Shown here: positions 1-46,874 of the stretch, piece by piece
Layout of the letters: each line of letters begins with the position of its first letter
Position numbering within the stretch: the first letter of the stretch is position 1
IMG/VR virus record: IMGVR_UViG_3300035181_001974
Length of the DNA stretch: 46,874 bases
Reading direction: 5' to 3' (one strand)
Source of the DNA: a virus
Program-made: the position numbers and the translations under genes
The notes under the pieces: generated by a model
Seen by the model: only the letters and a program-made list of their open reading frames with translations
Databases searched by the model: none
Told to the model about the DNA's origin: nothing

Positions 1-514
1 AGGTGTGAACAGGCATGCCGCCGAAGCCGGCGTCAAATGCGTGCGCTGCGTCCAGGATCATTGGAACGCTGTGAGCATTGCACACCTCACGGATGCCTCT
101 CAAGTCGGGCGGCGTGCCTGCCCAGGCCACAACCATTACAGCTCGAGTGTCGTCATCGATGGCGGCCTCGACTGTCTCAGGAGTGAGCATGCCTGTTTCA
201 GGGTCCACGTCGGCCCAGTTGATCCGCGCGCCCGCGGCTACGATCGGCGTGTTAGTCGCCACACACGTCATTGGCGTTGAGACGACGTTACAGCGATGAT
301 CGACGCCAGAGAGGTGCAGTGCCAGCGTCAGTGCTGAAGTGCAGCTGTTGACGAGAATCAGATTCTCGGCCTGCAGCTCGTGCTTCATGGCCGCGGTCAA
401 CTTGGTGACCTCGAGGCCTTCGTTGATGAAACCCGAAGCAAAGACCTTTTCGATCTCGTTAAGAGCCCGGGGCTTGTCCACGTGAACCTTGAACAGTGGG
501 TACGTCTTGCTCAC
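1..514 (-). CDS. PLP-dependent sugar aminotransferase, DegT/PseC family, 5' partial (N-terminal ~171 aa; rest lies beyond the window edge)
   Basis: Not in the ORF track. Hand translation of the minus strand from GTG at 514..512 gives VSKTYPLFKVHVDKPRALNEIEKVFASGFINEGLEVTKLTAAMKHELQAENLILVNSCTSALTLALHLSGV...VVSTPMTCVATNTPIVAAGARINWADVDPETGML, which matches the N-terminal architecture of DegT/DnrJ/EryC1 aminotransferases. GTG overlaps the TGA of the upstream dehydratase gene (GTGA). GGAGA sits 7 nt upstream. Confidence 0.6.
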   Translation of the reverse strand, partial: MSKTYPLFKVHVDKPRALNEIEKVFASGFINEGLEVTKLTAAMKHELQAENLILVNSCTSALTLALHLSGVDHRCNVVSTPMTCVATNTPIVAAGARINWADVDPETGMLTPETVEAAIDDDTRAVMVVAWAGTPPDLRGIREVCNAHSVPMILDAAHAFDAGFGGMPVHT

Positions 515-1542
515 TTGCGAATCTCCTCGATTGAACGACCCTCAAACTCATCCGACGACTTGTCGATGATGCCCAAGCGTGTCAAATGTTCTTTCAGCTG
601 GTTCTTGGTGAAGACCTGGTGATTGCTGGAGTATGTGAACGCATCATTTTTGCCTGCGAGGTGCGCTGGTCCGATGATGTAGTTCTGCTTGTCGTTGCTC
701 AATGTGGTGCGCACTGATTCAGATGCATTGATCAGGTCTTCGTGCATCTTTTCACCTGGACGCAGGCCGATGATCTTCACTTGTTTCCCGTGGCGCTCGG
801 CAAAGATTTCCGCGAGGTCGCCGATCTTCATGGCAGGCAGCCGCGGGATCCAGGTTTCACCCGACTCACCCTTTTTGAAAGCAGTCAAAATCAGATCGAC
901 AGAATCGTCGAGTGTCATGACGTACCTCGTCATATTCGGATCGGTGACAGTCAGGTAAGGCTGAGTCTCGGCTTGGTACTTGAACAGCGGAATGATACTG
1001 CCGCGTGATTCCAGGACGTTTCCATAGCGAACTGCCAGATAGCGTATCCACTGGTGACCCGTCATTGACTGACTGGTCACGACACGTTCTGAGGCGGCCT
1101 TGCACATGCCGTAGACGTTGACGGGTGCACACGCCTTGTCGGTAGAGACGAAGAGGCAAGCCTCGAGCCACGTTGGACGCAACTCATTCAAGGCATTGAC
1201 AACGTTGACAGTGCCTTGCAGGTTTGTGGCAATCGCCTCAGTGGGCGACAGTTCGCAGGTATCGACCTGCTTCAACGCAGCGGCGATGATAATGTGGGTG
1301 GGTTGAGTCTGGCGAATGACGTCCTTGACACGGGAAGGATCACGGATGTCGCCAACGTAAAACTTGAGATCAGAGGCACGAGGACGGGCCGCAAGCTCAT
1401 TGCGAATCGTCCAGTGTTTAGCCTCGTCCCGTGAATAGACAGCAACTTGATCGGGCGGCGACAACCGTTCGATCAGCTTTTTGCCCAGGGAGCCCGTTCC
1501 ACCGAAAATGAGGTACCGCGACATCTGTGGCCATTCTATCAC
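511..1542 (-). CDS. UDP-GlcNAc 4,6-dehydratase (PseB/FlaA1/CapD-like short-chain dehydrogenase); likely start at the internal Met (1524)
   Basis: FGGTGSLGK Rossmann motif, YSRDE, GDIRD, AAALKQV, STDKACAPVNVYG..K catalytic Y-x3-K, RYGNV..SRGS, IGLRPGEKMHE. These are collinear with H. pylori PseB/FlaA1. Confidence 0.85.
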   Translation of the reverse strand: MIEWPQMSRYLIFGGTGSLGKKLIERLSPPDQVAVYSRDEAKHWTIRNELAARPRASDLKFYVGDIRDPSRVKDVIRQTQPTHIIIAAALKQVDTCELSPTEAIATNLQGTVNVVNALNELRPTWLEACLFVSTDKACAPVNVYGMCKAASERVVTSQSMTGHQWIRYLAVRYGNVLESRGSIIPLFKYQAETQPYLTVTDPNMTRYVMTLDDSVDLILTAFKKGESGETWIPRLPAMKIGDLAEIFAERHGKQVKIIGLRPGEKMHEDLINASESVRTTLSNDKQNYIIGPAHLAGKNDAFTYSSNHQVFTKNQLKEHLTRLGIIDKSSDEFEGRSIEEIRK

Positions 1543-2399
1543 AGCCTGGTGACTTTGTACCCTTCGGGACCCACGATGTTGGCATAGCGGGTGCTCTTGT
1601 AACCAATCTTGGCAAGTTCTTCAGGCGTTGACCACGAGCCCGTCACAGTCTTGGTTCCCCAGCTCGCCGCGTCAGCATTGAAGATGCCACCATCGAGGAT
1701 GGCATTGATGGGATACTGCACGTAATACGCCCGCTGGAAATCTAGCTCAGAAAACTTGGGCATCCCGCGCAGCCTTCTGAATGACTCGACCATGGCTGAA
1801 TAACGATTGAGGGCAGGCAGCTGTGTCAGGAACGTTGTCTTCAGGATGCCGGGTTGTTCTGACTCTTCAAATGAAACGCGCTTGCCGTTGACCTTGTTGG
1901 TGTGCGACTGCCAGATGTTACGCCGTGATTCTGGTAGTGGCCGGTCTTTGTCGTAAAGGTGCCTGTTATCGTAGTCGTATTCATGGAGTCGAACTGCACC
2001 GATCTCTGGGTGGGTGTCGAGGTAGGAGGCTGCGGTCCAGATCTTGTTGAAGTCATAGTGCATCATGTCTGATTCGATGATGTACGTGTACTTCGGAGGA
2101 TCTGACTCTAACGAACGCAGCCACCAGTCGATGGCGGTCCAATAACCCACGTTGGAGTCTGCCACATAGACGTTCTTGAAGGCTCCGTAAAGCAACTCGT
2201 GAACGTCTGGTTGGTTTGAGGCATTGTCGAAGACCGTGAGATCAGTGACAAGCTCTGGCGCCTGTTCCTGAATGTTCTTGATGACAGACTTCAGGATCTC
2301 GACGCGGGTCGGCTCCAGGCAACACGTCACCATCAAGAATTTGACACTCACTCGCACCTCTTGATGGTGTATCCGTGAGGTTGAATCGTGATCTCGCAC
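1539..2399 (-). CDS. glycosyltransferase family 2-like protein (start uncertain: GTG 2399 or ATG 2333)
   Basis: VFDNASNQPDV (like DxGSTD) and IESDMMHYD (DxD-like) motifs. Coupled 4-nt overlap with the dehydratase gene. Confidence 0.45.
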   Translation of the reverse strand: MRDHDSTSRIHHQEVRVSVKFLMVTCCLEPTRVEILKSVIKNIQEQAPELVTDLTVFDNASNQPDVHELLYGAFKNVYVADSNVGYWTAIDWWLRSLESDPPKYTYIIESDMMHYDFNKIWTAASYLDTHPEIGAVRLHEYDYDNRHLYDKDRPLPESRRNIWQSHTNKVNGKRVSFEESEQPGILKTTFLTQLPALNRYSAMVESFRRLRGMPKFSELDFQRAYYVQYPINAILDGGIFNADAASWGTKTVTGSWSTPEELAKIGYKSTRYANIVGPEGYKVTRL

Positions 2400-2602
2400 T
2401 TGAATGTCCTGTCAGGTGGATGTTCGCTGCAGCAACACGAGCCAAATGCCATGACAGTCTCACCGGCCTCGAGTGCCTCAAACTCTCGTGGGTCCCAGAC
2501 TAGATCGTAGATCCGACTGTGGAACTCACCGTTCGATATGTGGCCTTTCTCCCATGTTTCGAGGGTGTGACGGACTTTCTCAGCCAGTTCTTCGTAGTTC
2601 AT
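2348..2602 (-). CDS. hypothetical protein (84 aa)
   Basis: ORF in the co-directional operon, with 4-nt overlaps to its neighbours. No recognisable motif. Confidence 0.35.
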   Translation of the reverse strand: MNYEELAEKVRHTLETWEKGHISNGEFHSRIYDLVWDPREFEALEAGETVMAFGSCCCSEHPPDRTFKCEITIQPHGYTIKRCE

Positions 2603-3516
2603 AGCGACTCGATCAATTTTCTATAGGGCTCATAACCCGCGGGAAGTTTCCATGCCTCTACGTTGGGAATTGCCGGCGTAGCGTTGAAGACATCATCAGC
2701 AATTGCAGAGGAAGGCAACACCTGTTCTGCGATGCCGACTGGCCTGGAGACTACTGGCACATTGAGCAGGCCACACTCGATCAATGACTGCGGGCCTCCC
2801 TCGTGACGTGCGGTGACCGGGTAAAGGTCAAGCGTCTGGTAGAGTTCATTGACCGTCTCGTGCGGGGGCCGTTCCAGGTAAGTGTACGGGACGCCCGCCT
2901 CTTCTAGACGTCCAATCAGGTACTGACGTCGCCAACCTGCCAGGACCACGTGTACCTTATCGTCGCCGATGATGCCTCGTTGGCGATGCTTCCGGATGAT
3001 GAAATCTGCGAGTAGATCAGGGCCCTTTTCGAGCTTTGGGCTCTTCAGGTCCTTACCTTCTGTGTCACGTTGGAATGAACCGATGACGTAGGCATCTGTC
3101 GGAATCCCGTACTTCTGCCGCAGCAATCCCTTGTCCAACGTCGGCAGCCAGATCTTCTGGTTGGCCCAGTACTTGATGAGATGGATAGGCTTTTCAGTCA
3201 AGGGTCTAATGAACGAGTGCGTCCGTTCGTTGTAAACGTGATAGGCTGTGGTCACCAGGTCGCGTTGCCTGAAATCATCGAGTTCCTTGAACCCAAATTT
3301 CTCTGGTGTGATGTGATGAACTGTGGTGATCACCTTTTTGTAACGCAACAATCCCGCGTTCGATAGACCTTCCCAACACCAGTCGGCCAACAACCAAACA
3401 ACGTGAGCGTCCTTGGGATGATAGACGCTGATGTCGGCATTGTCTTCGTTCCATTCCTTGACGAAGCGGTCGACGATCCAGTCTTCTTTGGGAGGCAGCA
3501 CGTAAACCTTGTTCAT
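2599..3516 (-). CDS. putative GT-B fold glycosyltransferase
   Basis: C-terminal HEGGPQSLIECGLLNVPVVS resembles the GT1/GT4 E-x7-E region. Start/stop-coupled to its neighbours. Confidence 0.4.
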   Translation of the reverse strand: MNKVYVLPPKEDWIVDRFVKEWNEDNADISVYHPKDAHVVWLLADWCWEGLSNAGLLRYKKVITTVHHITPEKFGFKELDDFRQRDLVTTAYHVYNERTHSFIRPLTEKPIHLIKYWANQKIWLPTLDKGLLRQKYGIPTDAYVIGSFQRDTEGKDLKSPKLEKGPDLLADFIIRKHRQRGIIGDDKVHVVLAGWRRQYLIGRLEEAGVPYTYLERPPHETVNELYQTLDLYPVTARHEGGPQSLIECGLLNVPVVSRPVGIAEQVLPSSAIADDVFNATPAIPNVEAWKLPAGYEPYRKLIESL

Positions 3517-4445
3517 GCGAGTACCGATTCGAACAGTTCAATGTAGCGCCGCGTGACATTCTTGATGTCGATGTCGGCGATGCTGGTATAGTCGAGATCG
3601 CGACGGTCTGGCAGGTCTTCGACCTGCCTCACATCGATCATGGGTGGATTATCGTAGTCCTCAAGCGTGTAGTCGTACGGCTGCTCCTGTAGGACGTGGC
3701 CATAAGAGCCGATGAGTTCCTTGGTTCCACCCACGGATGCGCATGCCACGGGAGTTCCTTGTGACAGAGCTTCTACGACAACGTTGGGGCAATGGTCAGC
3801 CCACGCTAGATGCAGCATCCATGAGGCTGCAGCATACACCTGCATGTAGACATCGGGACCAACAGGACCAGTGTAGAAGACGTGTGGGTCTGCCACACGC
3901 ACGTCAGGGTCCTTACCCATAATGATCAGGGCGCTGTTGGGCCGCTTCTCGCGGAGGTGCATGTAGAGTTCAACGTTTGACTTGAGGCGCTTCTGTGGGT
4001 GCCAATTCGAGCTGCAGACGTAGATGCGCTCATAATCATGCACCAATTTGCTCAGCGCCGGAATGGTCAACTCCTTGAGAGGCACCGTGTCGATCCCGTT
4101 GCGGATGACGGTGTGCCGGGTGACGCCTCCCCACCACTTCTCAACGAAGTTGCGATCAAATTCCGACTGAAAGACGACGGCGTCGGCGGCGCCGTACAAC
4201 GCCTTGATGTTCGAGTTCTTGGTGTGAAACTCTTCGGGTTTGAACCAGACGCCGTCTAGGCGCTGGACGACTTTCTTGGCAAGGGGTGCCCCACTGCGTT
4301 CGATGAAGACCAGTGAAACGTCGGCCTCGGCTACCGAGAGCGTCACCTCGTGTCCGCTCTCGAACAACCCACGGGCTAGGCGGCCTGCGAAGGTGTTGGG
4401 GCCGGACAAAGAGTTGAAATTGACACCGTCGAAGTGCACCTTCAT
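3513..4445 (-). CDS. glycosyltransferase family 4 (GT-B)
   Basis: NVVVEALSQGTPVACASVGGTKELI resembles the GT4 EGFGLVLLEAMACGLPVIA donor-binding motif. Confidence 0.65.
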   Translation of the reverse strand: MKVHFDGVNFNSLSGPNTFAGRLARGLFESGHEVTLSVAEADVSLVFIERSGAPLAKKVVQRLDGVWFKPEEFHTKNSNIKALYGAADAVVFQSEFDRNFVEKWWGGVTRHTVIRNGIDTVPLKELTIPALSKLVHDYERIYVCSSNWHPQKRLKSNVELYMHLREKRPNSALIIMGKDPDVRVADPHVFYTGPVGPDVYMQVYAAASWMLHLAWADHCPNVVVEALSQGTPVACASVGGTKELIGSYGHVLQEQPYDYTLEDYDNPPMIDVRQVEDLPDRRDLDYTSIADIDIKNVTRRYIELFESVLA

Positions 4446-4825
4446 GATCGACGCTTGATCTCCTGAATGATCGGCAACGAAAAGTCGGTCCCATGGAGCA
4501 TCATGCGCAACAATGCCAGCTCCTTGGTCTCGATGTTCTCCAGCCTGGCACGCTGCGAGAAGATGTTGGGATCGAGCTCATAGCGATTGTTGATGAGGAT
4601 GCTATCGTAGTACTGCTGCGCCACGTAGTTCATCGACTCATTGGTGATCTCGACCTGCGCGGCGGTGAAGACCTCGACGAGCGCGTCAAAGATGTCACCA
4701 TAGATCTGAGTGCAGACGTAGGGATTGAGGCCCTCCTCTGAACCCTCAGGTTTGATGTACTTCTTCAACTTCTCACCCAACAGCTGGGACACGGCCTCGT
4801 GGATTCCGACCTTCTTGTCACTCAT
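4442..4825 (-). CDS. hypothetical protein (127 aa)
   Basis: ORF coupled (4-nt overlaps) within the glycan operon. No motif recognised. Confidence 0.4.
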   Translation of the reverse strand: MSDKKVGIHEAVSQLLGEKLKKYIKPEGSEEGLNPYVCTQIYGDIFDALVEVFTAAQVEITNESMNYVAQQYYDSILINNRYELDPNIFSQRARLENIETKELALLRMMLHGTDFSLPIIQEIKRRS

Positions 4826-5757
4826 GGGTTCTCCGTGCGTAGGCTAGTGGCCTGCATGAATCTAACATACTCCTCGATGCATGTCTTCCAATCGCCCGTT
4901 GCAGCAGGATTCGGTCGGAAAACGCCTTTTTCGAGGATGAAGCGCAGCTCATTCCAGTCCTGGTAGACGTACTCATCTCCACAAGCGAACTCGACCGCGC
5001 CGCCGCCGTCCTTGTGCACGTAGGTTGGCAAGCCACAGGCAATCGATTCCAAGATGTGGTTGGGACCAGGATCGAACCTGGATGCTGACACATAGACATC
5101 ATGGCGACCCAGTTCTTCACCGAGTTTCTTGCCGTACAGCGGCCTCACAACCGTGGTGTGCTTAAAGTCGCACTTGTGTCGACCGATGTACGTGAAGGCG
5201 AACTTCTTGGGTTGAGCTCCGACGAAGCGATCAATTTCTTCGTAGATGTCGGCACCCTTCAACGGGTTGTCTGACCAGTGATGGGCCGCGATGTGCACCT
5301 TGCCGTCGTTGAACTTGTTCGCAGGGGCAAAGATGGTTGAATCGACCCCATTTTTGATGACGGTGTTGTTGGAGCAATTCCATCCTTTTTTCTCGAAATA
5401 TTTCTGCAGCCATCTCGAGACAAACACCGTGCCGTCGACGTACTCCGAGAGCTTCAAAAGGTATTCGTCGACCCCCGTAGTCCCCTTCCGGGCATCATTT
5501 TCGTTGACGCGGAGGACGATGCGAATGTCGCGGTGACCCGTCATGTGTAGCTTGTACATGACCGCCTGCTCAGCTGAGATGCCACCAGCCTCGCTGTCAA
5601 GGCCCGCGAGCAGGATGATATCGGGTGCCACCTGACGCTCATCAGCGGGAACCACTTCATGGCCCAATTCAGGAATGTGTTCGTAGGCAGCATTAATGAA
5701 GTGTGCGCCACCTCCCCAAGGTCCCCTAATCGGTCGACGATTGATGTAGACTCGCAC
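4822..5757 (-). CDS. GT-B fold glycosyltransferase (GT4-like)
   Basis: HILESIACGLPTYVHKDGGGAVEF is a GT4-like C-terminal motif. Confidence 0.55.
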   Translation of the reverse strand: MRVYINRRPIRGPWGGGAHFINAAYEHIPELGHEVVPADERQVAPDIILLAGLDSEAGGISAEQAVMYKLHMTGHRDIRIVLRVNENDARKGTTGVDEYLLKLSEYVDGTVFVSRWLQKYFEKKGWNCSNNTVIKNGVDSTIFAPANKFNDGKVHIAAHHWSDNPLKGADIYEEIDRFVGAQPKKFAFTYIGRHKCDFKHTTVVRPLYGKKLGEELGRHDVYVSASRFDPGPNHILESIACGLPTYVHKDGGGAVEFACGDEYVYQDWNELRFILEKGVFRPNPAATGDWKTCIEEYVRFMQATSLRTENP

Positions 5758-6421
5758 GTGCTTCTCGCTCTTTCTGTCGACGAAGCTTTTGTGCTTCGCT
5801 ACGACGACGCTTGGTTTCAGGATTCTGAGACGTTTGTCTCATGTTGTTCTTTGCTTGTTCGCTGATCGTACGACCACGTAATTTTTCACTACGTTTACGT
5901 CGAGACTCTTCCGAATGTTTAACCCCCATGCCGGACTCAACACACCTTTTCGACCCCATTGTGGGTTGTTCTATCCGGAGAGGCGGTCACCGATGGTACG
6001 TCGAATTTTCTCGACAGATTCTGGAGTGTGGTTGTGACCATAGAACGGGTTTGCTACGCCCGACAAAGTGCCACCATCACCGCCCAGGGTCATGTTATAC
6101 CCAAAGCCGCCAACAAGTGCACAGGTGTTATATTCAGCAATGAACTTAACTTCGAGTCGTTTTGCTTCTTCGAACGTTTCGACCCGTGCCAACACCTCCC
6201 GCCGCCACACGTCATCTGACGTACCGTGTTTACACTTTTTAGTGTCTGTGAACGTGATGTGTTTCGTTGTTTCACTTCGTGACCGCATCACACCTGCTGC
6301 ATGAATCAGATTGATAACGCCAGAGTAACTGATGTCAACACCCGCGCCCTAAAGGCGTTCCAGGATGCCAACTGACGACAGCTTTTCATTGACGTACATG
6401 TCAACAATTGACTGACACACT
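5726..6421 (-). pseudogene. decayed GIY-YIG-type homing endonuclease with NUMOD3 repeats (in-frame amber stop at 6351..6349 plus a frameshift near 5960)
   Basis: Track ORFs 6349..6675 (its 3' part) and 5971..6291 are in the same frame and separated only by TAG. The read-through gives ...ISYSGVINLIHAAGVMRS...EYNTCALVGGFGYNMTLGGDGG..NPFYGHNHTPESVEKIRRTIG. ORF 5726..5959, in another frame, carries two more G-x-x-[HI]S-x-E-x-x-K NUMOD3-like units (GRTISEQAKNNMRQ, NPETKRRRSEAQKLRRQ). Confidence 0.4.
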
Positions 6422-7249
6422 TCAGGTGGATGCTTTGTGTGATGACGTCTGTAGACCTTCTTCCCACGGTTTTCCTTGGGCAACGTAACCTCTTCCGCGC
6501 AAGAAGTCAGCTTCTGCTTTTTGAAACTTTGCGTCATCAGTCTGATAAACAGCACCGCCGCGCTCATCAATGGTATAGTGATACATGACGCGTGGAACAA
6601 ATCCACGCCTCTTTGCATTATGCAACACCGGGAGATAAAGGCTTTGGTCGCCGGCCCTACGAACAAGATCACCATTCATATTGGTAAAGTTTTCGTAAGG
6701 TACGCCATTCAGAAGGCTCTTACGAAAGGTCTTTAGGTGGCTGGAGACCCACGGGTATTTGTACGGGTCAGCATCTCCGGGCATCGGAGCTGAGATGTTC
6801 TTGTCAGTAAAACCCCAACGATGTGCCGTCCACAGGGCGTCTGCGCCGCTCTGGTTGTAGAGAACGTTTAGGTACGTCAGAGCATCGAGCTCTGTCAACC
6901 AATCGTCCGCGTCAATGCGACAGACGATGTCGCTGTCCTCACACTCCTGCAGACCTCTGAGGACGTTGGCAACCTCCCACTTCTTCTCAGCGTTCCAGAT
7001 TGTAGTGACACGGCCAGAATTGAGGTGATCGAAGCGTTGCAGCCAGTCTTTTGCGTTGGCTACATGCACAGAATCGGACACATCATCGATCAGGACGATC
7101 TTCCAGTTGTCATATGACTGCCCATAGATGCTGTAAAGCATCCTGGGCAATGTTTCCGATGCATTGAACATCGGTGCCACAAAACAAAACCTATTTTGGT
7201 GTTCTGGCATGATGGTACACGTACCCTTTTGCAGATTCACGATGACCAT
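6422..7249 (-). CDS. glycosyltransferase family 2 (alternative start at ATG 7210)
   Basis: FCFVAPMFNASETL...YGQSYDNWKIVLIDDVSDS is a classic GT2 N-terminal segment. DADDW resembles the DxD motif. Confidence 0.7.
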   Translation of the reverse strand: MVIVNLQKGTCTIMPEHQNRFCFVAPMFNASETLPRMLYSIYGQSYDNWKIVLIDDVSDSVHVANAKDWLQRFDHLNSGRVTTIWNAEKKWEVANVLRGLQECEDSDIVCRIDADDWLTELDALTYLNVLYNQSGADALWTAHRWGFTDKNISAPMPGDADPYKYPWVSSHLKTFRKSLLNGVPYENFTNMNGDLVRRAGDQSLYLPVLHNAKRRGFVPRVMYHYTIDERGGAVYQTDDAKFQKAEADFLRGRGYVAQGKPWEEGLQTSSHKAST

Positions 7250-7324
7250 TCAAAACTTGCAAGATCATTGATCTGCTGACGCCCATTTTCATGGCAGCCT
7301 CTTTGATCGAAGAAAGGCTTATTG

Positions 7325-8050
7325 TCACCAGTCGTCACGGGAAACACCGCCCTTTGTCAGGAGGACCTGACCGTAGTCGACCTGATCGTCAGTGAACCGA
7401 CGATCGTCGAAAAACATCCTGCGATCCATGATGATCAGTTCCTTCGACGGGTCATCAACCTCGTCGATCAGGTCGCGGCACTGGATGCCTGGGTCGTTCT
7501 TCGACGGCAGATGATAGTCGTCAAAGAGAAGGCATTTGTTCCAGCGATCCTTGGTCAGCTCCCAGTCCAGCCGCGTGCCGGCATACGAGTGGTCGCCATC
7601 GATGTAGACGAAGTCGAAGGAACCCTCGAGCTTCGGAATGAGGTCTCCCGAGGTTCCCTTCATGAACTGCACGTGCTTGAACCAATCATGAGGAAAGACC
7701 TGGCTTAGCATCTTGATGTAGTCCTCATTGAGGGCAGGATCGATGGTGATGATCTTGCCTTCGACGCCTGCATCTGAGAAGGCCCGAGCCGCACAGAAGG
7801 TTCCGTAGCCGCGGCCAAATCCGATCTCGAGCATTGACGTGATGCCCAATGATCGGATGAGATGATAGATCAGGATGCCACGCTCATAGTTTGAACGGTA
7901 GAACGCGCCGTACTTCTTGTAGTTGGGGTCATCCAGACCACGCTGACGTTCAGCAGTGAATCGACCGATGTAGTCGAAGTCGCCCATCACCACTGACCCC
8001 GGATCGACTCCGAGTGATTCGAGCTTTTGCTGGATCGTGATCTTCTTCAT
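7325..8050 (-). CDS. class I SAM-dependent O-methyltransferase (TylF/CmcI-like)
   Basis: MLEIGFGRGYGTFCAARA (motif I), KIITIDPA, FVYIDGDHSYAG. Confidence 0.75.
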   Translation of the reverse strand: MKKITIQQKLESLGVDPGSVVMGDFDYIGRFTAERQRGLDDPNYKKYGAFYRSNYERGILIYHLIRSLGITSMLEIGFGRGYGTFCAARAFSDAGVEGKIITIDPALNEDYIKMLSQVFPHDWFKHVQFMKGTSGDLIPKLEGSFDFVYIDGDHSYAGTRLDWELTKDRWNKCLLFDDYHLPSKNDPGIQCRDLIDEVDDPSKELIIMDRRMFFDDRRFTDDQVDYGQVLLTKGGVSRDDW

Positions 8051-8132
8051 CTTTGGTTTCCTCGGAATCTCAATCTTGGTGGGTCAACACTGGCAGTCAT
8101 CAACATCATAGCAGCAACTGCCACGACTGTCT

Positions 8133-8474
8133 TTAGGCGCTGCCATTCGACCACTCGCCTTCCAACTTGCGATACTCGATCGGGTGACCGAGCTCCTGGG
8201 CATGAGCGATGCCGTACTCCATGCCCTTACTCATGCCGAGGTCAGTGTACACGACAGTCTTATCTGAGGCCTCACGCCATGCAAAGCCAGCGGCGATGCC
8301 GTGCATTCGCTCGTCAGTGACGTCATCGCGGAGGACGCCTTCCTGAGTGTACAGTGCGTGGCTCGCGTATGGACTCTCACCTCTCGCTAGACAGTCACGC
8401 ATGCAGGCCCTGACGTACCGCATGTTCTTGTCAATGTCGCCAGCATAGGGCGACTCGATGATGACGCGGATCAT
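8133..8474 (-). CDS. DUF4406 / nucleoside 2-deoxyribosyltransferase-like fold protein (start placed at MIRVII, not the track's 8645)
   Basis: RVIIESPYAGD...CLARGESPYASH...VVYTDLGMSKGMEYGIAHAQELGHPI matches the DUF4406 pattern (KLYLAGPMRG...RARGHEVFSP...GWENSRGA..E). The truncated start avoids overlap with 8492..10399. Confidence 0.4.
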   Translation of the reverse strand: MIRVIIESPYAGDIDKNMRYVRACMRDCLARGESPYASHALYTQEGVLRDDVTDERMHGIAAGFAWREASDKTVVYTDLGMSKGMEYGIAHAQELGHPIEYRKLEGEWSNGSA

Positions 8475-8491
8475 CTTGGGAAAAGGCTTTC

Positions 8492-10399
8492 TCACTTCAA
8501 CATCACCTTGGGTTGCGTACGGGCGACAGAGATGTGAGGAATCTTGACCTTGCCGTCCCATTTGCGGTGCCAGATCCAGCCACCGAGCTTGTCCTTGAGC
8601 TCCTTTGCACGAGCTTCGATCATCTCGTCGGTGACCTGTGACCACGGGACATCGAACATCATGTTATTCTCTGCAACGTCGGAAGTGTCCCTGCCCCACA
8701 GGCCGTTCCAGTGGTTCTGCCAGTAGTCACGGTAGAGGCGGATCTTACGAGGAAGATCGTACCATGAGTAGTGGAAGACGCAAGGCAGTCGGTTCACTGC
8801 AGCGTTGAACCACAACTGATACTGGAGGAGGGCGTTGTTGTCGCCCATGATCGCAAATTGTCTGACGCGTTCCACGTCAGGTGTGTAGAACGACACGTGA
8901 GGCAGACGCTCGCCAGTCTCTTTGTCGATCATGTCGCAACCATCAGTGCCAGGCAGCGCCATCGGGTGCCCGTCTGCATCAGTGGTTCGTAGTTCACGGG
9001 GAATCCCGTGAGTGATGTTGGGCTTGTTACGCGACAGCCGCCACTTCCACGGCTGAATGTCAACGCGAACCTTTTCGGGTCCGCCCCAATACTCGATGAC
9101 GGGCAGTGACAACACGTCTGCCTCGCGGGGAATCTTACGGCACAAGTCGATCACCTTTGCTGCGTCGTCCTCGTGAACGATCTCGTCGGAGTCCATCTGC
9201 CAGCAGTACTCACTGGTGCACATTGCTCGGGCTTCGGCCTTTTGCATGCCGTCAAAGACCGCGTGACGTGGATGAGACCAATCTCGCGGAACCTGCTTGA
9301 CTTTGAGGATCGGATCAGTCGAAGCCAAGAACTGCAACGCTTGCCAGGTACCGTCAGTGCTACCACCGTCGACTACGCAAATCTCGTCGCAGAACTCTGC
9401 CATCGACAAGATAGCCTCCTTCCACGGGTACTTTTGGGTGACGCAGTTGTAGACGGTCATGTAGCCCGAGATGGTGGGCTTGTAGTCCATCATGTGCTTG
9501 ACACCATTCCAAAACATGGCGCGGGCTGCAAACAGATAATCCTTGATGCTTTCGAGATCATCGGTGTTGAACCATTCCTCGTCCTTGTGTTGGACGTGGT
9601 CGTTGAGGTGTAGCTTGCAACCCAATAGCTTGGCTTCAATGACCATGCGAGGGCAGGTGTCTGCCCCATTCGGCAGGTAGACAAAGCCTTCTGCCTTCGA
9701 GAGTTGCTCGAGTAGCTCGTGGTAGGGAACGTTCCAGACCACGTGGTAGTCCTTGCCGTTGTCCATGCACCACTTCTCAGCAGCACCGGCACCCTTGACC
9801 CAAGAGTTCGAACCCAGGACAATCCACCCCTTGCGTTCCGCAGGTGCGTTGGCACGCAGTTTCTCGATGAGGCCCAAGGTTTCAGGTGAAAAGACGCTAG
9901 AGAGGACGACGTTGTCCTTTTCTGCCAAGAATGGGAATACTGCGTGGTAGCGTTCCTTCTGCTTCTCTGACATCCACCAGAGCCCCAAGGAACCATAGTA
10001 GAACGCGGAGACCAGCTTGCCGTTGTTCTGGTTGTGACAGTCACAAGGAGTCTTCGTGGCGTCAAAGTGCTTCTCTGGAGAACGGAAGCGACAGTACTTG
10101 TAGTCGTACTCGAGGACCGTGTACTTCAGGTTGGCAACGATGCTGGGGATCAACTGGGGATTAATGTCAGCGAAGTTGCCGAAGATCCAGAACTTGTCAG
10201 CTCCCTGTTCAAGGGTCTGCAGCGTCAGGTCACGAGTGTGCAACTTCTGCACCTTGACGGGACTGGAATCGATGAGTGCCTGCGATGTGAGTTCCGCACC
10301 TCCGACGTAGTCTTCGACGAACATGTCTGAGACAAAGACGACCTTTGCGTCATCTGCGATGCGAGCGACTGGGGATTTGAAGATCTGTTCGTCGAACAC
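8492..10399 (-). CDS. large bifunctional glycosyltransferase (N-terminal GT-B-like region plus C-terminal GT2 domain)
   Basis: C-terminal MTVYNCVTQKYPWKEAILSMAEFCDEICVVDGGSTDGT is a GT2 signature. N-terminal EGFVYLPNGADTCPRMVIEAKLLGCK is GT-B-like. Confidence 0.6.
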   Translation of the reverse strand: MFDEQIFKSPVARIADDAKVVFVSDMFVEDYVGGAELTSQALIDSSPVKVQKLHTRDLTLQTLEQGADKFWIFGNFADINPQLIPSIVANLKYTVLEYDYKYCRFRSPEKHFDATKTPCDCHNQNNGKLVSAFYYGSLGLWWMSEKQKERYHAVFPFLAEKDNVVLSSVFSPETLGLIEKLRANAPAERKGWIVLGSNSWVKGAGAAEKWCMDNGKDYHVVWNVPYHELLEQLSKAEGFVYLPNGADTCPRMVIEAKLLGCKLHLNDHVQHKDEEWFNTDDLESIKDYLFAARAMFWNGVKHMMDYKPTISGYMTVYNCVTQKYPWKEAILSMAEFCDEICVVDGGSTDGTWQALQFLASTDPILKVKQVPRDWSHPRHAVFDGMQKAEARAMCTSEYCWQMDSDEIVHEDDAAKVIDLCRKIPREADVLSLPVIEYWGGPEKVRVDIQPWKWRLSRNKPNITHGIPRELRTTDADGHPMALPGTDGCDMIDKETGERLPHVSFYTPDVERVRQFAIMGDNNALLQYQLWFNAAVNRLPCVFHYSWYDLPRKIRLYRDYWQNHWNGLWGRDTSDVAENNMMFDVPWSQVTDEMIEARAKELKDKLGGWIWHRKWDGKVKIPHISVARTQPKVMLK

Positions 10400-10497
10400 T
10401 GTGTGCCTCTTTGCGAGACTCTACCCCATGGTGTGTCCCAGTGTTCAAGTCTTCGAACCCGTGAATGATGCGCGCGACGTATTACTTAATTGCGGAA

Positions 10498-10640
10498 CTG
10501 CTCCTTAGCTCTTAATCGAACTGTGGACTGCTCTTAAATTTCAACATCTAGTTTAGATCTGCTTAAGAACTCTTAATCGAACTGTGGACTGCTCTTAAAT
10601 TTAACGTCTAGCTTAAGACTGCTTAATAGCTCTTAATCTT
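10498..10640. repeat. iteron-like array: five CTGCT(C)TTAA motifs at 30-31 bp phasing inside two 61-bp tandem direct repeats (10509-10569, 10570-10630) plus a partial third
   Basis: Read directly. ctcttaatcgaactgtggactgctcttaaattt occurs at 10509-10541 and 10570-10602. The CTGCT(C)TTAA motifs start at 10498, 10528, 10559, 10589 and 10619. The region is AT-rich and lies between divergent gene blocks. Confidence 0.8.
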
Positions 10641-10693
10641 AAGTCTTAATCGGGCGTATACCCGCGATTCGTCGACGCGAGAAGGACCAACTG

Positions 10694-11230
10694 ATGCCCA
10701 CCAAAAAGCCAGGAAGTGCACGAGGATCTGCAGCTCGTTTGATTGGAACAGACCTAGACACGACCCGAGTCCTTGCAGAGATTCAACAGAAGGTGAACTC
10801 CTCTCCGGCACTCAACGGCGGGTTCGACACCCTTCTGTACAAGGTTGACAAGATCGAAGAGTCGCAGGGCAAAATCGTCTCGACTGTCGACAAGATCCAC
10901 GCGGCGATCTATGAACCTGACACGGGCCTCTTCTCCAGGATCAACACCGTGCAAGCCACAGCGTCCAAAGAAAATGGCGAACTTGAGAAGCAGTTGATCG
11001 AGCTAAACACCTGGAAGGCACAGACCGAGAAGTCAGCCCAGGAAGACAAAACGTCAGATGAAGCTCTGGTCAAGAAAGTCGAAGAGCAGCAGAAAGTCAT
11101 CGAGCAATTGACACAGTGGAAGGCCACAGTTTCAAAGGTCGGTGCATGGATCGGTATGGGATTCGGCGGTGGCGCTGTCACTTTGCTTTTCAAGATCCTG
11201 TATGATGTATTGACGACACACTGGAAGTGA
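10694..11230 (+). CDS. coiled-coil protein with a C-terminal transmembrane segment
   Basis: GAAGGA Shine-Dalgarno 8 nt upstream. Heptad-rich EKQLIELNTWKAQTEK..., then a hydrophobic VGAWIGMGFGGGAVTLLFKILY. Confidence 0.55.
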   Translation: MPTKKPGSARGSAARLIGTDLDTTRVLAEIQQKVNSSPALNGGFDTLLYKVDKIEESQGKIVSTVDKIHAAIYEPDTGLFSRINTVQATASKENGELEKQLIELNTWKAQTEKSAQEDKTSDEALVKKVEEQQKVIEQLTQWKATVSKVGAWIGMGFGGGAVTLLFKILYDVLTTHWK

Positions 11231-11233
11231 GCG

Positions 11234-12484
11234 GTGTACTATGGTCCCGTGAACTCTGGGACCCAAGTCTACCTCCAGGACGACGTTAGAGCGGCATTGC
11301 ACCGCCTCGTTGGACGTCTGCGGCTACTAACGCAGAAAGTTCAGGATGATGTTCTAGTCTCTAGGGATGATCGTAGCCTTATCCATACCCGGTTCCAGAT
11401 GTTGTTCAACCTGCGTTTGGCTGATCCACTCGAGGCCAGGCTACTAGAAATCATCATCGGCCATGCGGTAGCGGCTGAGAAGATGGGACCCGGTGCCTTC
11501 GACATGACTCTCGAGAGGCTGCTAGAAATCATCGAACTGTTCTTGAAGGGTATTACGCCACTTGATTTTCAAATAAATCAGAATGTCATCTCGAGGCCGG
11601 CGACCGCAGACGATATTCGAAGGTGTGTCATTGATCGTGTTAAGAAGGTCGACAAGGTCGCCGGCGACATGTTGACAGATGCGTTGGAACTTGCGGGTTT
11701 CGGCGGGCGTATCATCGTAGAGAAGACGCATGCATTGATGCCGTCTGTCGAACTATCGCGTGGATATTCGTTTGACACGGTGGCTGCCTGGCAGCTGACA
11801 GCTCGTCTCGAGCAACCCAGGGCTCTCGTTATCGATGGTTACATCGAACAGGTCTCAGAGATTCATCACCTCCTCGAGGCGGCCAATGAGGCCAAAGAAC
11901 CCATCATCATGTTCGTCAGAGGCCTGTCACAGGAGGTACTTCACACTCTGAAGGTCAACTTCGACAGAGGTTCTTTGAAGGTCGTTCCAATCATCGTCAA
12001 GTTCGACCTCGAGGGAATTAACTCTGTCAACGATCTAGCGATCGTCACGGGCTGTGACCTCATTTCCAGCAATAAGGGTGACCTCATCTCTGCCATCAAG
12101 TTCGAGTCAGCACCACGGATCGAGGCTGCCCTCGTCTATCCCAACAAGGTGGTGTTGCAGCACTCAGCCACTCGAGCTCGTGTTGCAGAACACGTGGCAT
12201 TTCTTCGTGATAAACGCAGCAAGTCGAACGTGATCGAAGACGTTGGCAAGCTCTATGACAAACGAATCCGCTCTCTATCACCGAGTCACGTGGTGATGCG
12301 CCTGCCAGACAACAAAGACTTTGTCAGAGTCTCACAGTCGATTGACGTGGCGCTGAGAACCATCAAATCATTGGTCGATCATGGTGTGACAGCCGAAATG
12401 CCGACGGCCGCCAGGGTGGCGGCCGCGGTGCATGCGCAGAAGTGCTACGAGACCTTGGCCTCGCTAGGTGCGCTGCTTGTCTGA
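11234..12484 (+). CDS. divergent truncated chaperonin (GroEL/Cpn60-like; intermediate and apical domains present, GDGTTT nucleotide-binding motif and C-terminal equatorial domain absent)
   Basis: LSRGY aligns with GroEL [55 protein letters not shown] aligns with GroEL [62 protein letters not shown] aligns with [26 protein letters not shown] aligns with AVAAGMNPMDL. The position matching GDGTTTATVLA reads [11 protein letters not shown]. Confidence 0.65.
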   Translation: [416 protein letters not shown]

Positions 12485-13537
12485 CTTTTTGATTTCAGCG
12501 AGCACACGCTCCACATCGTAGAGGTTCAACCCTTCTTTGCGAATACTGTAGCCCATCTTCTTGCCCAGGTCGCGGATGGCAGCAATGACCCTAGCCGCAT
12601 CGTCAGCTTTGATCTTGTTGGGCAAACGGGCCGCCAATCGACCAGCGAGGTCCTTGACTTGATCGTCGTTTAGGCCCTCACCACCGGCCTTGGGTGCCTC
12701 AGCGGGCTTCTCGTTGCTCTTGGCGGCAGGAGTTTCGCCTGAGGTCGTCGGTGATGCGGTCTTTGCTCCGCTGGGAGCCTCGCCTGACTTGCTCTCGCCA
12801 GATTTTTTCTCTCCACTGACGTTGGCACCCTTTTTCAAATCGTCTTTCAGTTCTGGTGCAATGTCAGCGGTCTTGGGACCGGCCTCGATCGTCTGCTGCG
12901 CCTGCGTCAAGGCCGCGATGGGCGACGTCATGATGTCGTTGACGAGACCTTGAACGTCTGCGTAAGGCAGTTTCTTGAAGGCTCCAAAGAGGCCACCAGG
13001 CGTGAATGCCTTTATCAGCATGCCTTGAGCAGCTTGAATTTTGTCATTTGCTCCCGGCGTGCCAGCGGCAACGTTGTCGCCGCCAAGGCGGTCCTTGAGG
13101 CTGTCGCCTTCTGCCTTTTCGATCTTCAAATTCTTGACAATCTTTGGCAGCAGCTGAAACCCACGTTCCAGTGCGCTCGCAAGAGCCATCGCCTTGACAA
13201 TCGGATTTTCGCCGCCTGACAGCTTCGACTTCATCTTCTGCCAGGCTCGACCGATGCTTCCACCGCCCGTGTATTTGTTGATGTCGTTGGTTGCTGCGTC
13301 GACTGCGGCCTTCAAGGACTTGGCGTTGGGCAGCTTTGACACGAGATTTTCGAGCTTGTCGAGGACGGCGGATGCCTTGTTGAGCTCCTCTTCGTCCATC
13401 GCCTCAACGATCAAGCGGGCTACGCGGTGCTCTTCGAGCAATTCAGCATTGATCCGTGAGACTTTTTCCTGAAGGCGCTGCAACCTGCGAGCCTCGTACT
13501 TCTCTTTGAGCGTAATGGCCATTTTATTGTTCCTCAC
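12464..13537 (-). CDS. hypothetical Ala/Lys-rich coiled-coil protein (antisense to all neighbouring genes)
   Basis: 1074-nt ORF with a strong AAGGTGAGGAA Shine-Dalgarno upstream of the ATG at 13537. The plus strand here has only three short unrelated ORFs. Confidence 0.6.
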   Translation of the reverse strand: MRNNKMAITLKEKYEARRLQRLQEKVSRINAELLEEHRVARLIVEAMDEEELNKASAVLDKLENLVSKLPNAKSLKAAVDAATNDINKYTGGGSIGRAWQKMKSKLSGGENPIVKAMALASALERGFQLLPKIVKNLKIEKAEGDSLKDRLGGDNVAAGTPGANDKIQAAQGMLIKAFTPGGLFGAFKKLPYADVQGLVNDIMTSPIAALTQAQQTIEAGPKTADIAPELKDDLKKGANVSGEKKSGESKSGEAPSGAKTASPTTSGETPAAKSNEKPAEAPKAGGEGLNDDQVKDLAGRLAARLPNKIKADDAARVIAAIRDLGKKMGYSIRKEGLNLYDVERVLAEIKKSDKQRT

Positions 13538-13586
13538 CTTTTACTAGGTAAGTAGGTGTGTTACCTTCATCATAGGATCCACATTC

Positions 13587-13841
13587 ATGCAACCCAAAGA
13601 CAAGATCGGCAAGGCGGCCTGGAATCAGATGCAGGCCATGAGGGACTCAGTGGTCAAGGACGTCGCCGATGCAATCCGTGACGGCAAGGTTGAGGCAGCG
13701 ACAGCTCAGCAGCTGTTGAACCTCATTTCTGCCTCAATCGAAGCTGGTTATCACAAAGGTTTCAGCGTCTTTGACAAGGAAGTTGATGCAGCGTTGGGGG
13801 AAGCCGCAAAGGATCACCGCCCAACTACGAAAAAAAAGTGA
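13587..13841 (+). CDS. hypothetical protein (84 aa)
   Basis: ORF; lysine-rich C-terminus. Confidence 0.4.
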   Translation: MQPKDKIGKAAWNQMQAMRDSVVKDVADAIRDGKVEAATAQQLLNLISASIEAGYHKGFSVFDKEVDAALGEAAKDHRPTTKKK

Positions 13842-13865
13842 GCTGGTGGTCCAAATTCATCAAGG

Positions 13866-14354
13866 ATGTCAGGTTTAGGGTCGGGTGACATGCCATCAGG
13901 TCTGAAACACCTCATCCGTTGCCGGTGCGTGATGCCGCAGTTCAAGAACTTGCCGGAGCCGCCGCCGCATCAGTTCGTCGTCTTTTCGATCATGGGCGAT
14001 GACGACAAGTTGATCGTGAAATATGCGCAGTGCAATAACTGCGGACGCATTCACAAGGTCATTGACGTCTGTAAGTCAGAGGTCACTGGCCGTGAGGCCT
14101 TCAGCTCTGTCATGACGATCGATGATGTCAAGGCATCACTGCCAGCAAACCTAGCCAACATCCTGGACGTCAATGGCGCCGACCTGCCAACCTGGGAGGC
14201 AGCACAATTTATCTATGAGAACAAGCGCTGGGGCGAGTTTGTGGTGTTGGCCACCGACGTTGAAGAAGGCACGCGCCAAGGCAAATACGTTCAGATCTTG
14301 GGAGAGAATCTTTTCAAGGTCAATGCATTCTCACGCGAGGAGTACGCAAGGTGA
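13866..14354 (+). CDS. hypothetical Cys-rich protein (possible zinc ribbon: RCRC...CNNCGRIHKVIDVC)
   Basis: ORF with clustered Cys pairs. Confidence 0.45.
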   Translation: MSGLGSGDMPSGLKHLIRCRCVMPQFKNLPEPPPHQFVVFSIMGDDDKLIVKYAQCNNCGRIHKVIDVCKSEVTGREAFSSVMTIDDVKASLPANLANILDVNGADLPTWEAAQFIYENKRWGEFVVLATDVEEGTRQGKYVQILGENLFKVNAFSREEYAR

Positions 14355-14602
14355 ATCAGCTGTACGGAAAGTCTGAGTCGGACCGCCGTGCGGAAGAAAA
14401 CCAAGTCGCTCGTCAGATCGTCAGCGAGATTGGTAACTTCGGCGTCAATGAGCGTCAGCGAGTGCTCATCATGTATCTTCTTGCTATGGAGCTAGAGAAC
14501 GTGGAGAACCTCAAGGCCTTCACGAGTATCATCAAAGAACGTTGCGGAAAGGACGTCTTCCTTTCTGATGGAGAGGAACCAGATGGGTCGATCGATCGGT
14601 GA
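14351..14602 (+). CDS. hypothetical protein (83 aa)
   Basis: ORF; ATGA overlap with the upstream gene. Confidence 0.4.
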   Translation: MNQLYGKSESDRRAEENQVARQIVSEIGNFGVNERQRVLIMYLLAMELENVENLKAFTSIIKERCGKDVFLSDGEEPDGSIDR

Positions 14603-15206
14603 GAGAAAGAACGTGCCCACCGCAGTCAGCACTGCACCCACGGCGTCGCCGGAAGAGATGCTGTTGCAATCGCTCGCATTCCAGCAGCAATCGTCAGCAA
14701 GAATCGTGGTGCTGCACGGTGACGTGACAGAGCACACCATCTCTGCTGTCATCGTCCAACTGTTGGACCTGGCGAACCAGAATCACAAGCCCATTCACCT
14801 GGTCATCTCCACGTACGGCGGTTCCGTCGATGAGATGTTTAGCCTCTACGATACTATCAAGTTCCTGCCGTGCCCGGTCCACACCATCGCCTTGGGCAAG
14901 GTAATGTCCGCAGGCGTGCTCCTGCTCGCGAGCGGTGTCAAAGGCAAGCGCATGATTGGCCGCTCCGCGCGTATCATGATTCATCCCATTTCAGGTGGAG
15001 CCATCGGCACCGTCTTTGACGTGATGAATGAGGCCAAGGAACACGCTCGACTGCAGGAGTTGATGATGGACGCCTTGGTCAAGGAGACGAAGATCTCCAA
15101 GAAGAAGGTGCAGGAGATCATGAAGGTCGGGCACGACTGTTATTTGACCCCAGACGAGGCCATCAAGCTCGGAATCGTTGACAAAATTGTCGGTGACAGC
15201 GACTGA
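14583..15206 (+). CDS. ClpP-family serine protease (S14; possible prohead protease)
   Basis: GKVMSAGVLLLASG (catalytic Ser context), ARIMIHPISGG (catalytic His, cf. ClpP RVMIHQPLGG), LTPDEAIKLGIVDKIV. Start moved to the second Met, which has a GGAGAGGAA Shine-Dalgarno at 6-nt spacing. Confidence 0.75.
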   Translation: MGRSIGERKNVPTAVSTAPTASPEEMLLQSLAFQQQSSARIVVLHGDVTEHTISAVIVQLLDLANQNHKPIHLVISTYGGSVDEMFSLYDTIKFLPCPVHTIALGKVMSAGVLLLASGVKGKRMIGRSARIMIHPISGGAIGTVFDVMNEAKEHARLQELMMDALVKETKISKKKVQEIMKVGHDCYLTPDEAIKLGIVDKIVGDSD

Positions 15207-15249
15207 GACCGTGTAGACCGCTCAAGGCGTTGGGTACGATGAAACCCAA

Positions 15250-16911
15250 ATGCCTAAGCATGACTACGTGCGGTATTTTCCGTTCTCTAATATCCGTGAT
15301 GAACAACGGAAGGCAATTGAGTTTGCACTCGATGCCTACGAGTCCGGCAAGCGCTATGTCATCCTCGAGATGGGCACGGGTTGTGGCAAGTCCGCGACCG
15401 GCGTCTGTATCGCTCGTTACCTTGAAGCACACGGTGAGGTGACACTCGATGAGGAAAACATGCCTCTGTCGGGTGCTTACATCCTGACGACGCAGAAGGT
15501 GTTGCAGCAGCAGTATCTCGATGACTTTGGCCCAGGCGTTGGCCCAGCTCGTAACCTGATGCGCAGCATCAAGTCGTCGACCAACTACCAGTGCGGGTTC
15601 TATCAAGACCAGACGTGTGCTGAATCCCGACGTGTGCTGAAGCAGCTCGGAAAGCGAATCTTCGGGACCGAGTTTCAGAAGCACTGTGGCAAGGGCGGCT
15701 GCTGTAGGTACGCCAAAGACAAGGCTGACTTTCTGGAGTCGCCCATCTCCATCACCAACTTCTCGTACTTCCTCTCTGAGACGACGTACGGCAAGCAACT
15801 GAAGCCCAGGGCATTGTTGATCGTCGACGAGTGTCACAATACCGAGCAAGAGCTCGGCAAGTTCATCGAGGTCACCTTCTCTGAGAAGTTTGCTAAGCAG
15901 GTGCTGAAGTGCCGCGTGCCAGTCCTGAACACTCAGGAGGCCGTCTACGAGTGGATCTCAAAGACGTATAAGACGGCCTTGGGTAAGTATATCCGCAACG
16001 TTGAGAAGGAGTTGCAGTCAAAGTTCGACTCTTCTGGGTCAGGCTTTGACGACCTCAGCAAGCAGTACGAGATGCTCGACAAGCACATTTGCAAGGTCAA
16101 TCGCTTCTTAACGGCATACAAGCCCGACAACTGGGTGATGAACGTGGTGCGGCCGCCCGCTGGGGCTCGAGGCATGCGAAAGTTCGAGTTCAAAACCATC
16201 GATGTCTCAGAGTTCAGTTACGATTCGCTGTTCAGGATGGGCGGGCGGACGTTGATGATGTCAGCGACAGTTGTTGACAAGGACGTCTTTTGCAAGTCGA
16301 TTGGCCTCGATCCGGTCGACGTGGCGTTCCTCAGCATTCCGTCGCCTTTCCCACCCGAGAATAGGCCAGTGCACTACATCCCAGCTGGGTCAATGTCGAT
16401 GGACAACATCGAAAAGACACTGCCCGCTCTTGCAGAGGCTGTCAAGATGTTGATCGACCAACACCCGAATGAGAAGGGCATCATTCACTGCGTCAACTAT
16501 CGTATCGCTCAGTATGTCAAGGACCACGTTAAGTCAAACAGGTTGTTGAACCACGATTCGACCAACCGCGATGCAGTGTTGCATCAGCACCTCGAGGGTA
16601 CCGACCCAACGGTGTTGCTGTCGCCGTCGATGATGGAAGGCGTTGACCTCGCTGATGAAGCGAGCAGGTTCCAGATCTTGTGTAAGGTCCCGTTTCCGTA
16701 CCTCGGCGACGCAGTCATCAAGAAGCGAATGGCCAAGAACAAGGCATGGTACACGTATCAGACGGTCAAGTCGATCATCCAGGCGATGGGTCGATCAGTT
16801 CGCAATGAGACTGACCACGCTGTCTCGTACATTCTCGACGCAGACTGGGAAAGGTTCTACAGGATGAACGGGCGTATGTTCCCTGAAGAGTTTTCAAAGG
16901 CGTTGTCATAG
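15250..16911 (+). CDS. SF2 DNA helicase, XPD/Rad3/DinG-like, with a 4-Cys FeS insertion
   Basis: Walker A EMGTGCGKSATG, DExH LIVDECHN, motif VI QAMGRSVRNETDHAVSYILD. Cys cluster QCG..QTC..HCGKGGCC lies between motifs I and II. Confidence 0.65.
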   Translation: MPKHDYVRYFPFSNIRDEQRKAIEFALDAYESGKRYVILEMGTGCGKSATGVCIARYLEAHGEVTLDEENMPLSGAYILTTQKVLQQQYLDDFGPGVGPARNLMRSIKSSTNYQCGFYQDQTCAESRRVLKQLGKRIFGTEFQKHCGKGGCCRYAKDKADFLESPISITNFSYFLSETTYGKQLKPRALLIVDECHNTEQELGKFIEVTFSEKFAKQVLKCRVPVLNTQEAVYEWISKTYKTALGKYIRNVEKELQSKFDSSGSGFDDLSKQYEMLDKHICKVNRFLTAYKPDNWVMNVVRPPAGARGMRKFEFKTIDVSEFSYDSLFRMGGRTLMMSATVVDKDVFCKSIGLDPVDVAFLSIPSPFPPENRPVHYIPAGSMSMDNIEKTLPALAEAVKMLIDQHPNEKGIIHCVNYRIAQYVKDHVKSNRLLNHDSTNRDAVLHQHLEGTDPTVLLSPSMMEGVDLADEASRFQILCKVPFPYLGDAVIKKRMAKNKAWYTYQTVKSIIQAMGRSVRNETDHAVSYILDADWERFYRMNGRMFPEEFSKALS

Positions 16912-16989
16912 TGCTCTACGCACACCCACATCACCTTTCCTTTACTGGTTGCCTGTGAGGCGTATACCTATTCTAGGAGGACACTAAGA

Positions 16990-17241
16990 ATGGATACCGA
17001 CAATCAGGTGCTTGCTAAGTGGAATGAGATCAAGGAAGTCATGTCGTCGATCGAGCTTGATGTGGCGAAGAACGCCCGCGGCACCGCAGCGGCCGGCGTG
17101 CGTGCCCGGAAGGGTCTGCGGACTCTGAAGATCAAGGCGACGGAGCTCGTCAAGCTGACGGTCGAACTCGACAAGGTCAAGAAGACTGAGAAGTCGGCAA
17201 AGGCCTCGAAGGCTCCCGGCAAGGCGCCCAAGAAGTCCTGA
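16990..17241 (+). CDS. histone H1-like nucleoid protein, Hc1 family
   Basis: VAKNARGTAAAGVRARKGLRTLKIKATELVK aligns with Chlamydia Hc1 KAEKGNKAAAQRVRTESIKLEKIAKVYRK. Lys/Ala-rich tail. Strong AGGAGG Shine-Dalgarno at 9 nt. Confidence 0.6.
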   Translation: MDTDNQVLAKWNEIKEVMSSIELDVAKNARGTAAAGVRARKGLRTLKIKATELVKLTVELDKVKKTEKSAKASKAPGKAPKKS

Positions 17242-17272
17242 TCATCAACTGCGCAGCAGTGTGTCAGAGGTT

Positions 17273-17303
17273 GCCCCGGTCATCGCCGGGGCATTCTCGT
17301 TTC
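17273..17303 (+). terminator. intrinsic terminator (GCCCCGG-tcatcg-CCGGGGC, then a T-rich tract)
   Basis: 7-bp GC stem followed by attctcgtttctg, directly after the Hc1-like gene. Confidence 0.6.
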
Positions 17304-17334
17304 TGAGGTTGTATTTAGCATCACAGGAGAAAAC

Positions 17335-17700
17335 ATGCCTTCACCTCGAGCAGTACTCGCCGACATCACTGACTTTAAGCTTGATCCAACGGTCGCACAC
17401 ACCACCATTCACGGGACTGGCCGTCTGGCTAAGCCCGCTGGTCATCAGCCTGTCGTCAAGGTCGAGGAACATAAGAAGCCGGAACCAAAGCCTGAACCGA
17501 AGAAGGTCGAAGCAGCAACGCCTTCGCCTCCACCACTGCCCGCCCCTGAACCGCCCAAGGCGGTCGAGGTAAAGGCGCCGGTTGAAGAGACAAAGGCGGC
17601 TGTTGTCGAAGAAAAGACCGTCGAGAAGGTCGCGGAACATGCCGAGACCGAAGAGACGGCCAAGAAGCGCGGTGGCAAGAAGGCTGCGGAAAAGGCCTAA
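17335..17700 (+). CDS. Pro/Glu/Lys-rich low-complexity basic protein
   Basis: AGGAGA Shine-Dalgarno at 5 nt. PEPKPEPKK repeats and a KKRGGKKAAEKA tail. Confidence 0.55.
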   Translation: MPSPRAVLADITDFKLDPTVAHTTIHGTGRLAKPAGHQPVVKVEEHKKPEPKPEPKKVEAATPSPPPLPAPEPPKAVEVKAPVEETKAAVVEEKTVEKVAEHAETEETAKKRGGKKAAEKA

Positions 17701-17975
17701 CGGCTGGCTCGGCGGATTTTCTCGTAGATTCCCTTTTCAATCTGACAAATCCTCATCCTTGTCAGGCCGTAGATCTTTCCGATCTCTTGCAATGTATGAG
17801 GACCTTCAGACGCTGCGATCATGACACAATTGTGACCATCAGGATATGAGATCCAGTGCGGACACCGCTTCCGTTGACAATCAATGTCGTGTCTTGAGAG
17901 TACTGAAAAACACGTGGCGCCTTCGACGATGGTTCCTTCTTGGACAACGTTGAGGCGCCTCTTTCCATTCTGCAT
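17697..17975 (-). CDS. sigma-70 region 4-like HTH regulator with an N-terminal Cys/His-rich module (92 aa; the track ORF's N-terminal 75 aa are rejected)
   Basis: HTLQEIGKIYGLTRMRICQIEKGIYEKIRR resembles sigma-70 region 4.2 (TLEEVG..GVTRERIRQIE..ALRKLR). AGGAG lies 10 nt upstream of the ATG at 17975. A longer start would overlap the PhoH 5' end. Confidence 0.55.
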   Translation of the reverse strand: MQNGKRRLNVVQEGTIVEGATCFSVLSRHDIDCQRKRCPHWISYPDGHNCVMIAASEGPHTLQEIGKIYGLTRMRICQIEKGIYEKIRRASR

Positions 17976-18008
17976 CACCACATATCTCCTCTTGTGGTAT
18001 ACAGTAAC

Positions 18009-18024
18009 GTGAGGAGGCATTCTT
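18009..18024. promoter_or_regulatory. perfect 16-bp palindrome ATTCTTGTACAAGAAT in the divergent promoter region
   Basis: Read directly. It is its own reverse complement and lies between the sigma-like regulator (minus) and PIN-PhoH (plus). Confidence 0.6.
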
Positions 18025-18103
18025 GTACAAGAATCCGATCCGATCGTACTACTGAGGTAGTGGTAACGGTGACGACAGGAAGAGAGCCCCGGAGATACAC
18101 ACT

Positions 18104-19489
18104 GTGAGTAAAAAGAAGACGTACGTTCTTGACACCAATGTCTTGCTGAGCGACCCCAACTCGATCTTTTCGTTTGAGGAAAATGACGTGGTCGTTCCAA
18201 TGGTGGTTCTCGAGGAACTCGATCACCACAAGAGCAGGCAGGACGAGGTCGGCAGGAATGCCCGTACCGTCAGTAGGTCGCTTGACGACATGCGAGTGAA
18301 AGGCAGCCTCTTTGAGGGAGTGACTCTCGCACAGGGTGGCAAGCTTCGTGTGGCAACGATCCAGGCTGACAAGGCTAAGGATCTGCCGTTCGAGCTGCGC
18401 TCGCCGAATCCTAAGGTCGACAACATGATCATCGCCTTCATGATGCAGTTCAAGAACAGCGATGAGGACGCGGCGATCCTGGTGTCGAAGGACATCAATG
18501 TTCGTCTGAAGTGCGATTCGTTGAACATTCGCTGCGAGGATTACCTCAAGATGCGGGTGACGAACGATCCCAAGCAGTTCTATCGCGGCGTCGACGTGAT
18601 CGAGGTCCCGGAGACCTTGGTCGACAAGTTCTACATGGAAGGTAACCTCGAGCTTCCTCTTGAAGTCAAGGCTGAACATCGCCTCTACCCGAACCAGATC
18701 GTCATCATCAAGAACACTCAGGACGGCAAGACGACAAAGTCTGCCATCACCAAGTGCATCTCTCATGATAAGCCACTAATCCCTGTTGCAAAGATCGACC
18801 AGGCGTTCAAGCTGAAGCCTCGTAACAAGGAGCAGAGCTTCTCGTTGGACCTACTGTTCGATGAGAACATCAAGTTGTTGACGTTGGTCGGACCCTCGGG
18901 CACCGGCAAGACGTTGCTGGCAATTGCGGCTGCCCTCGAACAGTTGAAGGGTGTCGGCGACCCGAGCAAGGCGAAGTATGAAAAGTTGATTGTCACCCGT
19001 CCAGTCCAACCGTTGGGCCATGACATCGGCTTCTTGCCGGGCACCCTAGAAGAAAAGATGGAACCGTGGATTGCTCCAATCCGCGATAATCTCAATTTCT
19101 TGATGGGTTCACGGAAGTCATCGAGGGGCCGCAAGGGGTCTGACCGGGAGGAGTACTATCTGTCGCTAATGCAGGACAGAGGCCTCATCGAGATCGAGGC
19201 GATCACGTTCATTCGTGGTCGATCAATTCCGAATGCCTTCATCATCATCGACGAGGCACAGAACCTGTCGATGCATGAGTTGAAAACCATCATCACTCGT
19301 GTTGGCGACGGGACCAAGATCGTCCTGACGGGCGACATTGAACAGATCGACAATGTTCATGTTGACGCGTATTCCAATGGCCTGACGTACGCCGTCGAGC
19401 GTTTCAAGGAGTACCCGATTGCAGGTCACGTGACGATGTTGAAGGGCGAGCGCAGCGAATTGGCGACACTCGCTTCCAAGATCCTCTGA
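18104..19489 (+). CDS. phoH: PIN-domain/PhoH-like ATPase fusion (YlaK-type)
   Basis: N-terminal YVLDTNVLL...VVLEELD (PIN acidic residues). Walker A LVGPSGTGKTLLA, Walker B IIIDEAQN. GTG start with GGAGAT Shine-Dalgarno. Confidence 0.8.
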   Translation: MSKKKTYVLDTNVLLSDPNSIFSFEENDVVVPMVVLEELDHHKSRQDEVGRNARTVSRSLDDMRVKGSLFEGVTLAQGGKLRVATIQADKAKDLPFELRSPNPKVDNMIIAFMMQFKNSDEDAAILVSKDINVRLKCDSLNIRCEDYLKMRVTNDPKQFYRGVDVIEVPETLVDKFYMEGNLELPLEVKAEHRLYPNQIVIIKNTQDGKTTKSAITKCISHDKPLIPVAKIDQAFKLKPRNKEQSFSLDLLFDENIKLLTLVGPSGTGKTLLAIAAALEQLKGVGDPSKAKYEKLIVTRPVQPLGHDIGFLPGTLEEKMEPWIAPIRDNLNFLMGSRKSSRGRKGSDREEYYLSLMQDRGLIEIEAITFIRGRSIPNAFIIIDEAQNLSMHELKTIITRVGDGTKIVLTGDIEQIDNVHVDAYSNGLTYAVERFKEYPIAGHVTMLKGERSELATLASKIL

Positions 19490-19498
19490 GATCTTCTG

Positions 19499-20617
19499 AT
19501 GATCGGGCCGGGAAACCGGCCCGACTCGCATGTCCGGTGGCCGCTGATTCACGGCTGCCGTATATTTGCTGTTGACATGGCGGGAATACTCGACAGCAAG
19601 ACACGCATTCTCGATACCATCGTAACGTTGGAAGGCCGCAAGCAACTGGCCAATGGTGGCATCAACATCAAGTACGTGTCTTTCACGGACGGCGCGACGT
19701 TCTACGCCGCCGACCTGGTCTCGGGTTCAACTGATGCGACAGCCAGGCTTTACCTCGAATCGTGTCACCTGCCACAGGATCAGGTGACCTTTCAGGCCGA
19801 CGATTTGGGTCGAGTGCTGCCATTTGATGCCTCGGGTGATCAGGTCGTCAGGTCCGGTCAGATCATTGACTACTCATTTGTTGCACCCTCAACGTTGACA
19901 TTGACGGGCTCGGCGCTGCAAGGAACTACCTTGCGTGGAGACGTCATGAACGAAGCGGCCCATGGGATCCTGACGGGTGCCATCGACAACTTCGCTAAAC
20001 AGATGTTGATCGGTTCTAGGGATCCGATCTTTGACGATGAGGGCTTTGCACTCGGAAACAATGAGATCGAGTTCGTCATTCACAATGACAGGCCCATTCC
20101 GGCGCAATCGGGTTACTCAACTAACATCAATCACCTCGAAGATGTGTTTGCTGATCCTCGGTTGAGTCATCTGCCGAACTTCAAGTTCCTGCCGCCGATC
20201 AACAAGGTTGAACATGATAACGTTGACAAGTCTGATCACCGCGTCGTCAAAGCATTTGCATTGGGCGACTATCACCCCTGGGGCCGGTCACATGTGTTCA
20301 AGTTCAATCACGTTGACCTGCACCGTGAGCTGATGCATTTCGGCTCGATGGGCTATTCCAAAAAGATCAACATTGATCCAACATCTCGGGCCAACAACCT
20401 GTTCATCCAGGCATTTGAGGTGACCAATGACACGATGTTCAAGCTGGACATCATTGATTTTGGTACCTGGAACACGCCAATGGTGAAAAATTCCGCGTTG
20501 ACAGATCCGAATGACCCAGGACCAGTGTGTCAGATCTTCTTCGTTGGCAAGCTGGTGACCAAGCCGGACACTCAAACGCACGCCTTTGTTCACCTGTTTA
20601 CGTTGTTCTTCGGATGA
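19499..20617 (+). CDS. hypothetical virion structural protein (alternative start at ATG 19577)
   Basis: Long ORF at the head of the co-directional structural block. No motif recognised. Confidence 0.4.
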   Translation: MIGPGNRPDSHVRWPLIHGCRIFAVDMAGILDSKTRILDTIVTLEGRKQLANGGINIKYVSFTDGATFYAADLVSGSTDATARLYLESCHLPQDQVTFQADDLGRVLPFDASGDQVVRSGQIIDYSFVAPSTLTLTGSALQGTTLRGDVMNEAAHGILTGAIDNFAKQMLIGSRDPIFDDEGFALGNNEIEFVIHNDRPIPAQSGYSTNINHLEDVFADPRLSHLPNFKFLPPINKVEHDNVDKSDHRVVKAFALGDYHPWGRSHVFKFNHVDLHRELMHFGSMGYSKKINIDPTSRANNLFIQAFEVTNDTMFKLDIIDFGTWNTPMVKNSALTDPNDPGPVCQIFFVGKLVTKPDTQTHAFVHLFTLFFG

Positions 20618-20621
20618 TCAC

Positions 20622-23081
20622 ATGTACTATCGAGTAAACCGACGCTACAACGTTCTGCAGGTCTCCGATGCGTATGCAACGCTGAAGGACATTCTTCAGG
20701 ACGGCACACTAGACTTTGAATTTCGCTACACAGCGGCGCAGAGCGACCTGGTGAAGCAGGGAACCGTGACCGTCAACGTCAGCGTCTTCACCAAGACAGT
20801 CAAGAAGCGGCCCATTGTCGGCCGAGGACGTCTCGGTAAGATCGACGCCAAAGAAGTGATTCAGAACGTCATCACCGACATGCCCGCCGCCAAGAGCGCC
20901 ATCAAGAGCCGCGAGGACCACGTTCTGGTTTCCAAGAAGAGCGACGCATCGTCGAAGGTCGACAACGAGGCGGTCCCGCTGTTCCTCAGGGGAACGCGAC
21001 CGGCAGCAATTCAGGCGCTGCACGAGGCATACGTCAAGGCGGTCCCAGCAGGAGAACTCATCAGCGCCAACGACAAGAAGCCCATCATTGACGTCACTAA
21101 GCTACAGGTCAACGACATTCACGGTGTGGTCTCTTCGTCGGTCAGCGAAGACACGCAACGCCTGGCTCACCGCTTGATTCTGCAACGTGGGATCGACCCA
21201 TCGGCTGTTTCTGAACTGCCATCTTCCAACATCTACTCGCAGCGAGCCTTTCAAGGAACCAACGAACCAATCCAACGCTATGAACCCGAGCATGGAACAT
21301 TGGCACGGTTGCGCAACCAGTTGACGATTCACCCGGGCCTGCTAGATCCCGTCAAGACGATTGACCAGGTCGAAGAAAATCGTCTCGTCAACATCGTGAC
21401 AACTGAACCCGTCGACAACGTTGAGGTGCCCGTCCGCGTCAAGTTCAAGCCGCCGTCTAAGAAGGTGGGCTCGAGGGACTCATCCGACGTGTTCGTTAAG
21501 TTTGAACTGTTGGATACCACGACCAACCATGCCATCGACACTGTCACGCGGACGCTCGATGTTCCGACGCACGTCCGCATCTTCAAGGTCCCGTTCCTAC
21601 AGCCCAACGTTCAACGCGTCAGGTCAGACATTTCGTCAAGAGCTAACCTAGAGATCGTGCAGGTAGACCCTCGTGCGAACGAGGTTCACATCTTTAAGAA
21701 GTCGATCAACACCGCAGTGGTCAATGACGATGACTACGTCTTGATCGACGTGCAGCAACTGAGCTCAGGTCACAAGACGATTGTTCAGGTTGATTCTCCA
21801 ACGTATGATGCTGCAATCTACCGTGTGGTCCCAGCATACTCGGGCATCGTCGGCTTCACGTACACCAACGTCGTCATTCCTCCCAAGAAGTACCGCCCTG
21901 TCAGGGCATTGGCATTGACCACGTCGATCATTGAGAATGGAGTCTCAGTCGAGGCTCGACGCATTCCACCTGACGTAATCGCGCTGCAATTCCTACAGCG
22001 CAACAAGACGACATTTGAGGATGAATTTTCTCCCATCTCTGACCCACAGTTGATCGACGATGCCGTCAGGCAGGCAGACCACGTTGCAGTCGTCACTCAG
22101 AATGTGCTTGACAACAACGTCTATGAGTTTGCGGCCAAAATGTTCTTCCGCAGCGGCACGCAGGAAACAATCACTGGAGAACTTTTGGAGTACATTCTAG
22201 CCACGCCAGGCAAGGTCGACATCAAGGTCAGCGGTATCAACGTTTCTCACGATACTGAACCCAACGTGACGTTTAGCGTGTCTCTTGACATCGTCGATTC
22301 AAACATTGACGCCGTCAAGGCCTTGCTGGAGCAACAGGGCATCAAGTCGTACTTTGATGGAGACATTGCGAAGCAACGTGATGAGCTCAAGGCTCTGCTC
22401 GCCTACTCGATCCACAGGATCAATTTGATGACGGGCGAACGGGAGGACCTAGGCGTCATCACGCAGCCTGACTTTGATGATTCTGAGGTGCGTAAGAAGT
22501 TTGCCACACAGTCGTTGCAATACGGCCACAAGTATCGCTACGTCATCACCGCGGTCGCTCGAAGCGCTGAGACGGTGCTCGAGAAGCTTGAGAAGAATGC
22601 AGTTGATACAGTGACGAAGAAGCCATACAGCTTCATGCCGTCCAAATTTCTGCATCCACTGACACTGCGGCGCGGGATCATTGTTTCACCTGCGGGTTTG
22701 AAAACAAAGTACTCGAAGACCACGTTCGAACACGGCGTCTTGGGGTCAACGACTATCGTCGACGTCTCTCTCGATGAGACAGAGCCCAGGATCATCGACG
22801 GATCTGTCGTCAGATTCAACAAAGAACTAGCAATTGTCAACTGGCGGGTCGAGGGACCCATGGAGATGATCGATCACTTCATCATCATGAAGGAAGTTCA
22901 CGGTCTTCGGACTGTGCTTGGGACGGCGCACACCACCTTTCAAGGAGGCGTATGCCAGTGGCTGCACAAATTGTCTTCTCACGATCGTGGAGAGTTCAAC
23001 TACGTGATCGTGCCCATGTTGAGCACGTACAAGTACGGTTCGTCGATTACTACCAACTCGCTACTTGTTGAGGATACATGA
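20622..23081 (+). CDS. large virion structural protein (819 aa from the ATG; the track's TTG start at 20586 overlaps the upstream gene)
   Basis: GGATGA lies 4 nt upstream of ATG 20622, and the previous stop is at 20617. Confidence 0.5.
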   Translation: MYYRVNRRYNVLQVSDAYATLKDILQDGTLDFEFRYTAAQSDLVKQGTVTVNVSVFTKTVKKRPIVGRGRLGKIDAKEVIQNVITDMPAAKSAIKSREDHVLVSKKSDASSKVDNEAVPLFLRGTRPAAIQALHEAYVKAVPAGELISANDKKPIIDVTKLQVNDIHGVVSSSVSEDTQRLAHRLILQRGIDPSAVSELPSSNIYSQRAFQGTNEPIQRYEPEHGTLARLRNQLTIHPGLLDPVKTIDQVEENRLVNIVTTEPVDNVEVPVRVKFKPPSKKVGSRDSSDVFVKFELLDTTTNHAIDTVTRTLDVPTHVRIFKVPFLQPNVQRVRSDISSRANLEIVQVDPRANEVHIFKKSINTAVVNDDDYVLIDVQQLSSGHKTIVQVDSPTYDAAIYRVVPAYSGIVGFTYTNVVIPPKKYRPVRALALTTSIIENGVSVEARRIPPDVIALQFLQRNKTTFEDEFSPISDPQLIDDAVRQADHVAVVTQNVLDNNVYEFAAKMFFRSGTQETITGELLEYILATPGKVDIKVSGINVSHDTEPNVTFSVSLDIVDSNIDAVKALLEQQGIKSYFDGDIAKQRDELKALLAYSIHRINLMTGEREDLGVITQPDFDDSEVRKKFATQSLQYGHKYRYVITAVARSAETVLEKLEKNAVDTVTKKPYSFMPSKFLHPLTLRRGIIVSPAGLKTKYSKTTFEHGVLGSTTIVDVSLDETEPRIIDGSVVRFNKELAIVNWRVEGPMEMIDHFIIMKEVHGLRTVLGTAHTTFQGGVCQWLHKLSSHDRGEFNYVIVPMLSTYKYGSSITTNSLLVEDT

Positions 23082-26000
23082 TCAAGACTTTTAAGGTAGC
23101 GAATGACACGGCGATCAAGACGGGATTGGTTCAAATTCAGCCCGCTCAGCCCGCTCGTGCCAACAGCAATAGCGGCACGTCGACCAACAACACGAAGCCG
23201 CCTCCGAATCAAGTTCCTCTTGCCGGCGTCTCAGCGGTCATTGCTGCGCCCGCGGCCTCGAGTCAGACCACGTCGCTCAAGTCAATCGTCAACCCGACGC
23301 TATCATCGTTGGCCAGCTCGATCACAGCTAAGAACTTTATTCTGCCCACCATCGGCGGCGGAGCATCAAAGCTTATCCCAAGTTTTCACATCGATATTGA
23401 CCCGTCCGTGGTCCTGCCATCCTCGTCAGACGCTCTGGCGGTGACGACCAAGAAGTTCGAGCCTTACGAGCTGCAGACAGGCATTTCACAGGAACGGCCC
23501 GAGGTCGTCATGATGACGAACTTCCTGCCGCTTTACAAAAAGACGATCTCGACTGCCAACAACAGCATCTTGCGGTACACGTTGGCCGGCCAGCGTCCGC
23601 AGACTACAGACGCTGGAGAGTTCTTCAATACGCAAGTTGACGTTCGTAGCCTCCGCGTGCATCAGGTCAAACATTTGTTGACTCAGGTCAAGCGTCGTTA
23701 CATGTACCTACGTGCGCAGACCGCTGATCGATCTTCGGCAATGTCACAGGCTTTGAGTGAACTCGAGTCGCTTTCTCTGTACCTCTGGACAGTCATGCGG
23801 ACGCTAGAGAAGTTGAAGCAACAACTAGATCTCCGTGATGACGTTCACATTGTCGATCCACACGAGACGTTGAGGCTTCATCTCAGCACCTTTAGTTCAG
23901 TACGAGCCTTGAGCCTATTGAACTTCTTGACCCCAGCACTGACAACATACTTCCCGCCACAGTATGATGTGCCTCATGCTCTGACATTGTACGGCTACAC
24001 TGAGGAAAACGCTAAGCACACGTATACCTCGAGCAAACTGTGGATGCAGTTGATGCTGGAGTACAAGCACGTCCTGCAGACGCACTCCTTGAACATGCTG
24101 GACATCGATCCTGCACCGCAGCGGAATGATTCATCACCCGTTGCTATCACTCAGACGCCGTCAATCAAGCGCTTCGACTACACCGCGGTCCTCCCAACGC
24201 TGCCAAGCCTCGACTCAATCACGCAGATGCAGCCGCCGCAGATCCCGCAGTACGTCAACTCTCTAATTTCGAGCTACAACACAATTTATCAAGGCGTGTC
24301 GTTCAAGCACCGTGAGATGCAACTGGCATGCTTGATCAATGCCCTGTCGCGGGAGCACAGGTATTCTTTGGGTCTGTCGAAGCCCGAGGTTCAGAAATCA
24401 TTGCAGAGCTACTACGGTTATCAGGTCAGCCCGCAAGGCAATCTGCAGATGTTCGATCGGGTGGTCGGACAGTTTGGTAGCAACATCACAGACTTTCCGG
24501 CACTTCAGTCCAAGACGCTAGCCTCTCTTGCGCAGCAACAAGTTGCACAAAATGTGGCGGTGTTGCCTTTTGAGTCGCGGTACGTGGAAGGTGACACCGG
24601 CACGTTGACCCCGGGCAGCAGCTACTATGTCGATTCTGTATTGCTTACACATGGGAATCGCTATGATGTGACTAGGTTGATTGAGTTTCGTGATGTACTG
24701 CAGAACGCACTGACGAACTTCAATGTCATCGTCGACGGTCTTGATCTACTGCAGTCTGAGTACGTCGATCAGTACTCCAACAGCGCAGGCAAGTTTGCGT
24801 CGCTGATCGCAAATCCTCGTTCGTTGTTTGATGAGATTCGCGCTGAGATGATGACGTCGGATGCGGTGGGCTTGACGCCTGAAATCGCAAATGATCCACT
24901 GCTACCATTGTTTACAGTCGCTCAGTCAGACACTCGACTACGTTCACTGCTGTTGCTCTACGTGGTCACCAAGATGTCGAAAGCTTACCTTCACAACGTA
25001 GAGTTCTTCGATGCGGCGCTTGATCAGGACAACACTCCCACATCTGATGCCTTGGTCGATCTGATCGTGAAGCAGCTCATCTCTGCAACCAAGCAGACGT
25101 CTACGACCTTGTTGGGAACAACGAATCAGAGCCACGCCGCCCGCAAGCCCACGTCGGGAAAGGATCAGCGTACTGTCAACATTGAGACCGTCAGGACTGC
25201 GTTGAAGACGGGCAGTGGCCACTTCTTGGCTGCCGTGATCTCGATGATGGGTCGCCTGTTGGCAACGTTCAAGAGGAACAATGCAGTCTTCAATGGTTCG
25301 GTCACGAGGTACGGCGGTCACCCTGATACCGTCATCTTTATGTCGATCGTTGACATCTTCACGTCATTCATCGACCTCTATGGCGATCGTCACGTGGTGG
25401 GTCAGCACATTGACCAAGGCCAGACGCAATTGATCATTGATGCACGTCACGTGAGTCACACGAACTCAGTCCTGGAGGTCGATCAACGCTTGGGTCGCGA
25501 GATCATGTTGTCAGAGACGTGCAGCTTCACCGTCATGAATAGCTTGACGAAGTTGATTAATTCTGTTAACAATGTCATCAACTATCTGAACGGTCCTGAG
25601 TCGCTGGCGGAATTGCAGAAGGTCACTGGGCTACTTAGTGACCCCAGCATGTTGCATATGTTGCTGAGCGAGCAACAGATCAGGTTGCTGTCGAGTAACG
25701 TTGCTGACCTTAGGTCTGCGTTGGCGGGTCACTCGAGGACGGGCAACGAACCTGGCGACATCAACGGTGACGGTGAATTTGACTCAGACGATGAATTGAT
25801 CGCCCTCGATGATGCTGAGATCACTCCCAAGATCAGACGGGCGATCGACGACATGTTGTCGACTGATGAGTTCACGCAGGCATCAGCAGCCTCGAGAAAG
25901 ATCTTGACTGTCGGAATCCCACTAGGCTTCTCCAGACACCTGCAGCAGAAGGTCGACATCAAGAAGTTGAAGAAGACCTCGTTTGATGTCCGCCAGAACG

Positions 26001-27112
26001 ACGTGGTGAATATCGCCGTCTACAAGGTCGACATGCAGAATCCCGACATTGTCTATAAACCGCAGCGGTTCATGTTTGAGCTGTCACGGTTTCCTGTCAG
26101 GAATGATGTCTATGTCAAAGACAGTCCGGGAGTGTCCAAGTTCGACATTGTCTCAAGATTCCCGACACGAGACGCCAGCCAGGCATTTTCATCGGGCGGC
26201 AGTGTGCAGTACATTCGTAGTTCTGACAACGAGGTTGAGGCGTTGGACGGCGAAGACTATGACTTCTTGACGCGCCAAGAGAAGGATCAACTCTACGTCA
26301 ATCACGTGTTCAGTTATTTGTTGGAGGTTTACCTGCGGACAATGACTGGCATTTCGACCGCTGATTATCACTTCGACATGGTCGATCCACCGCCGCAGGT
26401 GGAGTCCGACTTCGTCAACCTGTTGCTCAACCACTACGTCAATCACGTTTCAGCGATCAAACAACAGGGACTCGATGGAATCAACCGCAGTGGAATCTTT
26501 TTCGGCTCGACCCAGGGTGCATCGAAGGGTTCTGCCAAAGGCGGGTTCGTGTCTCGGGCTGCGGGAGGAGGCACACAGAGGTACCTAGCAAATTCTGCGG
26601 GAATTGCCGGGCTGTCTACTACTGTCGCATTGTCAGGATTTTCTGACTTGACGCCCAACGTGAGGTCATCTGAAAACACGTTGTTGTCGTCGACAGACAC
26701 GGTGCTGGCGGGCCTGCCGGAGTCTGACGCTCCGCTGCTGGTGAACTCTTTCGGTGTTCTGAATGAGTTTTCGCGGATGACCACGCCTCTTGCAGACCCT
26801 CTGGCAATTTCGCAGCGCATCATCAATCCGAAACAGTTCGATCGAGTGTTCAACCTCTTGGTCGATCCTTATTCGTTCGAGATTGACGTGTCAAAGACGC
26901 AGGCCACACCCCATGGGAAGCAGGCGCTGGAACTGATGATCAAGCAAGGCGAAATTGAGCCCACGGCTTCTATGACTAGTCTCAGGTTGGGAAACGCCAG
27001 CCTCAGACCGGAACTGACGTATGTCCAGCGGCGCCGCGATAACGCAGAGGGCGACTTGATCTTCGAGAAGTACATTGTCTCTGTCGAGACAGTTGGAGAG
27101 GACCAGGCCTGA
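23078..27112 (+). CDS. very large virion structural protein (1344 aa; candidate baseplate/tail or tape-measure-like component)
   Basis: ATGA coupling with GAGGA Shine-Dalgarno. Ser/Thr/Ala-rich N-terminus. Confidence 0.5.
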   Translation: MIKTFKVANDTAIKTGLVQIQPAQPARANSNSGTSTNNTKPPPNQVPLAGVSAVIAAPAASSQTTSLKSIVNPTLSSLASSITAKNFILPTIGGGASKLIPSFHIDIDPSVVLPSSSDALAVTTKKFEPYELQTGISQERPEVVMMTNFLPLYKKTISTANNSILRYTLAGQRPQTTDAGEFFNTQVDVRSLRVHQVKHLLTQVKRRYMYLRAQTADRSSAMSQALSELESLSLYLWTVMRTLEKLKQQLDLRDDVHIVDPHETLRLHLSTFSSVRALSLLNFLTPALTTYFPPQYDVPHALTLYGYTEENAKHTYTSSKLWMQLMLEYKHVLQTHSLNMLDIDPAPQRNDSSPVAITQTPSIKRFDYTAVLPTLPSLDSITQMQPPQIPQYVNSLISSYNTIYQGVSFKHREMQLACLINALSREHRYSLGLSKPEVQKSLQSYYGYQVSPQGNLQMFDRVVGQFGSNITDFPALQSKTLASLAQQQVAQNVAVLPFESRYVEGDTGTLTPGSSYYVDSVLLTHGNRYDVTRLIEFRDVLQNALTNFNVIVDGLDLLQSEYVDQYSNSAGKFASLIANPRSLFDEIRAEMMTSDAVGLTPEIANDPLLPLFTVAQSDTRLRSLLLLYVVTKMSKAYLHNVEFFDAALDQDNTPTSDALVDLIVKQLISATKQTSTTLLGTTNQSHAARKPTSGKDQRTVNIETVRTALKTGSGHFLAAVISMMGRLLATFKRNNAVFNGSVTRYGGHPDTVIFMSIVDIFTSFIDLYGDRHVVGQHIDQGQTQLIIDARHVSHTNSVLEVDQRLGREIMLSETCSFTVMNSLTKLINSVNNVINYLNGPESLAELQKVTGLLSDPSMLHMLLSEQQIRLLSSNVADLRSALAGHSRTGNEPGDINGDGEFDSDDELIALDDAEITPKIRRAIDDMLSTDEFTQASAASRKILTVGIPLGFSRHLQQKVDIKKLKKTSFDVRQNDVVNIAVYKVDMQNPDIVYKPQRFMFELSRFPVRNDVYVKDSPGVSKFDIVSRFPTRDASQAFSSGGSVQYIRSSDNEVEALDGEDYDFLTRQEKDQLYVNHVFSYLLEVYLRTMTGISTADYHFDMVDPPPQVESDFVNLLLNHYVNHVSAIKQQGLDGINRSGIFFGSTQGASKGSAKGGFVSRAAGGGTQRYLANSAGIAGLSTTVALSGFSDLTPNVRSSENTLLSSTDTVLAGLPESDAPLLVNSFGVLNEFSRMTTPLADPLAISQRIINPKQFDRVFNLLVDPYSFEIDVSKTQATPHGKQALELMIKQGEIEPTASMTSLRLGNASLRPELTYVQRRRDNAEGDLIFEKYIVSVETVGEDQA

Positions 27113-29019
27113 TGTCAGTTTCGTTGCCTTCAAAGGAAATCTACACAGTTGACGTTCCTGAGGTCAAAAACTTCAAGGCAACGTTTCACTACAATTTCTT
27201 CACTCCTGACGAGCAGGTCAAGGAGAGTAGTGGCATTCCACAGCTTGAATTGCAGCGCATTGCAGATGACAGCGTGGACGCATTCAATTCACAATACTTG
27301 ACGACGCGGGTCCCGCGATACGTGGCATTCAGTTGGAACAAGCCGAGGCTTCAGGCGCCTGGCGGACAACTTATCGAGAGTGATGTCCGAAAACACAGTC
27401 AGCGCCCGCCGACGCTGCCCAGGCTGATTGCTGACAATCTTGACAAAATCGTTGACGAGGATCACTTCTCGTCATACAACTATCTGGCTGTCACGTTTCA
27501 CGATGGTTCGATTGACGACAAGGTCTACAACTTTGTCTCGGGCAGCTATGAACAGTTGACTCTCGAGACGCCGAAGGACCCTGGCCTCAGCGTTCACAAG
27601 GCCTCGTTGGCCCTACAACGTCAAGTGCCCAGCAGGATCAATCCTCACTTCATCTCACGGGCCATGATCCAGCCGCACAGTGCGTTCGGAGCCCGACACT
27701 ATGACGCCGCTGGCGGCGTCACAATGCATACTATTCCAGGTGCTCAGGTTCTCTATCGGCAGTACTTCAATCGTCTGAAGCACGTCTACCTGCACTCGCA
27801 GATCAATTCGAAGTTGTTCCATGACGTAACCAACCGCGTCATCAAGGACCCACACTCACCTTTCCCATTGGATGCAGGATCGTTGCACTTTGTCAGTCGC
27901 AAGCTCGGCAACTCTGTCAAGAAGCGCCTTAACTTGACGATCAATGACGAGGAGTTCAAGGTCATCGTCCCGTACGTTAACCTTCGTGTCGACCCAACGT
28001 CGCACCACGTGCAGCGCATGAACGCTGAACTGGTAGGCTTCATTATTGACAAGTACGAGATTGCTGACGACGGGTCAGTCAAGCAACTTCAACCCATCAT
28101 CGTTGAGCACCCCGAGGTGCACAGGGCGCTGGACGTGGCCGTCAAGTACAATCAGCAGTACTCGTACACGATCAGGACGATTGCGCTGTTCCACCTTCCG
28201 GCCATTGATCATGATACGGGTGATATTGCCACGATTCAAGTACTGGTGTCGTCGAAGCCTTCTAACAAGGTTGACATCAAGATCGTTGATGACACAGCAC
28301 CACCGCCACCGTCTGACATCAACTTCGTCTGGAACTATGAGACCGAGAAGTTGATGATGCACTGGGCATTCCCACCCAATTCGCAGCGTGACGTCAAGAG
28401 GTTTCAAGTTTTCCGCCGTGTGACGACAGATCAACCCTTTGAGTTGTTGAAGGAATACGACTTCGATGATTCTGCAGTCAGGGCTGACGATCACGAGCGA
28501 CCTGAGCCACACCTCGTTGAACACCTGACTTCACCGTGTAGGTTCTATGTTGACGATGACTTCACTAAGTCTTCGAAGTACATCTACACCGTCTGTTGCA
28601 TTGACGCTCACGGTCTAACCTCGTGCTATGGAGCACAGTTTCAGCTGTCGTTCGATGTCTTCAAAAACCAGTTGGTGAAGTCGCTGATTTCTCACGCTGG
28701 TGCTCCCAAGCCTTATCCGAACCTCTATCTGGAAGGAGAAGGCTTTGTCAACGTGGCTCGTGTTTCAGGTCCTCACTCTAAAACACTGCGTTTGTTCTTC
28801 AACCCTGAGTACTACATCCTTGAGGATGATCAGGAACGTGCACATCGGATCTTGTCGACCAAGCAGACACATGGATCATACGTCTTTCAATTCATCAATG
28901 CTGACAATCAGAAGAGTCAAAAACTGACTGTCGCCATCGATGACCGCGTTAGGGCGGCGCAGCCCAAACTGACGTTCCCCAAGTTCGTCTTCAACGTGCC
29001 TAAGCAAGTCAAGGGATGA
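27112..29019 (+). CDS. virion structural protein (635 aa)
   Basis: TGATG coupling with GAGAGGA Shine-Dalgarno. Confidence 0.5.
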   Translation: MSVSLPSKEIYTVDVPEVKNFKATFHYNFFTPDEQVKESSGIPQLELQRIADDSVDAFNSQYLTTRVPRYVAFSWNKPRLQAPGGQLIESDVRKHSQRPPTLPRLIADNLDKIVDEDHFSSYNYLAVTFHDGSIDDKVYNFVSGSYEQLTLETPKDPGLSVHKASLALQRQVPSRINPHFISRAMIQPHSAFGARHYDAAGGVTMHTIPGAQVLYRQYFNRLKHVYLHSQINSKLFHDVTNRVIKDPHSPFPLDAGSLHFVSRKLGNSVKKRLNLTINDEEFKVIVPYVNLRVDPTSHHVQRMNAELVGFIIDKYEIADDGSVKQLQPIIVEHPEVHRALDVAVKYNQQYSYTIRTIALFHLPAIDHDTGDIATIQVLVSSKPSNKVDIKIVDDTAPPPPSDINFVWNYETEKLMMHWAFPPNSQRDVKRFQVFRRVTTDQPFELLKEYDFDDSAVRADDHERPEPHLVEHLTSPCRFYVDDDFTKSSKYIYTVCCIDAHGLTSCYGAQFQLSFDVFKNQLVKSLISHAGAPKPYPNLYLEGEGFVNVARVSGPHSKTLRLFFNPEYYILEDDQERAHRILSTKQTHGSYVFQFINADNQKSQKLTVAIDDRVRAAQPKLTFPKFVFNVPKQVKG

Positions 29020-29106
29020 TCGTTTACGGACGCACTGTGAAAAGTAGGATTCAGATGTCGATGGGCAGTTTCTCGCCATAGAGCAATACGTAAAGGCTAG
29101 ATCACC

Positions 29107-29292
29107 ATGATCGTGTATGAGGTTCGCAATGTTCTGAACGGGACTGCGCTAACTACTTACGCTTCAATGAAAGAAGCTGCACAAGCCGTTAACGGTCACA
29201 AGGATCGCACTGGTGATTGTTGCCGAGGTATACGAGAATCACACGCTGGCTATTTCTGGCGTTACGCAGAAGAACAAAAAGAGGCACGGTGA
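29107..29292 (+). CDS. small NUMOD1-like DNA-binding domain protein (homing-endonuclease-associated module, free-standing)
   Basis: IVYEVRNVLNGTALTTYASMKEAAQAVNGHKDRTGDCCRGIRESHAGYFWRY follows the NUMOD1 pattern: vYvyd.nG..i..f.S..eAAk..g.....I..c..g.r...gGy.w.y. Confidence 0.45.
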   Translation: MIVYEVRNVLNGTALTTYASMKEAAQAVNGHKDRTGDCCRGIRESHAGYFWRYAEEQKEAR

Positions 29293-29295
29293 CGC

Positions 29296-30012
29296 ATGGG
29301 GTTCCTTGATCATTCAACTAACAATATCATCCTCGACGCTGTGCTAACTGACGTAGGGCGCCAGTTCCTGGCCCGCAATGACGGCAGCTTTTCACTACAC
29401 AAGTTTGCTCTTGGTGACGATGAGGTAAACTATGGGATCATCTCGAAGTATGGTCGTACCGTTGGCCGTGAAAAGATCGAGAAGAACACGCCGATCTTCG
29501 AGGCGTTGACTAATCAGCAACACTCGCAGAAGTTCAAGTTGATCAGCGTCTCAAACCCCAACCTGTTGAGGCTGCCTGCGTTGAGCCTGTCTGGCGATGC
29601 TAACGTTGACGGTCTGAATGCTGTGGTGACCCTGGGTCGTAATCAGCAGAAGACGTCGACCATGACGTTGGAACAGGTCATCAAGAACGAGACTTCGATC
29701 GACGTTGAACTCCGCGACCAAACGTTCATCATTGAGGTGCCGAACCTCTTCTGCCAGGTCCTCCGCAACACGCCTGAAAATGTCGACGGCCAGCAGCGTG
29801 CGACCTACATCCTCACCCGTTCACCGACTGAGAACGCATATGGCGGGTCGAGCGTCCAGTTCACCCTCTCGGTCAAGTCACTGACCGACGCCTTGTTCTC
29901 GGTCTACGGCAGCACGGCCAACAAGTCGAAGATCAAGACCTACATCAAGATCACAGGCGTCCAGTCAGGTGCCGTCAAGGACATCACCGTCATCATCGAC
30001 AAGAATCTGTGA
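29296..30012 (+). CDS. virion structural protein (238 aa)
   Basis: AAGAGG Shine-Dalgarno. Confidence 0.45.
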   Translation: MGFLDHSTNNIILDAVLTDVGRQFLARNDGSFSLHKFALGDDEVNYGIISKYGRTVGREKIEKNTPIFEALTNQQHSQKFKLISVSNPNLLRLPALSLSGDANVDGLNAVVTLGRNQQKTSTMTLEQVIKNETSIDVELRDQTFIIEVPNLFCQVLRNTPENVDGQQRATYILTRSPTENAYGGSSVQFTLSVKSLTDALFSVYGSTANKSKIKTYIKITGVQSGAVKDITVIIDKNL

Positions 30013-30029
30013 TCGGAGCCCACTGACCC

Positions 30030-31298
30030 ATGGCAATTTTCAAGGAAATCCTTCCGAGCGACATCAAGACGGCACGCTCATTTCTGAACCAGCTCATCGA
30101 CGTCCTTCAGGAGGACATCAGCGGTTCAGTTTCGCGGCGCAAGTACCAGGTCTTCGTCACTGGCGGCATTGGTCCTGGCGTGACCAGCTCGCTGTTTCAG
30201 ACCGTCTATGATCAGGACTTCAGTCTGCAGACAGCGAACCCGATCTTCGACATGACGCTGGGAATCTTGCCTGGCGGCACCACGGCACGGTCGAGCCAGT
30301 TGGGCACCGACGCAGCGGGTAAGGAACTGTTCCCATCATCTTCACTGATGATGCGTGAAAAGTTGGACGTCTATCGTCAGTTCTCGCAAGCTTTGTTGGG
30401 TGATTCGACACAGACGTTCAAGGCGCCCTTTGATTCGACTGGCGTGTCGGACTCGATGGACGTGGCGTTGTTCATCGCCTTCAAGCGTTTGTTTGCACGC
30501 GATCAGATCAAACGTGAGACGATGGCGATGCGGTTCTATCAGTCGGCCTCGTTCGTCGCGGTCGGTCCTAATGGCTCCAGCATTGACGTGCCACCGCAGC
30601 TCAATGGCTACGGCGATAATCCGGGCGTCACTAATCTCAATGTCACCTCGACCTCAGGGTCAGCGATTTACACCGACATCGGTGCGTCGACCAACAAGTT
30701 GACGGCGTTTGGCGGTCAGGTCGGTAATATTGTCGATTCTGCAAACACCAATCGGTCAGTCGGCCTGATGTTCTACGACCGTGGCATCATGGTCCTTGAC
30801 ATGGCCAAGATCACGTCTGGCTCACAGTTCATGTCGGGCGTCATCGACGCAATGCACCCGTTGGGTAGGATCACACTGGGTGACCCGCACACCGAGACGG
30901 GCCGGCAGGCCAACTTTGCCGAGAAGTTCATTCCTGACTTTGTCGTCTCTGCGTCGATCGATAACATCGTCGACCACATCGCCGCGTGTCGATTTGGTTC
31001 TGGCTCACAGTCAGCAATCACGTTCCAAAACGTGACGAATATCAACAGCACTTTGATCTTCTGCCGCGCCGGCGCCGACGAGTTCAACTACTCGTCCAAC
31101 CCGACGTTCACTGACGCTGACAATCGAATCGTCGTCATTGACCCGGGTCAGGAAGACACGCAGCAGACGTTCACCTTCATCACTTCAGTTGGTCTCTACG
31201 ATGCCAACGATAACCTGTTGGCGGTGGCTAAGCTGTCGAGGCCGGTGGAGAAGTCGCCTGAGAGGGATCTCACGCTCCGTGTCAGACTTGACTTCTAG
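30030..31298 (+). CDS. virion structural protein (422 aa); C-terminal about 35 aa paralogous to the end of 31536..34043
   Basis: C-terminus GLYDANDNLLAVAKLSRPVEKSPERDLTLRVRLDF. Confidence 0.5.
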   Translation: MAIFKEILPSDIKTARSFLNQLIDVLQEDISGSVSRRKYQVFVTGGIGPGVTSSLFQTVYDQDFSLQTANPIFDMTLGILPGGTTARSSQLGTDAAGKELFPSSSLMMREKLDVYRQFSQALLGDSTQTFKAPFDSTGVSDSMDVALFIAFKRLFARDQIKRETMAMRFYQSASFVAVGPNGSSIDVPPQLNGYGDNPGVTNLNVTSTSGSAIYTDIGASTNKLTAFGGQVGNIVDSANTNRSVGLMFYDRGIMVLDMAKITSGSQFMSGVIDAMHPLGRITLGDPHTETGRQANFAEKFIPDFVVSASIDNIVDHIAACRFGSGSQSAITFQNVTNINSTLIFCRAGADEFNYSSNPTFTDADNRIVVIDPGQEDTQQTFTFITSVGLYDANDNLLAVAKLSRPVEKSPERDLTLRVRLDF

Positions 31299-31347
31299 GA
31301 TGATTCTCGACTGGTAAGCAGTCAAACAGAAAGTTGTACGATTTGGC

Positions 31348-31488
31348 ATGCGTTATCAATACACATGCCAAACGTGTTTAAAGCCCTTCGAGTCTTACAA
31401 GAAGGACAAGAAGTTCTGTTCAGTCAAATGTTCCACGGCACGACATGGCCAGGTGACCAACCAGTGTGTCATCTGCAACATCTGACGG
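31348..31488 (+). CDS. small zinc-ribbon-like ORF (46 aa; not in the track)
   Basis: Hand translation: MRYQYTCQTCLKPFESYKKDKKFCSVKCSTARHGQVTNQCVICNI. Three Cys pairs (CxxC, CxxxC, CxxC). An inverted repeat TTGGCATG...CATGCCAA (31343-31371) spans its start codon. Confidence 0.3.
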
Positions 31489-31535
31489 ACTGAGGCCCCC
31501 GATGCAACGGGGTATAGTTATGATGAGGAGCAGGA

Positions 31536-34043
31536 ATGTCACTCACCCCCGTTAGCCAGAACGACCTAGAGTCGTTCAGCGTCATCGCCAATCCGATTAG
31601 GCAATATTCCTCGTCGTCGATGGGCGTGACTGGGTCAGTTCACGTTTTTGCTCGACGGTCGTCGATCGAAAAAGACGTCACCTCCCTACCCGGGTTCGTT
31701 GATGCGACGAAAGACGATTCTGACCTCAACGCAACCATCGGTCAGTTGACGATGCTGGGGCGTCTGGCTAAGTACGTCAGTACCATCGCAGAGAAGTTTC
31801 CTGGGATGCTGGATGACTACTTGTCCAAGGTCGACAGCCAGGCGATCTCAGCGCGTAAGCAGAAGATTCTCGACATCATCAGGTTCACGCCTTCCGTCAA
31901 CTTCAGCTCAAACACCACGAGGAAGTTGATCGTCAAGGACATCTTGATGAAATACTACAGGACGTCGTACCCGTCGGCGCACTGGGCCTACTCCAACTAC
32001 AACTCCCTGAACTTCTTCACCGCATCTTCTGTTCCGACGAGTTCAGTGCTGTTGTATCCGAACTACGATGTCTCTATGAGCGACCAGGCTCACGAGGGTT
32101 ACGTGGCGCTCAATTACTCATTGAGTGGTTCATTCTCGTTCGATTTCTACATCAATCCACGTTACCAGACAGAGGAGCCCAATGGCCAGTTCAAGGCTGG
32201 CACCATCATGCACGTTTCATCGTGCTATGCCTTGTCGTTGGTCACTGGCTCAGCGAAGGACCAAAATGGTCGGCCTCTTGGCTATCGTCTATTGCTCCAG
32301 TTGAGCCATAGCGCAGACACGCGGCCGTCAGAGGCATTGCCAGGAAATTATCCGAACGATCTTGTGTTCTTGTCTGACGATAACTCGTTGCAGTGGAATC
32401 GCTGGCACCACGTGGTGGTTCGCTGGGGCACGAGTCTCATCAACCAAGGAACTGGCAGCTTCAACATTGACGGCGTTGACAAGGGGTTGTTCGTCATTCC
32501 AAGCGGCACAGTGGCGCCCTTGTTGTTTGGCGACCCTGCCCAGGGCATGCCATCGGTTCTGTGCGTTGGCAACTATTGGGAGGGGACCAACAAAGGCAAC
32601 AATGAGCAATCATTGTTCTTTGCGGCAGATCCGGCCCTCCGTGAGGGTCTGACGCAACTCAATGGCACGGTTGGAATCGACGCGCCAATCTCAGCTGCGG
32701 TAGCCTTCAATCACCCGTTGAATGCTGAACTTCATGACGTGGCGCTCAAGCGCTTCTACATGAGCAACGATGACATCGTGTTTTCTGCGTCTCAGGGGCC
32801 CAAGTTGCTCGACTGGAACCTGGTCGCCTTCTATTTGCCTCCGTTCTTCATTCAGGAATCGCCCTTCAGGCAGTTCGTCGGCACTCACGGTGGCATCATG
32901 CAGACGCCCTTCTTTGAGGTCGACGGCACCACGCAGTCACCGTTCAACGTGGCCATGTCGTTCGGCGTCAATGGTCACTACATCAACATTGAAAATTACC
33001 TGCGTGACTTTGCGAGCGACGTCTTCCCTCGGGCTCACGATCTGTCGGCGTCGGTCATTGACTACACCACAGAGGCTCGAGCCGCCAACGATTTTCTGTA
33101 CGATGATCCCAAGGTCCGTGCTAGGAACTTGCTGATCCTGCCGTGCGACGATGGCAACTTTATCCCTGCCTATGAACTGTTGGCGAGCGAGAGCCTTAGG
33201 ACCATCATGGTCGGTGACGACGGGGTCGAAGAACTGAGCTACGTTCACCTAGGCAACATGCTGTCTACTGCCTCCATCTTGTTTGGCAGCGCCTTTGAAG
33301 ACGTGGAGGGTGTGGCGGCCGCAGATGCCGATAGGTTCATTGACGAGTTGATCGGGTTCACGCCAGAGCAACCGGGTAATCAGCCTGGCCGAGCCTACGT
33401 TGGGTTCATGCGTAAGCTAACTCAATCAGTGGCATCGGGCACTTACATTCCGGGCGTTGAAAACAATGCCCCGCTGACGATCTACCAACGTACTCGTGAT
33501 CCCTCATCCAACCAGGTGACATTCTTTGACGTCAGTAATCTGTACTATGGCCAAAGAATTATGCCTGGCACCCTTGAGCTCTACGAGAGCGGCATGACTG
33601 GCTCAAATGGCCGTGTGCCGATGACCCTGAAGGACGACGGCAACGGTAACATCTATCGCGCCGACACCTTCACCTCAGCATCCACATGGAACTCTGTGGG
33701 CAACGTCTTCTACGACGAGGGAATCATTGTCATCAAGAACCCGCACCTCTACTTCTACGGAAAGGATCACTTCGAGGTCTCGTTTAGAGGTGTCCAGTCG
33801 ATTCACTCGCTAAAGCTAGAGGTGATTGCGGCCCAAAATCAGCTCAACTCAAGTTCCAACCCGAACTTCAAGCTGCTACCTGCCTCGGGCTTCAAGACTG
33901 ACAACGATCCCAATTACGTCTACATCACTGGCCTCAATTTTCATGACGAGAACTTGAACGTGGTGGCGAAGACCCAACTCGCTCAGCCCATCGTCAAGCG
34001 CCACGGGGATCGGATTCTTTTCAAAGTCGGGATCGACTTTTGA
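31536..34043 (+). CDS. large virion structural protein (835 aa); shares its C-terminal motif with 30030..31298
   Basis: GAGGAG Shine-Dalgarno at 6 nt. C-terminus GLNFHDENLNVVAKTQLAQPIVKRHGDRILFKVGIDF. Confidence 0.5.
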   Translation: MSLTPVSQNDLESFSVIANPIRQYSSSSMGVTGSVHVFARRSSIEKDVTSLPGFVDATKDDSDLNATIGQLTMLGRLAKYVSTIAEKFPGMLDDYLSKVDSQAISARKQKILDIIRFTPSVNFSSNTTRKLIVKDILMKYYRTSYPSAHWAYSNYNSLNFFTASSVPTSSVLLYPNYDVSMSDQAHEGYVALNYSLSGSFSFDFYINPRYQTEEPNGQFKAGTIMHVSSCYALSLVTGSAKDQNGRPLGYRLLLQLSHSADTRPSEALPGNYPNDLVFLSDDNSLQWNRWHHVVVRWGTSLINQGTGSFNIDGVDKGLFVIPSGTVAPLLFGDPAQGMPSVLCVGNYWEGTNKGNNEQSLFFAADPALREGLTQLNGTVGIDAPISAAVAFNHPLNAELHDVALKRFYMSNDDIVFSASQGPKLLDWNLVAFYLPPFFIQESPFRQFVGTHGGIMQTPFFEVDGTTQSPFNVAMSFGVNGHYINIENYLRDFASDVFPRAHDLSASVIDYTTEARAANDFLYDDPKVRARNLLILPCDDGNFIPAYELLASESLRTIMVGDDGVEELSYVHLGNMLSTASILFGSAFEDVEGVAAADADRFIDELIGFTPEQPGNQPGRAYVGFMRKLTQSVASGTYIPGVENNAPLTIYQRTRDPSSNQVTFFDVSNLYYGQRIMPGTLELYESGMTGSNGRVPMTLKDDGNGNIYRADTFTSASTWNSVGNVFYDEGIIVIKNPHLYFYGKDHFEVSFRGVQSIHSLKLEVIAAQNQLNSSSNPNFKLLPASGFKTDNDPNYVYITGLNFHDENLNVVAKTQLAQPIVKRHGDRILFKVGIDF

Positions 34044-34079
34044 TGTTGCTCATCTGGTGGGACGCAATACAATCCACAG

Positions 34080-34496
34080 ATGGCCGCCAAGAAAGCACCC
34101 GTCAAGCGTAAGCGCCGGAAGCGCAAGGGTCACTACATCACGGGGACATACACCTCGACGAAGACGGGCGCGGCGTGTAAGTATCGCTCTGGATGGGAGC
34201 TCAAGTTCATGGAGTACCTCGACGGTGAGGCTTCAGTGAAGACCTGGTGGTACGAGGCATTTACCATCGACTACATCAGTAACAAAAAGACGGGCCGCGT
34301 TCGCCGTTATATCCCAGACTTCAAGATCGAGTATGATGATGGTCGCATCGAGGTGGTCGAAATCAAGCCTTCCAAGCGGTTGACCCGTCCGACGGTTGTC
34401 AAGAAGCTAGAGGCCGCTGGAATATGGTGCCGTGATCACGGCGTGGCCCTCCGAGTAATCACAGAGCGTGAATTGAAGGGCCTAGGTCTATTGTAA
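34080..34496 (+). CDS. PD-(D/E)XK Holliday-junction resolvase, T7 endonuclease I family, with a polybasic N-terminal tail
   Basis: YRSGWELKF...YIPDFKIEYDDGRIEVVEIKP matches T7 gp3 FRSGLEDKV...YTPDFLLPNGIFVETKG. N-terminus MAAKKAPVKRKRRKRKG. Confidence 0.65.
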   Translation: MAAKKAPVKRKRRKRKGHYITGTYTSTKTGAACKYRSGWELKFMEYLDGEASVKTWWYEAFTIDYISNKKTGRVRRYIPDFKIEYDDGRIEVVEIKPSKRLTRPTVVKKLEAAGIWCRDHGVALRVITERELKGLGLL

Positions 34497-34536
34497 CTCG
34501 ATTTTACGAGAGGCCGCGAGGGTCCACAGTTATGAC

Positions 34537-35115
34537 ATGCCACTGAAGATGAAACGCCGTTACGTGTTGGGACTCGATGTTTCTACGTCGATTACGGGCG
34601 TCTGTTTGATCGACCGTGACGTGGTCCCCGACGGGACTGGCAATCACATTGTCCACCTCGATCATATCGAGTTCAAGAAGTGTAAGACGCTGTGGGACAA
34701 GGCCGACGTGGTGGCTCACTACCTAAACGGATTGCACGTCAATCACGCTAATGCCGAGATTGCCGTCGCAATTGAAGAACCTCTACTGGGCTTTCGACAG
34801 GGGATGTCGTCTGCCACGACCATTGCCTCGTTGCTGAGGTTCAACGGGATCGTCTCGTATATCTCACGGAACACCTTCAACGTAGAGCCCAATTACATCT
34901 CTGCACCCACGGCCCGCAAGCAGTGTGGCTTGAAGCTGCAGAAGCCTTCGGTAGCAGGCAAGAGCCAGAAGGAGCAGGTCTTCGATCACATGGCACAGCA
35001 CGATTTGTCACATGTGAAGTGGCCGACCAAGAAGAACGGTACCTCCGTCGATTGGTCGCGTGATGCAACCGATGCGTACGTTATTGCCCGTGCTGCCTGT
35101 CTCATGAACATATGA
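34537..35115 (+). CDS. RuvC-family Holliday-junction resolvase (RNase H-like fold)
   Basis: YVLGLDVSTSITGVCLI (Asp in beta1), AIEEPL (Glu), DATDAYVIARAAC (C-terminal Asp pair). These are collinear with E. coli RuvC ILGIDPG / AIEQVF / ADAADALAIAITHC. Confidence 0.65.
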   Translation: MPLKMKRRYVLGLDVSTSITGVCLIDRDVVPDGTGNHIVHLDHIEFKKCKTLWDKADVVAHYLNGLHVNHANAEIAVAIEEPLLGFRQGMSSATTIASLLRFNGIVSYISRNTFNVEPNYISAPTARKQCGLKLQKPSVAGKSQKEQVFDHMAQHDLSHVKWPTKKNGTSVDWSRDATDAYVIARAACLMNI

Positions 35116-35139
35116 GGTCCTGAGCGGGACAATGTAAGC

Positions 35140-36138
35140 GTGCAGAGCCTCTCTGAGAAATGTAAGTTCTACGAGAGCGTATTTGGGAAGGGACACCTTG
35201 CTGCAAACGGCAAGAACTTCGGGGTGCGCTGTCCGATTCCCACGTGTCACTCGCACAAGGATTCGAGTAAGCGCAAGCTGGTCATCCGTGTAGAAGATGA
35301 CGTGAATCACTGCTGGTCGTGCGGATGGAAGGCCCACACGCTGGCACCCCTGATCAAGAAGTACGGAACGCAGGCGCAACTCAATCGCTACCGCGATGAG
35401 TTCATGCCTGAGGATGTTCGCGCTCGTCTCAGGTACATTGACGTCGACAACGACAAAAAGCCTCTCGAGCTGCCCAAGGACTTCAGGCTGCTGACGTTGG
35501 CGTCGCTATCAGATCCAGACGTCCTCGCGGCCTGGACCTACCTAAAGAAAAGGAACGTCACTCGTAGAGACGCGTGGTACTTCAAGCTTGGCGTCTCAGG
35601 TGAACATCGTTGGCGCCGCCGCGTCATCATGCCTTCATTTGATTGGGAAGGCAAGTTGAACTTCTACGTGGGTCGTAGCGTCGATGAGTGGGACAAGCGC
35701 CCGAAGTACGACAATCCCGAGGACGACAAGCTATCCATCGTATTCAACGAGATCAACATTGACTGGAAGCGTCGTCTGGTGATCTGCGAGGGGCCATTCG
35801 ATCTGATGAAGTGTGGTGAGAACGCAGTGCCTTTGTTGGGCTCAGACCTCAACGAAGAGTCACGATTGTTTTCTCAGATCATCGCTAATTGTACGCCCAT
35901 TGCCCTAGCGTTGGACGGTGACATGTGGGCGACGAAGGCGCCCAGGATCGCCAAGAAGTTGCAAGAATACGCAGTTGACGTGGCACTGGTCGATGTCCGT
36001 GAGTGGGGCGACCCAGGCAAGATGACGAAGCAACAGTTCAAGGCTGCCGTCGAGGCTGCGAAGGAACCGACCTGGTCGAGTTCATTCTTCGATCGCCTGT
36101 CACGAGCGACCAATGTGCCCCTACGTATCAGAATGTGA
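35140..36138 (+). CDS. DNA primase: T7 gp4-like zinc-binding domain plus TOPRIM, with no helicase domain
   Basis: CPIPTCHSHKD...NHCWSCGWKAH zinc ribbon. LVICEGPFDLMKCGENAVPLLG TOPRIM glutamate and DGD (LALDGDMWATK). Confidence 0.75.
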   Translation: MQSLSEKCKFYESVFGKGHLAANGKNFGVRCPIPTCHSHKDSSKRKLVIRVEDDVNHCWSCGWKAHTLAPLIKKYGTQAQLNRYRDEFMPEDVRARLRYIDVDNDKKPLELPKDFRLLTLASLSDPDVLAAWTYLKKRNVTRRDAWYFKLGVSGEHRWRRRVIMPSFDWEGKLNFYVGRSVDEWDKRPKYDNPEDDKLSIVFNEINIDWKRRLVICEGPFDLMKCGENAVPLLGSDLNEESRLFSQIIANCTPIALALDGDMWATKAPRIAKKLQEYAVDVALVDVREWGDPGKMTKQQFKAAVEAAKEPTWSSSFFDRLSRATNVPLRIRM

Positions 36139-36198
36139 TGTTAGCGCCATTGTATTTGTACAGGCAGGGCGCTCAATTATACCCTCTGGATAGGGCAC

Positions 36199-36852
36199 AT
36201 GCTCAAGATAGCACATATTGCAGACGTGCACTGGCGAGGCCTTTCGCGGCACGATGAGTACCGTGAGGTCTTTGATGCCTTTGTCAAGGACGTCAAGGAT
36301 CAGGGGATCGAGCACATCTTTGTCGGTGGCGACATCTTCCATACCAAGACGACGGGCCTTAGCCCAGAGTACATCGATGAGTTGACGAGGTGGCTCAAGT
36401 CAATGTCATCGGTCGCCGAGGTTCACTTGACGCTCGGAAATCATGACGGGAACCTTGTCAACCTCTCGCGACAGGATGCTGTCACTCCCATCGTCGAGGC
36501 ATTGAAGGACCCGATGATTCATCTCTACAAGCAGAGCGGTTGCTATGAGTTCTCACCGGGTTACGTTTGGTGCATCTACAGCCTCTTTGATGTTGAAGGT
36601 TGGGCAGCAGTCAAACCGCTACCCGGTAAGATCAACATTGCGTGTTATCACGGACCGGTGTACGGTGCGCGGACGGAGACCGATTGGTTGATCGAGGAAG
36701 GTCTCAATCTTGACTTTTTCAAAGATTATGATTTTGCCCTCCTGGGCGACATCCATAAGTTGCAGTTCCTTCGCTCTCGTGAAGTTGAACTTGTGATCGA
36801 TGAAGGCGACCTCGACAAATACCCAGGCGCCACCGTCCTCGGAGACGCATGA
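36199..36852 (+). CDS. sbcD: SbcD/Mre11-family nuclease, phosphoesterase core only (217 aa)
   Basis: Calcineurin-fold motifs HIADVHW, GGDIFH, GNHD, YHGPV, GDIHK. It ends just after the last His motif, where full-length SbcD continues with the capping domain. Confidence 0.7.
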   Translation: MLKIAHIADVHWRGLSRHDEYREVFDAFVKDVKDQGIEHIFVGGDIFHTKTTGLSPEYIDELTRWLKSMSSVAEVHLTLGNHDGNLVNLSRQDAVTPIVEALKDPMIHLYKQSGCYEFSPGYVWCIYSLFDVEGWAAVKPLPGKINIACYHGPVYGARTETDWLIEEGLNLDFFKDYDFALLGDIHKLQFLRSREVELVIDEGDLDKYPGATVLGDA

Positions 36853-39434
36853 GCAAGAAAGTTCGTATCAAGGTTAACCAGGGTTGGATTGCATACCCGG
36901 GTTCGACAGTCCAGCAGAACTACGCGGAAGACCTGGTACACGGGTACTTGAGCTGGTCGATCAAGGATCGTAACAGCTTTAGCGTGGATTTCAGGCAGCT
37001 GCCCAACCCGAAGCCTTTTGTTACCGTCGACTGGGAAGGTGACGTCAAGAAGACGTTCGAGGTTGCTAGCACATATCCTCATGGTTCACGGTTTAGGATC
37101 AAGAGTCGCACGCACGTCGCGCAACAAGAAGTCCAGTCGTTGACATCGATGCTGAAGCAGACGATGAATGCGACGGAAGTCACCTTCAAAGTTGACCAGC
37201 ACATCAACAAGGAAACGCTAACGGCTGGCACTCAGACGCTGGCCCGAGCGGACCTACGCAATCCTGACATCCTGATGGGCCTGATTCGCAACTACCACGT
37301 AGACTCAAACTACCCGGATGAAGTCTGGACCCGCGTCGGTGAGCAGGTCAAGACATACCTCGCCGCTGTTACTGGCATGGAGGAGGCTCCGCGGAACACG
37401 AAGTGGTCTCTCCGTGACTTGAAGTTTGACAATGTCTTTGCCTACGGCGAGGGCAATCACATCAACTTTGACGGGCTCGAGGGCATCGTTGGCATCTTCG
37501 GTCAGAACCGCGCCGGCAAGTCGTCAATCGTCGGCTCGATCATGTACTCGCTGTTCAACAGTACTGACCGCGGTTCGATCAAGAACCTGCACGTCATCAA
37601 CGCTCGCAAGCCCTACTGCTACACTCGTGCCATCGTCAACGTTGGAGGCACCGATTACGTCTTCGAGCGTCAGACTGTCAAACACGAGAATGCTCGGAGA
37701 GGCATTGTTCACGCAGTCACTTCATTGAATGCGTACCGTGTCACAGAATCTGGCGACGTTATCGACCTAGCGGGTGAACAGCGAAATGACACCGAAAAGG
37801 TCATCAGAAACCTCATCGGCAGCCAAGACGACTTCTTGTTGACCTCGCTTTCGGCACAAGGTGAGATCAATCAGTTCATTCAGCAGGGTTCCTCGCGCCG
37901 CCGGCAGATCTTGTCGCGGTTCCTCGACCTCGACGTCTTTGACAGGATGTACGACCTAGCCAACAAGGATGTCAACAACGCTAAGGCACAGCTGCGTGCC
38001 TATCCCGACAAGGATTGGAATCAGGTTGCCACTGACCTGAAGTCAAAGCTCGAAAAGTTGTCGGCAGCCATCGACGACAAGACGTACAAGGAGCAGGAGG
38101 CCGCAGAGCGTCTAGCTGAGGTTCGTGCTCAGCTCGCTCGTCACAGTGACTTCACACCAGTTAGCAAGTCGCAGGTCGAATCGCAACGTAACAAGGTCAT
38201 CACTCTGGAGCGTCAGGTGGCGTCTGTTGCCGCCAAGATCGTCGACCTCCGCGTGGAGATCGGCAAGATTGAAGGCAAGGTGTCGACGATCGACACCCTC
38301 AAGGAAGAACACGACATCGAAGAGTTGAAGAAGCGCCTGAAGGCGTTCAACGCCCTTGAGTCGACTGTCGTATCGTTGAAGCACTCTCACGAGAAGGAAG
38401 CCGCTCTGTTGAAGCAACAGGAGCGTTCCCTGAAGATCCTTGATGACGTCCCGTGTGGCGACAAGTTCCCAACCTGCAAGTTCATCAAGGATGCACACTT
38501 TGTCAAAGGCAAGATCGAATCGCAACGTGACAAGACTGGTCGCGCCTTGGAGAAGCTTGACCGAGCCGCCGTCTCGTTGGACGAACTGAAGACGGAAAAC
38601 ATTCGAGACAAAGTCGAGAAGATTCAGAAGTTGCATGAGCTTCACTCGCGGTTGAAGGTCGAGCTATCAAACAAGCAAATCGAACTGGTGAAGCTCGAGA
38701 CGCAGCAAGAGACCCAGATCTCCAGTCTTGAGATTTCTAAGGCCAAGCTGGATGAACTAGAAGAGGCTCTGAAAAATGACGAAAATGCAGAGGTGGTTTC
38801 CCTCCGCACTGAAATTGATGAACTCACGGCGGTCATTGCGAGGCTCGACGGGGAGAAGATGACAGCCGCCGCCGACAAAGGTAAGCTTATTTCGGACGCA
38901 GAAAAAGCATTGAATGAGAAGAAGAACCGCGAGACCCTCTTGCAGGGCATGAAGGTCTATGAGCTCGTTGCCAACGCCTTTTCACGAAAGGGAATCCCGA
39001 GCGTAATCGTGACATCGCAGTTGCCGGTCATCAACGCAGAGATCGCCAAGATCTTGACTGGCATTGTTGACTTCACGGTAGAACTCGAGGTTGACCCAGA
39101 GTCTGACTGGATGGACGTCTACATCAACTACGGCGACTCACGGCGAATCGTTGAGTTGGGTTCAGGCATGGAGAAGATGATCAGCTCGATCGCCATCCGT
39201 GTGGCGCTGATCAACGTCTCGTCGCTGCCCAAGACTGACATGTTCATCCTGGATGAGGGCTTTGGTGCACTGGACGACGCTGGCGTCGAGGCTTGCAATC
39301 GTTTGTTGTCTTCGTTGAAGCGCCACTTCAGAACGGTCATGATTATCACTCACGTTGATGGCGTCAAGGATTCTGCCGACACCGTTCTTGAGATCACCAA
39401 GAATGAAAAGGACACCAAGGTAGTCTACGAGTGA
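36849..39434 (+). CDS. sbcC: SbcC/Rad50-family ATPase whose N-terminal ~190 aa resemble the C-terminal (capping) domain of SbcD/Mre11
   Basis: Walker A GIFGQNRAGKSSIVGSI at about residue 215. Long coiled coil. C-terminal signature/Walker B MFILDEGFGALDDAG. N-terminal IAYPGSTVQQNYAED aligns with E. coli SbcD VRYSGSPLAMSFSE. Confidence 0.75.
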   Translation: MSKKVRIKVNQGWIAYPGSTVQQNYAEDLVHGYLSWSIKDRNSFSVDFRQLPNPKPFVTVDWEGDVKKTFEVASTYPHGSRFRIKSRTHVAQQEVQSLTSMLKQTMNATEVTFKVDQHINKETLTAGTQTLARADLRNPDILMGLIRNYHVDSNYPDEVWTRVGEQVKTYLAAVTGMEEAPRNTKWSLRDLKFDNVFAYGEGNHINFDGLEGIVGIFGQNRAGKSSIVGSIMYSLFNSTDRGSIKNLHVINARKPYCYTRAIVNVGGTDYVFERQTVKHENARRGIVHAVTSLNAYRVTESGDVIDLAGEQRNDTEKVIRNLIGSQDDFLLTSLSAQGEINQFIQQGSSRRRQILSRFLDLDVFDRMYDLANKDVNNAKAQLRAYPDKDWNQVATDLKSKLEKLSAAIDDKTYKEQEAAERLAEVRAQLARHSDFTPVSKSQVESQRNKVITLERQVASVAAKIVDLRVEIGKIEGKVSTIDTLKEEHDIEELKKRLKAFNALESTVVSLKHSHEKEAALLKQQERSLKILDDVPCGDKFPTCKFIKDAHFVKGKIESQRDKTGRALEKLDRAAVSLDELKTENIRDKVEKIQKLHELHSRLKVELSNKQIELVKLETQQETQISSLEISKAKLDELEEALKNDENAEVVSLRTEIDELTAVIARLDGEKMTAAADKGKLISDAEKALNEKKNRETLLQGMKVYELVANAFSRKGIPSVIVTSQLPVINAEIAKILTGIVDFTVELEVDPESDWMDVYINYGDSRRIVELGSGMEKMISSIAIRVALINVSSLPKTDMFILDEGFGALDDAGVEACNRLLSSLKRHFRTVMIITHVDGVKDSADTVLEITKNEKDTKVVYE

Positions 39435-39448
39435 TGTAAGATCGCTCG

Positions 39449-39751
39449 GTGGATCGTCAACCGTACCTACGTGACCGTCTGATCTCTCGGAGACCGGGCG
39501 GTTACTGCGTTATCGTTCCGTGTGAGGCCTCCCCGAGCGTGCCGCTGTCCTGTGCTGTCTGTGGGACGGTGATGAGAACGCAAGACGATGAGGCAGCGTG
39601 GCATGAATTTGCCTGCTGCAATCGTTGCGCCTTGGCTTGGGCTGCCCCGAGGCGCAAGGAATGGGCTGCTGGCTGGCGACCCGAACGCGCCGCGTTGGAT
39701 GCTGAGGTCGCAGGTAGGCCTCCGTTGGTCGTCGACCTCGAGATCGACTGA
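39449..39751 (+). CDS. hypothetical Cys-rich protein in a locally GC-rich segment (GTG start)
   Basis: CAVCG...CCNRC motifs. Local GC is about 65-67% against about 56% around it. Antisense ORFs pile up here, as expected at high GC. Confidence 0.35.
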   Translation: MDRQPYLRDRLISRRPGGYCVIVPCEASPSVPLSCAVCGTVMRTQDDEAAWHEFACCNRCALAWAAPRRKEWAAGWRPERAALDAEVAGRPPLVVDLEID

Positions 39752-39783
39752 GCGCCCTATACTTAGGCCAGGAGCAACGGGAC

Positions 39784-40167
39784 ATGGCAGACGTGAAAAT
39801 CGACTTCAATGCCTTGGGTCAGGCAATCGACACCTCATGGGGCCGTTCATCAACGCCCAATACGGCAGGTTACTCTGTGAAGTTTACCCTGCACGGTAAT
39901 CGCATCATCGCCTCTTACGCCGCAGTTGTCAACTTTGGCACGGAGAAGGAAATGATCCTGATGAAGAGGCGTTACTCTGAGGAGTCGCAAGCCATCATCA
40001 GCGCCGTCATGAAGAAGGTGAAGGCCACGTACAAGGAACTCGCTGGCAAGGCCCTGAAGACTTCTGAGGGAGCCTCCGATGATTCAGTCGAGGTCATCAA
40101 CTTCGGCATTCACAATCCAAAGCGCACTGCTTATTACCGCCGCAAGACAGTGTTTGAGCTCAGCTGA
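39784..40167 (+). CDS. hypothetical protein; candidate small terminase subunit by position
   Basis: AGGAG Shine-Dalgarno at 9 nt. Its stop overlaps the start of the large terminase (TGATG). No sequence-level identification. Confidence 0.35.
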   Translation: MADVKIDFNALGQAIDTSWGRSSTPNTAGYSVKFTLHGNRIIASYAAVVNFGTEKEMILMKRRYSEESQAIISAVMKKVKATYKELAGKALKTSEGASDDSVEVINFGIHNPKRTAYYRRKTVFELS

Positions 40168-41795
40168 TGTCAATTGCCACGTCCAACGGTCCGCTCGGTA
40201 GAGAAGAACAGGTCCGCGAGATTCTGAAGTGCGGCAAAAACGCCGTCTACTTCATGAAGAACTATGCGAAGATCCAGCACCCCAAGAGGGGCCTGATCCC
40301 GTTCGACACCTACTACTTTCAGGATGACTGCATCAAGGCATTTGAAGAGAATCGCTTCAACATCGTCCTGAAGTCACGTCAGCTGGGCCTGTCAACCGTC
40401 ACCGCGGCCTACGCCGTCTGGTACGCGATCTTCAAGAAGGACAAGAACGTCCTGGTCATCGCTACCAAGTTGCAGACCGCCATGAACTTCATCAAGAAGG
40501 TGAAGACAATCCTTGACGGCCTGCCCAAGTGGTTGCTCCTCACCAAGTTCGAATCGACCAAGCAACAGATCACGTTTGCCAATGGGTCAGTCATCGCGGC
40601 CGTACCGACCTCACCAGACGCTGGTCGTTCGGAGGCCTTGTCACTTCTCATCGTCGATGAGGCCGCATTCATCAGAGACTTTGAAGAGATCTGGACCGGT
40701 CTCTATCCGACTATCTCCACGGGCGGTTCTGCGATCATTATTTCCACGCCTAACGGCGTCGGCGGCATGTACTACAAGTTGTGGACCGACGCAATAGCAC
40801 AGGTCAATGAGTTCAACACTATCAATCTTCCATGGCACGTTCATCCCGAGCACGATCAGGCATGGTTTGACAAGGAAACCAAGAACCTGCCAAAGCGAAA
40901 AGTTGCCCAGGAGTTCCTTTGCGACTTCATCTCGTCAGGTGACACATTCCTGCAACCCACGGAGATGGACTATCTCAGGAGCATGATCGACAGTCCGATT
41001 CGCAAAGAAGGACCGCAGAATGCTGTCTGGATCTGGTCTGATCCTGAGCCGGGCAAGAAGTATGTTATTTCATCTGACGTGGCCCGTGGAGACGCTGCCG
41101 ACTATTCGACGATGCACGTCATTGACGTAAATGATTGTGAAGTCGTCGCAGAATACATGGGCAAGATTCCGCCTGACAAGTTGGCCGACCTTCTAGCTGA
41201 CTACGGCAAGAAGTATAACACTGCCTTGCTGTGCCCAGAGCGTAACAATTTTGGCTACATGACGGCTGTCAGACTCAGAGACATCGGCTACAAGCGTCTG
41301 TATTATCGCAATATGACAGGCGACATGTTCGAGTACATCTCGAGCGACCCAGAGGCAATTCCTGGCTTTGAGACGCAAGGTAACACTCGTCCGCAGATCC
41401 TGGCGAAGCTCGAGGAGATCATCCGCAACAAGATTGTCAAAATCTACTCGCAACGCTTCTACGATCAGATGCAGGCCTTCATCTGGCAGGGGTCCAAGGC
41501 TCAGGCCACCCGTGACAGTCATGACGACTTGATTATGAGTCTAGCGATTGGCATTTGGCTGACCAACGGCGGTTCAGGAGTCAATGAACAGGCTCATGAG
41601 ATGGCGATGGCCATGTTGAAGGCCACGCAGGTCGCGCGCAGGGACTCAGCGCAGATGCCAGGTGACATTCAGTCAGCACAGCCGCTGATCAATCCTAACA
41701 TCAGGGGCGTTAATCCTTACAACGTTCACAAGCCCCGCGATCCATCGCAGATCAAGAATGCTGACGTGAGCGATTTTAGCTGGTTGCTACGGTGA
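40167..41795 (+). CDS. terminase large subunit, T4 gp17-like
   Basis: VLKSRQLGLSTVTAAYAVWYA...LLIVDEAAFI...IISTPNG is collinear with T4 gp17 SRQLGKTTVVAIFLA...IYIEDCAFI...IITTTPNG. Lambda-type deviant Walker A with an N-terminal Lys (KSRQLGLS). Confidence 0.9.
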   Translation: MSIATSNGPLGREEQVREILKCGKNAVYFMKNYAKIQHPKRGLIPFDTYYFQDDCIKAFEENRFNIVLKSRQLGLSTVTAAYAVWYAIFKKDKNVLVIATKLQTAMNFIKKVKTILDGLPKWLLLTKFESTKQQITFANGSVIAAVPTSPDAGRSEALSLLIVDEAAFIRDFEEIWTGLYPTISTGGSAIIISTPNGVGGMYYKLWTDAIAQVNEFNTINLPWHVHPEHDQAWFDKETKNLPKRKVAQEFLCDFISSGDTFLQPTEMDYLRSMIDSPIRKEGPQNAVWIWSDPEPGKKYVISSDVARGDAADYSTMHVIDVNDCEVVAEYMGKIPPDKLADLLADYGKKYNTALLCPERNNFGYMTAVRLRDIGYKRLYYRNMTGDMFEYISSDPEAIPGFETQGNTRPQILAKLEEIIRNKIVKIYSQRFYDQMQAFIWQGSKAQATRDSHDDLIMSLAIGIWLTNGGSGVNEQAHEMAMAMLKATQVARRDSAQMPGDIQSAQPLINPNIRGVNPYNVHKPRDPSQIKNADVSDFSWLLR

Positions 41796-41835
41796 CGCTG
41801 GTCACCAATACTTACACTGCAGAGAAGGTCTCGCG

Positions 41836-42147
41836 ATGAGCAACAAGATTACCCTACCACGTCTTCGGAAGATCATTGCTGAGGAACTGTCTTCCTCGGT
41901 CAACGAGGCCGTCGACCATGCATCAATTCGTGAAGTCGTCAATGGCGCCTCCAAGCTGTTGGCGGCGGTCGAGGTATTTCAGAAGTCAGCCAACGGGCCG
42001 ATGATCAATGCGCTGACGCCTCATCTTGCACAGATGGAAAAGATTCTCGAGGACATGGTAAGTACGCCTGGATCCTACGTCGAGAAGAAGAAGGTCGAAC
42101 CAAAGAAGGTTTCTTTGAAGCCCGTGAAGGGTGAAGGGGACGTTTGA
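41836..42147 (+). CDS. hypothetical protein (103 aa)
   Basis: GAAGG Shine-Dalgarno. Lys-rich C-terminus. Confidence 0.45.
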   Translation: MSNKITLPRLRKIIAEELSSSVNEAVDHASIREVVNGASKLLAAVEVFQKSANGPMINALTPHLAQMEKILEDMVSTPGSYVEKKKVEPKKVSLKPVKGEGDV

Positions 42148-42224
42148 TCACGCTACCGTATACGCTGCAGCAGTGAACCTTACTATTAACCCTGAGCCGC
42201 GACTGAAATAGTCGGGCGAACATC

Positions 42225-45200
42225 ATGGCAAAAAAAGAAGCACCTCAAAGCCTTTTCCGACGACTGACGCGACTGTTTCGAAGTGGTCCTGTCATCAAGA
42301 AGAAGATCCGCACCGCCGACACGACGATCGCGGTCGCTGACAAGACTAAGTCGTCAGGCACGTTGCTCTTTCAGAAGTCGCTGGCGCCGACCTACGCGAC
42401 CATCACGGCAAATGCCTACAACCTGAGCGAGCGCTTGATGCGCTATCAGGACTTTCAAGAAATGGAGTATTCACTTGCGATTGACACTAAGATCGCAACC
42501 TCAGATGGTTTCAAGACTATAGGTGAGCTAGCGCAAGAGTGTGAGAAAAATCCGGATCACATCTTCATTGTCTATTCGTACGATCACAATTTGAAGCGCA
42601 TCGTTCCGGCGTTCGGTAAACAGGCTCGTCAGACCTGTGTCGATAGTGCCTGGAAGATCAAATTTGATAATGGAAAAGAGATTGTTGCATCACCGGAACA
42701 TCGACTGATGCTTCGTGACGGTACATACCGTCGTGTTGAGGACCTGAAACCCGGCGATGCAATGATGCCCTTCTACCGCAAAGACATCTTTGCTGATGCC
42801 AAAGAAGGCACCCTTGGCTACTCGTGGATCTACACGATGGACGATAGGTTCCGCGGTTGGACCAAAGAGCACCAACTGATCGCTGAGTGGGTTGCCGGTC
42901 GTCAGCTCAACGAAGATGAGGTTGTCCACCACATCAACTTCATTAAGACTGATAATCGTCCTGAAAATCTCAGGATCATGACGAAGTCTGCCCATGACAG
43001 TTACCACGCCGCGATCAACAACGGGGTGAAGTGGGCACCCGAAAACCGTGAGTGGATCGAAGAGTTCAAGAAGAACCATGCAGCTCGGATGCGTGACAAT
43101 GCTCCTGGCGCTCGCAGGGATGTGACTTTTGCTCGAATCCTAGAGACTGCTGAACGTGTTGGTTTCAGCATGCCGGCGATTGCAAATGCTCTTGATGTCA
43201 CATGGAACCTGATCTATGAACGATTGGCGACCCACGGATTCTCAACGTTCAATAAATTTGTTGCGGCATATGCTGGCGGTCAAGCTGATTCTATGATCAA
43301 CAACCGACCCGGTCTACTGACACGGGACTTGAGCCTCGAGCTATTGAAGTCTTCGATGACTGCTGGTGACACGAAGCGTTCTTTGTGCATTAAGCTCGGT
43401 TGCACTGTCAACGTACTTGACAAGTTTTTGGCCCGCCGCGCCCGGATGTCGTGGACAGAGTTGCGTTCAACAATGGGGTATCACGACGAGGAAGTGACCG
43501 TCAATCAGATTAAGAGCGTCCGAAAGGGCGGTCGTCCACGAGGTTCGAACGGTAATTCACTGACGTTCCAACAGATCTGTGATGCATATACACCCAGCGT
43601 GACGTTGCCTCGTCTCGCCGAAAAGCTTGGCGCCAACAAGAACACGATTATCTCCAGGTTGTCGCAGAATGGCTTCAAGAAGTTTAGTGACTTTCAGGAG
43701 ACTTACAACAACTGTAAGGTAGTTTCCGTTGAGTATGTCGGTGAGATCCCTCTCTACGACCTCACCGTTGACGGGTACAAGAACTTTGCCACCGATAGTG
43801 TGATCTCGCACAATACTCCTGAGATCGCGGCTGCTCTTGACATCTATGCCGACGAAACGTGTGCACAGGATGAGAAAGGCCGCGTCCTCCACATTTACTC
43901 GGACAATGAGAAGATTCGCGAGGTGCTCGAGGACCTTTTCTACAATACGTTGAACACCGAGTTCAACCTGCGATCCTGGGCGCGCAATCTTGTTAAGTAC
44001 GGCGACTTCTTCCTCTATAATGACGTTTCTCCAACGTACGGAGTCGTCTCAGCGTTCCCGATCCCTGTCAACGAGATCGAGCGCGAAGAGAACTACGATC
44101 GTGACGATCCGTTTGCGGTCAGGTATCGCTGGGTCACCCTAGGTAATCGAGTCCTCGAGAACTGGGAGATCACTCACTTTCGGCTCTTGGGCAACGACAT
44201 GTTCTTGCCTTACGGGTCATCGATCATTGAGCCTGCCCGCCGCATTTGGCGTCAGTTGATCCTCATCGAAGATGCAATGTTGGTGTACCGCGTCGTCAGG
44301 GCACCTGAACGCCGCGTCTTCTACATCGACGTTGCCAACGTTCCAGCGCAGGACGTGCCTCTTTATGTTGAAGAGCAGAGGAAGAACCTCAGGACGAATC
44401 AGGTCATTGATCGCTCTTCTGGTCGTGTGGACCTCAGGTACAATCCACTGTGCTTCGCAGCGAACGTTCAGATACCATTGTTGGATGGTAGGATGCTGCG
44501 GATCGATGAGCTAGTCAAGGAGTGGAATGAAGGGCGCCGAGACCATGAGACTTATTCCCTTGATCTCGAAGCGGGGGGTAGGTTGGTACCCGGCAAGGTG
44601 ATCTGGGCCGGGAAGTCAGGTACTACGAAACAGTTTGTCAGGGTGACGCTGGACGACGGCGGCGTCATCAATGTCACACCTGAACATAGGATGATGCTTC
44701 GTGATGGTTCTCACGTTAAAGCGAAGGATCTACGTTCGGGCGACAGCTTGATGCCGTTGCACGTTACATATGCACCGATGTCAGGCGCTGAAGTTTCTGA
44801 AGTTGACAAGCACTGTTACGAAAAGGTGCTCGATCCATCGTTCGGAACACGCATCTTTACCCACGAGTTGATCGCGGCTCATGCGTTCGGGCTCGAGGTC
44901 TATCGGAACGGGCACATCTCACAGCAGGGAAAGACAATTCATCACGTCAACTTTGACAAGCTCAACAACTCAACTGGCAACCTGCAGTTGATAACGAACG
45001 CTGAGCATTACGTCAAACGTTCTGAAGCGATGTCTACGATGTGGGCTGACCCTGAACGAAGGGAGCGTGCCCGACAGAACATGCGCTATGTTTGGTCGCC
45101 TGAGTGCCAGGTCTACGTTATCAACGTCATCAGATCGCTTCGTAGGTTCGAGGGGCTCGATGCGTTCCTGAGACGGTTGAAGTCCGACGTAACGTTCATG

Positions 45201-46736
45201 AAGCTCTACGCAGCAACGAACGCTCATCTGGCTCACGATCTCGCGAAATCGCTGCATAAAAACGTCGTCGGTAAGTTCATCATCGCCGATTACCTTAACT
45301 GGAAGGCAGTTTGGGCTGCGCACCATCCTGCGGCCTTGGGTCGTCAGTACGTCAACAACGTTGACACCGGCGTTGTTGCTTCTGACGGTGCGAACAACCA
45401 CGTCGTCATTTCTGTTGAGCTCATCGATACAACTGAAGATGTGTACAGTGTTACCGTTGATCGATGGCACAATCTTGCCGTGGGTGGTGAAAATGCTGCG
45501 AAAGGTGCACAATCACCTCATGGTGGTGGTGGTGGTGTAGGACTAATATTTGCGTTTCAGAGCGTCGATGAGGACTACTTCATCCCAGTTCGTGGCCAAG
45601 AGTCTGGAACTCGCATTGAAACCCTCGCGGGAGGCCAGAACACTGCCGCCGTCGAGGACGTGGCCTACATTCAGAAGAAGCTGTTTGCTGCTCTGAAGAT
45701 CCCACGCGCCTACTTGGGTTACGATGAGATGCTTAGCAGCAAGGCCACGTTGGCGCAGGAGGACATCAGGTTCTCGCGTACCATTGCTGTCATTCAGAAG
45801 ACGATCCTTGCCGAGCTCAACAAGCTGGCGATCATCCACCTCTATGCACACGGGTATGACGGTGATGATCTGCAGAACTTTACGTTGCATCTGTCCAACC
45901 CGTCGACTGTCGCACAGCAACAGAAGCTAGAACTGTGGCGTGCCAAGTTTGAGATCGGCGGCTCGGCCCCTGAAGGCTTCATTGATAAGGACTTTGTCCG
46001 CAAGGAGATCTGGGGCCTCAACGATCAGGAGTGCAAGCAGATCGACAAGAATCGCATGAAAGATAAGGTCGTTGACGCAGCCATCGAGTCCGGCGCGGGT
46101 GCTGGAGGGGATGGCGGCGGGGGAGGCGAAGACCTCTTTGGCGGCGGCGATGAAGGTGGAGGCGGTGAGGAACCCGCAGGCGGAGAAGAGACGCCTCCCG
46201 AGGAAAACGCAGGTGAGGAACCAGAAGAGGAGACCACGCCTGGTGTTCAGCTCCTGACGTCAGCTGACGACAATGATGACGATGAGACATTTGGGCTCCG
46301 CGTCGGCGCCATGAAGGACGTCGAGATTCCAGTCAAGGCTCAGAAGCAGCTTGACCGCGTGCTCTACAACCGTAGCCGTCACTTGACGCACGGACCGTCT
46401 AAGACGCACATGCCTGACTTCAGGAAGATGACTTCGACTGACAATCGAGCGATGGAGGATCCTTACGATACCGACTTCTTGAAGTCTGTCGTCAGCGACC
46501 CATTCGGCGAAAGCGTCGCACGTCAGCAGCGGCTTCCTGGCGACGTGGTCGCTGCGTTGCTAAGTTGGGAAAAGAAGTTCCCTGGTGAGCGCGGATCGAA
46601 GAATGGTTTGATAAAAGAGGACCAAGAGATCAACATCGAGATTGATGAGTCGATCGAACCGGGTCTGACAGGCAGCGCCATTAACGAAGGCGATGTACTT
46701 ATCATCGATGATGACAACGAGGATGACGAGTCATGA
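42225..46736 (+). CDS. portal protein, T4 gp20-like, interrupted by two HNH-containing inteins (precursor 1503 aa; mature about 685 aa)
   Basis: Extein [44 protein letters not shown] aligns with T4 gp20 [55 protein letters not shown] aligns with [22 protein letters not shown]. Acidic, Gly-rich C-terminus. Confidence 0.85.
   Translation: [1503 protein letters not shown]
42471..43814 (+). mobile_element. intein 1 (448 aa, Ser1 ... His-Asn, +1 Thr) with an HNH homing-endonuclease domain
   Basis: Block A [43 protein letters not shown]..H. Block G [20 protein letters not shown] followed by T. Confidence 0.75.
44451..45560 (+). mobile_element. intein 2 (about 370 aa, Cys1) with an HNH domain, paralogous to intein 1; non-canonical C-terminal junction
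   Basis: Block A [43 protein letters not shown]. Block G-like [16 protein letters not shown] is followed by a 24-residue Gly-rich extension ...[13 protein letters not shown] before the extein Ser. The 3' boundary is inferred from alignment to T4 gp20. Confidence 0.55.
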
Positions 46737-46874
46737 GCAGCAAGGGCCACAACAAGAAGCGTAATGCTGGACTACTCTACGAGTTCCTTGTCCGCACCAT
46801 TTCGACCGCCCTCGTCGAGGGCAACCAGAAGAAGTCTGCCGTGGCGTTGAAGATCCTCCGAAAGCACTTCAAGC
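46733..46874 (+). CDS. hypothetical protein, 3' partial (runs off the window)
   Basis: The ATG overlaps the portal stop (ATGA). The frame stays open to the window end (MSSKGHNKKRNAGLLYEFLVRTISTALVEGNQKKSAVALKILRKHFK...). Confidence 0.4.
   Translation, partial: MSSKGHNKKRNAGLLYEFLVRTISTALVEGNQKKSAVALKILRKHFK

Follow-up and report, generated by a model that had tools for sequence, protein, structure and literature searches.

The minus-strand block at positions 1 to 10399 of the window (the whole 46,874-nucleotide stretch of viral DNA that was analyzed) is a phage operon for glycan biosynthesis, and the module it represents is ancestral to a clade of jumbo phages. Judging from homology and gene context, on which all of the biochemical steps proposed here depend, we put at about even the chance that the module is a clade-conserved, self-contained cytoplasmic system for glycosylating a phage protein, probably one of the virion. 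Other genes of the window code for a T4-type terminase, a portal that bears an intein, a prohead protease, a primase, and SbcCD. The source is an uncultivated jumbo phage with T4-like packaging, whose genome measures 309 kb or more.

Organization and extent of the block

The block is contiguous and holds 12 intact genes; an aminotransferase gene enters it with its 5' part only, and a GIY-YIG homing endonuclease survives in it in decayed form (all features of the block described below are on the minus strand). Its products are an inverting-type UDP-GlcNAc 4,6-dehydratase, a DegT C4-aminotransferase, an O-methyltransferase-like protein, a DUF7768 protein, two conserved proteins of unknown function, and six proteins that together carry seven glycosyltransferase domains. 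The initial annotation had described a contiguous operon with overlapping start and stop codons, and 4-bp (A/G)TGA overlaps were indeed present at seven consecutive junctions, from the 311-aa gene through the aminotransferase gene. Its count of nine genes was too low, as it omitted the conserved 84-aa and 127-aa ORFs, and the block runs opposite to most of its neighbors, with one other minus-strand gene in the window, at 12464 to 13537.

The anticipated continuation past the window start was found on the metagenomic contig L100, which is 100% identical to positions 1 to 5661 and adds approximately 4.5 kb with five complete genes and the beginning of another, which contig L108 completes to a gene of 131 aa. 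This extension contributes two unknown proteins, an NDP-sugar dehydrogenase in truncated form, an acetyltransferase, and, at the block end, a small, conserved paralogue (131 aa) of the T4-type major capsid protein; the phage's actual major capsid protein lies outside the sequence analyzed. The whole gene set comprises 18 genes in approximately 15 kb. In the closest relative, the last gene of the block encodes a dual-specificity phosphatase.

Between the GT2 gene and the 311-aa gene, two ORF fragments (5971 to 6291 and 5726 to 5959; phrog_314, 6e-11 and 3e-3) make up a decayed GIY-YIG/NUMOD3-type homing endonuclease at 5726 to 6291, as had been proposed. The remnant has lost its first ~60 residues: it aligns only from about residue 57 to 61 of the intact 231- to 281-aa copies of relatives, so the GIY-YIG motifs are missing. 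This insertion is private to this phage, and relatives carry homing endonucleases of the same sort at other positions.

Positions 10400 to 10693 separate the 635-aa gene from the 178-aa gene (p178), which runs divergently on the plus strand. This intergenic region carries 2.2 copies of a 61-bp tandem repeat (10509 to 10638; TRF score of 207, 90% match) whose 30-mer core is unique to the region. The 46.9-kb window has 15 TTAAGA/TCTTAA hexamers, nine of which fall within 10510 to 10649, and short TTAAGA-type tandem repeats occur at the equivalent place in relatives; sigma-70-like sites are not enriched in the region. We infer that it is a promoter or operator for the module.

Conservation of the module

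Dozens of jumbo-phage contigs, the longest of 369 kb, share this gene order and its helicase, prohead protease, and GroEL-like neighbors, and the module occupies the same genome position in more than 100 related phage contigs. The conserved order runs helicase, protease, p162, GroEL-like, and p178 and then, divergently, big635 (the 635-aa gene), methyltransferase, GT2, GT-B, u127, GT-B, GT-B, GT-A, dehydratase, and aminotransferase. Since the same module stands in the same place in dozens of independent viral contigs, it is ancestral to the jumbo-phage clade and not an acquired island. The initial annotation had favored a recently acquired accessory island, with an assembly chimera with host DNA near 10400 as a possible artifact, and the opposite orientation to most neighbors and the endonuclease remnant inside the block are in keeping with such origins. 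Both are contradicted by the data, and we assign them a negligible probability. The GC content of the block is practically that of the rest of the window (0.540 versus 0.533), the junction between p178 and big635 recurs with the gene order in dozens of assemblies made independently from different samples, Logan and JGI contigs of independent origin agree at 100% identity across the window start, and the endonuclease is private to this phage, with those of relatives sitting elsewhere. The ancestry of the module also excludes host DNA joined at about 10400.

The accessory content of relatives is highly variable and includes many methyltransferases, a sulfotransferase, epimerases, nucleotidyltransferases, and extra glycosyltransferases. 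Intergenic GC across relatives ranges from 0.11 to 0.57, and the phages carrying the module have very different GC contents and probably different hosts.

Glycosyltransferases

The seven domains comprise four of the GT4-like, retaining type and three of the GT2-like, inverting type, and a 239-aa protein is possibly a further glycosyltransferase. The six glycosyltransferases of the initial annotation, including the 635-aa fusion, were thus recovered, the call being weak for the 305-aa protein.

The first gene of the block (8492 to 10399) encodes the bifunctional big635. Residues ~20 to 305 form a GT-B (GT4-like) domain with a DTCPRMVIE motif and an invariant Cys/His cluster (C103, H111, C119, and C121), and residues ~310 to 635 form a GT-A (GT2) domain (Pfam GT2 at residues 328 to 436, 38.8 bits) with a helical extension. 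The best likeness of the GT-A half, a modest one (16% identity; TM score of 0.46 normalized to the target), was to SunS, a peptide glycosyltransferase that glycosylates a secreted peptide. T4 AGT ranked only 27th in the match list, far below GT4 sugar and lipid enzymes. Carried by at least 105 viral contigs and not found in isolate bacterial genomes, big635 is the constant, phage-specific member of the module.

Presence of the other genes was counted among the 63 loci with enough downstream flank. The 275-aa GT2 (GT-A) enzyme (6422 to 7249, or 262 aa if it starts at the ATG at 7210; Glycos_transf_2, 49.7 bits) occurred in 46 of these loci; it weakly matched TuaG, EpsE, and WcaA and has no membrane segment (maximum 19-residue hydropathy of 0.66). 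The 310-aa GT-B/GT4 enzyme (3513 to 4445; Glyco_trans_1_4, 42.6 bits; Glycos_transf_1, 39.6 bits; phrog_2170, 1e-12) carries a DHCPNVVVE motif and was present in 42/63 loci. Its paralogue, the 311-aa GT-B/GT4 enzyme (4822 to 5757; DPGPNHILE motif), matched Pfam below cutoff and phrog_2170 at 5e-11 and aligned with the 310-aa family over its full length (hhalign probability of 97%, E value of 3.5e-11). The 305-aa protein (2599 to 3516; 34/63 loci) is a probable GT-B (GT4-like) enzyme by its sequence: Glyco_trans_1_4 (E value of 2e-5) and Glycos_transf_1 (9e-5) both matched under the Pfam cutoff, the hhalign probability against the 310-aa family was just 16%, and the EGGPQSLIE motif (Ex7E; ExxxxxxxE) is invariant in the family alignment. 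The 270-aa protein (1539 to 2351), which had no Pfam, PHROG, or NCBIfam match, was placed in the GT-A fold by its predicted structure (AF2 pLDDT of 92) and Foldseek matches in the PDB to SpsA (9e-7), TarS, and ppGalNAc-T2 (E values of 1e-6 to 1e-5) and to B4GALNT1. Its FDNAS and ESD (DxD-like) motifs are invariant, its 252 homologs are metagenomic without exception, and its GTG start agrees with the family N termini.

The putative 84-aa gene (2348 to 2602) is translationally coupled by 4-bp overlaps on either side and was called as a gene on L100; its homolog was found in the closest relative only. The 127-aa conserved protein (4442 to 4825; 35/63 loci), with 17 invariant positions in a 26-sequence alignment, had no match in Pfam, PHROGs, NCBIfam, or a PDB profile search. 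In relatives its gene adjoins GT-B genes, in most cases those for the 311- and 310-aa enzymes with the gene in between, and tandem duplicates of it are frequent.

Amino-sugar and tailoring enzymes

The 343-aa short-chain dehydrogenase (511 to 1542; Polysacc_synt_2, 262 bits) is by its sequence a UDP-GlcNAc 4,6-dehydratase of the inverting (5-epimerizing) PseB/FnlA/CapE/Mg534 class. The best NCBIfam model was PseB (258 bits against a cutoff of 408); FnlA scored 192 bits. Its closest solved structure, 4TQG (245 bits, 43% identity over 311 residues), is Megavirus chilensis Mg534 (PMC10117803), and the STDKA and YGxxKA motifs are retained in the comparison. PglF scored only about 106 bits. The DegT-family NDP-4-keto-sugar C4-aminotransferase begins with a GTG at position 514 within a GTGA overlap with the dehydratase stop, and its 5' part (1 to 514; 171 codons of 381 aa; DegT_DnrJ_EryC1, 124 bits) runs past the window start, with the full length on L001 and L100. 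The best solved homologs were AtmS13 (228 bits) and CalS13 (186), followed by ArnB (139), PseC (107), and PglE (68); the best NCBIfam model, PseC, scored 226 bits against a cutoff of 423. Both enzymes had been named in the initial annotation. The nonulosonate-type pathway suggested with them is unsupported, since NeuB/PseI, PseG, and PseF had no match in this phage and the best-matching models, PseB, PseC, and, in relatives, PseH, were all far under their equivalog cutoffs; nothing NeuB/PseI-like appeared among the commonest Pfam families of relatives either.

The class I SAM methyltransferase (7325 to 8050, 241 aa; 25/63 loci) is, as annotated, of the cation-dependent O-methyltransferase type (Methyltransf_24, 52.7 bits; Methyltransf_3, 24.4 bits), with weak PDB matches to family 3 O-methyltransferases, and would methylate sugars. 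The acetyltransferase of the extension is of the WcaF-like hexapeptide type, with sub-threshold scores only, and the NDP-sugar dehydrogenase has no C-terminal domain. The 113-aa protein encoded at 8133 to 8474, whose ATG at 8474 lies 17 bp past the big635 stop, was first called DUF4406-like; it belongs to DUF7768 (PF24963, 105 bits) and had no DUF4406 match in Pfam and no PDB sequence match. Its gene is an accessory member, present in only about 10 relatives.

Proposed function and acceptor

In the proposed pathway, the dehydratase would convert host UDP-GlcNAc to UDP-4-keto-6-deoxy-HexNAc with C5 inverted, and the aminotransferase would produce UDP-4-amino-4,6-dideoxy-HexNAc. N-acetylation would fall to a PseH-like GNAT in relatives; this phage is missing the GNAT gene and has the WcaF-like enzyme in its place. 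The truncated dehydrogenase may supply a uronic acid. With big635 priming and extending the glycan on a conserved phage protein, the at least seven glycosyltransferase domains would assemble a hetero-oligosaccharide directly on a soluble acceptor, to be tailored by the O-methyltransferase and acetyltransferase and diversified by the more variable downstream enzymes. The likeliest acceptor would be a virion structural protein, which would thereby gain a glycan coat.

The same soluble enzymes could instead modify undecaprenyl-linked, LPS-core, or teichoic-acid intermediates at the inner membrane face, and the changed surface glycan could cause superinfection exclusion, keep progeny from readsorbing to lysing cells, or alter lysis timing. 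By the hydropathy threshold, all 19 products checked lack a segment that could span the membrane as a helix, and polytopic membrane proteins were essentially absent from 1,102 module ORFs of relatives (just three singleton clusters with two or more membrane-type segments). PglA, WaaG, PimA, TarS, and TarP are GT4/GT2 enzymes of the same folds that are not integral membrane proteins and act at the membrane on lipid- or polymer-linked acceptors, so the missing segments are compatible with use of a host carrier. However, no priming phosphoglycosyltransferase, flippase, polymerase, ligase, or GtrA/GtrC-type protein was recognized here, recurred in about 98 loci, or (for the flippase, polymerase, and priming families) appeared among the commonest accessory Pfam families of relatives, and the GT2 protein lacks the membrane helices of GtrB. 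Surface conversion is typical of temperate phages, whereas this module of ~15 kb belongs to the fixed core of a lytic-type jumbo genome, with big635 confined to phage contigs, and dependence on a host carrier is unlikely to persist across phages differing so widely in GC and probably hosts. We therefore regard envelope remodeling, one of two roles suggested initially, as unlikely.

Less likely still is a target outside the virion, such as an intracellular host or phage protein or a free or secreted glycoconjugate, modified for host takeover or counterdefense. The SunS likeness, two accessory clusters of relatives matching a "GT4 in conflict systems" family, the 127-aa protein as a potential dedicated acceptor or chaperone, and the phosphatase at the block end of the closest relative are consistent with it, but a single target rarely needs so many glycosyltransferase domains, its own nucleotide-sugar synthesis, and hypervariable tailoring, and the module comes without leader-peptide or export genes. 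Decoration of hydroxymethylated pyrimidines with an unusual oligosaccharide, in evasion of restriction and CRISPR, appears very improbable. Cytosine C5-methyltransferase, TET/JBP dioxygenase, and dNMP hydroxymethylase were absent from the window and from the 25 most frequent Pfam families among 148 accessory clusters of relatives, the methyltransferase is of a small-molecule O-methyltransferase type and not a DNA methylase, T4 AGT ranked low, and the glycosyltransferases together with amino-sugar synthesis go far beyond any known DNA glycan.

Glycosylation of a virion protein stays the most plausible role. The capsid-protein paralogue at the block end and the neighboring head-morphogenesis genes are suggestive of a protein acceptor, as is the implied chain length, which is greater than that of the mono- to trisaccharides that phage DNA is reported to carry (bioRxiv 2023.12.21.572611). 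The variable accessory content suggests an exposed, diversifying surface glycan and parallels the clade-specific clusters of Megavirinae (PMC10117803). Phage virion glycosylation has precedent (PMC12619734), and the proposed coat would be analogous to the fibrils of Megavirinae, the Vp54 glycans of chloroviruses, and the capsid and tail O-glycans of mycobacteriophages.

Organization and extent of the glycosylation block

The ORF map showed that positions 1-10399 of the window form a single unbroken coding block on the minus strand. The first gene in the direction of transcription encodes a 635-aa fusion of GT-B and GT-A glycosyltransferase (GT) domains (8492-10399), and it is followed, always on the minus strand, by genes for a DUF7768 protein (8133-8474), a methyltransferase (7325-8050), a GT2 enzyme (6422-7249), a homing endonuclease in two fragments (5726-6291), a 311-aa GT-B protein (4822-5757), a 127-aa protein of no assigned family (4442-4825), a 310-aa GT-B protein (3513-4445), a 305-aa probable GT-B protein (2599-3516), an 84-aa ORF (2348-2602), a 270-aa protein (1539-2351), a 343-aa dehydratase (511-1542), and an aminotransferase of which the window contains the first 171 codons (1-514). 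Beginning with the 311-aa gene, all junctions are 4-bp overlaps with the sequence ATGA or GTGA. Two independent metagenome contigs, L001 from Logan and L100 from JGI, were 100% identical to the first 5.6 kb of the window (L100 over positions 1-5661) and ran past its start, so that the block is indeed larger than the window, as the initial annotation had proposed. The extension on both contigs contains the rest of the 381-aa aminotransferase, directly followed by a 239-aa protein whose N-terminal half is weakly GT-A-like, and also a second 305-aa protein, of no assigned family, and a 264-aa hexapeptide-repeat acetyltransferase nearest to WcaF-type O-acetyltransferases. A 319-aa NDP-sugar dehydrogenase (L100 8732-9691) passed the TIGR03026 cutoff, aligning to model positions 2-294 of 413 only, with the C-terminal domain missing; its homologs comprise approximately 27 to 35 related sequences, mostly of about 290 to 355 aa. 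The dehydrogenase gene overlaps by 4 bp the gene for a 131-aa T4-type capsid-protein paralogue (L100 9688-10065; 1257-1652 on a further contig, L108). The closest relative also has the small capsid paralogue; a dual-specificity phosphatase gene comes next, and the gene after it lies on the opposite strand, which marks where the co-directional block ends. Thus, the module of this phage is about 14.9 kb long and contains at least 18 genes.

Proteins identical to those of the block are also carried on a 309-kb contig, which identifies the virus as a jumbo phage. The rest of the window is clearly of phage origin, encoding a T4-type large terminase, a T4-type portal, a prohead protease, a helicase, a primase, SbcCD, PhoH, and a GroEL-like protein; jumbo phages G, XacN1, and Tunturi_5 have helicases with only approximately 30% identity to that of the window. 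The 1,503-aa portal (42225-46736) is of the T4 gp20 type and is interrupted by two intein splicing domains; both of these carry an HNH_3 endonuclease. Ten large neighboring plus-strand ORFs had no Pfam or PHROGs match, except for a marginal match of one 635-aa plus-strand ORF (27112-29019) to a PHROG family without a function. The GroEL-like protein (11234-12484, 416 aa) matched phrog_5725, a phage GroEL family (5e-15, with about 215 residues aligned), and had no match to Pfam Cpn60; it is a short, divergent chaperonin-like protein that adjoins the module in 41/55 relatives. A minus-strand gene (12464-13537) located amid the head genes, at 2 kb from the module, encodes a 357-aa coiled-coil-like protein with a low-complexity tract rich in Ser, Thr, Pro, Ala, and Lys, which is kept in some 17 to 21 relatives; as speculation only, it might act as a scaffold or as an O-glycosylation acceptor.

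The divergent intergenic region upstream of the 635-aa gene (10400-10693) carries a 61-bp tandem repeat in 2.2 copies (10509-10638) and 9 of the 15 TTAAGA/TCTTAA hexamers found in the window. Relatives have short TTAAGA-type tandem repeats in the same position, and, judged by this pattern, the array is probably a conserved operator or promoter array. Scans for sigma-70 promoters and intrinsic terminators showed no enrichment over shuffled sequences.

Conservation of the module among uncultivated phages

Homologs of the 635-aa protein, mostly full-length and with 38 to 75% identity, were found on IMG/VR viral contigs (at least 105, the longest of 369 kb) and in at least 120 metagenomic clusters defined at 90% identity. 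The 185,579 bacterial and archaeal species genomes yielded six short metagenome-bin contigs only. Among 50,697 deposited phage genomes, there was no DNA match to the block by megablast and no match to the 635-aa protein by tblastn; thus, there is no cultured relative to lend annotation. The same arrangement was seen dozens of times in 79 loci: the helicase, the protease, the flanking gene p162, sometimes the 357-aa gene, the GroEL-like gene, and the flanking gene p178 are found in this order on one side, and the divergent side carries the 635-aa gene, sometimes the DUF7768 gene, and then the methyltransferase, GT2, 311-aa GT-B, 127-aa, 310-aa GT-B, 305-aa GT-B, 270-aa, dehydratase, and aminotransferase genes. 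Of the 63 loci whose downstream sequence extends for 9.5 kb or more, the GT2 was present in 46, the 310-aa GT in 42, the 311-aa GT in 38, the 127-aa protein in 35, the 305-aa GT in 34, and the methyltransferase in 25. The GC content of the block (0.540) matches that outside it (0.533). The block had been proposed to be an acquired accessory island, and a chimera with host DNA at position 10400 was also considered; the junction and gene order that recur in dozens of loci, together with the matching GC content, exclude both.

The module is therefore conserved in the lineage, while its content varies between clades. In a Pfam census of the 148 accessory clusters in the relatives' modules, the dominant classes were methyltransferases (seven families), additional GT2 and GT1 enzymes, nucleotidyl- and cytidylyltransferases, oxidoreductases, epimerases, radical-SAM enzymes, sulfotransferases, and cupins. 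Homing endonucleases occupy differing positions in different phages. The copy in the window had been described as a remnant, in agreement with our alignment, in which it matches the relatives' intact GIY-YIG copies only from approximately residue 60. In the closest relative (L109 290-1922), the ortholog of the 305-aa GT-B protein is split into residues 1-122 and 107-305 in different frames, with an intact gene for a 221-aa GIY-YIG/NUMOD3 endonuclease between the pieces; this may represent an intron or a split gene.

Glycosyltransferases and tailoring enzymes

With the window and L100 combined, the virus encodes its own nucleotide-sugar enzymes, namely the dehydratase, aminotransferase, acetyltransferase, and NDP-sugar dehydrogenase, and seven GT domains in one block. 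Pfam recognized the 275-aa GT2 protein (49.7 bits), the GT2 domain inside the 635-aa protein (38.8 bits), and the 310-aa protein as GT1/GT4 (42.6 bits). The 311-aa protein scored under the Pfam cutoffs and is a full-length paralogue of the 310-aa GT4 (97% in profile-profile comparison). The weakest GT call was the 305-aa protein encoded in the window (Pfam E value of 2e-5), which has an invariant Ex7E motif; a (D/E)x7E motif is common to all four GT-B domains. The N-terminal domain of the 635-aa protein has the GT-B/GT4 features of two Rossmann-like domains and a C-terminal (D/E)x7E. The 270-aa protein had no sequence-family match, Pfam GT2 included, and a profile search against PDB sequences returned ppGalNAc-T2 alone, at a nonsignificant level. 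Its AlphaFold (AF2) model (pLDDT 92) had a GT-A fold, with Foldseek matches to SpsA, TarS, TarP, B4GALNT1, and ppGalNAc-T2 (TM of about 0.5 for SpsA, TarS, and GalNAc-T2), and an ESD triplet (E93, S94, and D95) was invariant. As modeled, the protein is a predicted GT-A/GT2-fold enzyme, with a single Rossmann-like domain and a DxD-type motif. The hydropathy scan revealed no membrane helix in the GT2 protein, and a GtrB-type membrane transferase was rejected for it.

The 127-aa and 239-aa proteins, the 305-aa protein of the extension, the N-terminal domain of the 635-aa protein, and the DUF7768 protein had no significant match when their profiles were searched against PDB sequences. By hhalign, the 305-aa extension protein had no relation to the GT-B family, and the 239-aa protein matched the GT2 family with a probability of only 28%, over its N-terminal half. 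The methyltransferase matched Methyltransf_24 (52.7 bits) and O-methyltransferase family 3 (24.4 bits). The small protein encoded next to it had been called DUF4406-like, a label that has to be replaced: with an E-value limit of 10, DUF7768 (PF24963; 105 bits) was its sole match, and it had no match to PF14359 (DUF4406) or, by sequence, to solved structures of the nucleoside 2-deoxyribosyltransferase-like kind.

The N-terminal GT-B half of the 635-aa protein contains an invariant cluster of C103, H111, C119, and C121, which is kept in split and re-fused versions of the enzyme and suggests a structural zinc site, which would be unusual among GT4 enzymes. In four relatives (L076, L078, L079, and L080, at about 9998-11620), the GT-B part is joined with a domain that resembles the 275-aa GT2, in a protein of approximately 540 aa, and in another (L077 2754-4659) the two halves are encoded by separate adjoining genes of 298 and 334 aa. 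The family shows domain shuffling.

The predicted nucleotide sugar

The assignment of the two sugar enzymes as a dehydratase and a DegT aminotransferase was confirmed by Pfam and NCBIfam (Polysacc_synt_2, 262 bits; DegT, 124 bits on the fragment in the window). The dehydratase belongs to the inverting PseB/FnlA/CapE class, and its nearest solved homolog is Mg534 of Megavirus chilensis (4TQG; 245 bits, 43% identity). Its best curated model, TIGR03589, gave 258 bits against a cutoff of 408. Scores against bacterial structures were 186 bits or less, clearly under that of Mg534, with 176 bits for PseB/FlaA1 of Helicobacter pylori and approximately 106 bits for the retaining enzyme PglF (WlaL). This ranking hints at a common origin of phage and giant-virus sugar genes. 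The aminotransferase is not a PseC equivalog (TIGR03588, 226 bits against a cutoff of 423) and among PDB entries scored 228 bits for AtmS13, 186 for CalS13, 107 for PseC, and 68 for PglE. The PseH N-acetyltransferase (GNAT) is missing from this phage, in which the 239-aa gene lies directly after the aminotransferase on L001 and L100; relatives have a GNAT in this position, which scored highest with the PseH model (52 bits; cutoff, 93). No block product had a Pfam or NCBIfam match to PseI/NeuB, PseG, or PseF. NeuB was not among the 25 commonest families in the 148 accessory clusters of the relatives, and CTP_transf_3 was found in 3 of these 148 clusters.

A complete pseudaminic acid pathway was rejected, given the PseC score under the cutoff and the lack of PseH, PseI, PseG, or PseF matches in the block. 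The nonulosonate-type pathway of the initial annotation is not supported, with no NeuB/PseI-like synthase in the block or among the relatives' commonest families and no PseG or PseF match in the block. The hexapeptide-repeat protein scored best against WcaF-type enzymes (46 bits) and reached only 22.7 bits with the NeuD/PglB/VioB model. A bacillosamine-type pathway (PglF/PglE/PglD) was also not found, as is evident from the low scores for all three of its enzymes (PglD being the one in the NeuD family). The combined matches support a UDP-4-amino-4,6-dideoxy-HexNAc-type sugar as the putative product, a designation that implies no configuration or acylation.

The probable acceptor

The maximum 19-residue Kyte-Doolittle hydropathy was 1.43 or less in all 19 products, and none had a segment long enough for a membrane helix. 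Among the relatives (1,102 module ORFs from about 98 loci), two or more hydrophobic segments were found in just three singleton clusters. GtrA/GtrC, the membrane helices of GtrB, a flippase, a polymerase, or a priming PGT, the integral-membrane parts of Gtr-type or Wzx/Wzy-dependent surface-glycan conversion, were not recognized in the module. The simplest model is sequential cytoplasmic glycosylation, in which soluble enzymes would glycosylate a soluble acceptor stepwise. Flagellin, chlorovirus Vp54, the Megavirinae fibril, and the capsid and tail proteins of mycobacteriophages are likewise glycosylated in soluble form in the cytoplasm. The same soluble enzymes could instead act on lipid-linked or wall-polymer acceptors of the host, as many of the nearest structural relatives of the GTs do; we regard this as unlikely.

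The acceptor would rather be a phage structural protein, with the 635-aa enzyme as the primer, and we infer both with about even confidence. This acceptor is favored because the 635-aa fusion, which is invariant, occurs only in phages, because its GT-A half resembles SunS, because the tailoring genes are hypervariable, which is the signature of an exposed and diversifying glycan, and because the module adjoins head-morphogenesis genes and has a capsid-protein paralogue at its end. Glycosylation of a target outside the virion seems quite improbable. Homologs of the 131-aa paralogue carry the T4 g23 major-capsid HMM (PF07068), and the protein itself shares 48% identity with a genuine capsid fragment across 117 residues; it is the only capsid-type protein in the window and the fetched contigs, in which neither the major capsid gene nor the tail-tube gene was found. 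A truncated major-capsid paralogue of 131 to 133 aa closes the block as a conserved feature and was also found at L109 10001-10402 and L098 20094-20498. From its sequence, it may be an acceptor mimic, an adaptor, or a mere retained fragment. The scan for the true major capsid gene gave at least 599 contigs, and none of the 80 listed was shared with the module contigs.

Glycan hypermodification of DNA is very unlikely as the function of the module. Cytosine C5-methyltransferase, 5mYOX/TET dioxygenase, and dNMP hydroxymethylase were not found in the window and were not among the commonest families of the relatives' modules, and DNA glycans of more than three sugars have never been reported (bioRxiv 2023.12.21.572611). 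In its specific form, with a complex methylated amino-sugar oligosaccharide written onto the phage's own DNA, this reading has a slight chance at best, and it requires a hydroxymethyl-pyrimidine pathway elsewhere in the approximately 260 kb beyond the sequence seen. If true, it would extend the known mono- to trisaccharide 5hmC glycans to a system of at least seven GT domains with a dedicated sugar supply.

Comparison with known glycosylation systems

Self-sufficient glycosylation, in which a virus encodes its own nucleotide-sugar synthesis along with many GTs and enzymes that tailor the glycan, has been regarded as a defining trait of giant eukaryotic viruses. Virus-encoded glycosylation is known; the new aspects here are a scale like that of giant viruses, the form of an operon conserved across a lineage of tailed phages, and an anchor in an undescribed GT-B plus GT-A fusion, accompanied by several families without annotation. 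An operon of comparable scale is a fixed, ancestral trait of a widespread uncultivated jumbo-phage lineage, with hypervariable content around its core. Were the product to coat the virion, the adsorption of these abundant environmental phages, their resistance to grazing, proteases, or immune recognition, and their detection would all be affected. Additionally, the module would supply new GT families and rare-sugar enzymes for glycoengineering, and the 43% identity of its dehydratase to Mg534 bears on the source of the "bacterial-like" sugar genes of giant viruses.

The fibril clusters of the Megavirinae (Mimivirus, Moumouvirus, and Megavirus) also contain a UDP-GlcNAc 4,6-dehydratase, a DegT aminotransferase, an acetyltransferase, several GTs including multidomain ones, methyl- or sulfotransferases, and clade-specific content (PMC10117803), and the relatives of the phage module likewise have sulfotransferases and many methyltransferases. 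However, the present module belongs to a tailed phage with a bacterial host; its GTs are not orthologous to those of the Megavirinae, and the 635-aa protein has no deposited homolog. The Mg534 pathway proceeds through a 4-reductase to L-RhaNAc or L-QuiNAc, whereas the phage module proceeds to an aminotransferase instead. In chlorovirus PBCV-1, virus GTs (A064R, A061L, A075L, and others) work in the cytoplasm and assemble a methylated oligosaccharide on the major capsid protein. One of them, A064R, is a multidomain transferase of 638 aa that contains two GT domains, and the glycan is finished by a separate class I methyltransferase (PMC9614988; PMC11571054). A064R consists of GT-A, novel GT, and methyltransferase domains, while the 635-aa phage protein combines GT-B and GT-A and leaves the methyltransferase to a separate gene. 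The two proteins have no sequence relationship, and the chlorovirus genes are scattered, in contrast to the single phage operon.

In mycobacteriophages (Che8, Corndog, and Myrna), cytoplasmic glycosylation of capsid and tail-tube subunits by phage GTs shields the virion; this type of O-glycosylation is directed at C-terminal residues of the major capsid and tail-tube proteins. These systems are not known to include a nucleotide-sugar pathway, and they are found in the roughly 60-kb to mid-size genomes of cultured actinophages. Virion O-glycosylation in mycobacteriophages is described by Freeman et al. (2023), as cited in PMC12619734. The systems have few GT genes, with two putative GTs in a Che8-species phage (PMC11256854), and the tblastn search of deposited phage genomes found no homology between mycobacteriophages and the 635-aa protein. 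Bacterial flagellin islands with PseB, PseC, PseH, PseG, PseI, and PseF use a soluble cytoplasmic O-glycosylation route like that proposed for the module, and PseB, PseC, and, in the relatives, PseH are the best models for the dehydratase, aminotransferase, and GNAT, all far under their cutoffs; however, the module has no Maf/FlmG-type transferase. The phage DNA-hypermodification clusters of Pyle et al. (bioRxiv 2023.12.21.572611; Cell Rep 2024) contain metavirome GTs derived from lipopolysaccharide and teichoic acid enzymes and, like this module, sometimes adjoin structural genes. They are defined by a cytosine methyltransferase and a 5mYOX/TET dioxygenase and add one to three sugars, whereas neither enzyme was found in the window and the GT complement is far larger.

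The "Moraphage" lineage of uncultivated aquatic jumbo phages has putative GTs as four of its core orthogroups, whose organization and role its description does not resolve (PMC12619734). Compared by description only, moraphages share with the window a T4-like portal, PhoH, a UvsW-type helicase, and a protease, and neither the operon nor the sugar pathway nor the 635-aa fusion is described in the moraphage paper. Overall, the systems closest in gene content and logic are the Megavirinae clusters and the chlorovirus machinery, and the characterized phage virion-glycosylation systems are much smaller than the module described here.

Follow-up and report, generated by a model that had tools for sequence, protein, structure and literature searches.

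The AT-rich array that lies between a leftward glycan operon and a rightward coiled-coil/GroEL-like operon in this phage is composed of short CTTAA(G) boxes, and it is this 5- to 6-bp box, not a 30-bp phased decamer, that is the informative core of the array. The box is enriched both locally and across a family of related loci, is exclusive to a single gap, keeps to constrained positions relative to the flanking genes, and varies in number and orientation; in this phage its copies have been multiplied by duplication. The feature is real, non-random, family conserved, and unusually expanded in this phage. We consider it most likely to be regulatory, an array of a known type (binding sites in a region of divergent promoters); a full-text search of the literature found no description of either the motif or the locus.

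The window (the whole stretch of DNA that was analysed, 46,874 nucleotides) comes from a jumbo phage whose terminase and portal genes are of T4 type, on a contig of at least 309 kb. The large terminase is ~40% identical to those of Flavobacterium and Microcystis myophages, the portal is gp20-type and broken up by intein/HNH inserts, and the other products include a ClpP-like protease, an XPD-like helicase, a primase, SbcCD-like proteins, and a PIN-PhoH fusion; no tRNAs were found. To our knowledge, gene regulation in uncultured jumbo phages is hardly known. The relevant features of the window, by position, are these.

8492 to 10399, minus strand: GT2-family glycosyltransferase, 635 aa (Pfam PF00535, 1.2e-9)
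10400 to 10693: divergent intergenic region of 294 bp between the leftward GT2 glycan operon and the rightward coiled-coil/GroEL-like operon (open reading frame map and family matches)
10418 to 10448, minus strand: putative leftward sigma70-like promoter, with -35 TTGAAC (10448-10443), a 19-nt spacer, and -10 TAGAGT (10423-10418)
10485 to 10489, plus strand: box 1, CTTAA (TTAAGTAATA when read in the direction of the GT gene), located 61 nt ahead of the leftward -10
10498 to 10628, plus strand: five CTGCT(C)TTAA heads, at 10498 (degenerate), 10528, 10559, 10589, and 10619
10509 to 10638, plus strand: 61-bp tandem unit, 2.2 copies, with a 33-nt exact repeat within it (TRF and repeat search)
10511 to 10649, plus strand: boxes 2 to 11, CTTAA, at 10511, 10533, 10562, 10572, 10594, 10612, 10622, 10632, 10638, and 10645
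10651 to 10666: GC-rich near-palindrome CGGGCGTATACCCGCG with GTATAC (repeat search)
10670 to 10686, plus strand: palindrome CGTCGACG running into CGCGAGAAGGA, with ribosome-binding site GAAGGA 7 nt ahead of the ATG
10694 to 11230, plus strand: coiled-coil protein, 178 aa, with a hydrophobic C-terminal segment; the anchor gene used to find relatives
11234 to 12484, plus strand: truncated GroEL-like chaperonin, 416 aa, second gene of the rightward operon (PHROG 5725)
15250 to 16911, 35140 to 36138, and 36199 to 39434: replication genes (helicase, primase, and SbcCD-like, respectively)

The GT2 gene (GTG start at 10399, with AAGAGG ahead of it) is the first of a cluster of minus-strand genes on the left side of the array, which comprises sugar-nucleotide, glycosyltransferase, and methyltransferase genes. 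To the right, the 178-aa anchor protein has no family match and no PDB match; it has 22 homologues, and the identical protein occurs on contigs of up to 309 kb. No relatives were found in GTDB genomes, which gives neither a clue to the host nor a prophage copy. The 416-aa protein encoded next to it matches PDB GroEL structures down to 6e-11 and the NCBIfam GroEL model at 1.8e-16, under the family cut-off. The first-pass annotation had set the array in the only long non-coding stretch, at the exact point where transcription switches strands. The array does sit in the gap between the GT2 gene and the 178-aa open reading frame, and a further minus-strand gene comes after the switch, at 12464-13537. 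Nor is the stretch the only one of its kind, crude open reading frame mapping having also given gaps at 281-510, 17701-18103, and 31299-31535; these other gaps are 230 to 400 bp long.

TRF placed the 61-bp unit 2.2 times at 10509-10638 (90% matches, score 207), in agreement with the original description of near-identical 61-bp tandem units plus a partial third. CTGCT starts in the gap only at the five head positions listed, and the head spacing of 30, 31, 30, and 30 bp was recovered unchanged from the re-located starts. Two heads, at 10528 and 10589, have the sequence CTGCTCTTAA, and two more, at 10559 and 10619, have CTGCTTAA, whereas the one at 10498 is a degenerate CTGCTCCTTAG that lacks TTAA; of the five copies of CTGCT(C)TTAA initially counted, four are thus exact, and the fifth has decayed, although CTGCT itself is present at all five positions. 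Each 61-bp unit is an a+b pair, and because its halves are alike only in their 8- to 10-bp head, the 30-bp phase simply follows from the duplication. The phasing at about three helical turns noted at first has the same source and is not a conserved feature. Without regard to the heads, the window carries 11 boxes in one orientation at an irregular spacing of 6 to 29 bp, those at 10562, 10612, and 10638 being palindromic (CTTAAG). An independent Logan contig (L007) that ends within the 33-mer and is otherwise identical base for base to 10573-10693 confirms the right half of the window array. A CRISPR-like array was also considered and rejected: the repeats are alike only in the 8- to 10-bp head, and there are no spacers.

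The clustering of the box is extreme. On the plus strand, 11 of the 16 copies of CTTAA in the 46,874-bp window fall within 10485-10649, as do 7 of 8 copies of TCTTAA and all 3 copies of CTTAAG within 10485-10650 (166 bp), giving a Poisson P of ~1e-25, or ~1e-19 when only one repeat unit and the unique flanks are counted. The motif is not a common genome-wide k-mer without local enrichment, the possibility against which the array was to be checked. The remaining copies of CTTAA in the window lie within genes, apart from one in a convergent gap, and are upstream of no other gene. TTAA as such is scarce, with 42 copies in the window, 12 of these in the array. As had been stated, the region is AT-rich: the GC content of the array is 0.33 to 0.35, versus 0.535 +/- 0.04 for the window, making it the most AT-rich stretch (0.33 at 10529-10628). 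Duplex stability is lowest in the 100 bp at 10549-10648, where it is -119.9 kcal/mol, the window mean being -145.6 +/- 5.3 (~4.8 sd less stable than the mean).

We collected ~70 loci with the 178-aa anchor protein from Logan, ENA, JGI, and IMG/VR, 42 of whose gaps, non-redundant and with the same gene order, made up the test set for 5-mers. The order GT2 (minus strand), gap, anchor (plus strand), and GroEL-like gene was kept in every locus with gene calls, and relatives with a box cluster in the same gap have anchor proteins that are 37 to 60% identical and GC contents ranging from 0.33 to 0.59. In an unbiased test against the flanks, the top 5-mer of the 42 gaps was CTTAA/TTAAG, with 112 copies observed versus 7.0 expected (5.6-fold above the expectation from the gaps' own base composition); the second-ranked 5-mer was TAAGA/TCTTA. 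At least two copies of CTTAA/TTAAG were present in 21 of the 42 gaps, and its density was 15 to 65 per kb in the gap versus 0 to 3 per kb in the rest of each locus. No enrichment was seen in the other non-coding DNA of the relatives, where 9 of 231 matches fell in the non-coding 5.6% of bases. Since it is enriched in one gap and not in other non-coding DNA, we concluded that the box is a cis-element specific to this locus and conserved throughout the family, rather than a general promoter word.

The first-pass annotation had asked whether repeat number varies among relatives while the motif is conserved. Repeat number does vary, from 0 to 11 boxes across the family with the window at the maximum, and CTTAA is conserved, but the CTGCT part of the heads is not. 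The exact box is absent in 16 of 41 relatives, mostly distant lineages or ones with the near-variants TATTTAAC and TATTTAAT. Searches of wider collections returned nothing comparable: among 50,697 phage records there was no match to the gap DNA by blastn or to the 178-aa protein by tblastn, and the exact 33-mer was absent from IMG/VR. A scan of IMG/VR for three copies of TCTTAA with gaps of at most 14 nt gave more than 120 unrelated matches, mostly in AT-rich or giant-virus contigs, and was uninformative.

We also looked at where the boxes lie relative to the flanking gene starts. In 22 of 25 box-bearing lineages the proximal box ends 14 to 48 nt ahead of the rightward ATG (median, 33 nt). The distance is 14 nt in L086 and 18 nt in L012, so short that the proximal box must overlap the core promoter or the transcription start there. 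On the other side, the window, L012, and L086 all have 61 nt between the first box (TTAAGTAnTA) and the leftward -10 downstream of it, and TTGAAC-N16-19-TA..AT is found at the same place in L012, L003, L054, and L011; these leftward promoter elements were read by eye and are putative. A scan of 10300-10800 for sigma70 and terminator consensus sequences returned nothing, and the rightward promoter was not definable by consensus; the leftward promoter was missed because the scan takes spacers of 16 to 18 nt and that of the promoter is 19 nt. By-eye comparison with CIRCE, sigma32, ECF, and SigB patterns gave no fit.

The sequence between the proximal box and the rightward gene falls into two types. 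High-GC lineages have in common ..CTTAAY-(C)GGGCG / CGCG.., then a GC-rich palindrome, and then a ribosome-binding site; the CTTAAY-(C)GGGCG region reads TCTTAATCGGGCGTATACCCGCG in the window and TCTTAACGGGCGCG in L012, and TCTTAAYSGGGCG is also common to these two. Low-GC lineages have yTATTTAAGa, followed by TAC(T/A)G and GGAGAA, and their proximal TTAAG overlaps TATTTA, a -10-like hexamer, so that a single-copy signal there may partly be that of an ordinary promoter. The short palindromes reported to follow the array are present, GTATAC at 10656-10661 and CGTCGACG at 10670-10677. GTATAC is enriched in gaps upstream of genes, and a CGCGAGA-type leader also occurs in L003, L051, and L002. Judged from its sequence, the CGGGCGTATACCCGCG near-palindrome just past the last box is a candidate operator or 5'-UTR hairpin. 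A structured RNA is not supported as an account of the gap: Rfam gave only a chance-level, sub-threshold match to HgcC, and the folding z score was +0.45 for the plus strand and -2.4 for the minus strand, the latter explicable by the palindromic boxes.

The reading that we favour, and to which we attach about an even chance, is that the array is a putative binding-site array for one sequence-specific factor on two back-to-back promoters, enlarged by duplication. The CTTAA/TTAAG core, often in the form TCTTAA or the palindrome CTTAAG, would provide the recognition boxes for one DNA-binding factor, probably phage encoded and probably a dimer or multimer on DNA, and this factor would act on both the leftward glycosyltransferase-operon promoter and the rightward coiled-coil/GroEL-like-operon promoter. 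The proximal box would overlap or abut the core promoter of the rightward gene, and the box nearest the GT gene would hold a fixed upstream position from the conserved sigma70-like leftward promoter. In the lineage of the window, a 30-bp segment would have grown into the 61-bp unit and the unit would have been duplicated again, giving 11 boxes, the highest number in the family, which should raise local occupancy or cooperativity. Protein binding to the boxes, regulation of transcription, and the sign of that regulation are all three what we infer.

Several observations fit a binding-site array. As in known operator arrays, the gap lies between two divergent gene starts that need promoters, the motif is conserved at an orthologous site with its position constrained, and it is specific to the target region, not a general sequence bias. 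Its variable number and orientation, its palindromic forms (CTTAAWTTAAG and CTTAAG), and the 7- to 11-bp units are typical of multimeric operator arrays. The conservation of the box across deep divergence and very different GC contents suggests a phage-encoded rather than a host reader. Among the options first offered for the array (origin, partition site, or regulator-binding site), it is thus the regulator site that fits the comparative evidence, given that the box marks one gap family-wide and lies at a constrained distance from the rightward start and the leftward sigma70-like promoter; an origin fits poorly and a partition site worse.

A nearby protein that binds the motif had been suggested as a check, and family, PDB, and fold searches of the neighbours yielded no candidate. 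No DNA-binding fold was detected among them by Pfam, PHROGs, NCBIfam, or PDB profile searches (the last with alignments of three conserved small neighbour proteins) or in two single-sequence AF2 models, of an 83-aa and an 84-aa protein (pLDDT ~70 and ~68), for which Foldseek returned only generic helical bundles and no significant match. The array nevertheless invites comparison with those of ribbon-helix-helix proteins, such as the pSM19035 omega heptads, the 8-bp metboxes of MetJ, the 11-bp repeats of R1 ParR-parC, and the TP228 ParG boxes, in which cores of 4 to 8 bp are present in 2 to 10 or more copies of variable number and orientation, in or over promoters, and are occupied cooperatively. 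The gap is like these in its short repeated cores, its direct, inverted, and palindromic pairs, and the 7- to 11-bp unit periods of the relatives, and is unlike them in that no ribbon-helix-helix protein or other binder, and no partition NTPase, was found nearby; the likeness is one of style, not homology. In the early/late switch of phi29, sites for p4 and p6 lie between the divergent A2b/A2c and A3 promoters. There, too, several protein-binding sites (putative in the case of our array) lie in AT-rich DNA between divergent operons, but the sequences and the phage group are unrelated, and the likeness is by analogy.

The positional constraint on the proximal box raises a different possibility, namely, that the boxes are -10-like core-promoter elements for a dedicated phage sigma factor or modified RNA polymerase, forming a tandem, partly bidirectional stack of promoters that would drive strong transcription of both flanking operons. 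In favour of this, the proximal box is found close to the start of the rightward gene (14 to 48 nt from the ATG, and 14 to 18 nt in L086 and L012). In L024, L040, L077, and L080, moreover, the boxes point left near the left gene and right near the right gene, and the low-GC yTATTTAAG (on the other strand, CTTAAATA) agrees with the T4 late promoter consensus, TATAAATA, at 6 of 8 positions. However, the motif is missing from every other upstream region in the 47 kb, those of terminase and portal included, and is not enriched in the other gaps of relatives. The direction in which it points with respect to the rightward gene is reversed from one lineage to another, and the 11 boxes of the window all point the same way, yet the operons diverge. 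We therefore consider promoter elements unlikely.

T4 middle promoters were a more specific candidate of this kind. The MotA box, (a/t)(a/t)(a/t)TGCTT(t/c)A at -30, occurs at many middle promoters with a TAnnnT -10 element 11 to 13 nt downstream, and the window heads CTGCTTAA and CTGCTCTTAA resemble TGCTTtA in a phage with T4-type packaging genes. In contrast to MotA boxes, the array motif marks a single gap, and the CTGCT part is not conserved in relatives. Reading from the sequence, we found no TAnnnT 11 to 13 nt downstream of the TGCTTAA heads, and none of the window proteins scanned (47 kb of at least 309 kb) matched the MotA or AsiA family. These features do not fit a MotA-dependent middle promoter.

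The array also has properties expected of a replication origin, whether as initiator-bound iterons by an AT-rich melting stretch or as a promoter-plus-unwinding-element origin of the T4 oriF/oriG type. No other DNA of the window is as rich in AT or as unstable, and an AT-rich stretch of this kind serves as the unwinding element of an iteron origin; there are direct repeats at a divergence point; and the window includes helicase, primase, and SbcCD-like genes. Iterons are ~17 to 22 bp long, regularly spaced, and next to or inside an initiator gene, often with DnaA or IHF sites. Like the iteron origins of lambda (ori), P1 (oriR), R6K/pSC101-type plasmids, and T4 (oriE), the array has same-strand direct repeats in easily melted AT-rich intergenic DNA, but its core is 5 to 6 bp and irregularly spaced (6 to 29 bp). 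Three or more direct repeats of ~17 to 22 bp at a regular ~22-bp spacing were not found, and the 30-bp phased CTGCT(C)TTAA head has just 8 to 10 bp in common and is not kept in relatives. None of the adjacent genes is initiator-like, no Rep-like match was found among the neighbours (GT2, coiled-coil/membrane, GroEL-like, and small helical proteins), and the gap has neither a DnaA box (TTATCCACA, within 2 mismatches) nor an IHF consensus site (WATCAANNNNTTR, within 1 mismatch).

The gaps of the relatives argue in the same direction. The homologous gap is as short as 53 bp, with one box; some gaps are of 53 to 80 bp with 1 to 3 boxes, and many are of 53 to 110 bp with 1 to 7 boxes, a length that has to accommodate two promoters and two ribosome-binding sites as it is. 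The cumulative GC skew analysis that had been proposed as a check was run on the 46.9-kb window. The curve has a local minimum close to 10 kb, which would suit an origin, but it turns at 4, 20, and 34 kb as well, and its lowest point, at 34 kb, falls within genes that are all oriented alike, so that it is uninformative about an origin. We consider an origin quite unlikely, and AT-rich repeats alone are a poor ground for calling one; the comparative data argue that the array is regulatory.

A partition (centromere-like) site had also been suggested; the phage genome would then be plasmid-like or actively positioned. The parC, parH, and tubC sites are arrays of short repeats upstream of an operon, which the window array resembles. 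The genes downstream of the array, however, encode the coiled-coil/membrane protein and the GroEL-like chaperonin, not a ParA/ParM/TubZ cassette: there is no ParA, ParM, TubZ, or PhuZ-like NTPase, and no adaptor, in the operon or in the 47 kb, and the 416-aa protein resembles GroEL rather than a cytomotive filament protein. The T4-type terminase and portal are, furthermore, as in a lytic jumbo myovirus. We regard a partition site as highly improbable.

The gap is variable. Across the family, tandem repeats are tenfold denser in the gap than in the flanks (4.5 versus 0.43 per kb; 22 of 42 loci), with unit periods of 7 to 11, 17 to 23, 34 to 36, and 61 bp. The orientation and spacing of boxes vary among relatives, the spacings clustering at 5 to 11 bp without strict helical phase, and palindromic pairs such as CTTAAWTTAAG recur. 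Some lineages carry different units: those of L005/L006, L015, L069, and L083 are AGATCT-type, L063 has a GATAA-type array, and a (CT)n run stands at the contig end of L038; the units of L005/L006 and L063 are examples that lack the box. L005 and L006 have the same anchor protein and are identical on either side of the repeats, differing only inside them, where assembly may be ambiguous. In three independent cases (L007, L015/L016, and L018) a k=31 assembly breaks within the gap, as expected for repeats.

This variability would also be explained if the array were mostly a neutral product of slippage in which only one or two boxes (the proximal and the distal) are functional and the 61-bp duplication and the extra boxes are passengers in an AT-rich gap prone to repeats. 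The density of tandem repeats in the gap, the diversity of unit lengths and sequences, the units without a box, the confinement of the L005/L006 difference to repeats, and the decayed copies in the window, CCTTAG at ~10503 and GTTTAG at ~10551, are all consistent with it. Against it, box-bearing arrays have arisen repeatedly with different unit sequences. In the window, the three cores common to both 61-bp copies are all intact, with the 7 differences lying elsewhere (p = 0.18, not significant), and between close relatives 6 of 122 box columns have changed versus 87 of 695 spacer columns (Fisher p = 0.013), a result that is suggestive of lower change in the box, the test being small and the boxes having been defined on the same sequences. 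We judge an array of mostly passenger boxes to be fairly unlikely as a whole, but largely neutral slippage is a plausible source of the extra copies and is partly compatible with regulation through the boxes.

The results define a concrete cis-element, CTTAA(G) boxes conserved throughout a family in one syntenic divergent promoter region, in phages with GC contents of 0.33 to 0.59. The element can be used to fish out its binding protein and to map promoters, and it opens the question of how a phage couples a glycan-modification operon with a chaperonin operon.

A further possibility, for which we see only a slim chance, is that the gap is a family-wide, fast-evolving repeat switch in which a phage-encoded factor reads a variable number of CTTAA(G) boxes. 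Repeats gained or lost, as between L005 and L006 and in the 8-bp (four copies), 11-bp, 23-bp, and 61-bp arrays, would adjust or phase-vary the expression of an operon for virion- or host-glycan modification relative to that of the chaperonin operon, and the gap would constitute a jumbo-phage contingency locus with a new regulator-operator pair; if repeat number varies within populations, the gap would be an example of repeat-mediated tuning of expression in phages. In the simple-repeat contingency locus hifA/hifB of Haemophilus, a (TA)n tract lies between divergent promoters, and mono- to tetranucleotide tracts alter the spacing of -35 and -10. The gap is similar in being a repeat-prone tract between back-to-back promoters, one of them for surface-glycan-type genes, and in the restriction of the L005/L006 difference to repeats, but differs in that its units are mostly 7 to 61 bp long and carry a conserved box.

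Repeat arrays of other kinds occur in the homologous gap, between the minus-strand GT2 gene and the plus-strand anchor gene, in some of the relatives (loci L005, L006, L063, L054 and L038 of related phages, retrieved through the anchor protein), as follows.

L005, 2392-2485, and L006, 2213-2300: AGATCT-rich units of 34-36 bp
L063, 2819-2894: GATAA-type array
L054, 2850-2881: four copies of CTTAATCT
L038, contig start: (CT)n run, lying at the contig end in the homologous gap

The AGATCT-rich arrays differ between L005 and L006, which are two otherwise identical strains. Across the entire window, TTAA shows strong depletion, with 42 copies, of which 12 fall within the CTTAA-box array, and GATC is over-represented (385 copies), our own rough estimate from base composition giving expectations of ~137 and ~180, respectively.

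Next to the anchor gene, which encodes the 178-aa coiled-coil/membrane protein, lies the gene for the GroEL-like protein, always in second place, whereas in distant relatives (L048, L050 and L084) a GroEL-like gene is instead found upstream of the anchor gene.

11234-12484, plus strand: truncated GroEL-like protein, 416 aa, from a GroEL alignment with sub-cut-off scores

The match covers GroEL residues ~150 to 417 (the apical/intermediate region), and the family scores fall far under the cut-offs.

A second divergent gap (13538-13586, with equivalents in L002 and L003) separates a minus-strand gene for a 357-aa protein from a conserved gene for an 84-aa protein. Its conserved motif is another one, ACCTACTTAC..AGTAAA, which also occurs in relatives, and it lacks the CTTAA box.

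13587-14602, plus strand: three small proteins kept across relatives

The 84-aa member of this group is helical with a KKK tail, the 162-aa member has four cysteines (CxC...CxxC) and a mean column identity of 66%, and the 83-aa member has three helices and an invariant RQR motif; family and PDB profile searches found no known family or fold for any of the three.

The window (46.9 kb) has six copies of the palindrome GTATAC.

10656, 16962, 17997, 29228 and 42158: GTATAC
24022: GTATAC, intragenic
16990-17241, plus strand: 83-aa protein matching the Hc1 family (PF07432, 8.9e-8)

Four of the six copies precede plus-strand genes and sit in unambiguous gaps, and a fifth lies directly upstream of gene 29296, within a doubtful 61-aa ORF. 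GTATAC may serve this phage as a promoter or operator element. One site stands ahead of the gene for the 83-aa protein, whose matched family is the chlamydial histone H1-like Hc1, a non-specific DNA-compacting protein.

Among the other genes, four large ORFs (831, 1,344, 635 and 835 aa) gave no significant match in Pfam, PHROGs or NCBIfam. An apparently noncoding stretch of 403 bp (17701-18103) precedes the PIN/PhoH-like fusion gene, and in L002 a 70-aa gene annotated by Pfam as Acb5 (PF26761; 97-309) adjoins that relative's glycan genes.

18104-19489, plus strand: PIN-domain/PhoH-like ATPase fusion (PF13638 plus PF02562)
20586-29019 and 31536-34043, plus strand: the four large unmatched ORFs
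42225-46736, plus strand: T4 gp20-type portal protein (PF07230), 1,503 aa, from domain matches

The sequence of the portal protein is broken up by two stretches of the intein-splicing type and by a pair of HNH_3 endonuclease domains. Thus, the portal gene, an essential structural gene, appears to carry two inteins.

Follow-up and report, generated by a model that had tools for sequence, protein, structure and literature searches.

Gene content of the locus

The locus lies in IMG/VR virus record IMGVR_UViG_3300035181_001974, and the whole 46,874-nucleotide stretch of DNA that was analysed is referred to here as the window. The genes concerned are as follows:

10694..11230, + strand: up178 (178 aa), upstream of the GroEL-like gene and abutting it
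11234..12484, + strand: GroEL-like gene, a putative GroEL-derived pseudo-chaperonin (416 aa, GTG start)
12464..13537, - strand: anti357 (357 aa), convergent, sharing 21 nt with the 3' end of the GroEL-like gene
13587..13841, + strand: p84, small, predicted helical, present in closer relatives only
13890..14354, + strand: p162, Cys-rich, likely 154 aa from the ATG at 13890
14351..14602, + strand: p83, small, conserved 3' of p162 (about 61 of 64 loci)
14583..15206, + strand: accessory ClpP-family serine protease (207 aa; Pfam CLP_protease, 1.9e-40)

The up178 stop codon (TGA, 11228-11230) is followed by the GroEL-like start at 11234, with a GGAAG-like Shine-Dalgarno sequence 7-11 nt 5' of the GTG and an alternative GTG at 11249. 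The 416-aa reading frame and its 21-nt overlap with the convergent gene are present as the preliminary description gave them. The JGI call for the identical protein is shorter (361 aa), but a motif 5' of the JGI start, HTRxQxxFN (residues 51-59), is conserved across the family, and we therefore take the 416-aa frame to be the real one.

The membrane-anchored coiled-coil protein that had been placed between the chaperonin and ClpP is in fact up178; the intervening genes are anti357, p84, p162, and p83. The up178 protein carries a conserved N-terminal motif (aLNGGFD..IH.aIYdPd.Glf), then a coiled coil that is variable and, at the C terminus, a Gly-rich hydrophobic segment that is a putative tail anchor; family searches with up178 returned nothing beyond coiled-coil noise. 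The middle of anti357 is of low complexity and rich in A/G/K/E/P, and the gene is lineage-specific, being detected in closer relatives only (352-476 aa). In p162, a CxC...CNNC pattern and a conserved His accompany a beta-rich C-terminal half; its fold is confidently predicted to be an orphan, and its analysis yielded no functional clue. The earlier statement that the block genes lack recognisable homologues holds for annotated families but not for metagenomes, where every one of them has hundreds of homologues.

Sequence and fold of the GroEL-like protein

The 416-aa protein is a genuine GroEL homologue across its intermediate and apical domains, as had been proposed, with a group I chaperonin as its ancestor. 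Its best PHROG match is phrog_5725 (E=5.2e-15, confined to profile positions 156-388 of 540), and it matches TIGR02348 (E=1e-14) and the NCBIfam GroEL models (E~1e-16), with NCBIfam scores of 54-60 bits where the curated cut-offs are 350-580. Against PDB GroEL, the single sequence gave E=6e-11 and a family profile E=6.6e-21, while hhalign against GroEL returned 98.9% for the protein and 99.3% for a distant subfamily profile. The AF2 model (pLDDT 92.3, pTM 0.80) is confident over the full chain, and Foldseek matched it to GroEL (E=9e-27) and to phage chaperonins (E=2e-23, AR9); the entire chain is thus predicted to adopt a GroEL fold. A Pfam search including PF00118 gave no match for the protein. 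Because PF00118 misses all but 4 of 71 members of the family at a cut-off of E<=0.01, reliance on that model, which the preliminary description had suggested as a check, would have led to a wrong rejection of GroEL homology. The chain divides as follows:

11234..11545, + strand: N-terminal equatorial remnant, residues 1-104 (AF2 secondary-structure order and hhalign global alignment)
11486..11503, + strand: GPGAFD, residues 85-90, equivalent of the GroEL loop G86-DGTTT-91
11546..11605, + strand: variable linker, residues 105-124, replacing GroEL helix E
11606..12385, + strand: intermediate and apical domains, residues 125-384 (GroEL ~139-410; HMM alignments, residue table, and conservation)
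12386..12481, + strand: C-terminal tail, residues 385-416, a short turn, a 19-residue helix, and a terminal strand

The remnant holds the equivalents of GroEL helix A, the stem-loop hairpin, and helices B, C, and D, and compared with GroEL the protein is without helix E, GDGTTT, D52, D398, GGG414-416, and N479-D495. hhalign, MAFFT, the AF2 secondary-structure order, and a distant-member profile all place the GDGTTT equivalent at G85-P86-G87-A88-F89-D90, whereas the ADPLEA string previously assigned to this motif occupies residues 63-68, at the start of helix C. The claim of a dead ATP site nevertheless stands as far as the canonical site is concerned, with its residues absent or replaced across the family: D87 has become P in 99% of members, T90 has become F in 95%, and the catalytic D398 is Y in 62%, while GGG414-416 is gapped and N479-D495 unaligned in the residue table. 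The LGPKG loop is lost along with D52, and A480 is gone with the absent C-terminal equatorial segment. This loss holds whichever alignment method is used. From sequence, a canonical ATP site is impossible, and we infer that the protein is ATP-independent; a non-canonical nucleotide site is conceivable.

The preliminary description had the whole C-terminal equatorial domain (about 130 aa) missing. A loss there is clear but smaller, with about 80-105 residues gone and the tail helix and short strand remaining, without a GGM tail. Residues 385-416 correspond either to GroEL 416-443 or to GroEL 496-522, the last equatorial helix and strand. The protein is short, as described, but instead of a truncation the missing part is possibly an internal deletion with the last helix and strand retained.

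Conservation, gene neighbourhood, and proposed role

The shortness of the protein is a family trait, not a frameshift. At E<=1e-30 the family comprises 655 clusters (counted at 50% identity), the best 150 of which are all at most about 430 aa; more than 160 homologues are 395-430 aa long, the ORFs in 64 viral loci span 370-480 aa, no member among those listed exceeds 480 aa, and homologues of equal length reach down to about 25-30% identity. No member was found in GTDB representative genomes or among deposited phages, and the family is confined to viral or metagenomic contigs of up to 369 kb. The gene holds the same syntenic position in 64/64 loci and belongs to the vertically inherited core of T4-like jumbo phages that form a large, uncultured clade (markers Terminase_6N, Portal_T4, and Peptidase_S77). 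These data bear on whether the gene is a phage GroEL reduced to a non-functional remnant, or whether a misassembly or frameshift masks a full-length ATPase, both of which had been considered earlier. A gene in decay would be expected to lose its ATP site and part of a domain, as here, and the JGI call is shorter still, but hundreds of independent homologues share the length, 33 columns are invariant and about 50 nearly so, nothing interrupts the reading frame, AF2 models the protein confidently from end to end, HTRxQxxFN supports the longer frame, and no downstream ORF carries the missing segment, the next gene being convergent. Since the family is very large, uniformly short, and strongly conserved, remnant and frameshift are excluded; family size and length refute them in practice, and we give them a negligible probability.

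Judged from the alignments, selective constraint is concentrated in the apical and intermediate domains. At least 90% conservation is seen in 48 of 176 apical columns but in only 8 of 94 columns of the equatorial remnant, and the linker has none in 20 (pLDDT about 69, entropy 3.3 bits). Hinge glycines G177 (=G192) and G384 (=G410) and the helix-I scaffold residues T261, N265, and R268, all common to bacterial GroEL, are 100% conserved across the family, and L237, V264, and E238 are also retained in the helix H/I scaffold. The groove itself is remodelled, with H211 in place of L234 and K240 in place of V263, and these changes are themselves conserved (L234 to H, 96%; V263 to K/R, 97%); further contact changes are Y199 to P/Q and deletion of F204. 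The resulting groove is partly polar and basic and less hydrophobic than that of GroEL, which argues against a general holdase.

Our preferred reading, to which we assign a probability of about 0.5, is that the protein is a GroEL-derived pseudo-chaperonin that has lost its nucleotide pocket and would function as an ATP-independent binding or assembly factor. We hypothesize that one specific partner, or a few, would dock in the helix H/I groove, which has become more polar and basic through remodelling, with no ATP-driven cycle, and that the protein could serve a phage protein as holdase, assembly factor, or scaffold; a T4-type major capsid protein could plausibly be the client, though this is a guess. 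There is a precedent in isolated apical domains of GroEL, which need no ATP to bind non-native proteins (PMC4973282). The equatorial domain normally supplies most ring contacts (PMC7185714), and because half of it is lost, ring formation may be prevented. The abutting up178 probably acts together with the GroEL-like protein, and its C-terminal hydrophobic segment could anchor the pair at a membrane. We infer client binding, the up178 partnership, and the oligomeric state alike.

The groove also bears on an alternative in which the apical domain captures host GroES or a phage GroES/gp31 analogue, or joins host GroEL, thereby redirecting or inhibiting the host folding machinery. The scaffold of the GroES/substrate groove (L237, V264, E238, T261, N265, and R268) is kept, T4-type phages exploit host GroEL through a phage co-chaperonin (according to a passage of PMC5649160 that cites this work), and the set of phages encoding Hsp10 differs from the set encoding Hsp60 (Iyer et al., PMC7824862). 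We nonetheless consider this alternative unlikely, given the altered hydrophobic contacts at L234, V263, Y199, and F204. Equatorial contact surfaces are poorly conserved and inter-ring contact residues absent or changed, which makes mixed rings with host GroEL improbable; the phage EL chaperonin, far closer to GroEL, does not interact with GroES (PMC7185714), and the searches turned up no groES-like gene in the window or beside the GroEL-like gene.

The constant partners of the GroEL-like gene are the abutting up178, with a homologue directly 5' in at least 41 loci, and p162, downstream in 64/64. In P0112, a single 4.4-kb contig, up178 is fused to the GroEL-like protein; this sole case could be a sequencing error at the stop codon, and its topology would be odd should the hydrophobic segment prove to be a genuine transmembrane helix. 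The block runs up178, GroEL-like, ... p162, p83, (ClpP), helicase, Hc1, sigma-like, and PIN-PhoH, and collinearity across the region extends for >15 kb and takes in replication and transcription genes. As the entire block is a syntenic core, proximity is a weak guide to function, and adjacency of up178 and p162 to the GroEL-like gene may reflect genome collinearity instead of functional coupling.

The ClpP-like gene has the intact catalytic context noted earlier, with Ser109 (nt 14907), His134 (14982), and Asp185 (15135) conserved throughout its family. The portal is followed, two genes on, by a Peptidase_S77 gene of the T4 gp21 type, so ClpP is not the prohead protease, in keeping with the earlier caution on this point. 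Both GroEL and ClpP form heptameric rings, and the proposed proteostasis module could take the form of a 7-fold ring feeding or capping ClpP. Consistent with cooperation, 46 of 62 informative loci carry a same-strand ClpP gene 2-4.5 kb downstream of the GroEL-like gene; in distant relatives without anti357 and p84 the GroEL-like gene, p162, p83, and ClpP are contiguous and co-directional; and searches of the window revealed no ClpX/ClpA-type unfoldase. However, the syntenic block found in related phages does not always include ClpP: 16/62 informative loci (about 26%) keep the GroEL-like gene without it, one such lineage retaining a deletion scar of 20 ClpP residues, so the module is not obligatory. 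In the window the convergent gene splits the two transcription units, the >15 kb collinearity makes the linkage non-specific, an unchanged GroEL-like sequence pattern in ClpP-less phages has been observed in part, and patchy accessory ClpP genes of jumbo phages have already been described (PMC7824862). We regard such a module as highly improbable. By its sequence, ClpP appears to be an active accessory protease that the GroEL-like protein does not need and that presumably relies on a host unfoldase.

Comparison with known systems

The 207-aa protease shares the CLP_protease domain and Ser-His-Asp triad of accessory jumbo-phage and cellular ClpP (S14). Cellular ClpP models give it higher scores than those of ClpP-related head-maturation proteases do; it falls below the NCBIfam equivalog cut-offs (134 bits vs 249) and has 37 N-terminal residues that do not align with the canonical ClpP axial loops.

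Bacterial GroEL/Cpn60 (TIGR02348, PF00118) and the GroEL-like protein have homologous intermediate and apical domains (about 20-26% identity) and a common three-domain fold and secondary-structure order, but GroEL is about 548 aa long as against about 416, and conservation peaks in its equatorial domain instead of the apical domain. The full-length phage chaperonins compared here (Pseudomonas phage EL gp146 and OBP gp246, Bacillus phage AR9 gp228; phrog_5725) are jumbo-phage GroEL homologues that, like the present family, have no dedicated co-chaperonin. They are ATPases of 511-609 aa forming single or double heptameric rings (PMC7185714, PMC9598537), EL gp146 being a full-length ATPase (PMC7185714). 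The present family is shorter, has lost the ATP site, and belongs to another (T4-like, uncultured) clade, and all viral BFVD matches of the model are 511-609 aa, which bears out the earlier remark that the protein is unusual among phage chaperonins. We found no published description of a fuel-free GroEL-derived chaperone or scaffold in jumbo phages.

The eukaryotic pseudo-chaperonins BBS6/10/12 and the CCT domain of Fab1/PIKfyve employ a domain homologous to Cpn60/CCT for specific protein-protein interaction and not for ATP-driven folding. In Fab1 the CCT domain mediates Vac14 binding (PMC2600653). The eukaryotic pseudo-chaperonins are derived from group II, and the Fab1 domain lies inside a multidomain kinase, leaving only a superfamily-level relation to the GroEL-like protein. 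A functional precedent comes from GroEL minichaperones, apical fragments (residues ~191-345/376) without ATPase and ring machinery that bind non-native proteins and suppress aggregation free of ATP (PMC4973282; PMC2695268). Minichaperones are made in the laboratory and keep the hydrophobic groove in its native form, whereas the GroEL-like protein is the product of a natural, selected gene and retains the intermediate domain, the hinges, and half of the equatorial domain.

Homology and fold of the GroEL-like protein

The short chaperonin-related gene lies in a phage block whose ORF and convergent overlap were correctly reported in the preliminary description.

11234..12484, plus strand: GroEL-like gene, GTG start, 416 aa, with a 21-nt overlap with the convergent ORF 12464..13537 (minus strand)

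By homology and fold, the GroEL-like family belongs to the Cpn60 superfamily. In PHROGs, residues 140-354 match positions 156-388 of the 540 in phrog_5725 ('chaperonin groEL', E=5.2e-15), and the NCBIfam models TIGR02348 (E=9.6e-15) and NF009487 (E=1.8e-16) agree. GroEL/Cpn60 chains in the PDB are matched at E=6e-11 by the single sequence (residues 136-392 to GroEL 152-417) and at E=6.6e-21 by the family profile, while hhalign aligns the profile globally with that of E. coli GroEL over 404 columns (probability 98.9%). The Pfam search proposed earlier as a check, PF00118 included, gave no match to the protein even at E<=1, and PF00118 recognizes only 4 of 71 family members at E<=0.01. Given the clear matches in PHROGs, NCBIfam and the PDB, this reflects the insensitivity of PF00118 and does not imply an absence of homology. 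Structure prediction, another proposed check, returned the GroEL fold with its apical and intermediate domains. The AlphaFold2 monomer model (pLDDT 92.3, pTM 0.80, from a 71-sequence alignment) reproduces the three-domain equatorial/intermediate/apical arrangement with an equatorial domain that is only partial, and Foldseek aligns it with GroEL/Hsp60 chains (E=9e-27, TMq 0.50-0.64) and with viral chaperonin models (TMq up to 0.71), including full-length phage chaperonins such as that of AR9 (E~1e-23). The protein scores 54-60 bits on the NCBIfam GroEL models, under their curated cut-offs of 350-582 (397 for NF000592, 582 for TIGR02348). The family lacks the features that define GroEL, namely the ATP site, a complete equatorial domain and scores above the family thresholds.

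Shortness is a property of the whole family. A large protein database holds more than 160 homologues with 39-58% identity and 97-98% query coverage, nearly all of 395-430 aa; the median family length is 408 aa, against ~520-560 aa for a complete GroEL subunit. When 1.84 billion representatives were searched exhaustively with the family profile, 655 clusters (50% identity) came up at E<=1e-30, the best 150 of which are all about 430 aa or less, and in sixty IMG/VR loci at 25-53% identity the ORFs span 370-480 aa with none of full length. Because homologues are so uniformly short across databases, the short architecture is an ancient, selected family trait; a non-functional remnant is effectively excluded, and a frameshift was rejected too. 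Programmed readthrough from the upstream ORF was also rejected, since the in-frame arrangement seen in the window occurs in only 10 of 41 loci. The JGI gene call (361 aa) has its start placed too far downstream, as it omits the family-conserved HTRxQxxFN motif at residues 51-59.

The family appears to be viral. No copy of the gene was found in 185,579 GTDB representative genomes, and a cellular origin or host was rejected on that count. Among deposited phages there is no near-identical DNA and none carries the block or its Cys-rich protein; tblastn against them returned distant full-length GroELs only. Of these matches, the Staphylococcus 'phage' sequence is a canonical 538-aa GroEL and the Acinetobacter sequence a groES-groEL operon. 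The GroEL-like protein of the window recurs unchanged on contigs as long as 309 kb, and contigs of relatives reach 369 kb. By its gene content, the window is assigned to a T4-like jumbo phage: it encodes a T4-type large terminase (nearest cultured TerL ~40% identical), a T4-type portal protein, a PIN-PhoH fusion, SbcCD and a primase. The family has persisted as a core gene through deep divergence of a jumbo-phage clade.

Loss of the ATP site and reduction of the equatorial domain

Chaperonins are ATP-driven machines, and their nucleotide-binding equatorial domain is their most conserved part. In the AlphaFold2 model, secondary-structure order assigns the elements of the window protein as follows.

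Residues 15-35: helix A
Residues 39-44 and 47-52: strands of the stem-loop hairpin
Residues 53-58: helix B
Residues 65-84: helix C
Residues 85-87, then 88-104: loop followed by helix D
Residues 105-124: variable, low-confidence linker in place of helix E
After the linker: intermediate and apical domains, ending at helix M (363-383)
Chain end: turn, 19-residue helix (391-409) and 2-residue strand

The N-terminal ~105 residues match GroEL by fold and forced alignment only, with a register uncertain by a few residues, and the ATP-contacting side chains are absent in every alternative register obtained with hhalign and MAFFT. The equivalent of the GroEL GDGTTT motif had been placed at ADPLEA (63-68), which is wrong; its real position is G85-P86-G87-A88-F89-D90, as agreed by hhalign, MAFFT with 57 viral homologues, the secondary-structure register and the profile of a distant subfamily, in which SGMSGL occupies the same position. 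The accompanying claim, that the phosphate-binding loop is degenerate, holds even more strongly after this relocation. In a table of aligned residues across 108 family members, GroEL D87 is replaced by P in 99% and T90 by F in 95%, T89 becomes G/A and T91 becomes D/N. In the same members, substitutions or deletions take away the T30-P33 loop, D52 shows no conservation, D398 becomes Y/V and G414-416 are gapped, and GroEL N479, A480, I493 and D495 have no counterpart in the family. As read from these alignments, the canonical nucleotide-binding residues are all lost from the GroEL-like family.

Constraint sits instead in the apical and intermediate domains, away from the equatorial remnant: 48 of 176 apical columns are conserved at >=90%, against 8 of 94 in the remnant. 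In canonical GroEL conservation runs the opposite way, with the equatorial domain exceeding the apical. The hinge glycines G192 and G410 and the helix-I scaffold residues T261, N265 and R268 are 100% conserved. The hydrophobic helix H/I groove, with which GroEL binds substrate and GroES, was compared at Y199, Y203, F204, L234, L237, L259, V263 and V264. The family retains L237 and V264 and, in part, L259; other positions have turned into conserved polar or basic residues, L234 becoming H (96%) and V263 K/R (97%), while Y199 becomes P/Q and F204 is deleted. A rival and less likely explanation makes the protein a decoy for host GroEL/GroES, with the kept groove positions in favour of it and the altered ones against; no Cpn10/groES gene was found among the scanned window ORFs.

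The alignments differ on whether the chain was truncated at its C-terminus, as first described. The last helix is assigned to GroEL 416-443 by hhalign, and the profile alignment of the long subfamily to GroEL ends at 417. MAFFT assigns the same helix to GroEL 496-522, where the equatorial domain closes with its last helix and the C-terminal strand, leaving a gap at ~414-495; hhalign of the C-terminal 31 columns against GroEL gave no match. Whole-target Foldseek alignments to viral models score higher (TM 0.71, 0.65, 0.62), and among PDB chains the whole-span 1sx3 and 4ki8 score better by TM than 1kp8 and 1ss8. The terminal strands of the model (12-13 and 414-415) correspond in chain position to GroEL beta 4-8 and 518-522, and in distant members 30-60 additional residues fall precisely at the junction of helix M and the last helix. 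Together, the Foldseek spans and scores, the terminal strands and these insertions tentatively favour an internal deletion over C-terminal truncation. Either way, ~80-105 residues are gone, part of the nucleotide pocket included. The distant subfamily (L046, L050, L051, L053, L056, L057, L059, L060 and L064; 25-34% identity, 416-480 aa) lacks ClpP in 8 of 9 loci and often has a displaced helicase, and may represent intermediate stages of equatorial-domain reduction.

Gene neighbourhood and the ClpP neighbour

The block has the following members in the window.

10694..11230: up178, upstream 178-aa ORF
11234..12484, plus strand: GroEL-like gene
12464..13537, minus strand: anti357, convergent 357-aa ORF
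13587..13841: p84
13890..14354: p162, Cys-rich protein with conserved CxC...CNNC and His
14351..14602: p83
14583..15206: ClpP-like gene, 207 aa, likely gene (CLP_protease E=1.9e-40; family start MGR)
16990..17241: Hc1 protein, chlamydial-type histone H1-like
17697..18200, minus strand: small sigma70 region-4 protein
18104..19489: PIN-PhoH fusion

The GroEL-like gene has the same position in all 64 loci, within the order GT2 gene (minus strand), up178, the GroEL-like gene, anti357 (minus strand) and p84 (these two confined to closer relatives), p162, p83, ClpP where present, a helicase, Hc1, one further gene, sigma70 region 4 (minus strand) and PIN-PhoH. The Hc1, sigma70 region-4 and PIN-PhoH genes follow the block as an invariant set of three in almost every one of the 64 loci.

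The upstream neighbour up178 was found in at least 41 loci and abuts the GroEL-like gene each time. In the window the two ORFs share a frame over 10694..12484 and are separated by a TGA and one codon, and in a single case, a 606-aa metagenomic protein on a 4.4-kb ENA contig (P0112), they are fused. All 64 loci have the Cys-rich p162, and about 61 have p83. With 57-77% identity in alignment, p162 exceeds the GroEL-like protein in conservation, and H15, C19, C21, H35, C56, C59 and H63 (ORF numbering) are invariant. It has 305 homologues and an AF2 model at pLDDT 90, and neither a sequence match nor a fold match was found in the PDB (best E=0.19); p162 is an orphan fold that probably binds zinc.

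The neighbouring protease is, judged from its profile scores and predicted active site, a divergent ClpP paralogue. It contains a complete CLP_protease domain, scoring 139 bits (Pfam gathering score 20.2), and alignment to ClpP 3q7h places a triad at Ser109, His134 and Asp185 (GKVMS109AG, MIH134P, GHD185) that is conserved in 42 homologues. It falls below the NCBIfam cut-offs for the equivalog TIGR00493 (111 vs 308.6 bits) and the subfamily NF001368 (134 vs 249 bits), and on the head-maturation protease model NF045542, which requires 120 bits, it reaches 58.5. It is thus nearer to cellular ClpP (134 bits) than to ClpP-related head-maturation proteases (NF045542/phrog_94, 58 bits). The gene lies ~27 kb from the portal gene, amid replication and transcription genes. 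On a contig with the identical portal (L067), a 284-aa gene and then a T4 gp21-type Peptidase_S77 gene follow, the latter two genes downstream of the portal. As the phage has its own S77 prohead protease, the ClpP is not the prohead protease, in line with the initial suspicion.

42225..46736 (L067 1012..5523): portal gene, 1503 aa, T4-type PF07230 with two Intein_splicing matches and HNH_3

The portal protein is thus interrupted by intein(s) with an HNH_3 endonuclease.

A ClpP-coupled role is another rival, and the pair, with the genes between, had been proposed as a candidate proteostasis or remodelling module. Of 62 informative loci with the GroEL-like gene, 16 have no ClpP. One lineage (L004 and L019) keeps only the last ~20 ClpP residues (DRYLLPEEALELGIVDRIIG) between p83 and the helicase, with the GroEL-like gene intact.

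L004 11501..11632 (GCA_020049755.1, contig JAHZTO010000048.1): ClpP scar, also in L019

Patchy accessory ClpPs are known in jumbo phages (PMC7824862). Given this precedent, the patchiness of ClpP and the convergent gene that separates the pair in the window, such a module is at most facultative.

Several other features of the region were recorded. A 61-bp tandem repeat (10509..10638, 2.2 copies, 90% match, with an exact 33-mer occurring twice) lies in the divergent intergenic region of 295 bp that separates the GT2 gene from the up178/GroEL-like operon. The repeat is enriched in GCTCTTAA, which occurs 4 times there and 6 times in the window where 0.86 would be expected. It could serve as an operator or promoter array, and it is not conserved in relatives. 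A promoter/terminator scan of the block gave nothing above shuffled expectation, Rfam and tRNA scans found nothing, and PADLOC defence-system models returned coiled-coil noise only. The flanking cluster and a second stretch are as follows.

511..10399, minus strand: glycan-synthesis cluster, 10 kb
19499..34043: seven consecutive large ORFs (372, 831, 1344, 635, 238, 422 and 835 aa)

The glycan cluster encodes a Polysacc_synt_2 dehydratase/epimerase, Methyltransf_24, DUF7768, three GT1-like glycosyltransferases and two of GT2 type (one of 635 aa, with a large additional region at its N-terminus). Relatives share the cluster and also have Acb5 (PF26761) genes nearby. The seven large ORFs (14.5 kb) have no Pfam match and a single marginal PHROG match, of unknown function (E=9e-4).

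Possible role and comparison with known chaperonins

We infer that the GroEL-like protein is a specific binding module that needs no ATP and works as a holdase, assembly factor or scaffold, probably alongside up178 as its partner. Its client could be the T4-type capsid protein, which is a guess only. There are precedents: isolated GroEL apical domains bind non-native proteins free of ATP (PMC4973282), and the CCT domain of Fab1/PIKfyve is a chaperonin-derived domain turned dedicated interaction module (PMC2600653).

A more specific reading starts from the internal deletion. The Cpn60 chain would have excised ~414-495, the nucleotide-binding equatorial half, and kept the parts that knit the GroEL ring, namely the N-terminal strand, stem-loop hairpin and C-terminal helix and strand. 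It would form a heptameric ring tethered to the membrane by up178 and would be, for the whole jumbo-phage clade, an obligatory platform on which the T4-type capsid protein, for instance, is assembled or proheads are initiated without ATP. We consider this full scheme unlikely, at roughly one chance in five; if true, it would describe the first natural nucleotide-free group I chaperonin ring.

A natural family of 655 clusters that discarded the nucleotide-binding part and kept the apical and intermediate domains with their hinges lends itself to testing, in nature, the debated point of whether 'minichaperone' apical domains are useful in vivo without ATP, a cage or GroES. A mechanism of assembly or host takeover peculiar to phages may also come to light. 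In full-text literature searches, no account of a short phage GroEL without an ATP site turned up. The main survey of viral chaperonins retained a sequence only if it ran from GroEL residue 8 to 514, and dropped those missing key regions (PMC5649160), and family members carry no Pfam annotation. Such full-length-only surveys and the blindness of Pfam to the family account for the thousands of database copies that are named 'hypothetical protein' or wrongly called 'chaperonin GroEL'.

Canonical GroEL, which assembles into a heptameric ring or tetradecamer and runs an ATPase-driven folding cycle, has a subunit of ~520-560 aa with a complete equatorial domain, whereas that of the window protein is partial. 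An ATP-dependent ring chaperonin of the EL gp146 and AR9 gp228 type should match phrog_5725 over its full length, whereas the window protein matches only positions 156-388 of 540. Likewise, the viral chaperonin matches in BFVD are all full length at 511-609 aa, whereas the window protein has 416 aa and lacks the ATP site.

What the first reader, a model, noticed from the sequence alone, without database searches (positions are those of the whole stretch)
36199..39434. SbcD/SbcC boundary falls inside the Mre11 fold, with an imperfect 20-nt direct repeat at the junction
The sbcD ORF (217 aa) stops right after the last phosphoesterase His motif (GDIHK). The sbcC ORF begins with about 190 aa that precede its Walker A. 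This N-terminal stretch includes IAYPGSTVQQNYAED, which matches the conserved SbcD segment following the His motif (E. coli VRYSGSPLAMSFSE), so the Mre11 capping-domain equivalent appears fused to Rad50. Around the ATGA junction, ATACCCAGGCGCCACCGTCC (36819-36838) is imperfectly repeated as ATACCCGGGTTCGACAGTCC (36893-36912), a 15/20 match, and both copies encode YPG[AS]TV. Removing the 74 nt between the two TAC codons would join the sbcD frame in-frame to the sbcC frame. That would give a single Mre11-Rad50 polypeptide of about 1050 aa. Two readings are possible. An ancestral single-chain Mre11-Rad50 may have been split by a short duplication that created a stop and an SD-ATG restart. Alternatively this is a genuinely unusual domain partition with a nuclease core plus a cap-Rad50.
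Basis: partly seen in the sequence, partly recalled or inferred. Interest (0 to 1): 0.65.

Follow-up and report, generated by a model that had tools for sequence, protein, structure and literature searches.

The report
Mre11-Rad50 gene fractured by homing endonuclease
This phage's DNA-repair nuclease Mre11 is cut in two in the middle of its fold, with the second half fused to Rad50. This is most likely the scar left when a selfish endonuclease gene invaded an originally single Mre11-Rad50 gene and was later lost, a kind of event already described once in 2009.

Summary
The main observation holds. The 217-aa SbcD ORF (36199-36852) ends 31 residues after the last His motif. The first ~190 residues of the 861-aa SbcC ORF (36849-39434) are the rest of Mre11: its last nuclease strands, the cap and the Rad50-binding helices. 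The 15/20 DNA repeat exists but is not special.

Relatives explain the split. Most of this phage family encode one Mre11-Rad50 chain of ~1050 aa. The window's clade and at least 8 other scattered lineages are broken at the same hairpin. Each carries a conserved acidic tail on the first piece and a basic head on the second.

In four related loci a free-standing nuclease gene (TnsA-like domain) sits exactly in the break. In a fifth only a remnant of it is left. The window is the endonuclease-free end state. It is fixed in hundreds of contigs, under purifying selection, with overlapping stop and start codons.

A short duplication, recoding, an intein and an assembly error are not supported. Dassa et al. 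2009 described one such SbcD-like fractured locus, and Yoshida et al. 2011 described the fusion family. This is therefore a new member of a known kind, of moderate interest.

The parts
36199..36852 (+). First piece (217 aa): the Mre11/SbcD phosphoesterase core with all metal-binding motifs. These are D9-x-H11 (36223-36231), GGD (36325-36333), GNHD (36436-36447), H151 (36646-36654) and GDIH (36745-36756).
   Evidence: ORF. Pfam Metallophos 1.5e-11. Invariant motif residues in alignment A1. Motif coordinates.
36781..36849 (+). Acidic C-terminal tail EVELVIDEGDLDKYPGATVLGDA (aa 195-217). It is absent from most fused relatives. Family consensus: R[DE]VEL[VI]IDE.DL.KYPGAEVIE.
   Evidence: Conserved in 119 of 120 close homologues. 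Codon-position divergence 0.38/0.22/0.67. Net charge -6, family mean -7. The model gives strand-helix-strand at pLDDT ~80-83.
36841..36852 (+). Restart signals: GGAG (36841-36844), then ATG overlapping TGA as ATGA (36849-36852).
   Evidence: Read from the sequence. In all 10 split loci examined the start codon overlaps or abuts the stop.
36849..36884 (+). Basic N-terminal head MSKKVRIKVNQG of the second piece. It is absent from most fused relatives. Family consensus: M.KK[VI]RIK.KKP.
   Evidence: Net charge +4, family mean +4.5. Modelled as a long strand (concatenated residues 221-233) beside the tail strands.
36885..37418 (+). Remainder of Mre11, carried on the Rad50 polypeptide (SbcC aa 13-190). 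It comprises WIAYPGSTVQQNYAED (the last nuclease-domain strands), the capping domain and the helices equivalent to the Rad50-binding helix-loop-helix.
   Evidence: The profile aligns positions 177-353 to T. maritima Mre11 residues 202-373. The model of both pieces joined matches E. coli SbcD over 370-450 columns, E ~1e-12.
37419..39434 (+). Rad50/SbcC ATPase. Walker A is at 37500-37523, then coiled coil, a hook-like PCGDKFPTC at 38451-38477, signature SGMEK at 39162-39176, Walker B ILDEGFG at 39246-39266 and ITHV at 39345-39356.
   Evidence: Pfam AAA_23 1.7e-10, SMC_N 7e-6 (below its cut-off), SbcC_Walker_B 0.003 (below its cut-off). Coordinates.
36819..36838 (+). It encodes (K)YPGATV within the tail.
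36893..36912 (+). Second copy of the 20-nt segment. It encodes (A)YPGSTV, the genuine conserved Mre11 YPGS motif.

Best explanation
The window carries a fractured single-chain Mre11-Rad50 gene.

Origin (inferred from comparison):
- The ancestral gene in this phage family encodes one polypeptide of about 1050 aa: Mre11 nuclease, cap, linker helices, then Rad50.
- A free-standing homing-endonuclease-like gene inserted into the tip of the beta-hairpin between the last His motif (GDIH) and the YPGS strand. It has N-terminal zinc-finger DNA-binding modules and a C-terminal TnsA-like PD-(D/E)xK nuclease domain.
- The insertion broke the gene into a 217-aa nuclease core and an 861-aa cap-Rad50 protein.
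- In the window's lineage the endonuclease gene was later deleted, which left two abutting, translationally coupled ORFs.

How the two pieces work (inferred from a structure model):
- They are made as separate proteins.
- The acidic tail of piece 1 and the basic head of piece 2 form a small charge-complementary beta-sheet 'wing'. This wing extends the original hairpin and rebuilds one Mre11 fold without any covalent joining.

Shown here: the fused ancestry, the common break point, the endonuclease in the break in relatives, the conservation of tail and head, and the Mre11 identity of the SbcC N-terminus.

Inferred, not shown: the order of events, the enzyme's activity, and the non-covalent reassembly.
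For: 1. Fused relatives.
- Mel-JY01 has one 1066-aa ORF after a primase, the same gene order as the window.
- Seventeen viral-contig loci hold single stop-free reading frames of 1051-1066 codons (1044-1054 aa from the start codon) and are 47-70% identical in the nuclease part.
- Among the best 150 of 2586 family representatives, nearly all are 1000-1100 aa.

2. Same break point. The window clade, L002, L043, L046 and L050, plus representatives P0247, P0270, P0330, P0350, P0353 and P0381, all stop about 25-35 residues after GDIH. The second pieces of L002, L043, L046 and L050 restart about 10 residues before YPGS.

3. Endonuclease in the break.
- L007 is 73% identical to the window's SbcD and has a 306-aa ORF between the halves.
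- L002 has a homologous 305-aa ORF (38% identity). L043 and L046 have one too.
- These ORFs match Pfam Tn7_TnsA-like_N and a PHROG endonuclease family.
- L050 keeps only a ~58-aa remnant of the nuclease domain between the halves.
- The same gene family sits between the primase gene and an intact fused gene in L036-L042 and L047/48.

4. Tail and head are real protein.
- The tail is conserved in 119 of 120 homologues.
- Third-codon-position divergence far exceeds second-position divergence.
- An HMM of the window clade's tail ranks the L043, L050 and L002 tails as the top 3 of 2334 six-frame segments, with E = 1.5e-5, 3e-3 and 0.06.
- Mean net charges are -7 for tails and +4.5 for heads.

5. Structure.
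- The concatenated SbcD + SbcC(1-230) model has pLDDT 85.9.
- Strand 189-201, helix 202-207, strand 212-217 and strand 221-233 span the junction.
- The model matches full SbcD/Mre11 structures, and the profile alignment to T. maritima Mre11 crosses the break.

6. Precedent.
- Dassa et al. 2009 (PMC2677866) reported a metagenomic SbcD-like gene fractured by a free-standing endonuclease gene. It has 25 extra C-terminal and 9 extra N-terminal residues at the break and no intein.
- Their model includes later loss of the endonuclease.
Against: - The window itself has no endonuclease gene or recognisable remnant at the junction. The cause is inferred from relatives.
- Within the window's clade only 1 of about 11 distinct loci (L007) holds the endonuclease. 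That could be a later re-invasion of a gene that was already split.
- Several fused proteins carry the tail-linker-head 'wing' in frame: P0249, P0285, P0145, P0386 and L042. The wing may therefore predate the break, and the break could in principle have arisen without the endonuclease.
- The trees are neighbour-joining on about 183-407 positions, without support values.
- The structure model was made on an artificial covalent concatenation, which favours a hairpin across the junction.
- No homing, cleavage or enzyme activity has been tested.
- Dassa's endonuclease is called Vsr-like. Ours matches TnsA-like_N in Pfam, and identity of the two was not checked.
Confidence: 0.72

Rival explanations
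1. Wing first. The tail-linker-head segment is an old, vertically inherited insertion domain in the hairpin of the fused protein. It was lost many times. The gene was broken at the wing tip later, by the endonuclease or simply by a stop and restart mutation. Under this view the tail and head are not carried by the mobile element.
For: - In-frame wings occur in fused proteins P0249 (next to the window clade in the tree), P0285 and P0145, and in P0386 and L042 (next to split L043).
- Wing sub-types (YPGA-like versus GW-like) roughly follow host lineage.
- The loop length at this hairpin varies from 10 to 24 aa in fused forms, so it is an insertion-tolerant spot.
Against: - Wings and splits are scattered in at least 8 places among neighbours with short loops. 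That pattern needs many independent precise losses.
- Repair of an endonuclease cut would copy tail, endonuclease gene and head together.
- L042 has a Met exactly where the head would start, and its linker resembles the end of the L002 tail. This fits a re-fusion scar.
Confidence: 0.3
2. A short local duplication of the YPGxTV-coding segment introduced a stop codon and an SD-ATG restart into the fused gene.
For: There is a 15/20 direct match 74 nt apart, and both copies encode YPG[AS]TV. YPGA is common in the clade's tails.
Against: - Matches of this quality occur about 0.9 times per kb in the window.
- The same segments match only 7-14 of 20 in relatives.
- The clade consensus is YPGAEV, not YPGATV. 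Distant tails read KYETDGW, KYLNSGW and QYIKNGW.
- The insert relative to fused relatives is about 34 residues with no resemblance to the flanking sequence.
Confidence: 0.05
3. Recoding. Ribosomes make one polypeptide by frameshifting, stop-codon readthrough or a T4 gene-60-like hop from GCA (36847-36849) over 41 nt to GCA (36891-36893).
For: The window has a matched GCA...GCA pair flanking the stop and the head. L006 has the two ORFs in the same frame, separated by a single TGA.
Against: - The matched codon pair is absent in 9 of 9 other split loci.
- The relative frame of the two ORFs is 0, 1 or 2 in different loci, and stop and start codons vary.
- The head that would be skipped is under protein-level selection.
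- The junction RNA has no notable structure, z = -0.5.
- There is no slippery heptamer before the stop.
Confidence: 0.03
4. A sequencing or assembly error, or a decaying pseudogene.
For: None beyond the unusual boundary.
Against: There are 395 homologues of the 217-aa piece, and the best 120 are all 214-233 aa from independent assemblies. Both pieces and the junction peptides show purifying selection.
Confidence: 0.01
5. The tail and head are halves of a split intein that splices the two pieces together, as in the intein-type fractured genes.
For: The arrangement matches fractured genes: piece 1, endonuclease gene, piece 2 (PMC2677866). Opposite charges on the two halves are also typical of split inteins (my own knowledge).
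Against: The tail plus head total about 34 residues, too short for a Hint fold. There is no Cys, Ser or Thr nucleophile at either junction (...RSR|EVEL and ...NQG|WIAY). No Pfam intein match was found. The model shows a simple three-stranded sheet with one short helix. Dassa et al. also noted that their SbcD-like locus has no intein.
Confidence: 0.02

Closest known systems
SbcD-like fractured gene from Lake Gatun metagenome (Dassa et al. 2009, PMC2677866)
   Same: An SbcD-like gene is broken between consecutive conserved motifs, with a free-standing PD-(D/E)xK-type endonuclease gene in the break. It has about 25 extra C-terminal and about 9 extra N-terminal residues at the break and no intein. 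The endonuclease 3' end overlaps the start of the downstream piece. This is the L002, L007 and L043 state.
   Different: - The window has lost the endonuclease gene, and the pieces overlap by ATGA.
- That paper had one locus and did not note that the second piece continues into Rad50.
- Their endonuclease is called Vsr-like, while ours matches TnsA-like_N in Pfam. Sequence identity of the two loci could not be checked because no supplement text is held.
Genes in pieces made by free-standing homing endonucleases: Aeh1 nrdA/mobE, T4 genes 39/60 with mobA, split gene 43 of Aeromonas phages 25 and 44RR (review PMC2988022)
   Same: A contiguous phage DNA-metabolism gene is split into two polypeptides by insertion of an endonuclease gene, and the pieces must reassemble. 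Phage 44RR shows a split without an endonuclease gene, like the window.
   Different: The endonuclease family differs (HNH or GIY-YIG there). The host gene differs. Here, conserved charge-complementary tail and head peptides accompany the break in many lineages.
Natural Mre11/Rad50 fusion proteins (Mimivirus R555 and aquatic viral metagenome homologues; Yoshida, Claverie and Ogata 2011, PMC3175470)
   Same: An N-terminal Mre11-like nuclease is fused to a C-terminal Rad50-like ATPase in one chain, with Asp in place of the first His of the last motif (GDIH). The family is abundant in aquatic viral metagenomes. One database hit (P0160) carries a GOS scaffold name and another (P0240) is named 'Megavirus chiliensis, partial' by its source.
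   Different: The window's version is secondarily split, and at a place that is not the Mre11/Rad50 domain boundary.
Canonical two-gene SbcD/SbcC (E. coli) and gp47/gp46 (T4)
   Same: There are two adjacent genes encoding a nuclease and an ATPase. All catalytic motifs are present, and the fold matches.
   Different: The canonical boundary lies after the Mre11 Rad50-binding helices. Here it lies inside the phosphoesterase domain, so the cap, the linker helices and two core strands travel with Rad50.

Membership tests
Mre11/SbcD nuclease | Calcineurin-type phosphoesterase motifs: DxH, GD, GNH[DE], H, and G[DH]xH | tested here: met
   D9/H11, G44/D45, G80-N81-H82, H151 and G183-D184-I185-H186 are invariant in A1. 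Pfam Metallophos 1.5e-11.
Mre11/SbcD nuclease | Complete fold on one polypeptide: nuclease domain, capping domain and Rad50-binding helices | tested here: not met
   The fold is complete only when the 217-aa piece is joined to SbcC residues 1-190. The pieces are separate ORFs.
Rad50/SbcC ABC ATPase | Walker A, signature motif, Walker B and H-loop separated by a long coiled coil | tested here: met
   GQNRAGKS, SGMEK, ILDEGFG and ITHV. Pfam AAA_23 1.7e-10. SMC_N and SbcC_Walker_B match below their cut-offs.
Rad50/SbcC ABC ATPase | CxxC zinc hook at the coiled-coil apex | tested here: inconclusive
   The window has PCGDKFPTC (C-x6-C) at aa 535-543, where L001 and L002 have CxxC. Metal binding was not tested.
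Single-chain Mre11/Rad50 fusion (R555-like) | Nuclease and ATPase in one open reading frame | tested here: not met
   A stop at 36850-36852 and a frame change separate the two ORFs in the window. Relatives L001, L003 and L016-L032 meet the feature.
Gene fractured by a free-standing homing endonuclease | Close relatives have the gene contiguous | tested here: met
   L016-L023 are fused and 61-70% identical in the nuclease part.
Gene fractured by a free-standing homing endonuclease | An endonuclease ORF lies between the two pieces | tested here: not met
   The window's pieces overlap by 4 nt, with no room for an ORF. The feature is met in L007, L002, L043 and L046, with a remnant in L050.
Gene fractured by a free-standing homing endonuclease | The inserted ORF is a site-specific nuclease that promotes its own spread | not testable with these tools
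   Only domain matches are available: Tn7_TnsA-like_N at 5.8e-6 (27.2 bits, just above the 26.5-bit cut-off) in L002 and 3.8e-5 (24.6 bits, just below it) in L007, ROS_MUCR zinc finger, and a PHROG endonuclease family. Its scattered distribution is consistent with mobility.
Gene fractured by a free-standing homing endonuclease | Both pieces are retained and functional | tested here: inconclusive
   Purifying selection and conservation of both pieces and of the junction peptides are seen. Enzyme activity was not tested.
Split-intein fractured gene | Intein N and C halves with catalytic Cys/Ser at the junction and a +1 nucleophile | tested here: not met
   The tail is 23 aa and the head 12 aa. 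There are no junction nucleophiles and no Pfam intein match.
Programmed translational bypass (T4 gene 60 type) | Conserved matched take-off and landing codons, a stop after take-off, and a take-off hairpin | tested here: not met
   A matched pair occurs only in the window and in 0 of 9 relatives. There is no stable junction structure, z = -0.5.

The most novel reading that the evidence does not exclude
The acidic tail and basic head may be part of the mobile element itself. They would act as a portable, splice-free 'protein zipper' that travels with the endonuclease gene. It would let the element settle inside the fold of an essential enzyme by holding the two halves together non-covalently. 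That would make it a functional alternative to introns and inteins. The in-frame wings in some fused proteins would then be healed scars of past invasions.
Probability: 0.35. Interest if true: 0.7.

Novelty: new member of a known kind. Interest (0 to 1): 0.42.

Why it matters
- It links two published observations. The 'SbcD-like' fractured gene of Dassa et al. 2009 appears to belong to the Mre11/Rad50 fusion family of Yoshida et al. 2011.
- One family shows every stage of an endonuclease's life cycle inside a coding gene: naive fused gene, invaded gene, decaying endonuclease, endonuclease-free split, and possibly a re-fused gene with a scar.
- The endonuclease-free split is stable in a large phage clade. 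A phosphoesterase fold can therefore be permanently divided at this hairpin.
- The ~23 + 12-residue charge-complementary peptides are a candidate natural split-protein tag.
- For annotation, the 217-aa 'SbcD' and 861-aa 'SbcC' should be read as Mre11 N-piece and Mre11 C-piece-Rad50, not as canonical subunits.

Tried and rejected
- A near-identity DNA search of the region against the phage collection found nothing.
- A word-index protein search with the SbcC N-terminal 194 aa found only 3 proteins, because of limited sensitivity on this poorly conserved stretch. The profile search and the exhaustive representative search replaced it.
- Cluster look-up for names or organisms of close homologues gave no names.
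- A literature search for 'Mre11-Rad50 fusion' with a loose term rule returned only generic phage papers.
- No supplement text is held for Dassa et al., so the Lake Gatun sequence could not be compared directly.
- Rejected on evidence: the duplication origin, bypass, frameshift or readthrough, a split intein, and an assembly artefact.
- I considered whether the window's own small TnsA-like ORF (34080-34496) is the relocated endonuclease. It is homologous only to the nuclease domain and lacks the DNA-binding part, so this stays open.
Full report
**1. What is in the window**

Two ORFs on the + strand overlap by ATGA: 36199..36852 (217 aa) and 36849..39434 (861 aa). A GGAG lies 4 nt before the ATG.

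The first ORF is a calcineurin-type phosphoesterase (Pfam Metallophos, 1.5e-11). In the second, the Rad50-type AAA_23 match begins only at residue 191, and Walker A is at residues 218-225.

The last His motif, GDIH, is at residues 183-186 of the first ORF, so that ORF ends 31 residues later.

Deleting 36820-36893 would indeed join the two frames into a 1053-aa chain.

Genes around the locus mark this as a phage: a primase-like ORF just upstream, and a T4-type large terminase and portal downstream.

**2. The N-terminus of 'SbcC' is the rest of Mre11**

I built a profile from fused relatives plus the window's two pieces (A1). It aligns to T. maritima Mre11 in two stretches. The second covers profile positions 177-353 against Mre11 residues 202-373. 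It therefore runs from GHIH across 'LTIYPGSLIRIDFGEE' into the capping and C-terminal helical regions.

An AlphaFold2 model of SbcD(1-217) joined to SbcC(1-230) was made with a 138-row alignment. It has mean pLDDT 85.9 and pTM 0.75. By Foldseek its best matches are E. coli SbcD and other Mre11 structures, with E about 1e-12 over 370-450 aligned columns.

The gene boundary falls inside the phosphoesterase domain, and the last core strands, the cap and the Rad50-binding helices are carried by the Rad50 polypeptide.

**3. The ancestral state is a single chain**

- Microcystis phage Mel-JY01 has one 1066-aa ORF right after a primase gene, and a huge uncultured phage has a 1202-aa one.
- Of the viral-contig loci recovered with the SbcD piece, 17 hold single stop-free reading frames of 1051-1066 codons (1044-1054 aa from the start codon). 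They are 47-70% identical to the window in the nuclease part. Thirteen are split like the window.
- In fused forms the loop between GDIH and YPGS is short. L019 reads 'GDIHKQQFLGYRDGKPWIGYPG'.
- The window has about 34 extra residues there, made of a tail, the stop/start and a head.
- An exhaustive search of 1.84 billion representatives gave 2586 family members. Among the best 150, the great majority are 1000-1100 aa and about eight are 219-231-aa split pieces.
- Natural Mre11/Rad50 fusions of this type were described by Yoshida, Claverie and Ogata (PMC3175470).

**4. The split is real, conserved and yields two proteins**

- There are 395 homologues of the 217-aa piece. The best 120 are all 214-233 aa and 67-83% identical.
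- Their tails follow the consensus R[DE]VEL[VI]IDE.DL.KYPGAEVIE.
- Between loci, third codon positions diverge far more than second positions. The values for positions 1/2/3 are 0.38/0.22/0.67 in the tail and 0.42/0.37/0.66 in the head. Both peptides are therefore translated and constrained.
- Junction geometry varies. Stops are TGA, TAA or TAG. Starts are ATG, GTG or TTG. The relative frame is 0, 1 or 2. In all 10 loci examined the start overlaps or abuts the stop, which suggests translational coupling.
- The matched GCA...GCA pair that could support a ribosome hop is unique to the window (0 of 9 relatives).
- The junction RNA is unstructured, with z = -0.5.

**5. What made the break**

In L007, which is 73% identical to the window's SbcD, a 306-aa ORF lies between the tail and the head. 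In the distantly related huge phage L002, a homologous 305-aa ORF lies at the same place (38% identity).

Both ORFs have a C-terminal TnsA-like PD-(D/E)xK nuclease domain (the L002 ORF scores just above Pfam's cut-off, the L007 ORF just below it). Their N-terminal parts differ: a ROS/MucR-type zinc finger in L007 (Pfam), and in L002 a cysteine-rich region (my reading of the sequence) that matches a PHROG family annotated as HNH endonuclease.

Searching viral contigs with these two proteins found:
- two more occupied breaks, in L043 and L046;
- one break that retains only a ~58-aa remnant of the nuclease domain, in L050;
- eight loci (five distinct sequences) where the same gene family sits between the primase gene and an intact fused gene.

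This is the usual behaviour of a free-standing homing endonuclease. It matches the 'transposition-like' insertions that split nrdA in phage Aeh1 and the topoisomerase gene in T4 (PMC2988022).

The window, with no ORF in the break, is most simply the endonuclease-free descendant.

**6. Tail and head**

- The tails of distant split loci are EELEIDESDLHKYETDGWRVK in L043, EMEIDEDDLEQYIKNGWEIIEE in L050 and EVEEMVVEEDELEKYLNSGWKL... in L002. They are homologous to the window clade's tail. An HMM of the clade's tail ranks exactly these three at the top of 2334 six-frame segments, with E = 1.5e-5, 3e-3 and 0.06.
- Heads share M.K(K)[IV][RK][IV][KR].
- Tails carry a mean net charge of -7 and heads +4.5.
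- In the model the junction region forms strand 189-201, helix 202-207, strand 212-217 and strand 221-233, at pLDDT about 80-83. I read this as a small sheet that lengthens the native hairpin and is closed by opposite charges.
- This is an inference. The model used an artificial covalent link, and I could not inspect coordinates.

**7. The DNA repeat**

Direct matches of at least 15/20 within 150 nt occur 41 times in this window, against about 9 in shuffled sequence. In ten related split loci the same two segments match only 7-14 of 20.

The clade consensus for the tail is YPGAEV, and distant tails have no YPG at all. The resemblance of the tail's YPGATV to the true YPGSTV motif is thus a local coincidence of two short, similar peptides with similar codon use. 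It is not a duplication footprint.

**8. Open point: where the wing came from**

Five fused proteins carry the tail-linker-head segment in frame. They are P0249 (next to the window clade in the tree), P0285, P0145, P0386 and L042 (next to split L043).

Either the wing is an older insertion that the endonuclease later targeted, or these are re-fused scars. For the second view, L042 has a Met exactly where a head would start, and its linker resembles the end of the L002 tail.

Split forms sit in at least 8 scattered places among short-loop neighbours. Repair of an endonuclease cut would copy the tail, the gene and the head together. I therefore lean toward the wing now travelling with the element. 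However, the trees are neighbour-joining without support values, so the matter is not settled.

**9. Comparison with the literature**

Dassa et al. 2009 (PMC2677866) reported one Lake Gatun locus in which an SbcD-like gene is fractured by a free-standing Vsr-like endonuclease gene, with no intein. It has 25 extra C-terminal and 9 extra N-terminal residues between consecutive conserved motifs. Their model includes later loss of the endonuclease.

That description matches the L002, L007 and L043 state almost number for number. The phenomenon is therefore known.

What this work adds:
- the endonuclease-free state fixed in a large clade;
- the recognition that the host is a Mre11-Rad50 fusion;
- the series of intermediate states;
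- the charge-complementary, structurally modelled wing.

**10. Verdict**

The main observation is confirmed, but the repeat is not meaningful. This is a new member of a known kind, of moderate interest (0.42).

Noticed in passing
window 42225-46736 (+): The 1503-aa T4-type portal protein (Portal_T4, 1.5e-61) also matches Intein_splicing (two stretches) and HNH_3 (two stretches). The portal gene therefore appears to host one or two inteins with HNH endonuclease domains.
   Followed up: no
window 34080-34496 (+): A 138-aa stand-alone TnsA-like nuclease ORF (PF08722, 1.8e-14) lies two genes upstream of sbcD. It is 36-41% identical to the nuclease domain of the endonuclease found in the break in L007 and L002, but it lacks the zinc-finger part. 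It could be a resident small nuclease or a relative of the lost element.
   Followed up: partly
window 38451-38477 (+): At the apex of the Rad50 coiled coil the window, and L007 likewise, has PCGDKFPTC (C-x6-C). Distant fused or split relatives L001 and L002 have a CxxC hook there.
   Followed up: no
L042 4261-4450; proteins P0249, P0285, P0145, P0386: These fused Mre11-Rad50 proteins carry the tail-linker-head 'wing' in frame, with 45-54 residues between GDIH and YPGS. They are either precursors of the split or re-fused scars.
   Followed up: partly
L050 2965-3189: Only a truncated remnant of the endonuclease gene lies between the two halves. It keeps the nuclease core ...RRWYIPDFLIEYKNGKKVLEEVKGYV... 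with no N-terminal part. This looks like a decay intermediate.
   Followed up: yes
L036-L042, L047, L048 (about 2950-3900 in each locus): The same endonuclease family sits in the intergenic position between the primase gene and an intact fused Mre11-Rad50 gene. This neighbourhood therefore seems to be its usual home.
   Followed up: partly
L006 4655-4660: In this relative the two pieces are in the same frame, separated only by TGA followed by GTG. Stop-codon readthrough there would give a fused protein. This is not so in the window.
   Followed up: no
window 39449-39751 (+): A 100-aa cysteine-rich ORF between sbcC and the terminase region has no Pfam match.
   Followed up: no

Follow-up and report, generated by a model that had tools for sequence, protein, structure and literature searches.

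The window studied here, a 46,874-nucleotide stretch of viral DNA (IMG/VR record IMGVR_UViG_3300035181_001974), contains a portal gene whose T4 gp20-like sequence is interrupted twice, and the second insertion ends without the penultimate His and terminal Asn expected of an intein. The locus hence raises the question of whether this insertion can splice, which residues would be used, and how it is related to the first. The features on which the following argument depends are listed in Table 1.

Table 1. Features of the interrupted portal gene (positions in the window; aa, residues of the precursor)
Feature	Position	Strand	Evidence
Portal precursor ORF, T4 gp20-type, with two inteins; 1503 aa	42225..46736	+	Stop codon included
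N-extein, aa 1-82, ending ...QEMEY	42225..42470	+	Alignment with intein-less P0121, P0092, P0122 and P0078
Intein 1, 448 aa, aa 83-530, SLAIDTK...VISHN, +1 Thr	42471..43814	+	Pfam Intein_splicing E 3e-15; HNH_3 E 2.8e-10
HNH_3 endonuclease core of intein 1, aa 216-257	42870..42995	+	Pfam profile match
Middle extein, aa 531-742, TPEIAA...RYNPL	43815..44450	+	Alignment with intein-less portals
Intein 2, 370 aa, aa 743-1112, CFAANVQ...GLIFAFQ, +1 Ser	44451..45560	+	Intein_splicing E 1.5e-13; HNH_3 26.8 bits; AF2/Foldseek; clade alignment
Intein 2 block B, TPEH (Thr B:7, His B:10)	44676..44687	+	Clade alignment
HNH_3 core of intein 2, aa 895-928, TIHHVNFDKLNNSTGNLQLITNAEH	44907..45008	+	Pfam profile match
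Intein 2 block F, DVYSVTVDRWHNLAV; F:4 = Ser, His of HNL kept	45438..45482	+	Aligns with ...VY[DCN].T....HNF.. of canonical relatives
Variable F-G loop, GGENAAKGAQSPHGGGGGV; (GGT)5 at 45522-45536	45483..45539	+	Alignment of relatives; AF2 model; DNA
Intein 2 block G, GLIFAFQ (Gln G:7, Phe G:6)	45540..45560	+	Strand in AF2 model; aligns with SFIYLHN / GIFVKN of relatives
C-extein, aa 1113-1503, from Ser+1, SVDEDYFIPVRG...	45561..46733	+	Alignment with intein-less portals

The portal gene and its insertion sites

The reading frame is single and unbroken across 4.5 kb. Once both inteins are cut out, the 685-aa product gives one continuous match to Pfam Portal_T4 (PF07230; profile positions 4-431 of 433, 241 bits, E 2.5e-71), and the T4 gp20 structures 3JA7 and 6UZC are matched by phmmer with E values of ~1e-24. 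The gene order is terminase-portal-prohead protease, with Terminase_6N found upstream and, on L005, Peptidase_S77 downstream. The full-length profile match and this gene order identify a T4 gp20-type portal. The host genome is that of a large uncultured phage; identical copies of the precursor are present on five contigs, of which three measure 0.2-1 Mb, and a megablast search of the portal gene against 50,697 phage records returned zero matches. The nearest cultured portals, those of Microcystis phage Mel-JY01 and Flavobacterium phage immuto, share 41-44% protein identity with it.

Among roughly 8000 portals of this clade found by a protein search, more than 100 are free of inteins at 82-91% identity across the query. 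The four that were aligned (identified in Table 1) show 79-81% alignment identity to the precursor and ~90% over the extein, and are uninterrupted at both EMEY/TPEIAA and RYNPL/SVDEDYF, where a slash marks a junction. Because these alleles align straight through, both junctions are fixed to the residue, and the boundaries given in an earlier sequence-only reading, the last of them approximate, prove to be exact. The second site lies between Leu742 and Ser1113, equivalent to M328/S329 of T4 gp20, with which the C-extein is collinear starting at S329; the intein-less relatives here read RYNPLSVDEDYF, with zero residues between RYNPL and SVDEDYF. The +1 nucleophiles, Thr531 and Ser1113, are both kept in the aligned intein-less alleles. 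As judged from these alignments, each element is an in-frame insertion that is missing from close orthologues and is directly followed by resumed host homology, as expected of an intein, and the predicted ligated junction peptides are QEMEY-TPEIAAALDIYADETCAQDEK and VDLRYNPL-SVDEDYFIPVR. The excision of two mobile inteins would very probably leave a spliced portal of 685 aa.

Architecture of the two inteins

Both insertions match the Intein_splicing and HNH_3 profiles of Pfam, in agreement with the initial view that this gp20-type portal holds two HNH-bearing inteins, and each is predicted to carry an in-frame HNH homing endonuclease along with helical DNA-binding modules. Intein 1 consists of Ser1, a block B SPEH in which Ser replaces the Thr of TxxH, the HNH_3 domain (motif VVHHINF...NL...H from aa 233; 40.1 bits against the curated cut-off of 24.8 for PF13392), three HTH-like repeats, block F LYDLTVDGYKNFATD with Asp at its fourth position (F:4), and block G SVISHN. 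With the block G His-Asn present ahead of Thr (SHN/T), its motifs mark it as a canonical class 1 intein, as had been proposed, and the combination Ser1...His-Asn/Thr would allow the standard four-step splicing pathway.

Intein 2 retains the catalytic set of Cys1, TPEH and Ser+1, and its HNH motif, TIHHVNF...NL...H from aa 904, scores 26.8 bits against the same cut-off. All members of the clade of related inteins described below have this Thr and His in block B; the residues between the two vary (P/S, D/E/S). The segments TPEHRMMLRDG and SPEHRLMLRDG, previously put forward as the HNH motifs of the two inteins, are this Hint block B (TxxH), and WHNLAVGG, previously assigned to block G, is block F; the true block G is GLIFAFQ. 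The AF2 model of intein 2 has a mean pLDDT of 77.8, exceeding 90 in the Hint parts and falling to ~58 in the F-G loop, and its best PDB matches in Foldseek are the inteins 6rpp, 2imz, 1zd7 and 4kl5, and the Gln-ended Pab PolII intein 2lcj; the structural check suggested at the outset thus returned a predicted Hint domain. Features of class 1 Hint inteins are found in both elements, namely the insertion itself, a profile match or fold, an N-terminal nucleophile with block B, and a +1 nucleophile. Antisense open reading frames within the inteins (44970-45512, 42690-43079 and 45543-45920) were considered as candidate endonuclease genes and dropped, as a family search gave no significant match.

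The C-terminal end of intein 2 is indeed non-canonical: the junction DNA reads TTT CAG/AGC, so that the intein closes with FAFQ/S, having Phe in place of His at G:6 and Gln in place of Asn at G:7. A sequencing slip at the Gln codon is unlikely, because a change from Asn to Gln takes two base changes and the identical protein occurs on five contigs. In the model the last strand, LIFAF (375-379), stands immediately before the Gln, which by alignment and model occupies G:7, directly ahead of the +1 nucleophile and where the last Hint strand finishes. As both block G deviations are documented in functional inteins, class 1 membership of intein 2 is still allowed.

A Gln-ended lineage at the second site

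In a neighbour-joining tree of 64 inteins from the second site, computed without support values, intein 2 groups with P0218-P0222, P0226 and P0241. These seven are representatives of separate 50%-identity clusters, and all, like intein 2, start with Cys1 and end in FQ/S or WQ/S at the one portal site. For the full-length inteins, BLASTP gives 32-47% identity to intein 2; counted over aligned columns, the figure is 38-56%. P0218-P0221 are 46-48% identical to intein 2 over its full length. In a block alignment, the FQ pair falls in the columns occupied by HN or KN in other relatives. In P0222 the HNH domain is gone and the TFQ/S ending is still present, and further aromatic-Gln inteins were found on IMG/VR and JGI contigs, ending in FQ (L007, L051/L090 and L087) or YQ (L008-L010). 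One clade member, P0241, has RFANL in block F, so the His of this block is not fully conserved. With intein 2 as query, a word-indexed protein search missed the FQ clade entirely and detected only distant relatives (at most 30% identical at full coverage); none of its matches exceeded 718 aa, while every FQ-clade protein has more than 1000 aa, and the clade was retrieved only by an exhaustive HMMER scan. Similarly, a scan of IMG/VR with the single intein 2 sequence found nothing close, and one with the clade alignment succeeded; the metagenome scan gave 10 confirmed loci.

The main alternative is that intein 2 is decaying, its junction damaged from HN to FQ and its splicing impaired or abolished, leaving a defective or marginal portal allele. 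Several features are compatible with this: His-Asn is absent from the end of intein 2; its F:4 residue is Ser, as against Asn in all other clade members and Asp in canonical inteins; its endonuclease linker is ~50 residues shorter than in most relatives; its F-G loop, the longest in the clade, is lengthened by the (GGT)5 repeat; and the known Gln-ended PolII inteins splice slowly (PMC4031507). Against it, the aromatic-Gln ending is fixed across the divergence of the clade, including the mini-intein P0222, as expected if purifying selection maintains a working junction. Furthermore, none of Cys1, the block B TxxH and Ser+1 has been lost, the reading frame has stayed open throughout, and the portal is an essential single-copy gene whose identical precursor recurs on contigs of up to 1 Mb. 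Decay consequently appears unlikely, and the degenerate junction considered in the sequence-only reading finds little favour; comparison across the clade instead shows the aromatic-Gln ending to be a conserved trait of a portal intein lineage.

Proposed splicing of intein 2

Among the options originally listed for this junction, splicing by means of the terminal Gln is favoured by the conserved (F or W)Q/S ending and by the Hint model with its closing strand. Motifs, model and analogy with known inteins together suggest that intein 2 is most probably a class 1 intein that finishes splicing by cyclisation of this residue. Splicing would begin with a thioester at Cys1, aided by the block B Thr and His, after which the N-extein would be transferred to the hydroxyl of Ser+1. 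In the third step the terminal Gln would form a glutarimide, cutting the Gln/Ser bond. The usual assistant of this step is the His at G:6; since it is absent here, the block F His (WHNL) probably helps instead. An O-to-N acyl shift would then unite ...RYNPL with SVDEDYF.... Precedents exist for each deviation: splicing through Gln cyclisation has been demonstrated in experiments on the Gln-ended Pab and Mma PolII and CIV RNR inteins, the His at G:6 is missing in ~5% of functional inteins (both PMC4031507), and Ser is found at F:4 in Pab PolII, as in intein 2 (PMC8175363).

Relationship to known inteins

Inteins terminating in Gln are an already known kind, and the apparent anomaly of this junction is explained by its being part of a conserved Gln-ended lineage, one from which the penultimate His is absent as well. 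The known Gln-ended class 1 inteins, those of P. abyssi, P. horikoshii and M. marisnigri PolII and of Chilo iridescent virus RNR/RIR1, have the Hint fold, Cys1, TxxH and Gln at G:7 in common with intein 2. They differ in residing in an archaeal polymerase or a viral RNR rather than a phage portal, and in having Cys rather than Ser at +1; the F-G loop of intein 2 is expanded relative to theirs, and the PolII elements are mini-inteins, whereas intein 2 has an HNH endonuclease. In addition, Pab PolII retains the penultimate His (PMC8175363), where intein 2 has Phe, with Trp or Tyr also occurring in its relatives. No orthology between intein 2 and these PolII and RNR inteins is detectable, and the likeness is convergent.

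Canonical HNH inteins also occupy the second portal site, ending in HN/S (P0234, P0272 and P0223) or KN/S (P0003 and P0253). They share with intein 2 the RYNP[LM]/S[VT][DE]EDY site, Cys1, an IPLLDGR block A, block B and HNH_3. An F-G loop is usual in them too, as it is, with differing length and sequence, in most site-2 relatives, being absent from a few. By contrast, they end in Asn, mostly have Cys at F:4 (TGCITV) and have a block F of the HNF type, while the clade of intein 2 has the Gln end, Asn or Ser at F:4 and HNL; the two sets form separate branches of the tree. A third kind is represented by the many site-2 inteins of relatives in which Pro is the first residue and F:4 is Cys (DVYCMTV). 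This is the signature of class 3 inteins (the mycobacteriophage Bethlehem DnaB and D. radiodurans Snf2 type), which have no N-terminal nucleophile and an obligate Cys at F:4. Some of these class-3-like site-2 inteins likewise have a Gln end (P0225, P0228, P0295, L022 and L033). Intein 2 falls outside class 3 because of its Cys1 and the Ser at F:4, as does intein 1 with Ser1 and Asp at F:4.

Inteins within phage portal genes are also known from actinobacteriophages (PMC5050341; 10.1101/2025.01.02.630785). Those portals belong to another family (InterPro IPR009279) than the gp20-type portal, and their inteins mostly have LAGLIDADG endonucleases; in-frame HNH inteins do occur among them, as a rare architecture (same sources). 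As regards Gln termini, the word "glutamine" occurs zero times in the preprint of Gosselin et al. 2025 (10.1101/2025.01.02.630785).

Alternative end of intein 2 and origin of the pair

It is highly improbable that intein 2 ends earlier, at ...KGAQ/SPHGG or near WHNLAVGG, with the Gly-rich segment and GLIFAFQ kept in the portal as a lineage-specific insertion. The AQ/S at aa 1099-1101 does offer a Gln followed by a Ser nucleophile, and the Intein_splicing (PF14890) match, covering profile positions 1-147 of 155, halts near HNLA. However, no clade member has the AQ/S motif, and this candidate junction was rejected as unconserved; GLIFAFQ aligns with the canonical block G of relatives and is modelled as the closing Hint strand, without which the domain would be incomplete. 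As the intein-less portals, more than 100 of which lack the segment, are continuous across RYNPL/SVDEDYF, the Gly-rich stretch belongs to the intein and not to the extein, contrary to the suggestion that it might stay in the mature portal as native sequence. These ~19 residues very likely form a surface loop between the last two intein strands and are removed with intein 2.

Equally improbable is the origin first suggested for the pair, in which a single element of the portal gene was recently duplicated or spread by intragenic homing: although both inteins have an HNH_3 endonuclease and very similar block B regions, and are 29% identical across their N-terminal 206 residues (E 9e-17), their C-terminal halves lack detectable similarity, intein 2 scores no better against intein 1 than against foreign site-1 inteins, P0219 has both lineages at the same two sites, and each has far closer relatives at its own site elsewhere, intein 1 being 73%, 63%, 54% and 50% identical to the site-1 inteins of P0227, P0219, P0351 and P0224, four other phages, against 28.6% to intein 2, and intein 2 having P0218-P0221.

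The portal gene as an intein hot spot

The presence of two inteins in a portal gene had been thought rare, but 93 of 140 portal-like HMMER matches, in a sample biased towards intein carriers, have at least two large insertions, some having five. At least 12 non-allelic insertion sites, with up to five inteins per gene, were counted in this same biased sample. The gp20-type portal in this large uncultured phage clade is an intein hot spot. As a side observation, an automated junction caller also marked other portal sites, among them one at extein residue ~77, as candidates for a Gln or Asp terminus.

A more ambitious interpretation is that the aromatic-Gln end, Asn or Ser at F:4, HNL and the long F-G loop define a mechanistically distinct phage intein subclass, in which slow or conditional C-terminal cleavage has been selected at this portal site. 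This seems doubtful, but if it were true the rate of splicing, rather than being neutral, could set the timing of portal maturation and prohead initiation or act as a gate on them. If the proposed splicing is correct, the clade would provide a natural, presumably mesophilic set of Cys1...[F/W/Y]-Gln/Ser inteins, spanning the 32-47% identity given above, in which the third step could be studied without a His at G:6. Intein-based purification tags make use of slow C-terminal cleavage. The finding is also of relevance to the build-up of homing elements in essential, conserved phage genes, and to the mis-sizing of such genes by gene callers.

The portal gene and its surroundings

The precursor is encoded by a single unbroken ORF, in which Pfam identifies two pieces of Portal_T4 as well as two Intein_splicing and two HNH_3 matches; in PHROGs, it matches a portal family alongside numerous families of HNH endonucleases. 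Cutting out both inteins leaves a 685-aa product with a single Portal_T4 match (profile positions 4-431 of 433, 241 bits, E 2.5e-71). Tested singly, the excised inteins match Intein_splicing (E 3e-15 for intein 1, 1.5e-13 for intein 2), with HNH_3 above its curated cut-off in each. A Peptidase_S77 prohead protease lies downstream of an identical portal gene on another contig and, judged from the annotations, terminase, portal and prohead protease stand in the order expected of a head module. Records of the identical precursor come from five contigs, of which three measure 0.2-1 Mb; the recurrence implies that this allele has been assembled repeatedly and is part of a very large phage genome. 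Megablast with the portal gene found no match among 50,697 phage records, and the best protein identities to cultured phage portals are 41-44%; by these comparisons there is no close cultured relative.

Elsewhere, the window carries a helicase, an SbcC-like ATPase and large ORFs without a family match, along with a glycosyltransferase cluster that is unusual cargo beside a phage head module. The low-complexity tail following the portal core (GGDGGGGGEDLFGGGDEGGGGEEPAGGEETPPEENAGEEPEEE) is present, at variable length, in all close relatives. Three antisense ORFs within the portal and intein coding region have no significant Pfam match and are probably spurious.

Features of the portal gene and its surroundings
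Feature	Position (nt)	Strand	Detail
At least six glycosyltransferase genes and a polysaccharide-biosynthesis epimerase/dehydratase	511-10399	-	
PIN-domain/PhoH-like ATPase fusion	18104-19489	+	PIN_4 E 3e-32, PhoH E 1e-47
Large ORFs (372, 831, 1344, 635, 422, 835 aa)	19499-34043	+	no Pfam match at E <= 0.001
T4-type large terminase	40167-41795		directly upstream of portal gene
Portal precursor	42225-46736	+	1503 aa
Intein 1	42471-43814	+	aa 83-530; SLAIDTK...VISHN, then TPEI
Antisense ORF, 129 aa	42690-43079	-	
Helix-turn-helix-like repeats, intein 1	about 43110-43730		aa about 296-500
Intein 2	44451-45560	+	aa 743-1112; CFAANVQ...GLIFAFQ, then SVDEDYF
Antisense ORF, 180 aa	44970-45512	-	
Missing segment, intein 2	about 45000-45030		after ...NAEHY
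(GGT)5	45522-45536		
Antisense ORF, 125 aa	45543-45920	-	
Gly/Glu-rich tail	46090-46260		aa about 1290-1345

Position of the splice junctions

The spliced extein, used as a search query, retrieves thousands of portals. The best 120, many of them on 100-370 kb contigs, show 82-91% identity across the query, and an intein domain is absent from all but one (P0167). When the intein-less portals P0121, P0092, P0122 and P0078 are aligned, they read ...QEMEY/TPEIAAALD... at the intein 1 insertion point (site 1) and ...RVDLRYNPL/SVDEDYFIPVRG... at that of intein 2 (site 2), with zero residues between the flanks. The intein boundaries proposed by the sequence-only reading are hence exact to the residue. 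As nothing separates RYNPL from SVDEDYF in these relatives, the Gly-rich stretch before SVDEDYF is not native extein, which argues against its retention in the mature portal. On these alignments, intein 2 terminates at Gln1112 and Ser1113 is the first C-extein residue (+1); site 2 corresponds to M328/S329 of T4 gp20 in a phmmer alignment to the solved structures. At third codon positions, both inteins have a lower GC content (0.57-0.58) than the three extein segments (0.66-0.68) or the terminase gene (0.69), in keeping with elements that move horizontally.

Two motifs require reassignment. Hint block B is a Thr-x-x-His motif assisting the first acyl shift, and the strings previously read as HNH motifs, TPEHRMMLRDG and SPEHRLMLRDG, belong to this block; the HNH cores are VVHHINFIKTDNRPENLRIMTKSAH from aa 233 in intein 1 and TIHHVNFDKLNNSTGNLQLITNAEH from aa 904 in intein 2. 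WHNLAVGG, formerly taken as block G, aligns with the end of block F (...HNF[AV]... in canonical relatives, DGYKNFATD in intein 1), while the true block G, GLIFAFQ, matches SFIYLHN, GIFVKN and SVISHN position by position in the alignment. The intervening F-G loop, GGENAAKGAQSPHGGGGGV in intein 2, is present in most inteins of this portal site and varies in length and sequence (HNFAAGPALHLHNEDMVAKSLIFIHN in P0072 and HNFAVCGLKPSTDGLTNIVQVDGIIIKN in P0009, each followed by Ser+1); a few site-2 inteins, such as P0003, have none. Because this loop precedes block G, the Intein_splicing profile alignment stops at position 147 of 155. The intein 2 loop owes its Gly5 run to a perfect (GGT)5, and the closest loop homologue, in P0218, is four residues shorter there; the perfect repeat suggests in-frame slippage within a tolerant loop.

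Intein 2 was modelled together with 10 flanking extein residues by AlphaFold2 from a 73-sequence alignment (mean pLDDT 77.8, pTM 0.74), and the model is consistent with this assignment. The N-terminal Hint half and block F region mostly exceed a pLDDT of 90, the F-G loop is low (about 58), and LIFAF forms the last strand (model residues 375-379) with Gln directly after it, in a 10-residue block of pLDDT about 83. The top PDB matches in Foldseek are inteins (PabCDC21-1, Mtu RecA, Ssp DnaB, DnaE, PI-PfuI and the Gln-ended Pab PolII intein, 2lcj), supporting a predicted Hint fold; the doubt whether the segment would adopt one is thus not borne out by the model.

Conservation of the terminal glutamine

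Searching 1.84 billion cluster representatives exhaustively with HMMER yielded 3659 hits, with very long, multi-intein portals scoring best; where junctions were read, an intein occupies exactly site 2 in the top-scoring relatives. These inteins end in VGFVFCFQ before SVDEDYF in P0218, and before Ser in GKVQSFQ (P0219, P0226, P0241), GIIFAWQ (P0220), GKVVSFQ (P0221) and GMLFTFQ (P0222). Neighbour joining of 64 site-2 inteins (N-terminal 115 and C-terminal 75 residues) places them in one clade with intein 2, apart from the Cys1...[H/K/R]N clades and a large class-3-like clade with Pro1 and Cys at block F position 4 (F:4). Identity to intein 2 is 38-56% over aligned columns and 32-47% by BLASTP of full-length inteins. 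Clade-invariant residues include Cys1, the block B Thr and His, the block F Thr, the Asn-Leu of HNL, the Gly before the last strand, the terminal Gln (G:7) and Ser+1. The 277-aa intein of P0222 has lost its HNH domain with both ends unchanged, and IMG/VR and metagenome loci add further members (FQ in L007, L051/L090 and L087; YQ in L008-L010). Persistence of the aromatic-Gln ending at this divergence, and after endonuclease loss, would be expected of a working splice junction under selection and not of the degenerate one that had been considered.

Other inteins have precedents for such an ending. In some that lack Asn at G:7, Gln or Asp cyclises to cut the C-terminal splice site; the PolII inteins of Pab and Mma cyclise their Gln slowly, the native Gln of the CIV RNR intein supports better splicing than Asn does, and His is missing from the penultimate position, G:6, in about 5% of functional inteins (PMC4031507). 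The Pab PolII intein has Ser at F:4 (PMC8175363), as does intein 2; the other clade members have Asn. The residues and predicted fold point to a class 1 intein, in which a thioester would form at Cys1 with the assistance of TPEH, the N-extein would move onto Ser+1, Gln1112 would cyclise, perhaps with help from the block F His of WHNL, and an O-to-N shift would complete ligation. Any helper assignment for the third step is tentative: G:6 carries an aromatic residue, and one clade member, P0241, reads RFANL and so lacks the block F His. The unusual junction noted by the sequence-only reading stands, and among its explanations the conserved ending and the Gln-ended precedents favour terminal-Gln splicing.

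A Pro start with Cys at F:4 is the signature of class 3 inteins. Many site-2 inteins are of this type (DVYCMTV), among them those of P0001, P0009, P0232, P0228 and others, and of loci L022 and L033. Some also end in Gln: P0225 and P0228 (GQ), P0295 and L033 (KQ), and L022/L089 (FQ). With several such endings, Asn seems to have changed to Gln more than once at site 2; P0225, P0228 and P0295 occupy separate branches of the tree.

Intein lineages and multi-intein portals

Intein 1 and intein 2 are 29% identical over their N-terminal 206 residues (E 9e-17), with no detectable similarity beyond. Site-1 homologues of intein 1 (FQEMEY / ...SHN / TPEI), which begin with Ser or Cys, are closer to it (P0227 73%, P0219 63%, P0351 54%, P0224 50%; truncated P0257 36%), and in P0219 the two lineages occupy these same sites alongside a third intein. 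Duplication or intragenic homing, proposed from the likeness of the two inteins, is not supported, since the identity of intein 2 to intein 1 (28.6%) is no higher than that to site-1 inteins of other phages (28-35%). The closer same-site homologues elsewhere imply that the two represent old lineages of a broad HNH-intein family, each tied to its own site, and not a recent event within this gene.

Between its HNH core and block F, intein 1 contains by eye three tandem helix-turn-helix-like repeats (TFARILETAERVGFSMPAIANALDVTWNLIYERLATHGFSTFNKF, LCIKLGCTVNVLDKFLARR, TLPRLAEKLGANKNTIISRLSQNGFKKFSDF), probably the DNA-binding module of its endonuclease. Intein 2 lacks about 50 residues immediately behind its HNH core relative to six of seven clade relatives, in which these segments (NIIKYNxSxxKRxKTSExN, MYNGTELHxxHN) resemble NUMOD3-type DNA-binding repeats, and the helical region following the core is poorly predicted. 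The intein 2 endonuclease may have undergone partial decay, while both splicing ends remain intact.

Two inteins in one portal gene had been regarded as rare. Among 140 portal-like proteins from the HMMER hits, a sample biased because likeness to an intein was the basis of its selection, insertions of at least 120 aa number one in 37 proteins, two in 58, three in 27, four in 6 and five in 2; 93 thus have two or more, and multi-intein portals are common in this portal clade as sampled. An automated junction caller places at least a dozen recurrent non-allelic sites along the portal, including about extein residues 71/77, 82, 93, 96, 141, 217, 230, 294, 319/321, 352/353 and 358. Four or five large insertions occur in the gp20-type precursors P0225 (2818 aa), P0230 (2930 aa) and P0223 (2383 aa). 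A third site, ...ALDIY[ADET]/C..., 10-14 residues downstream of site 1, holds other inteins in P0221 and P0167 (807 aa; extein 86% identical to that of the window). Portal inteins are also recorded in actinobacteriophages, where in-frame HNH inteins have been called rare.

From their sequences, intein 2 and its relatives are best described as a coherent sub-lineage of the known class 1 inteins that end in Gln and lack a penultimate His. With splicing predicted from sequence and model, the precursor exemplifies how inteins can accumulate in a phage gene that is essential, and the Gln-ended clade offers a natural series for the study of catalysis of the third splicing step.
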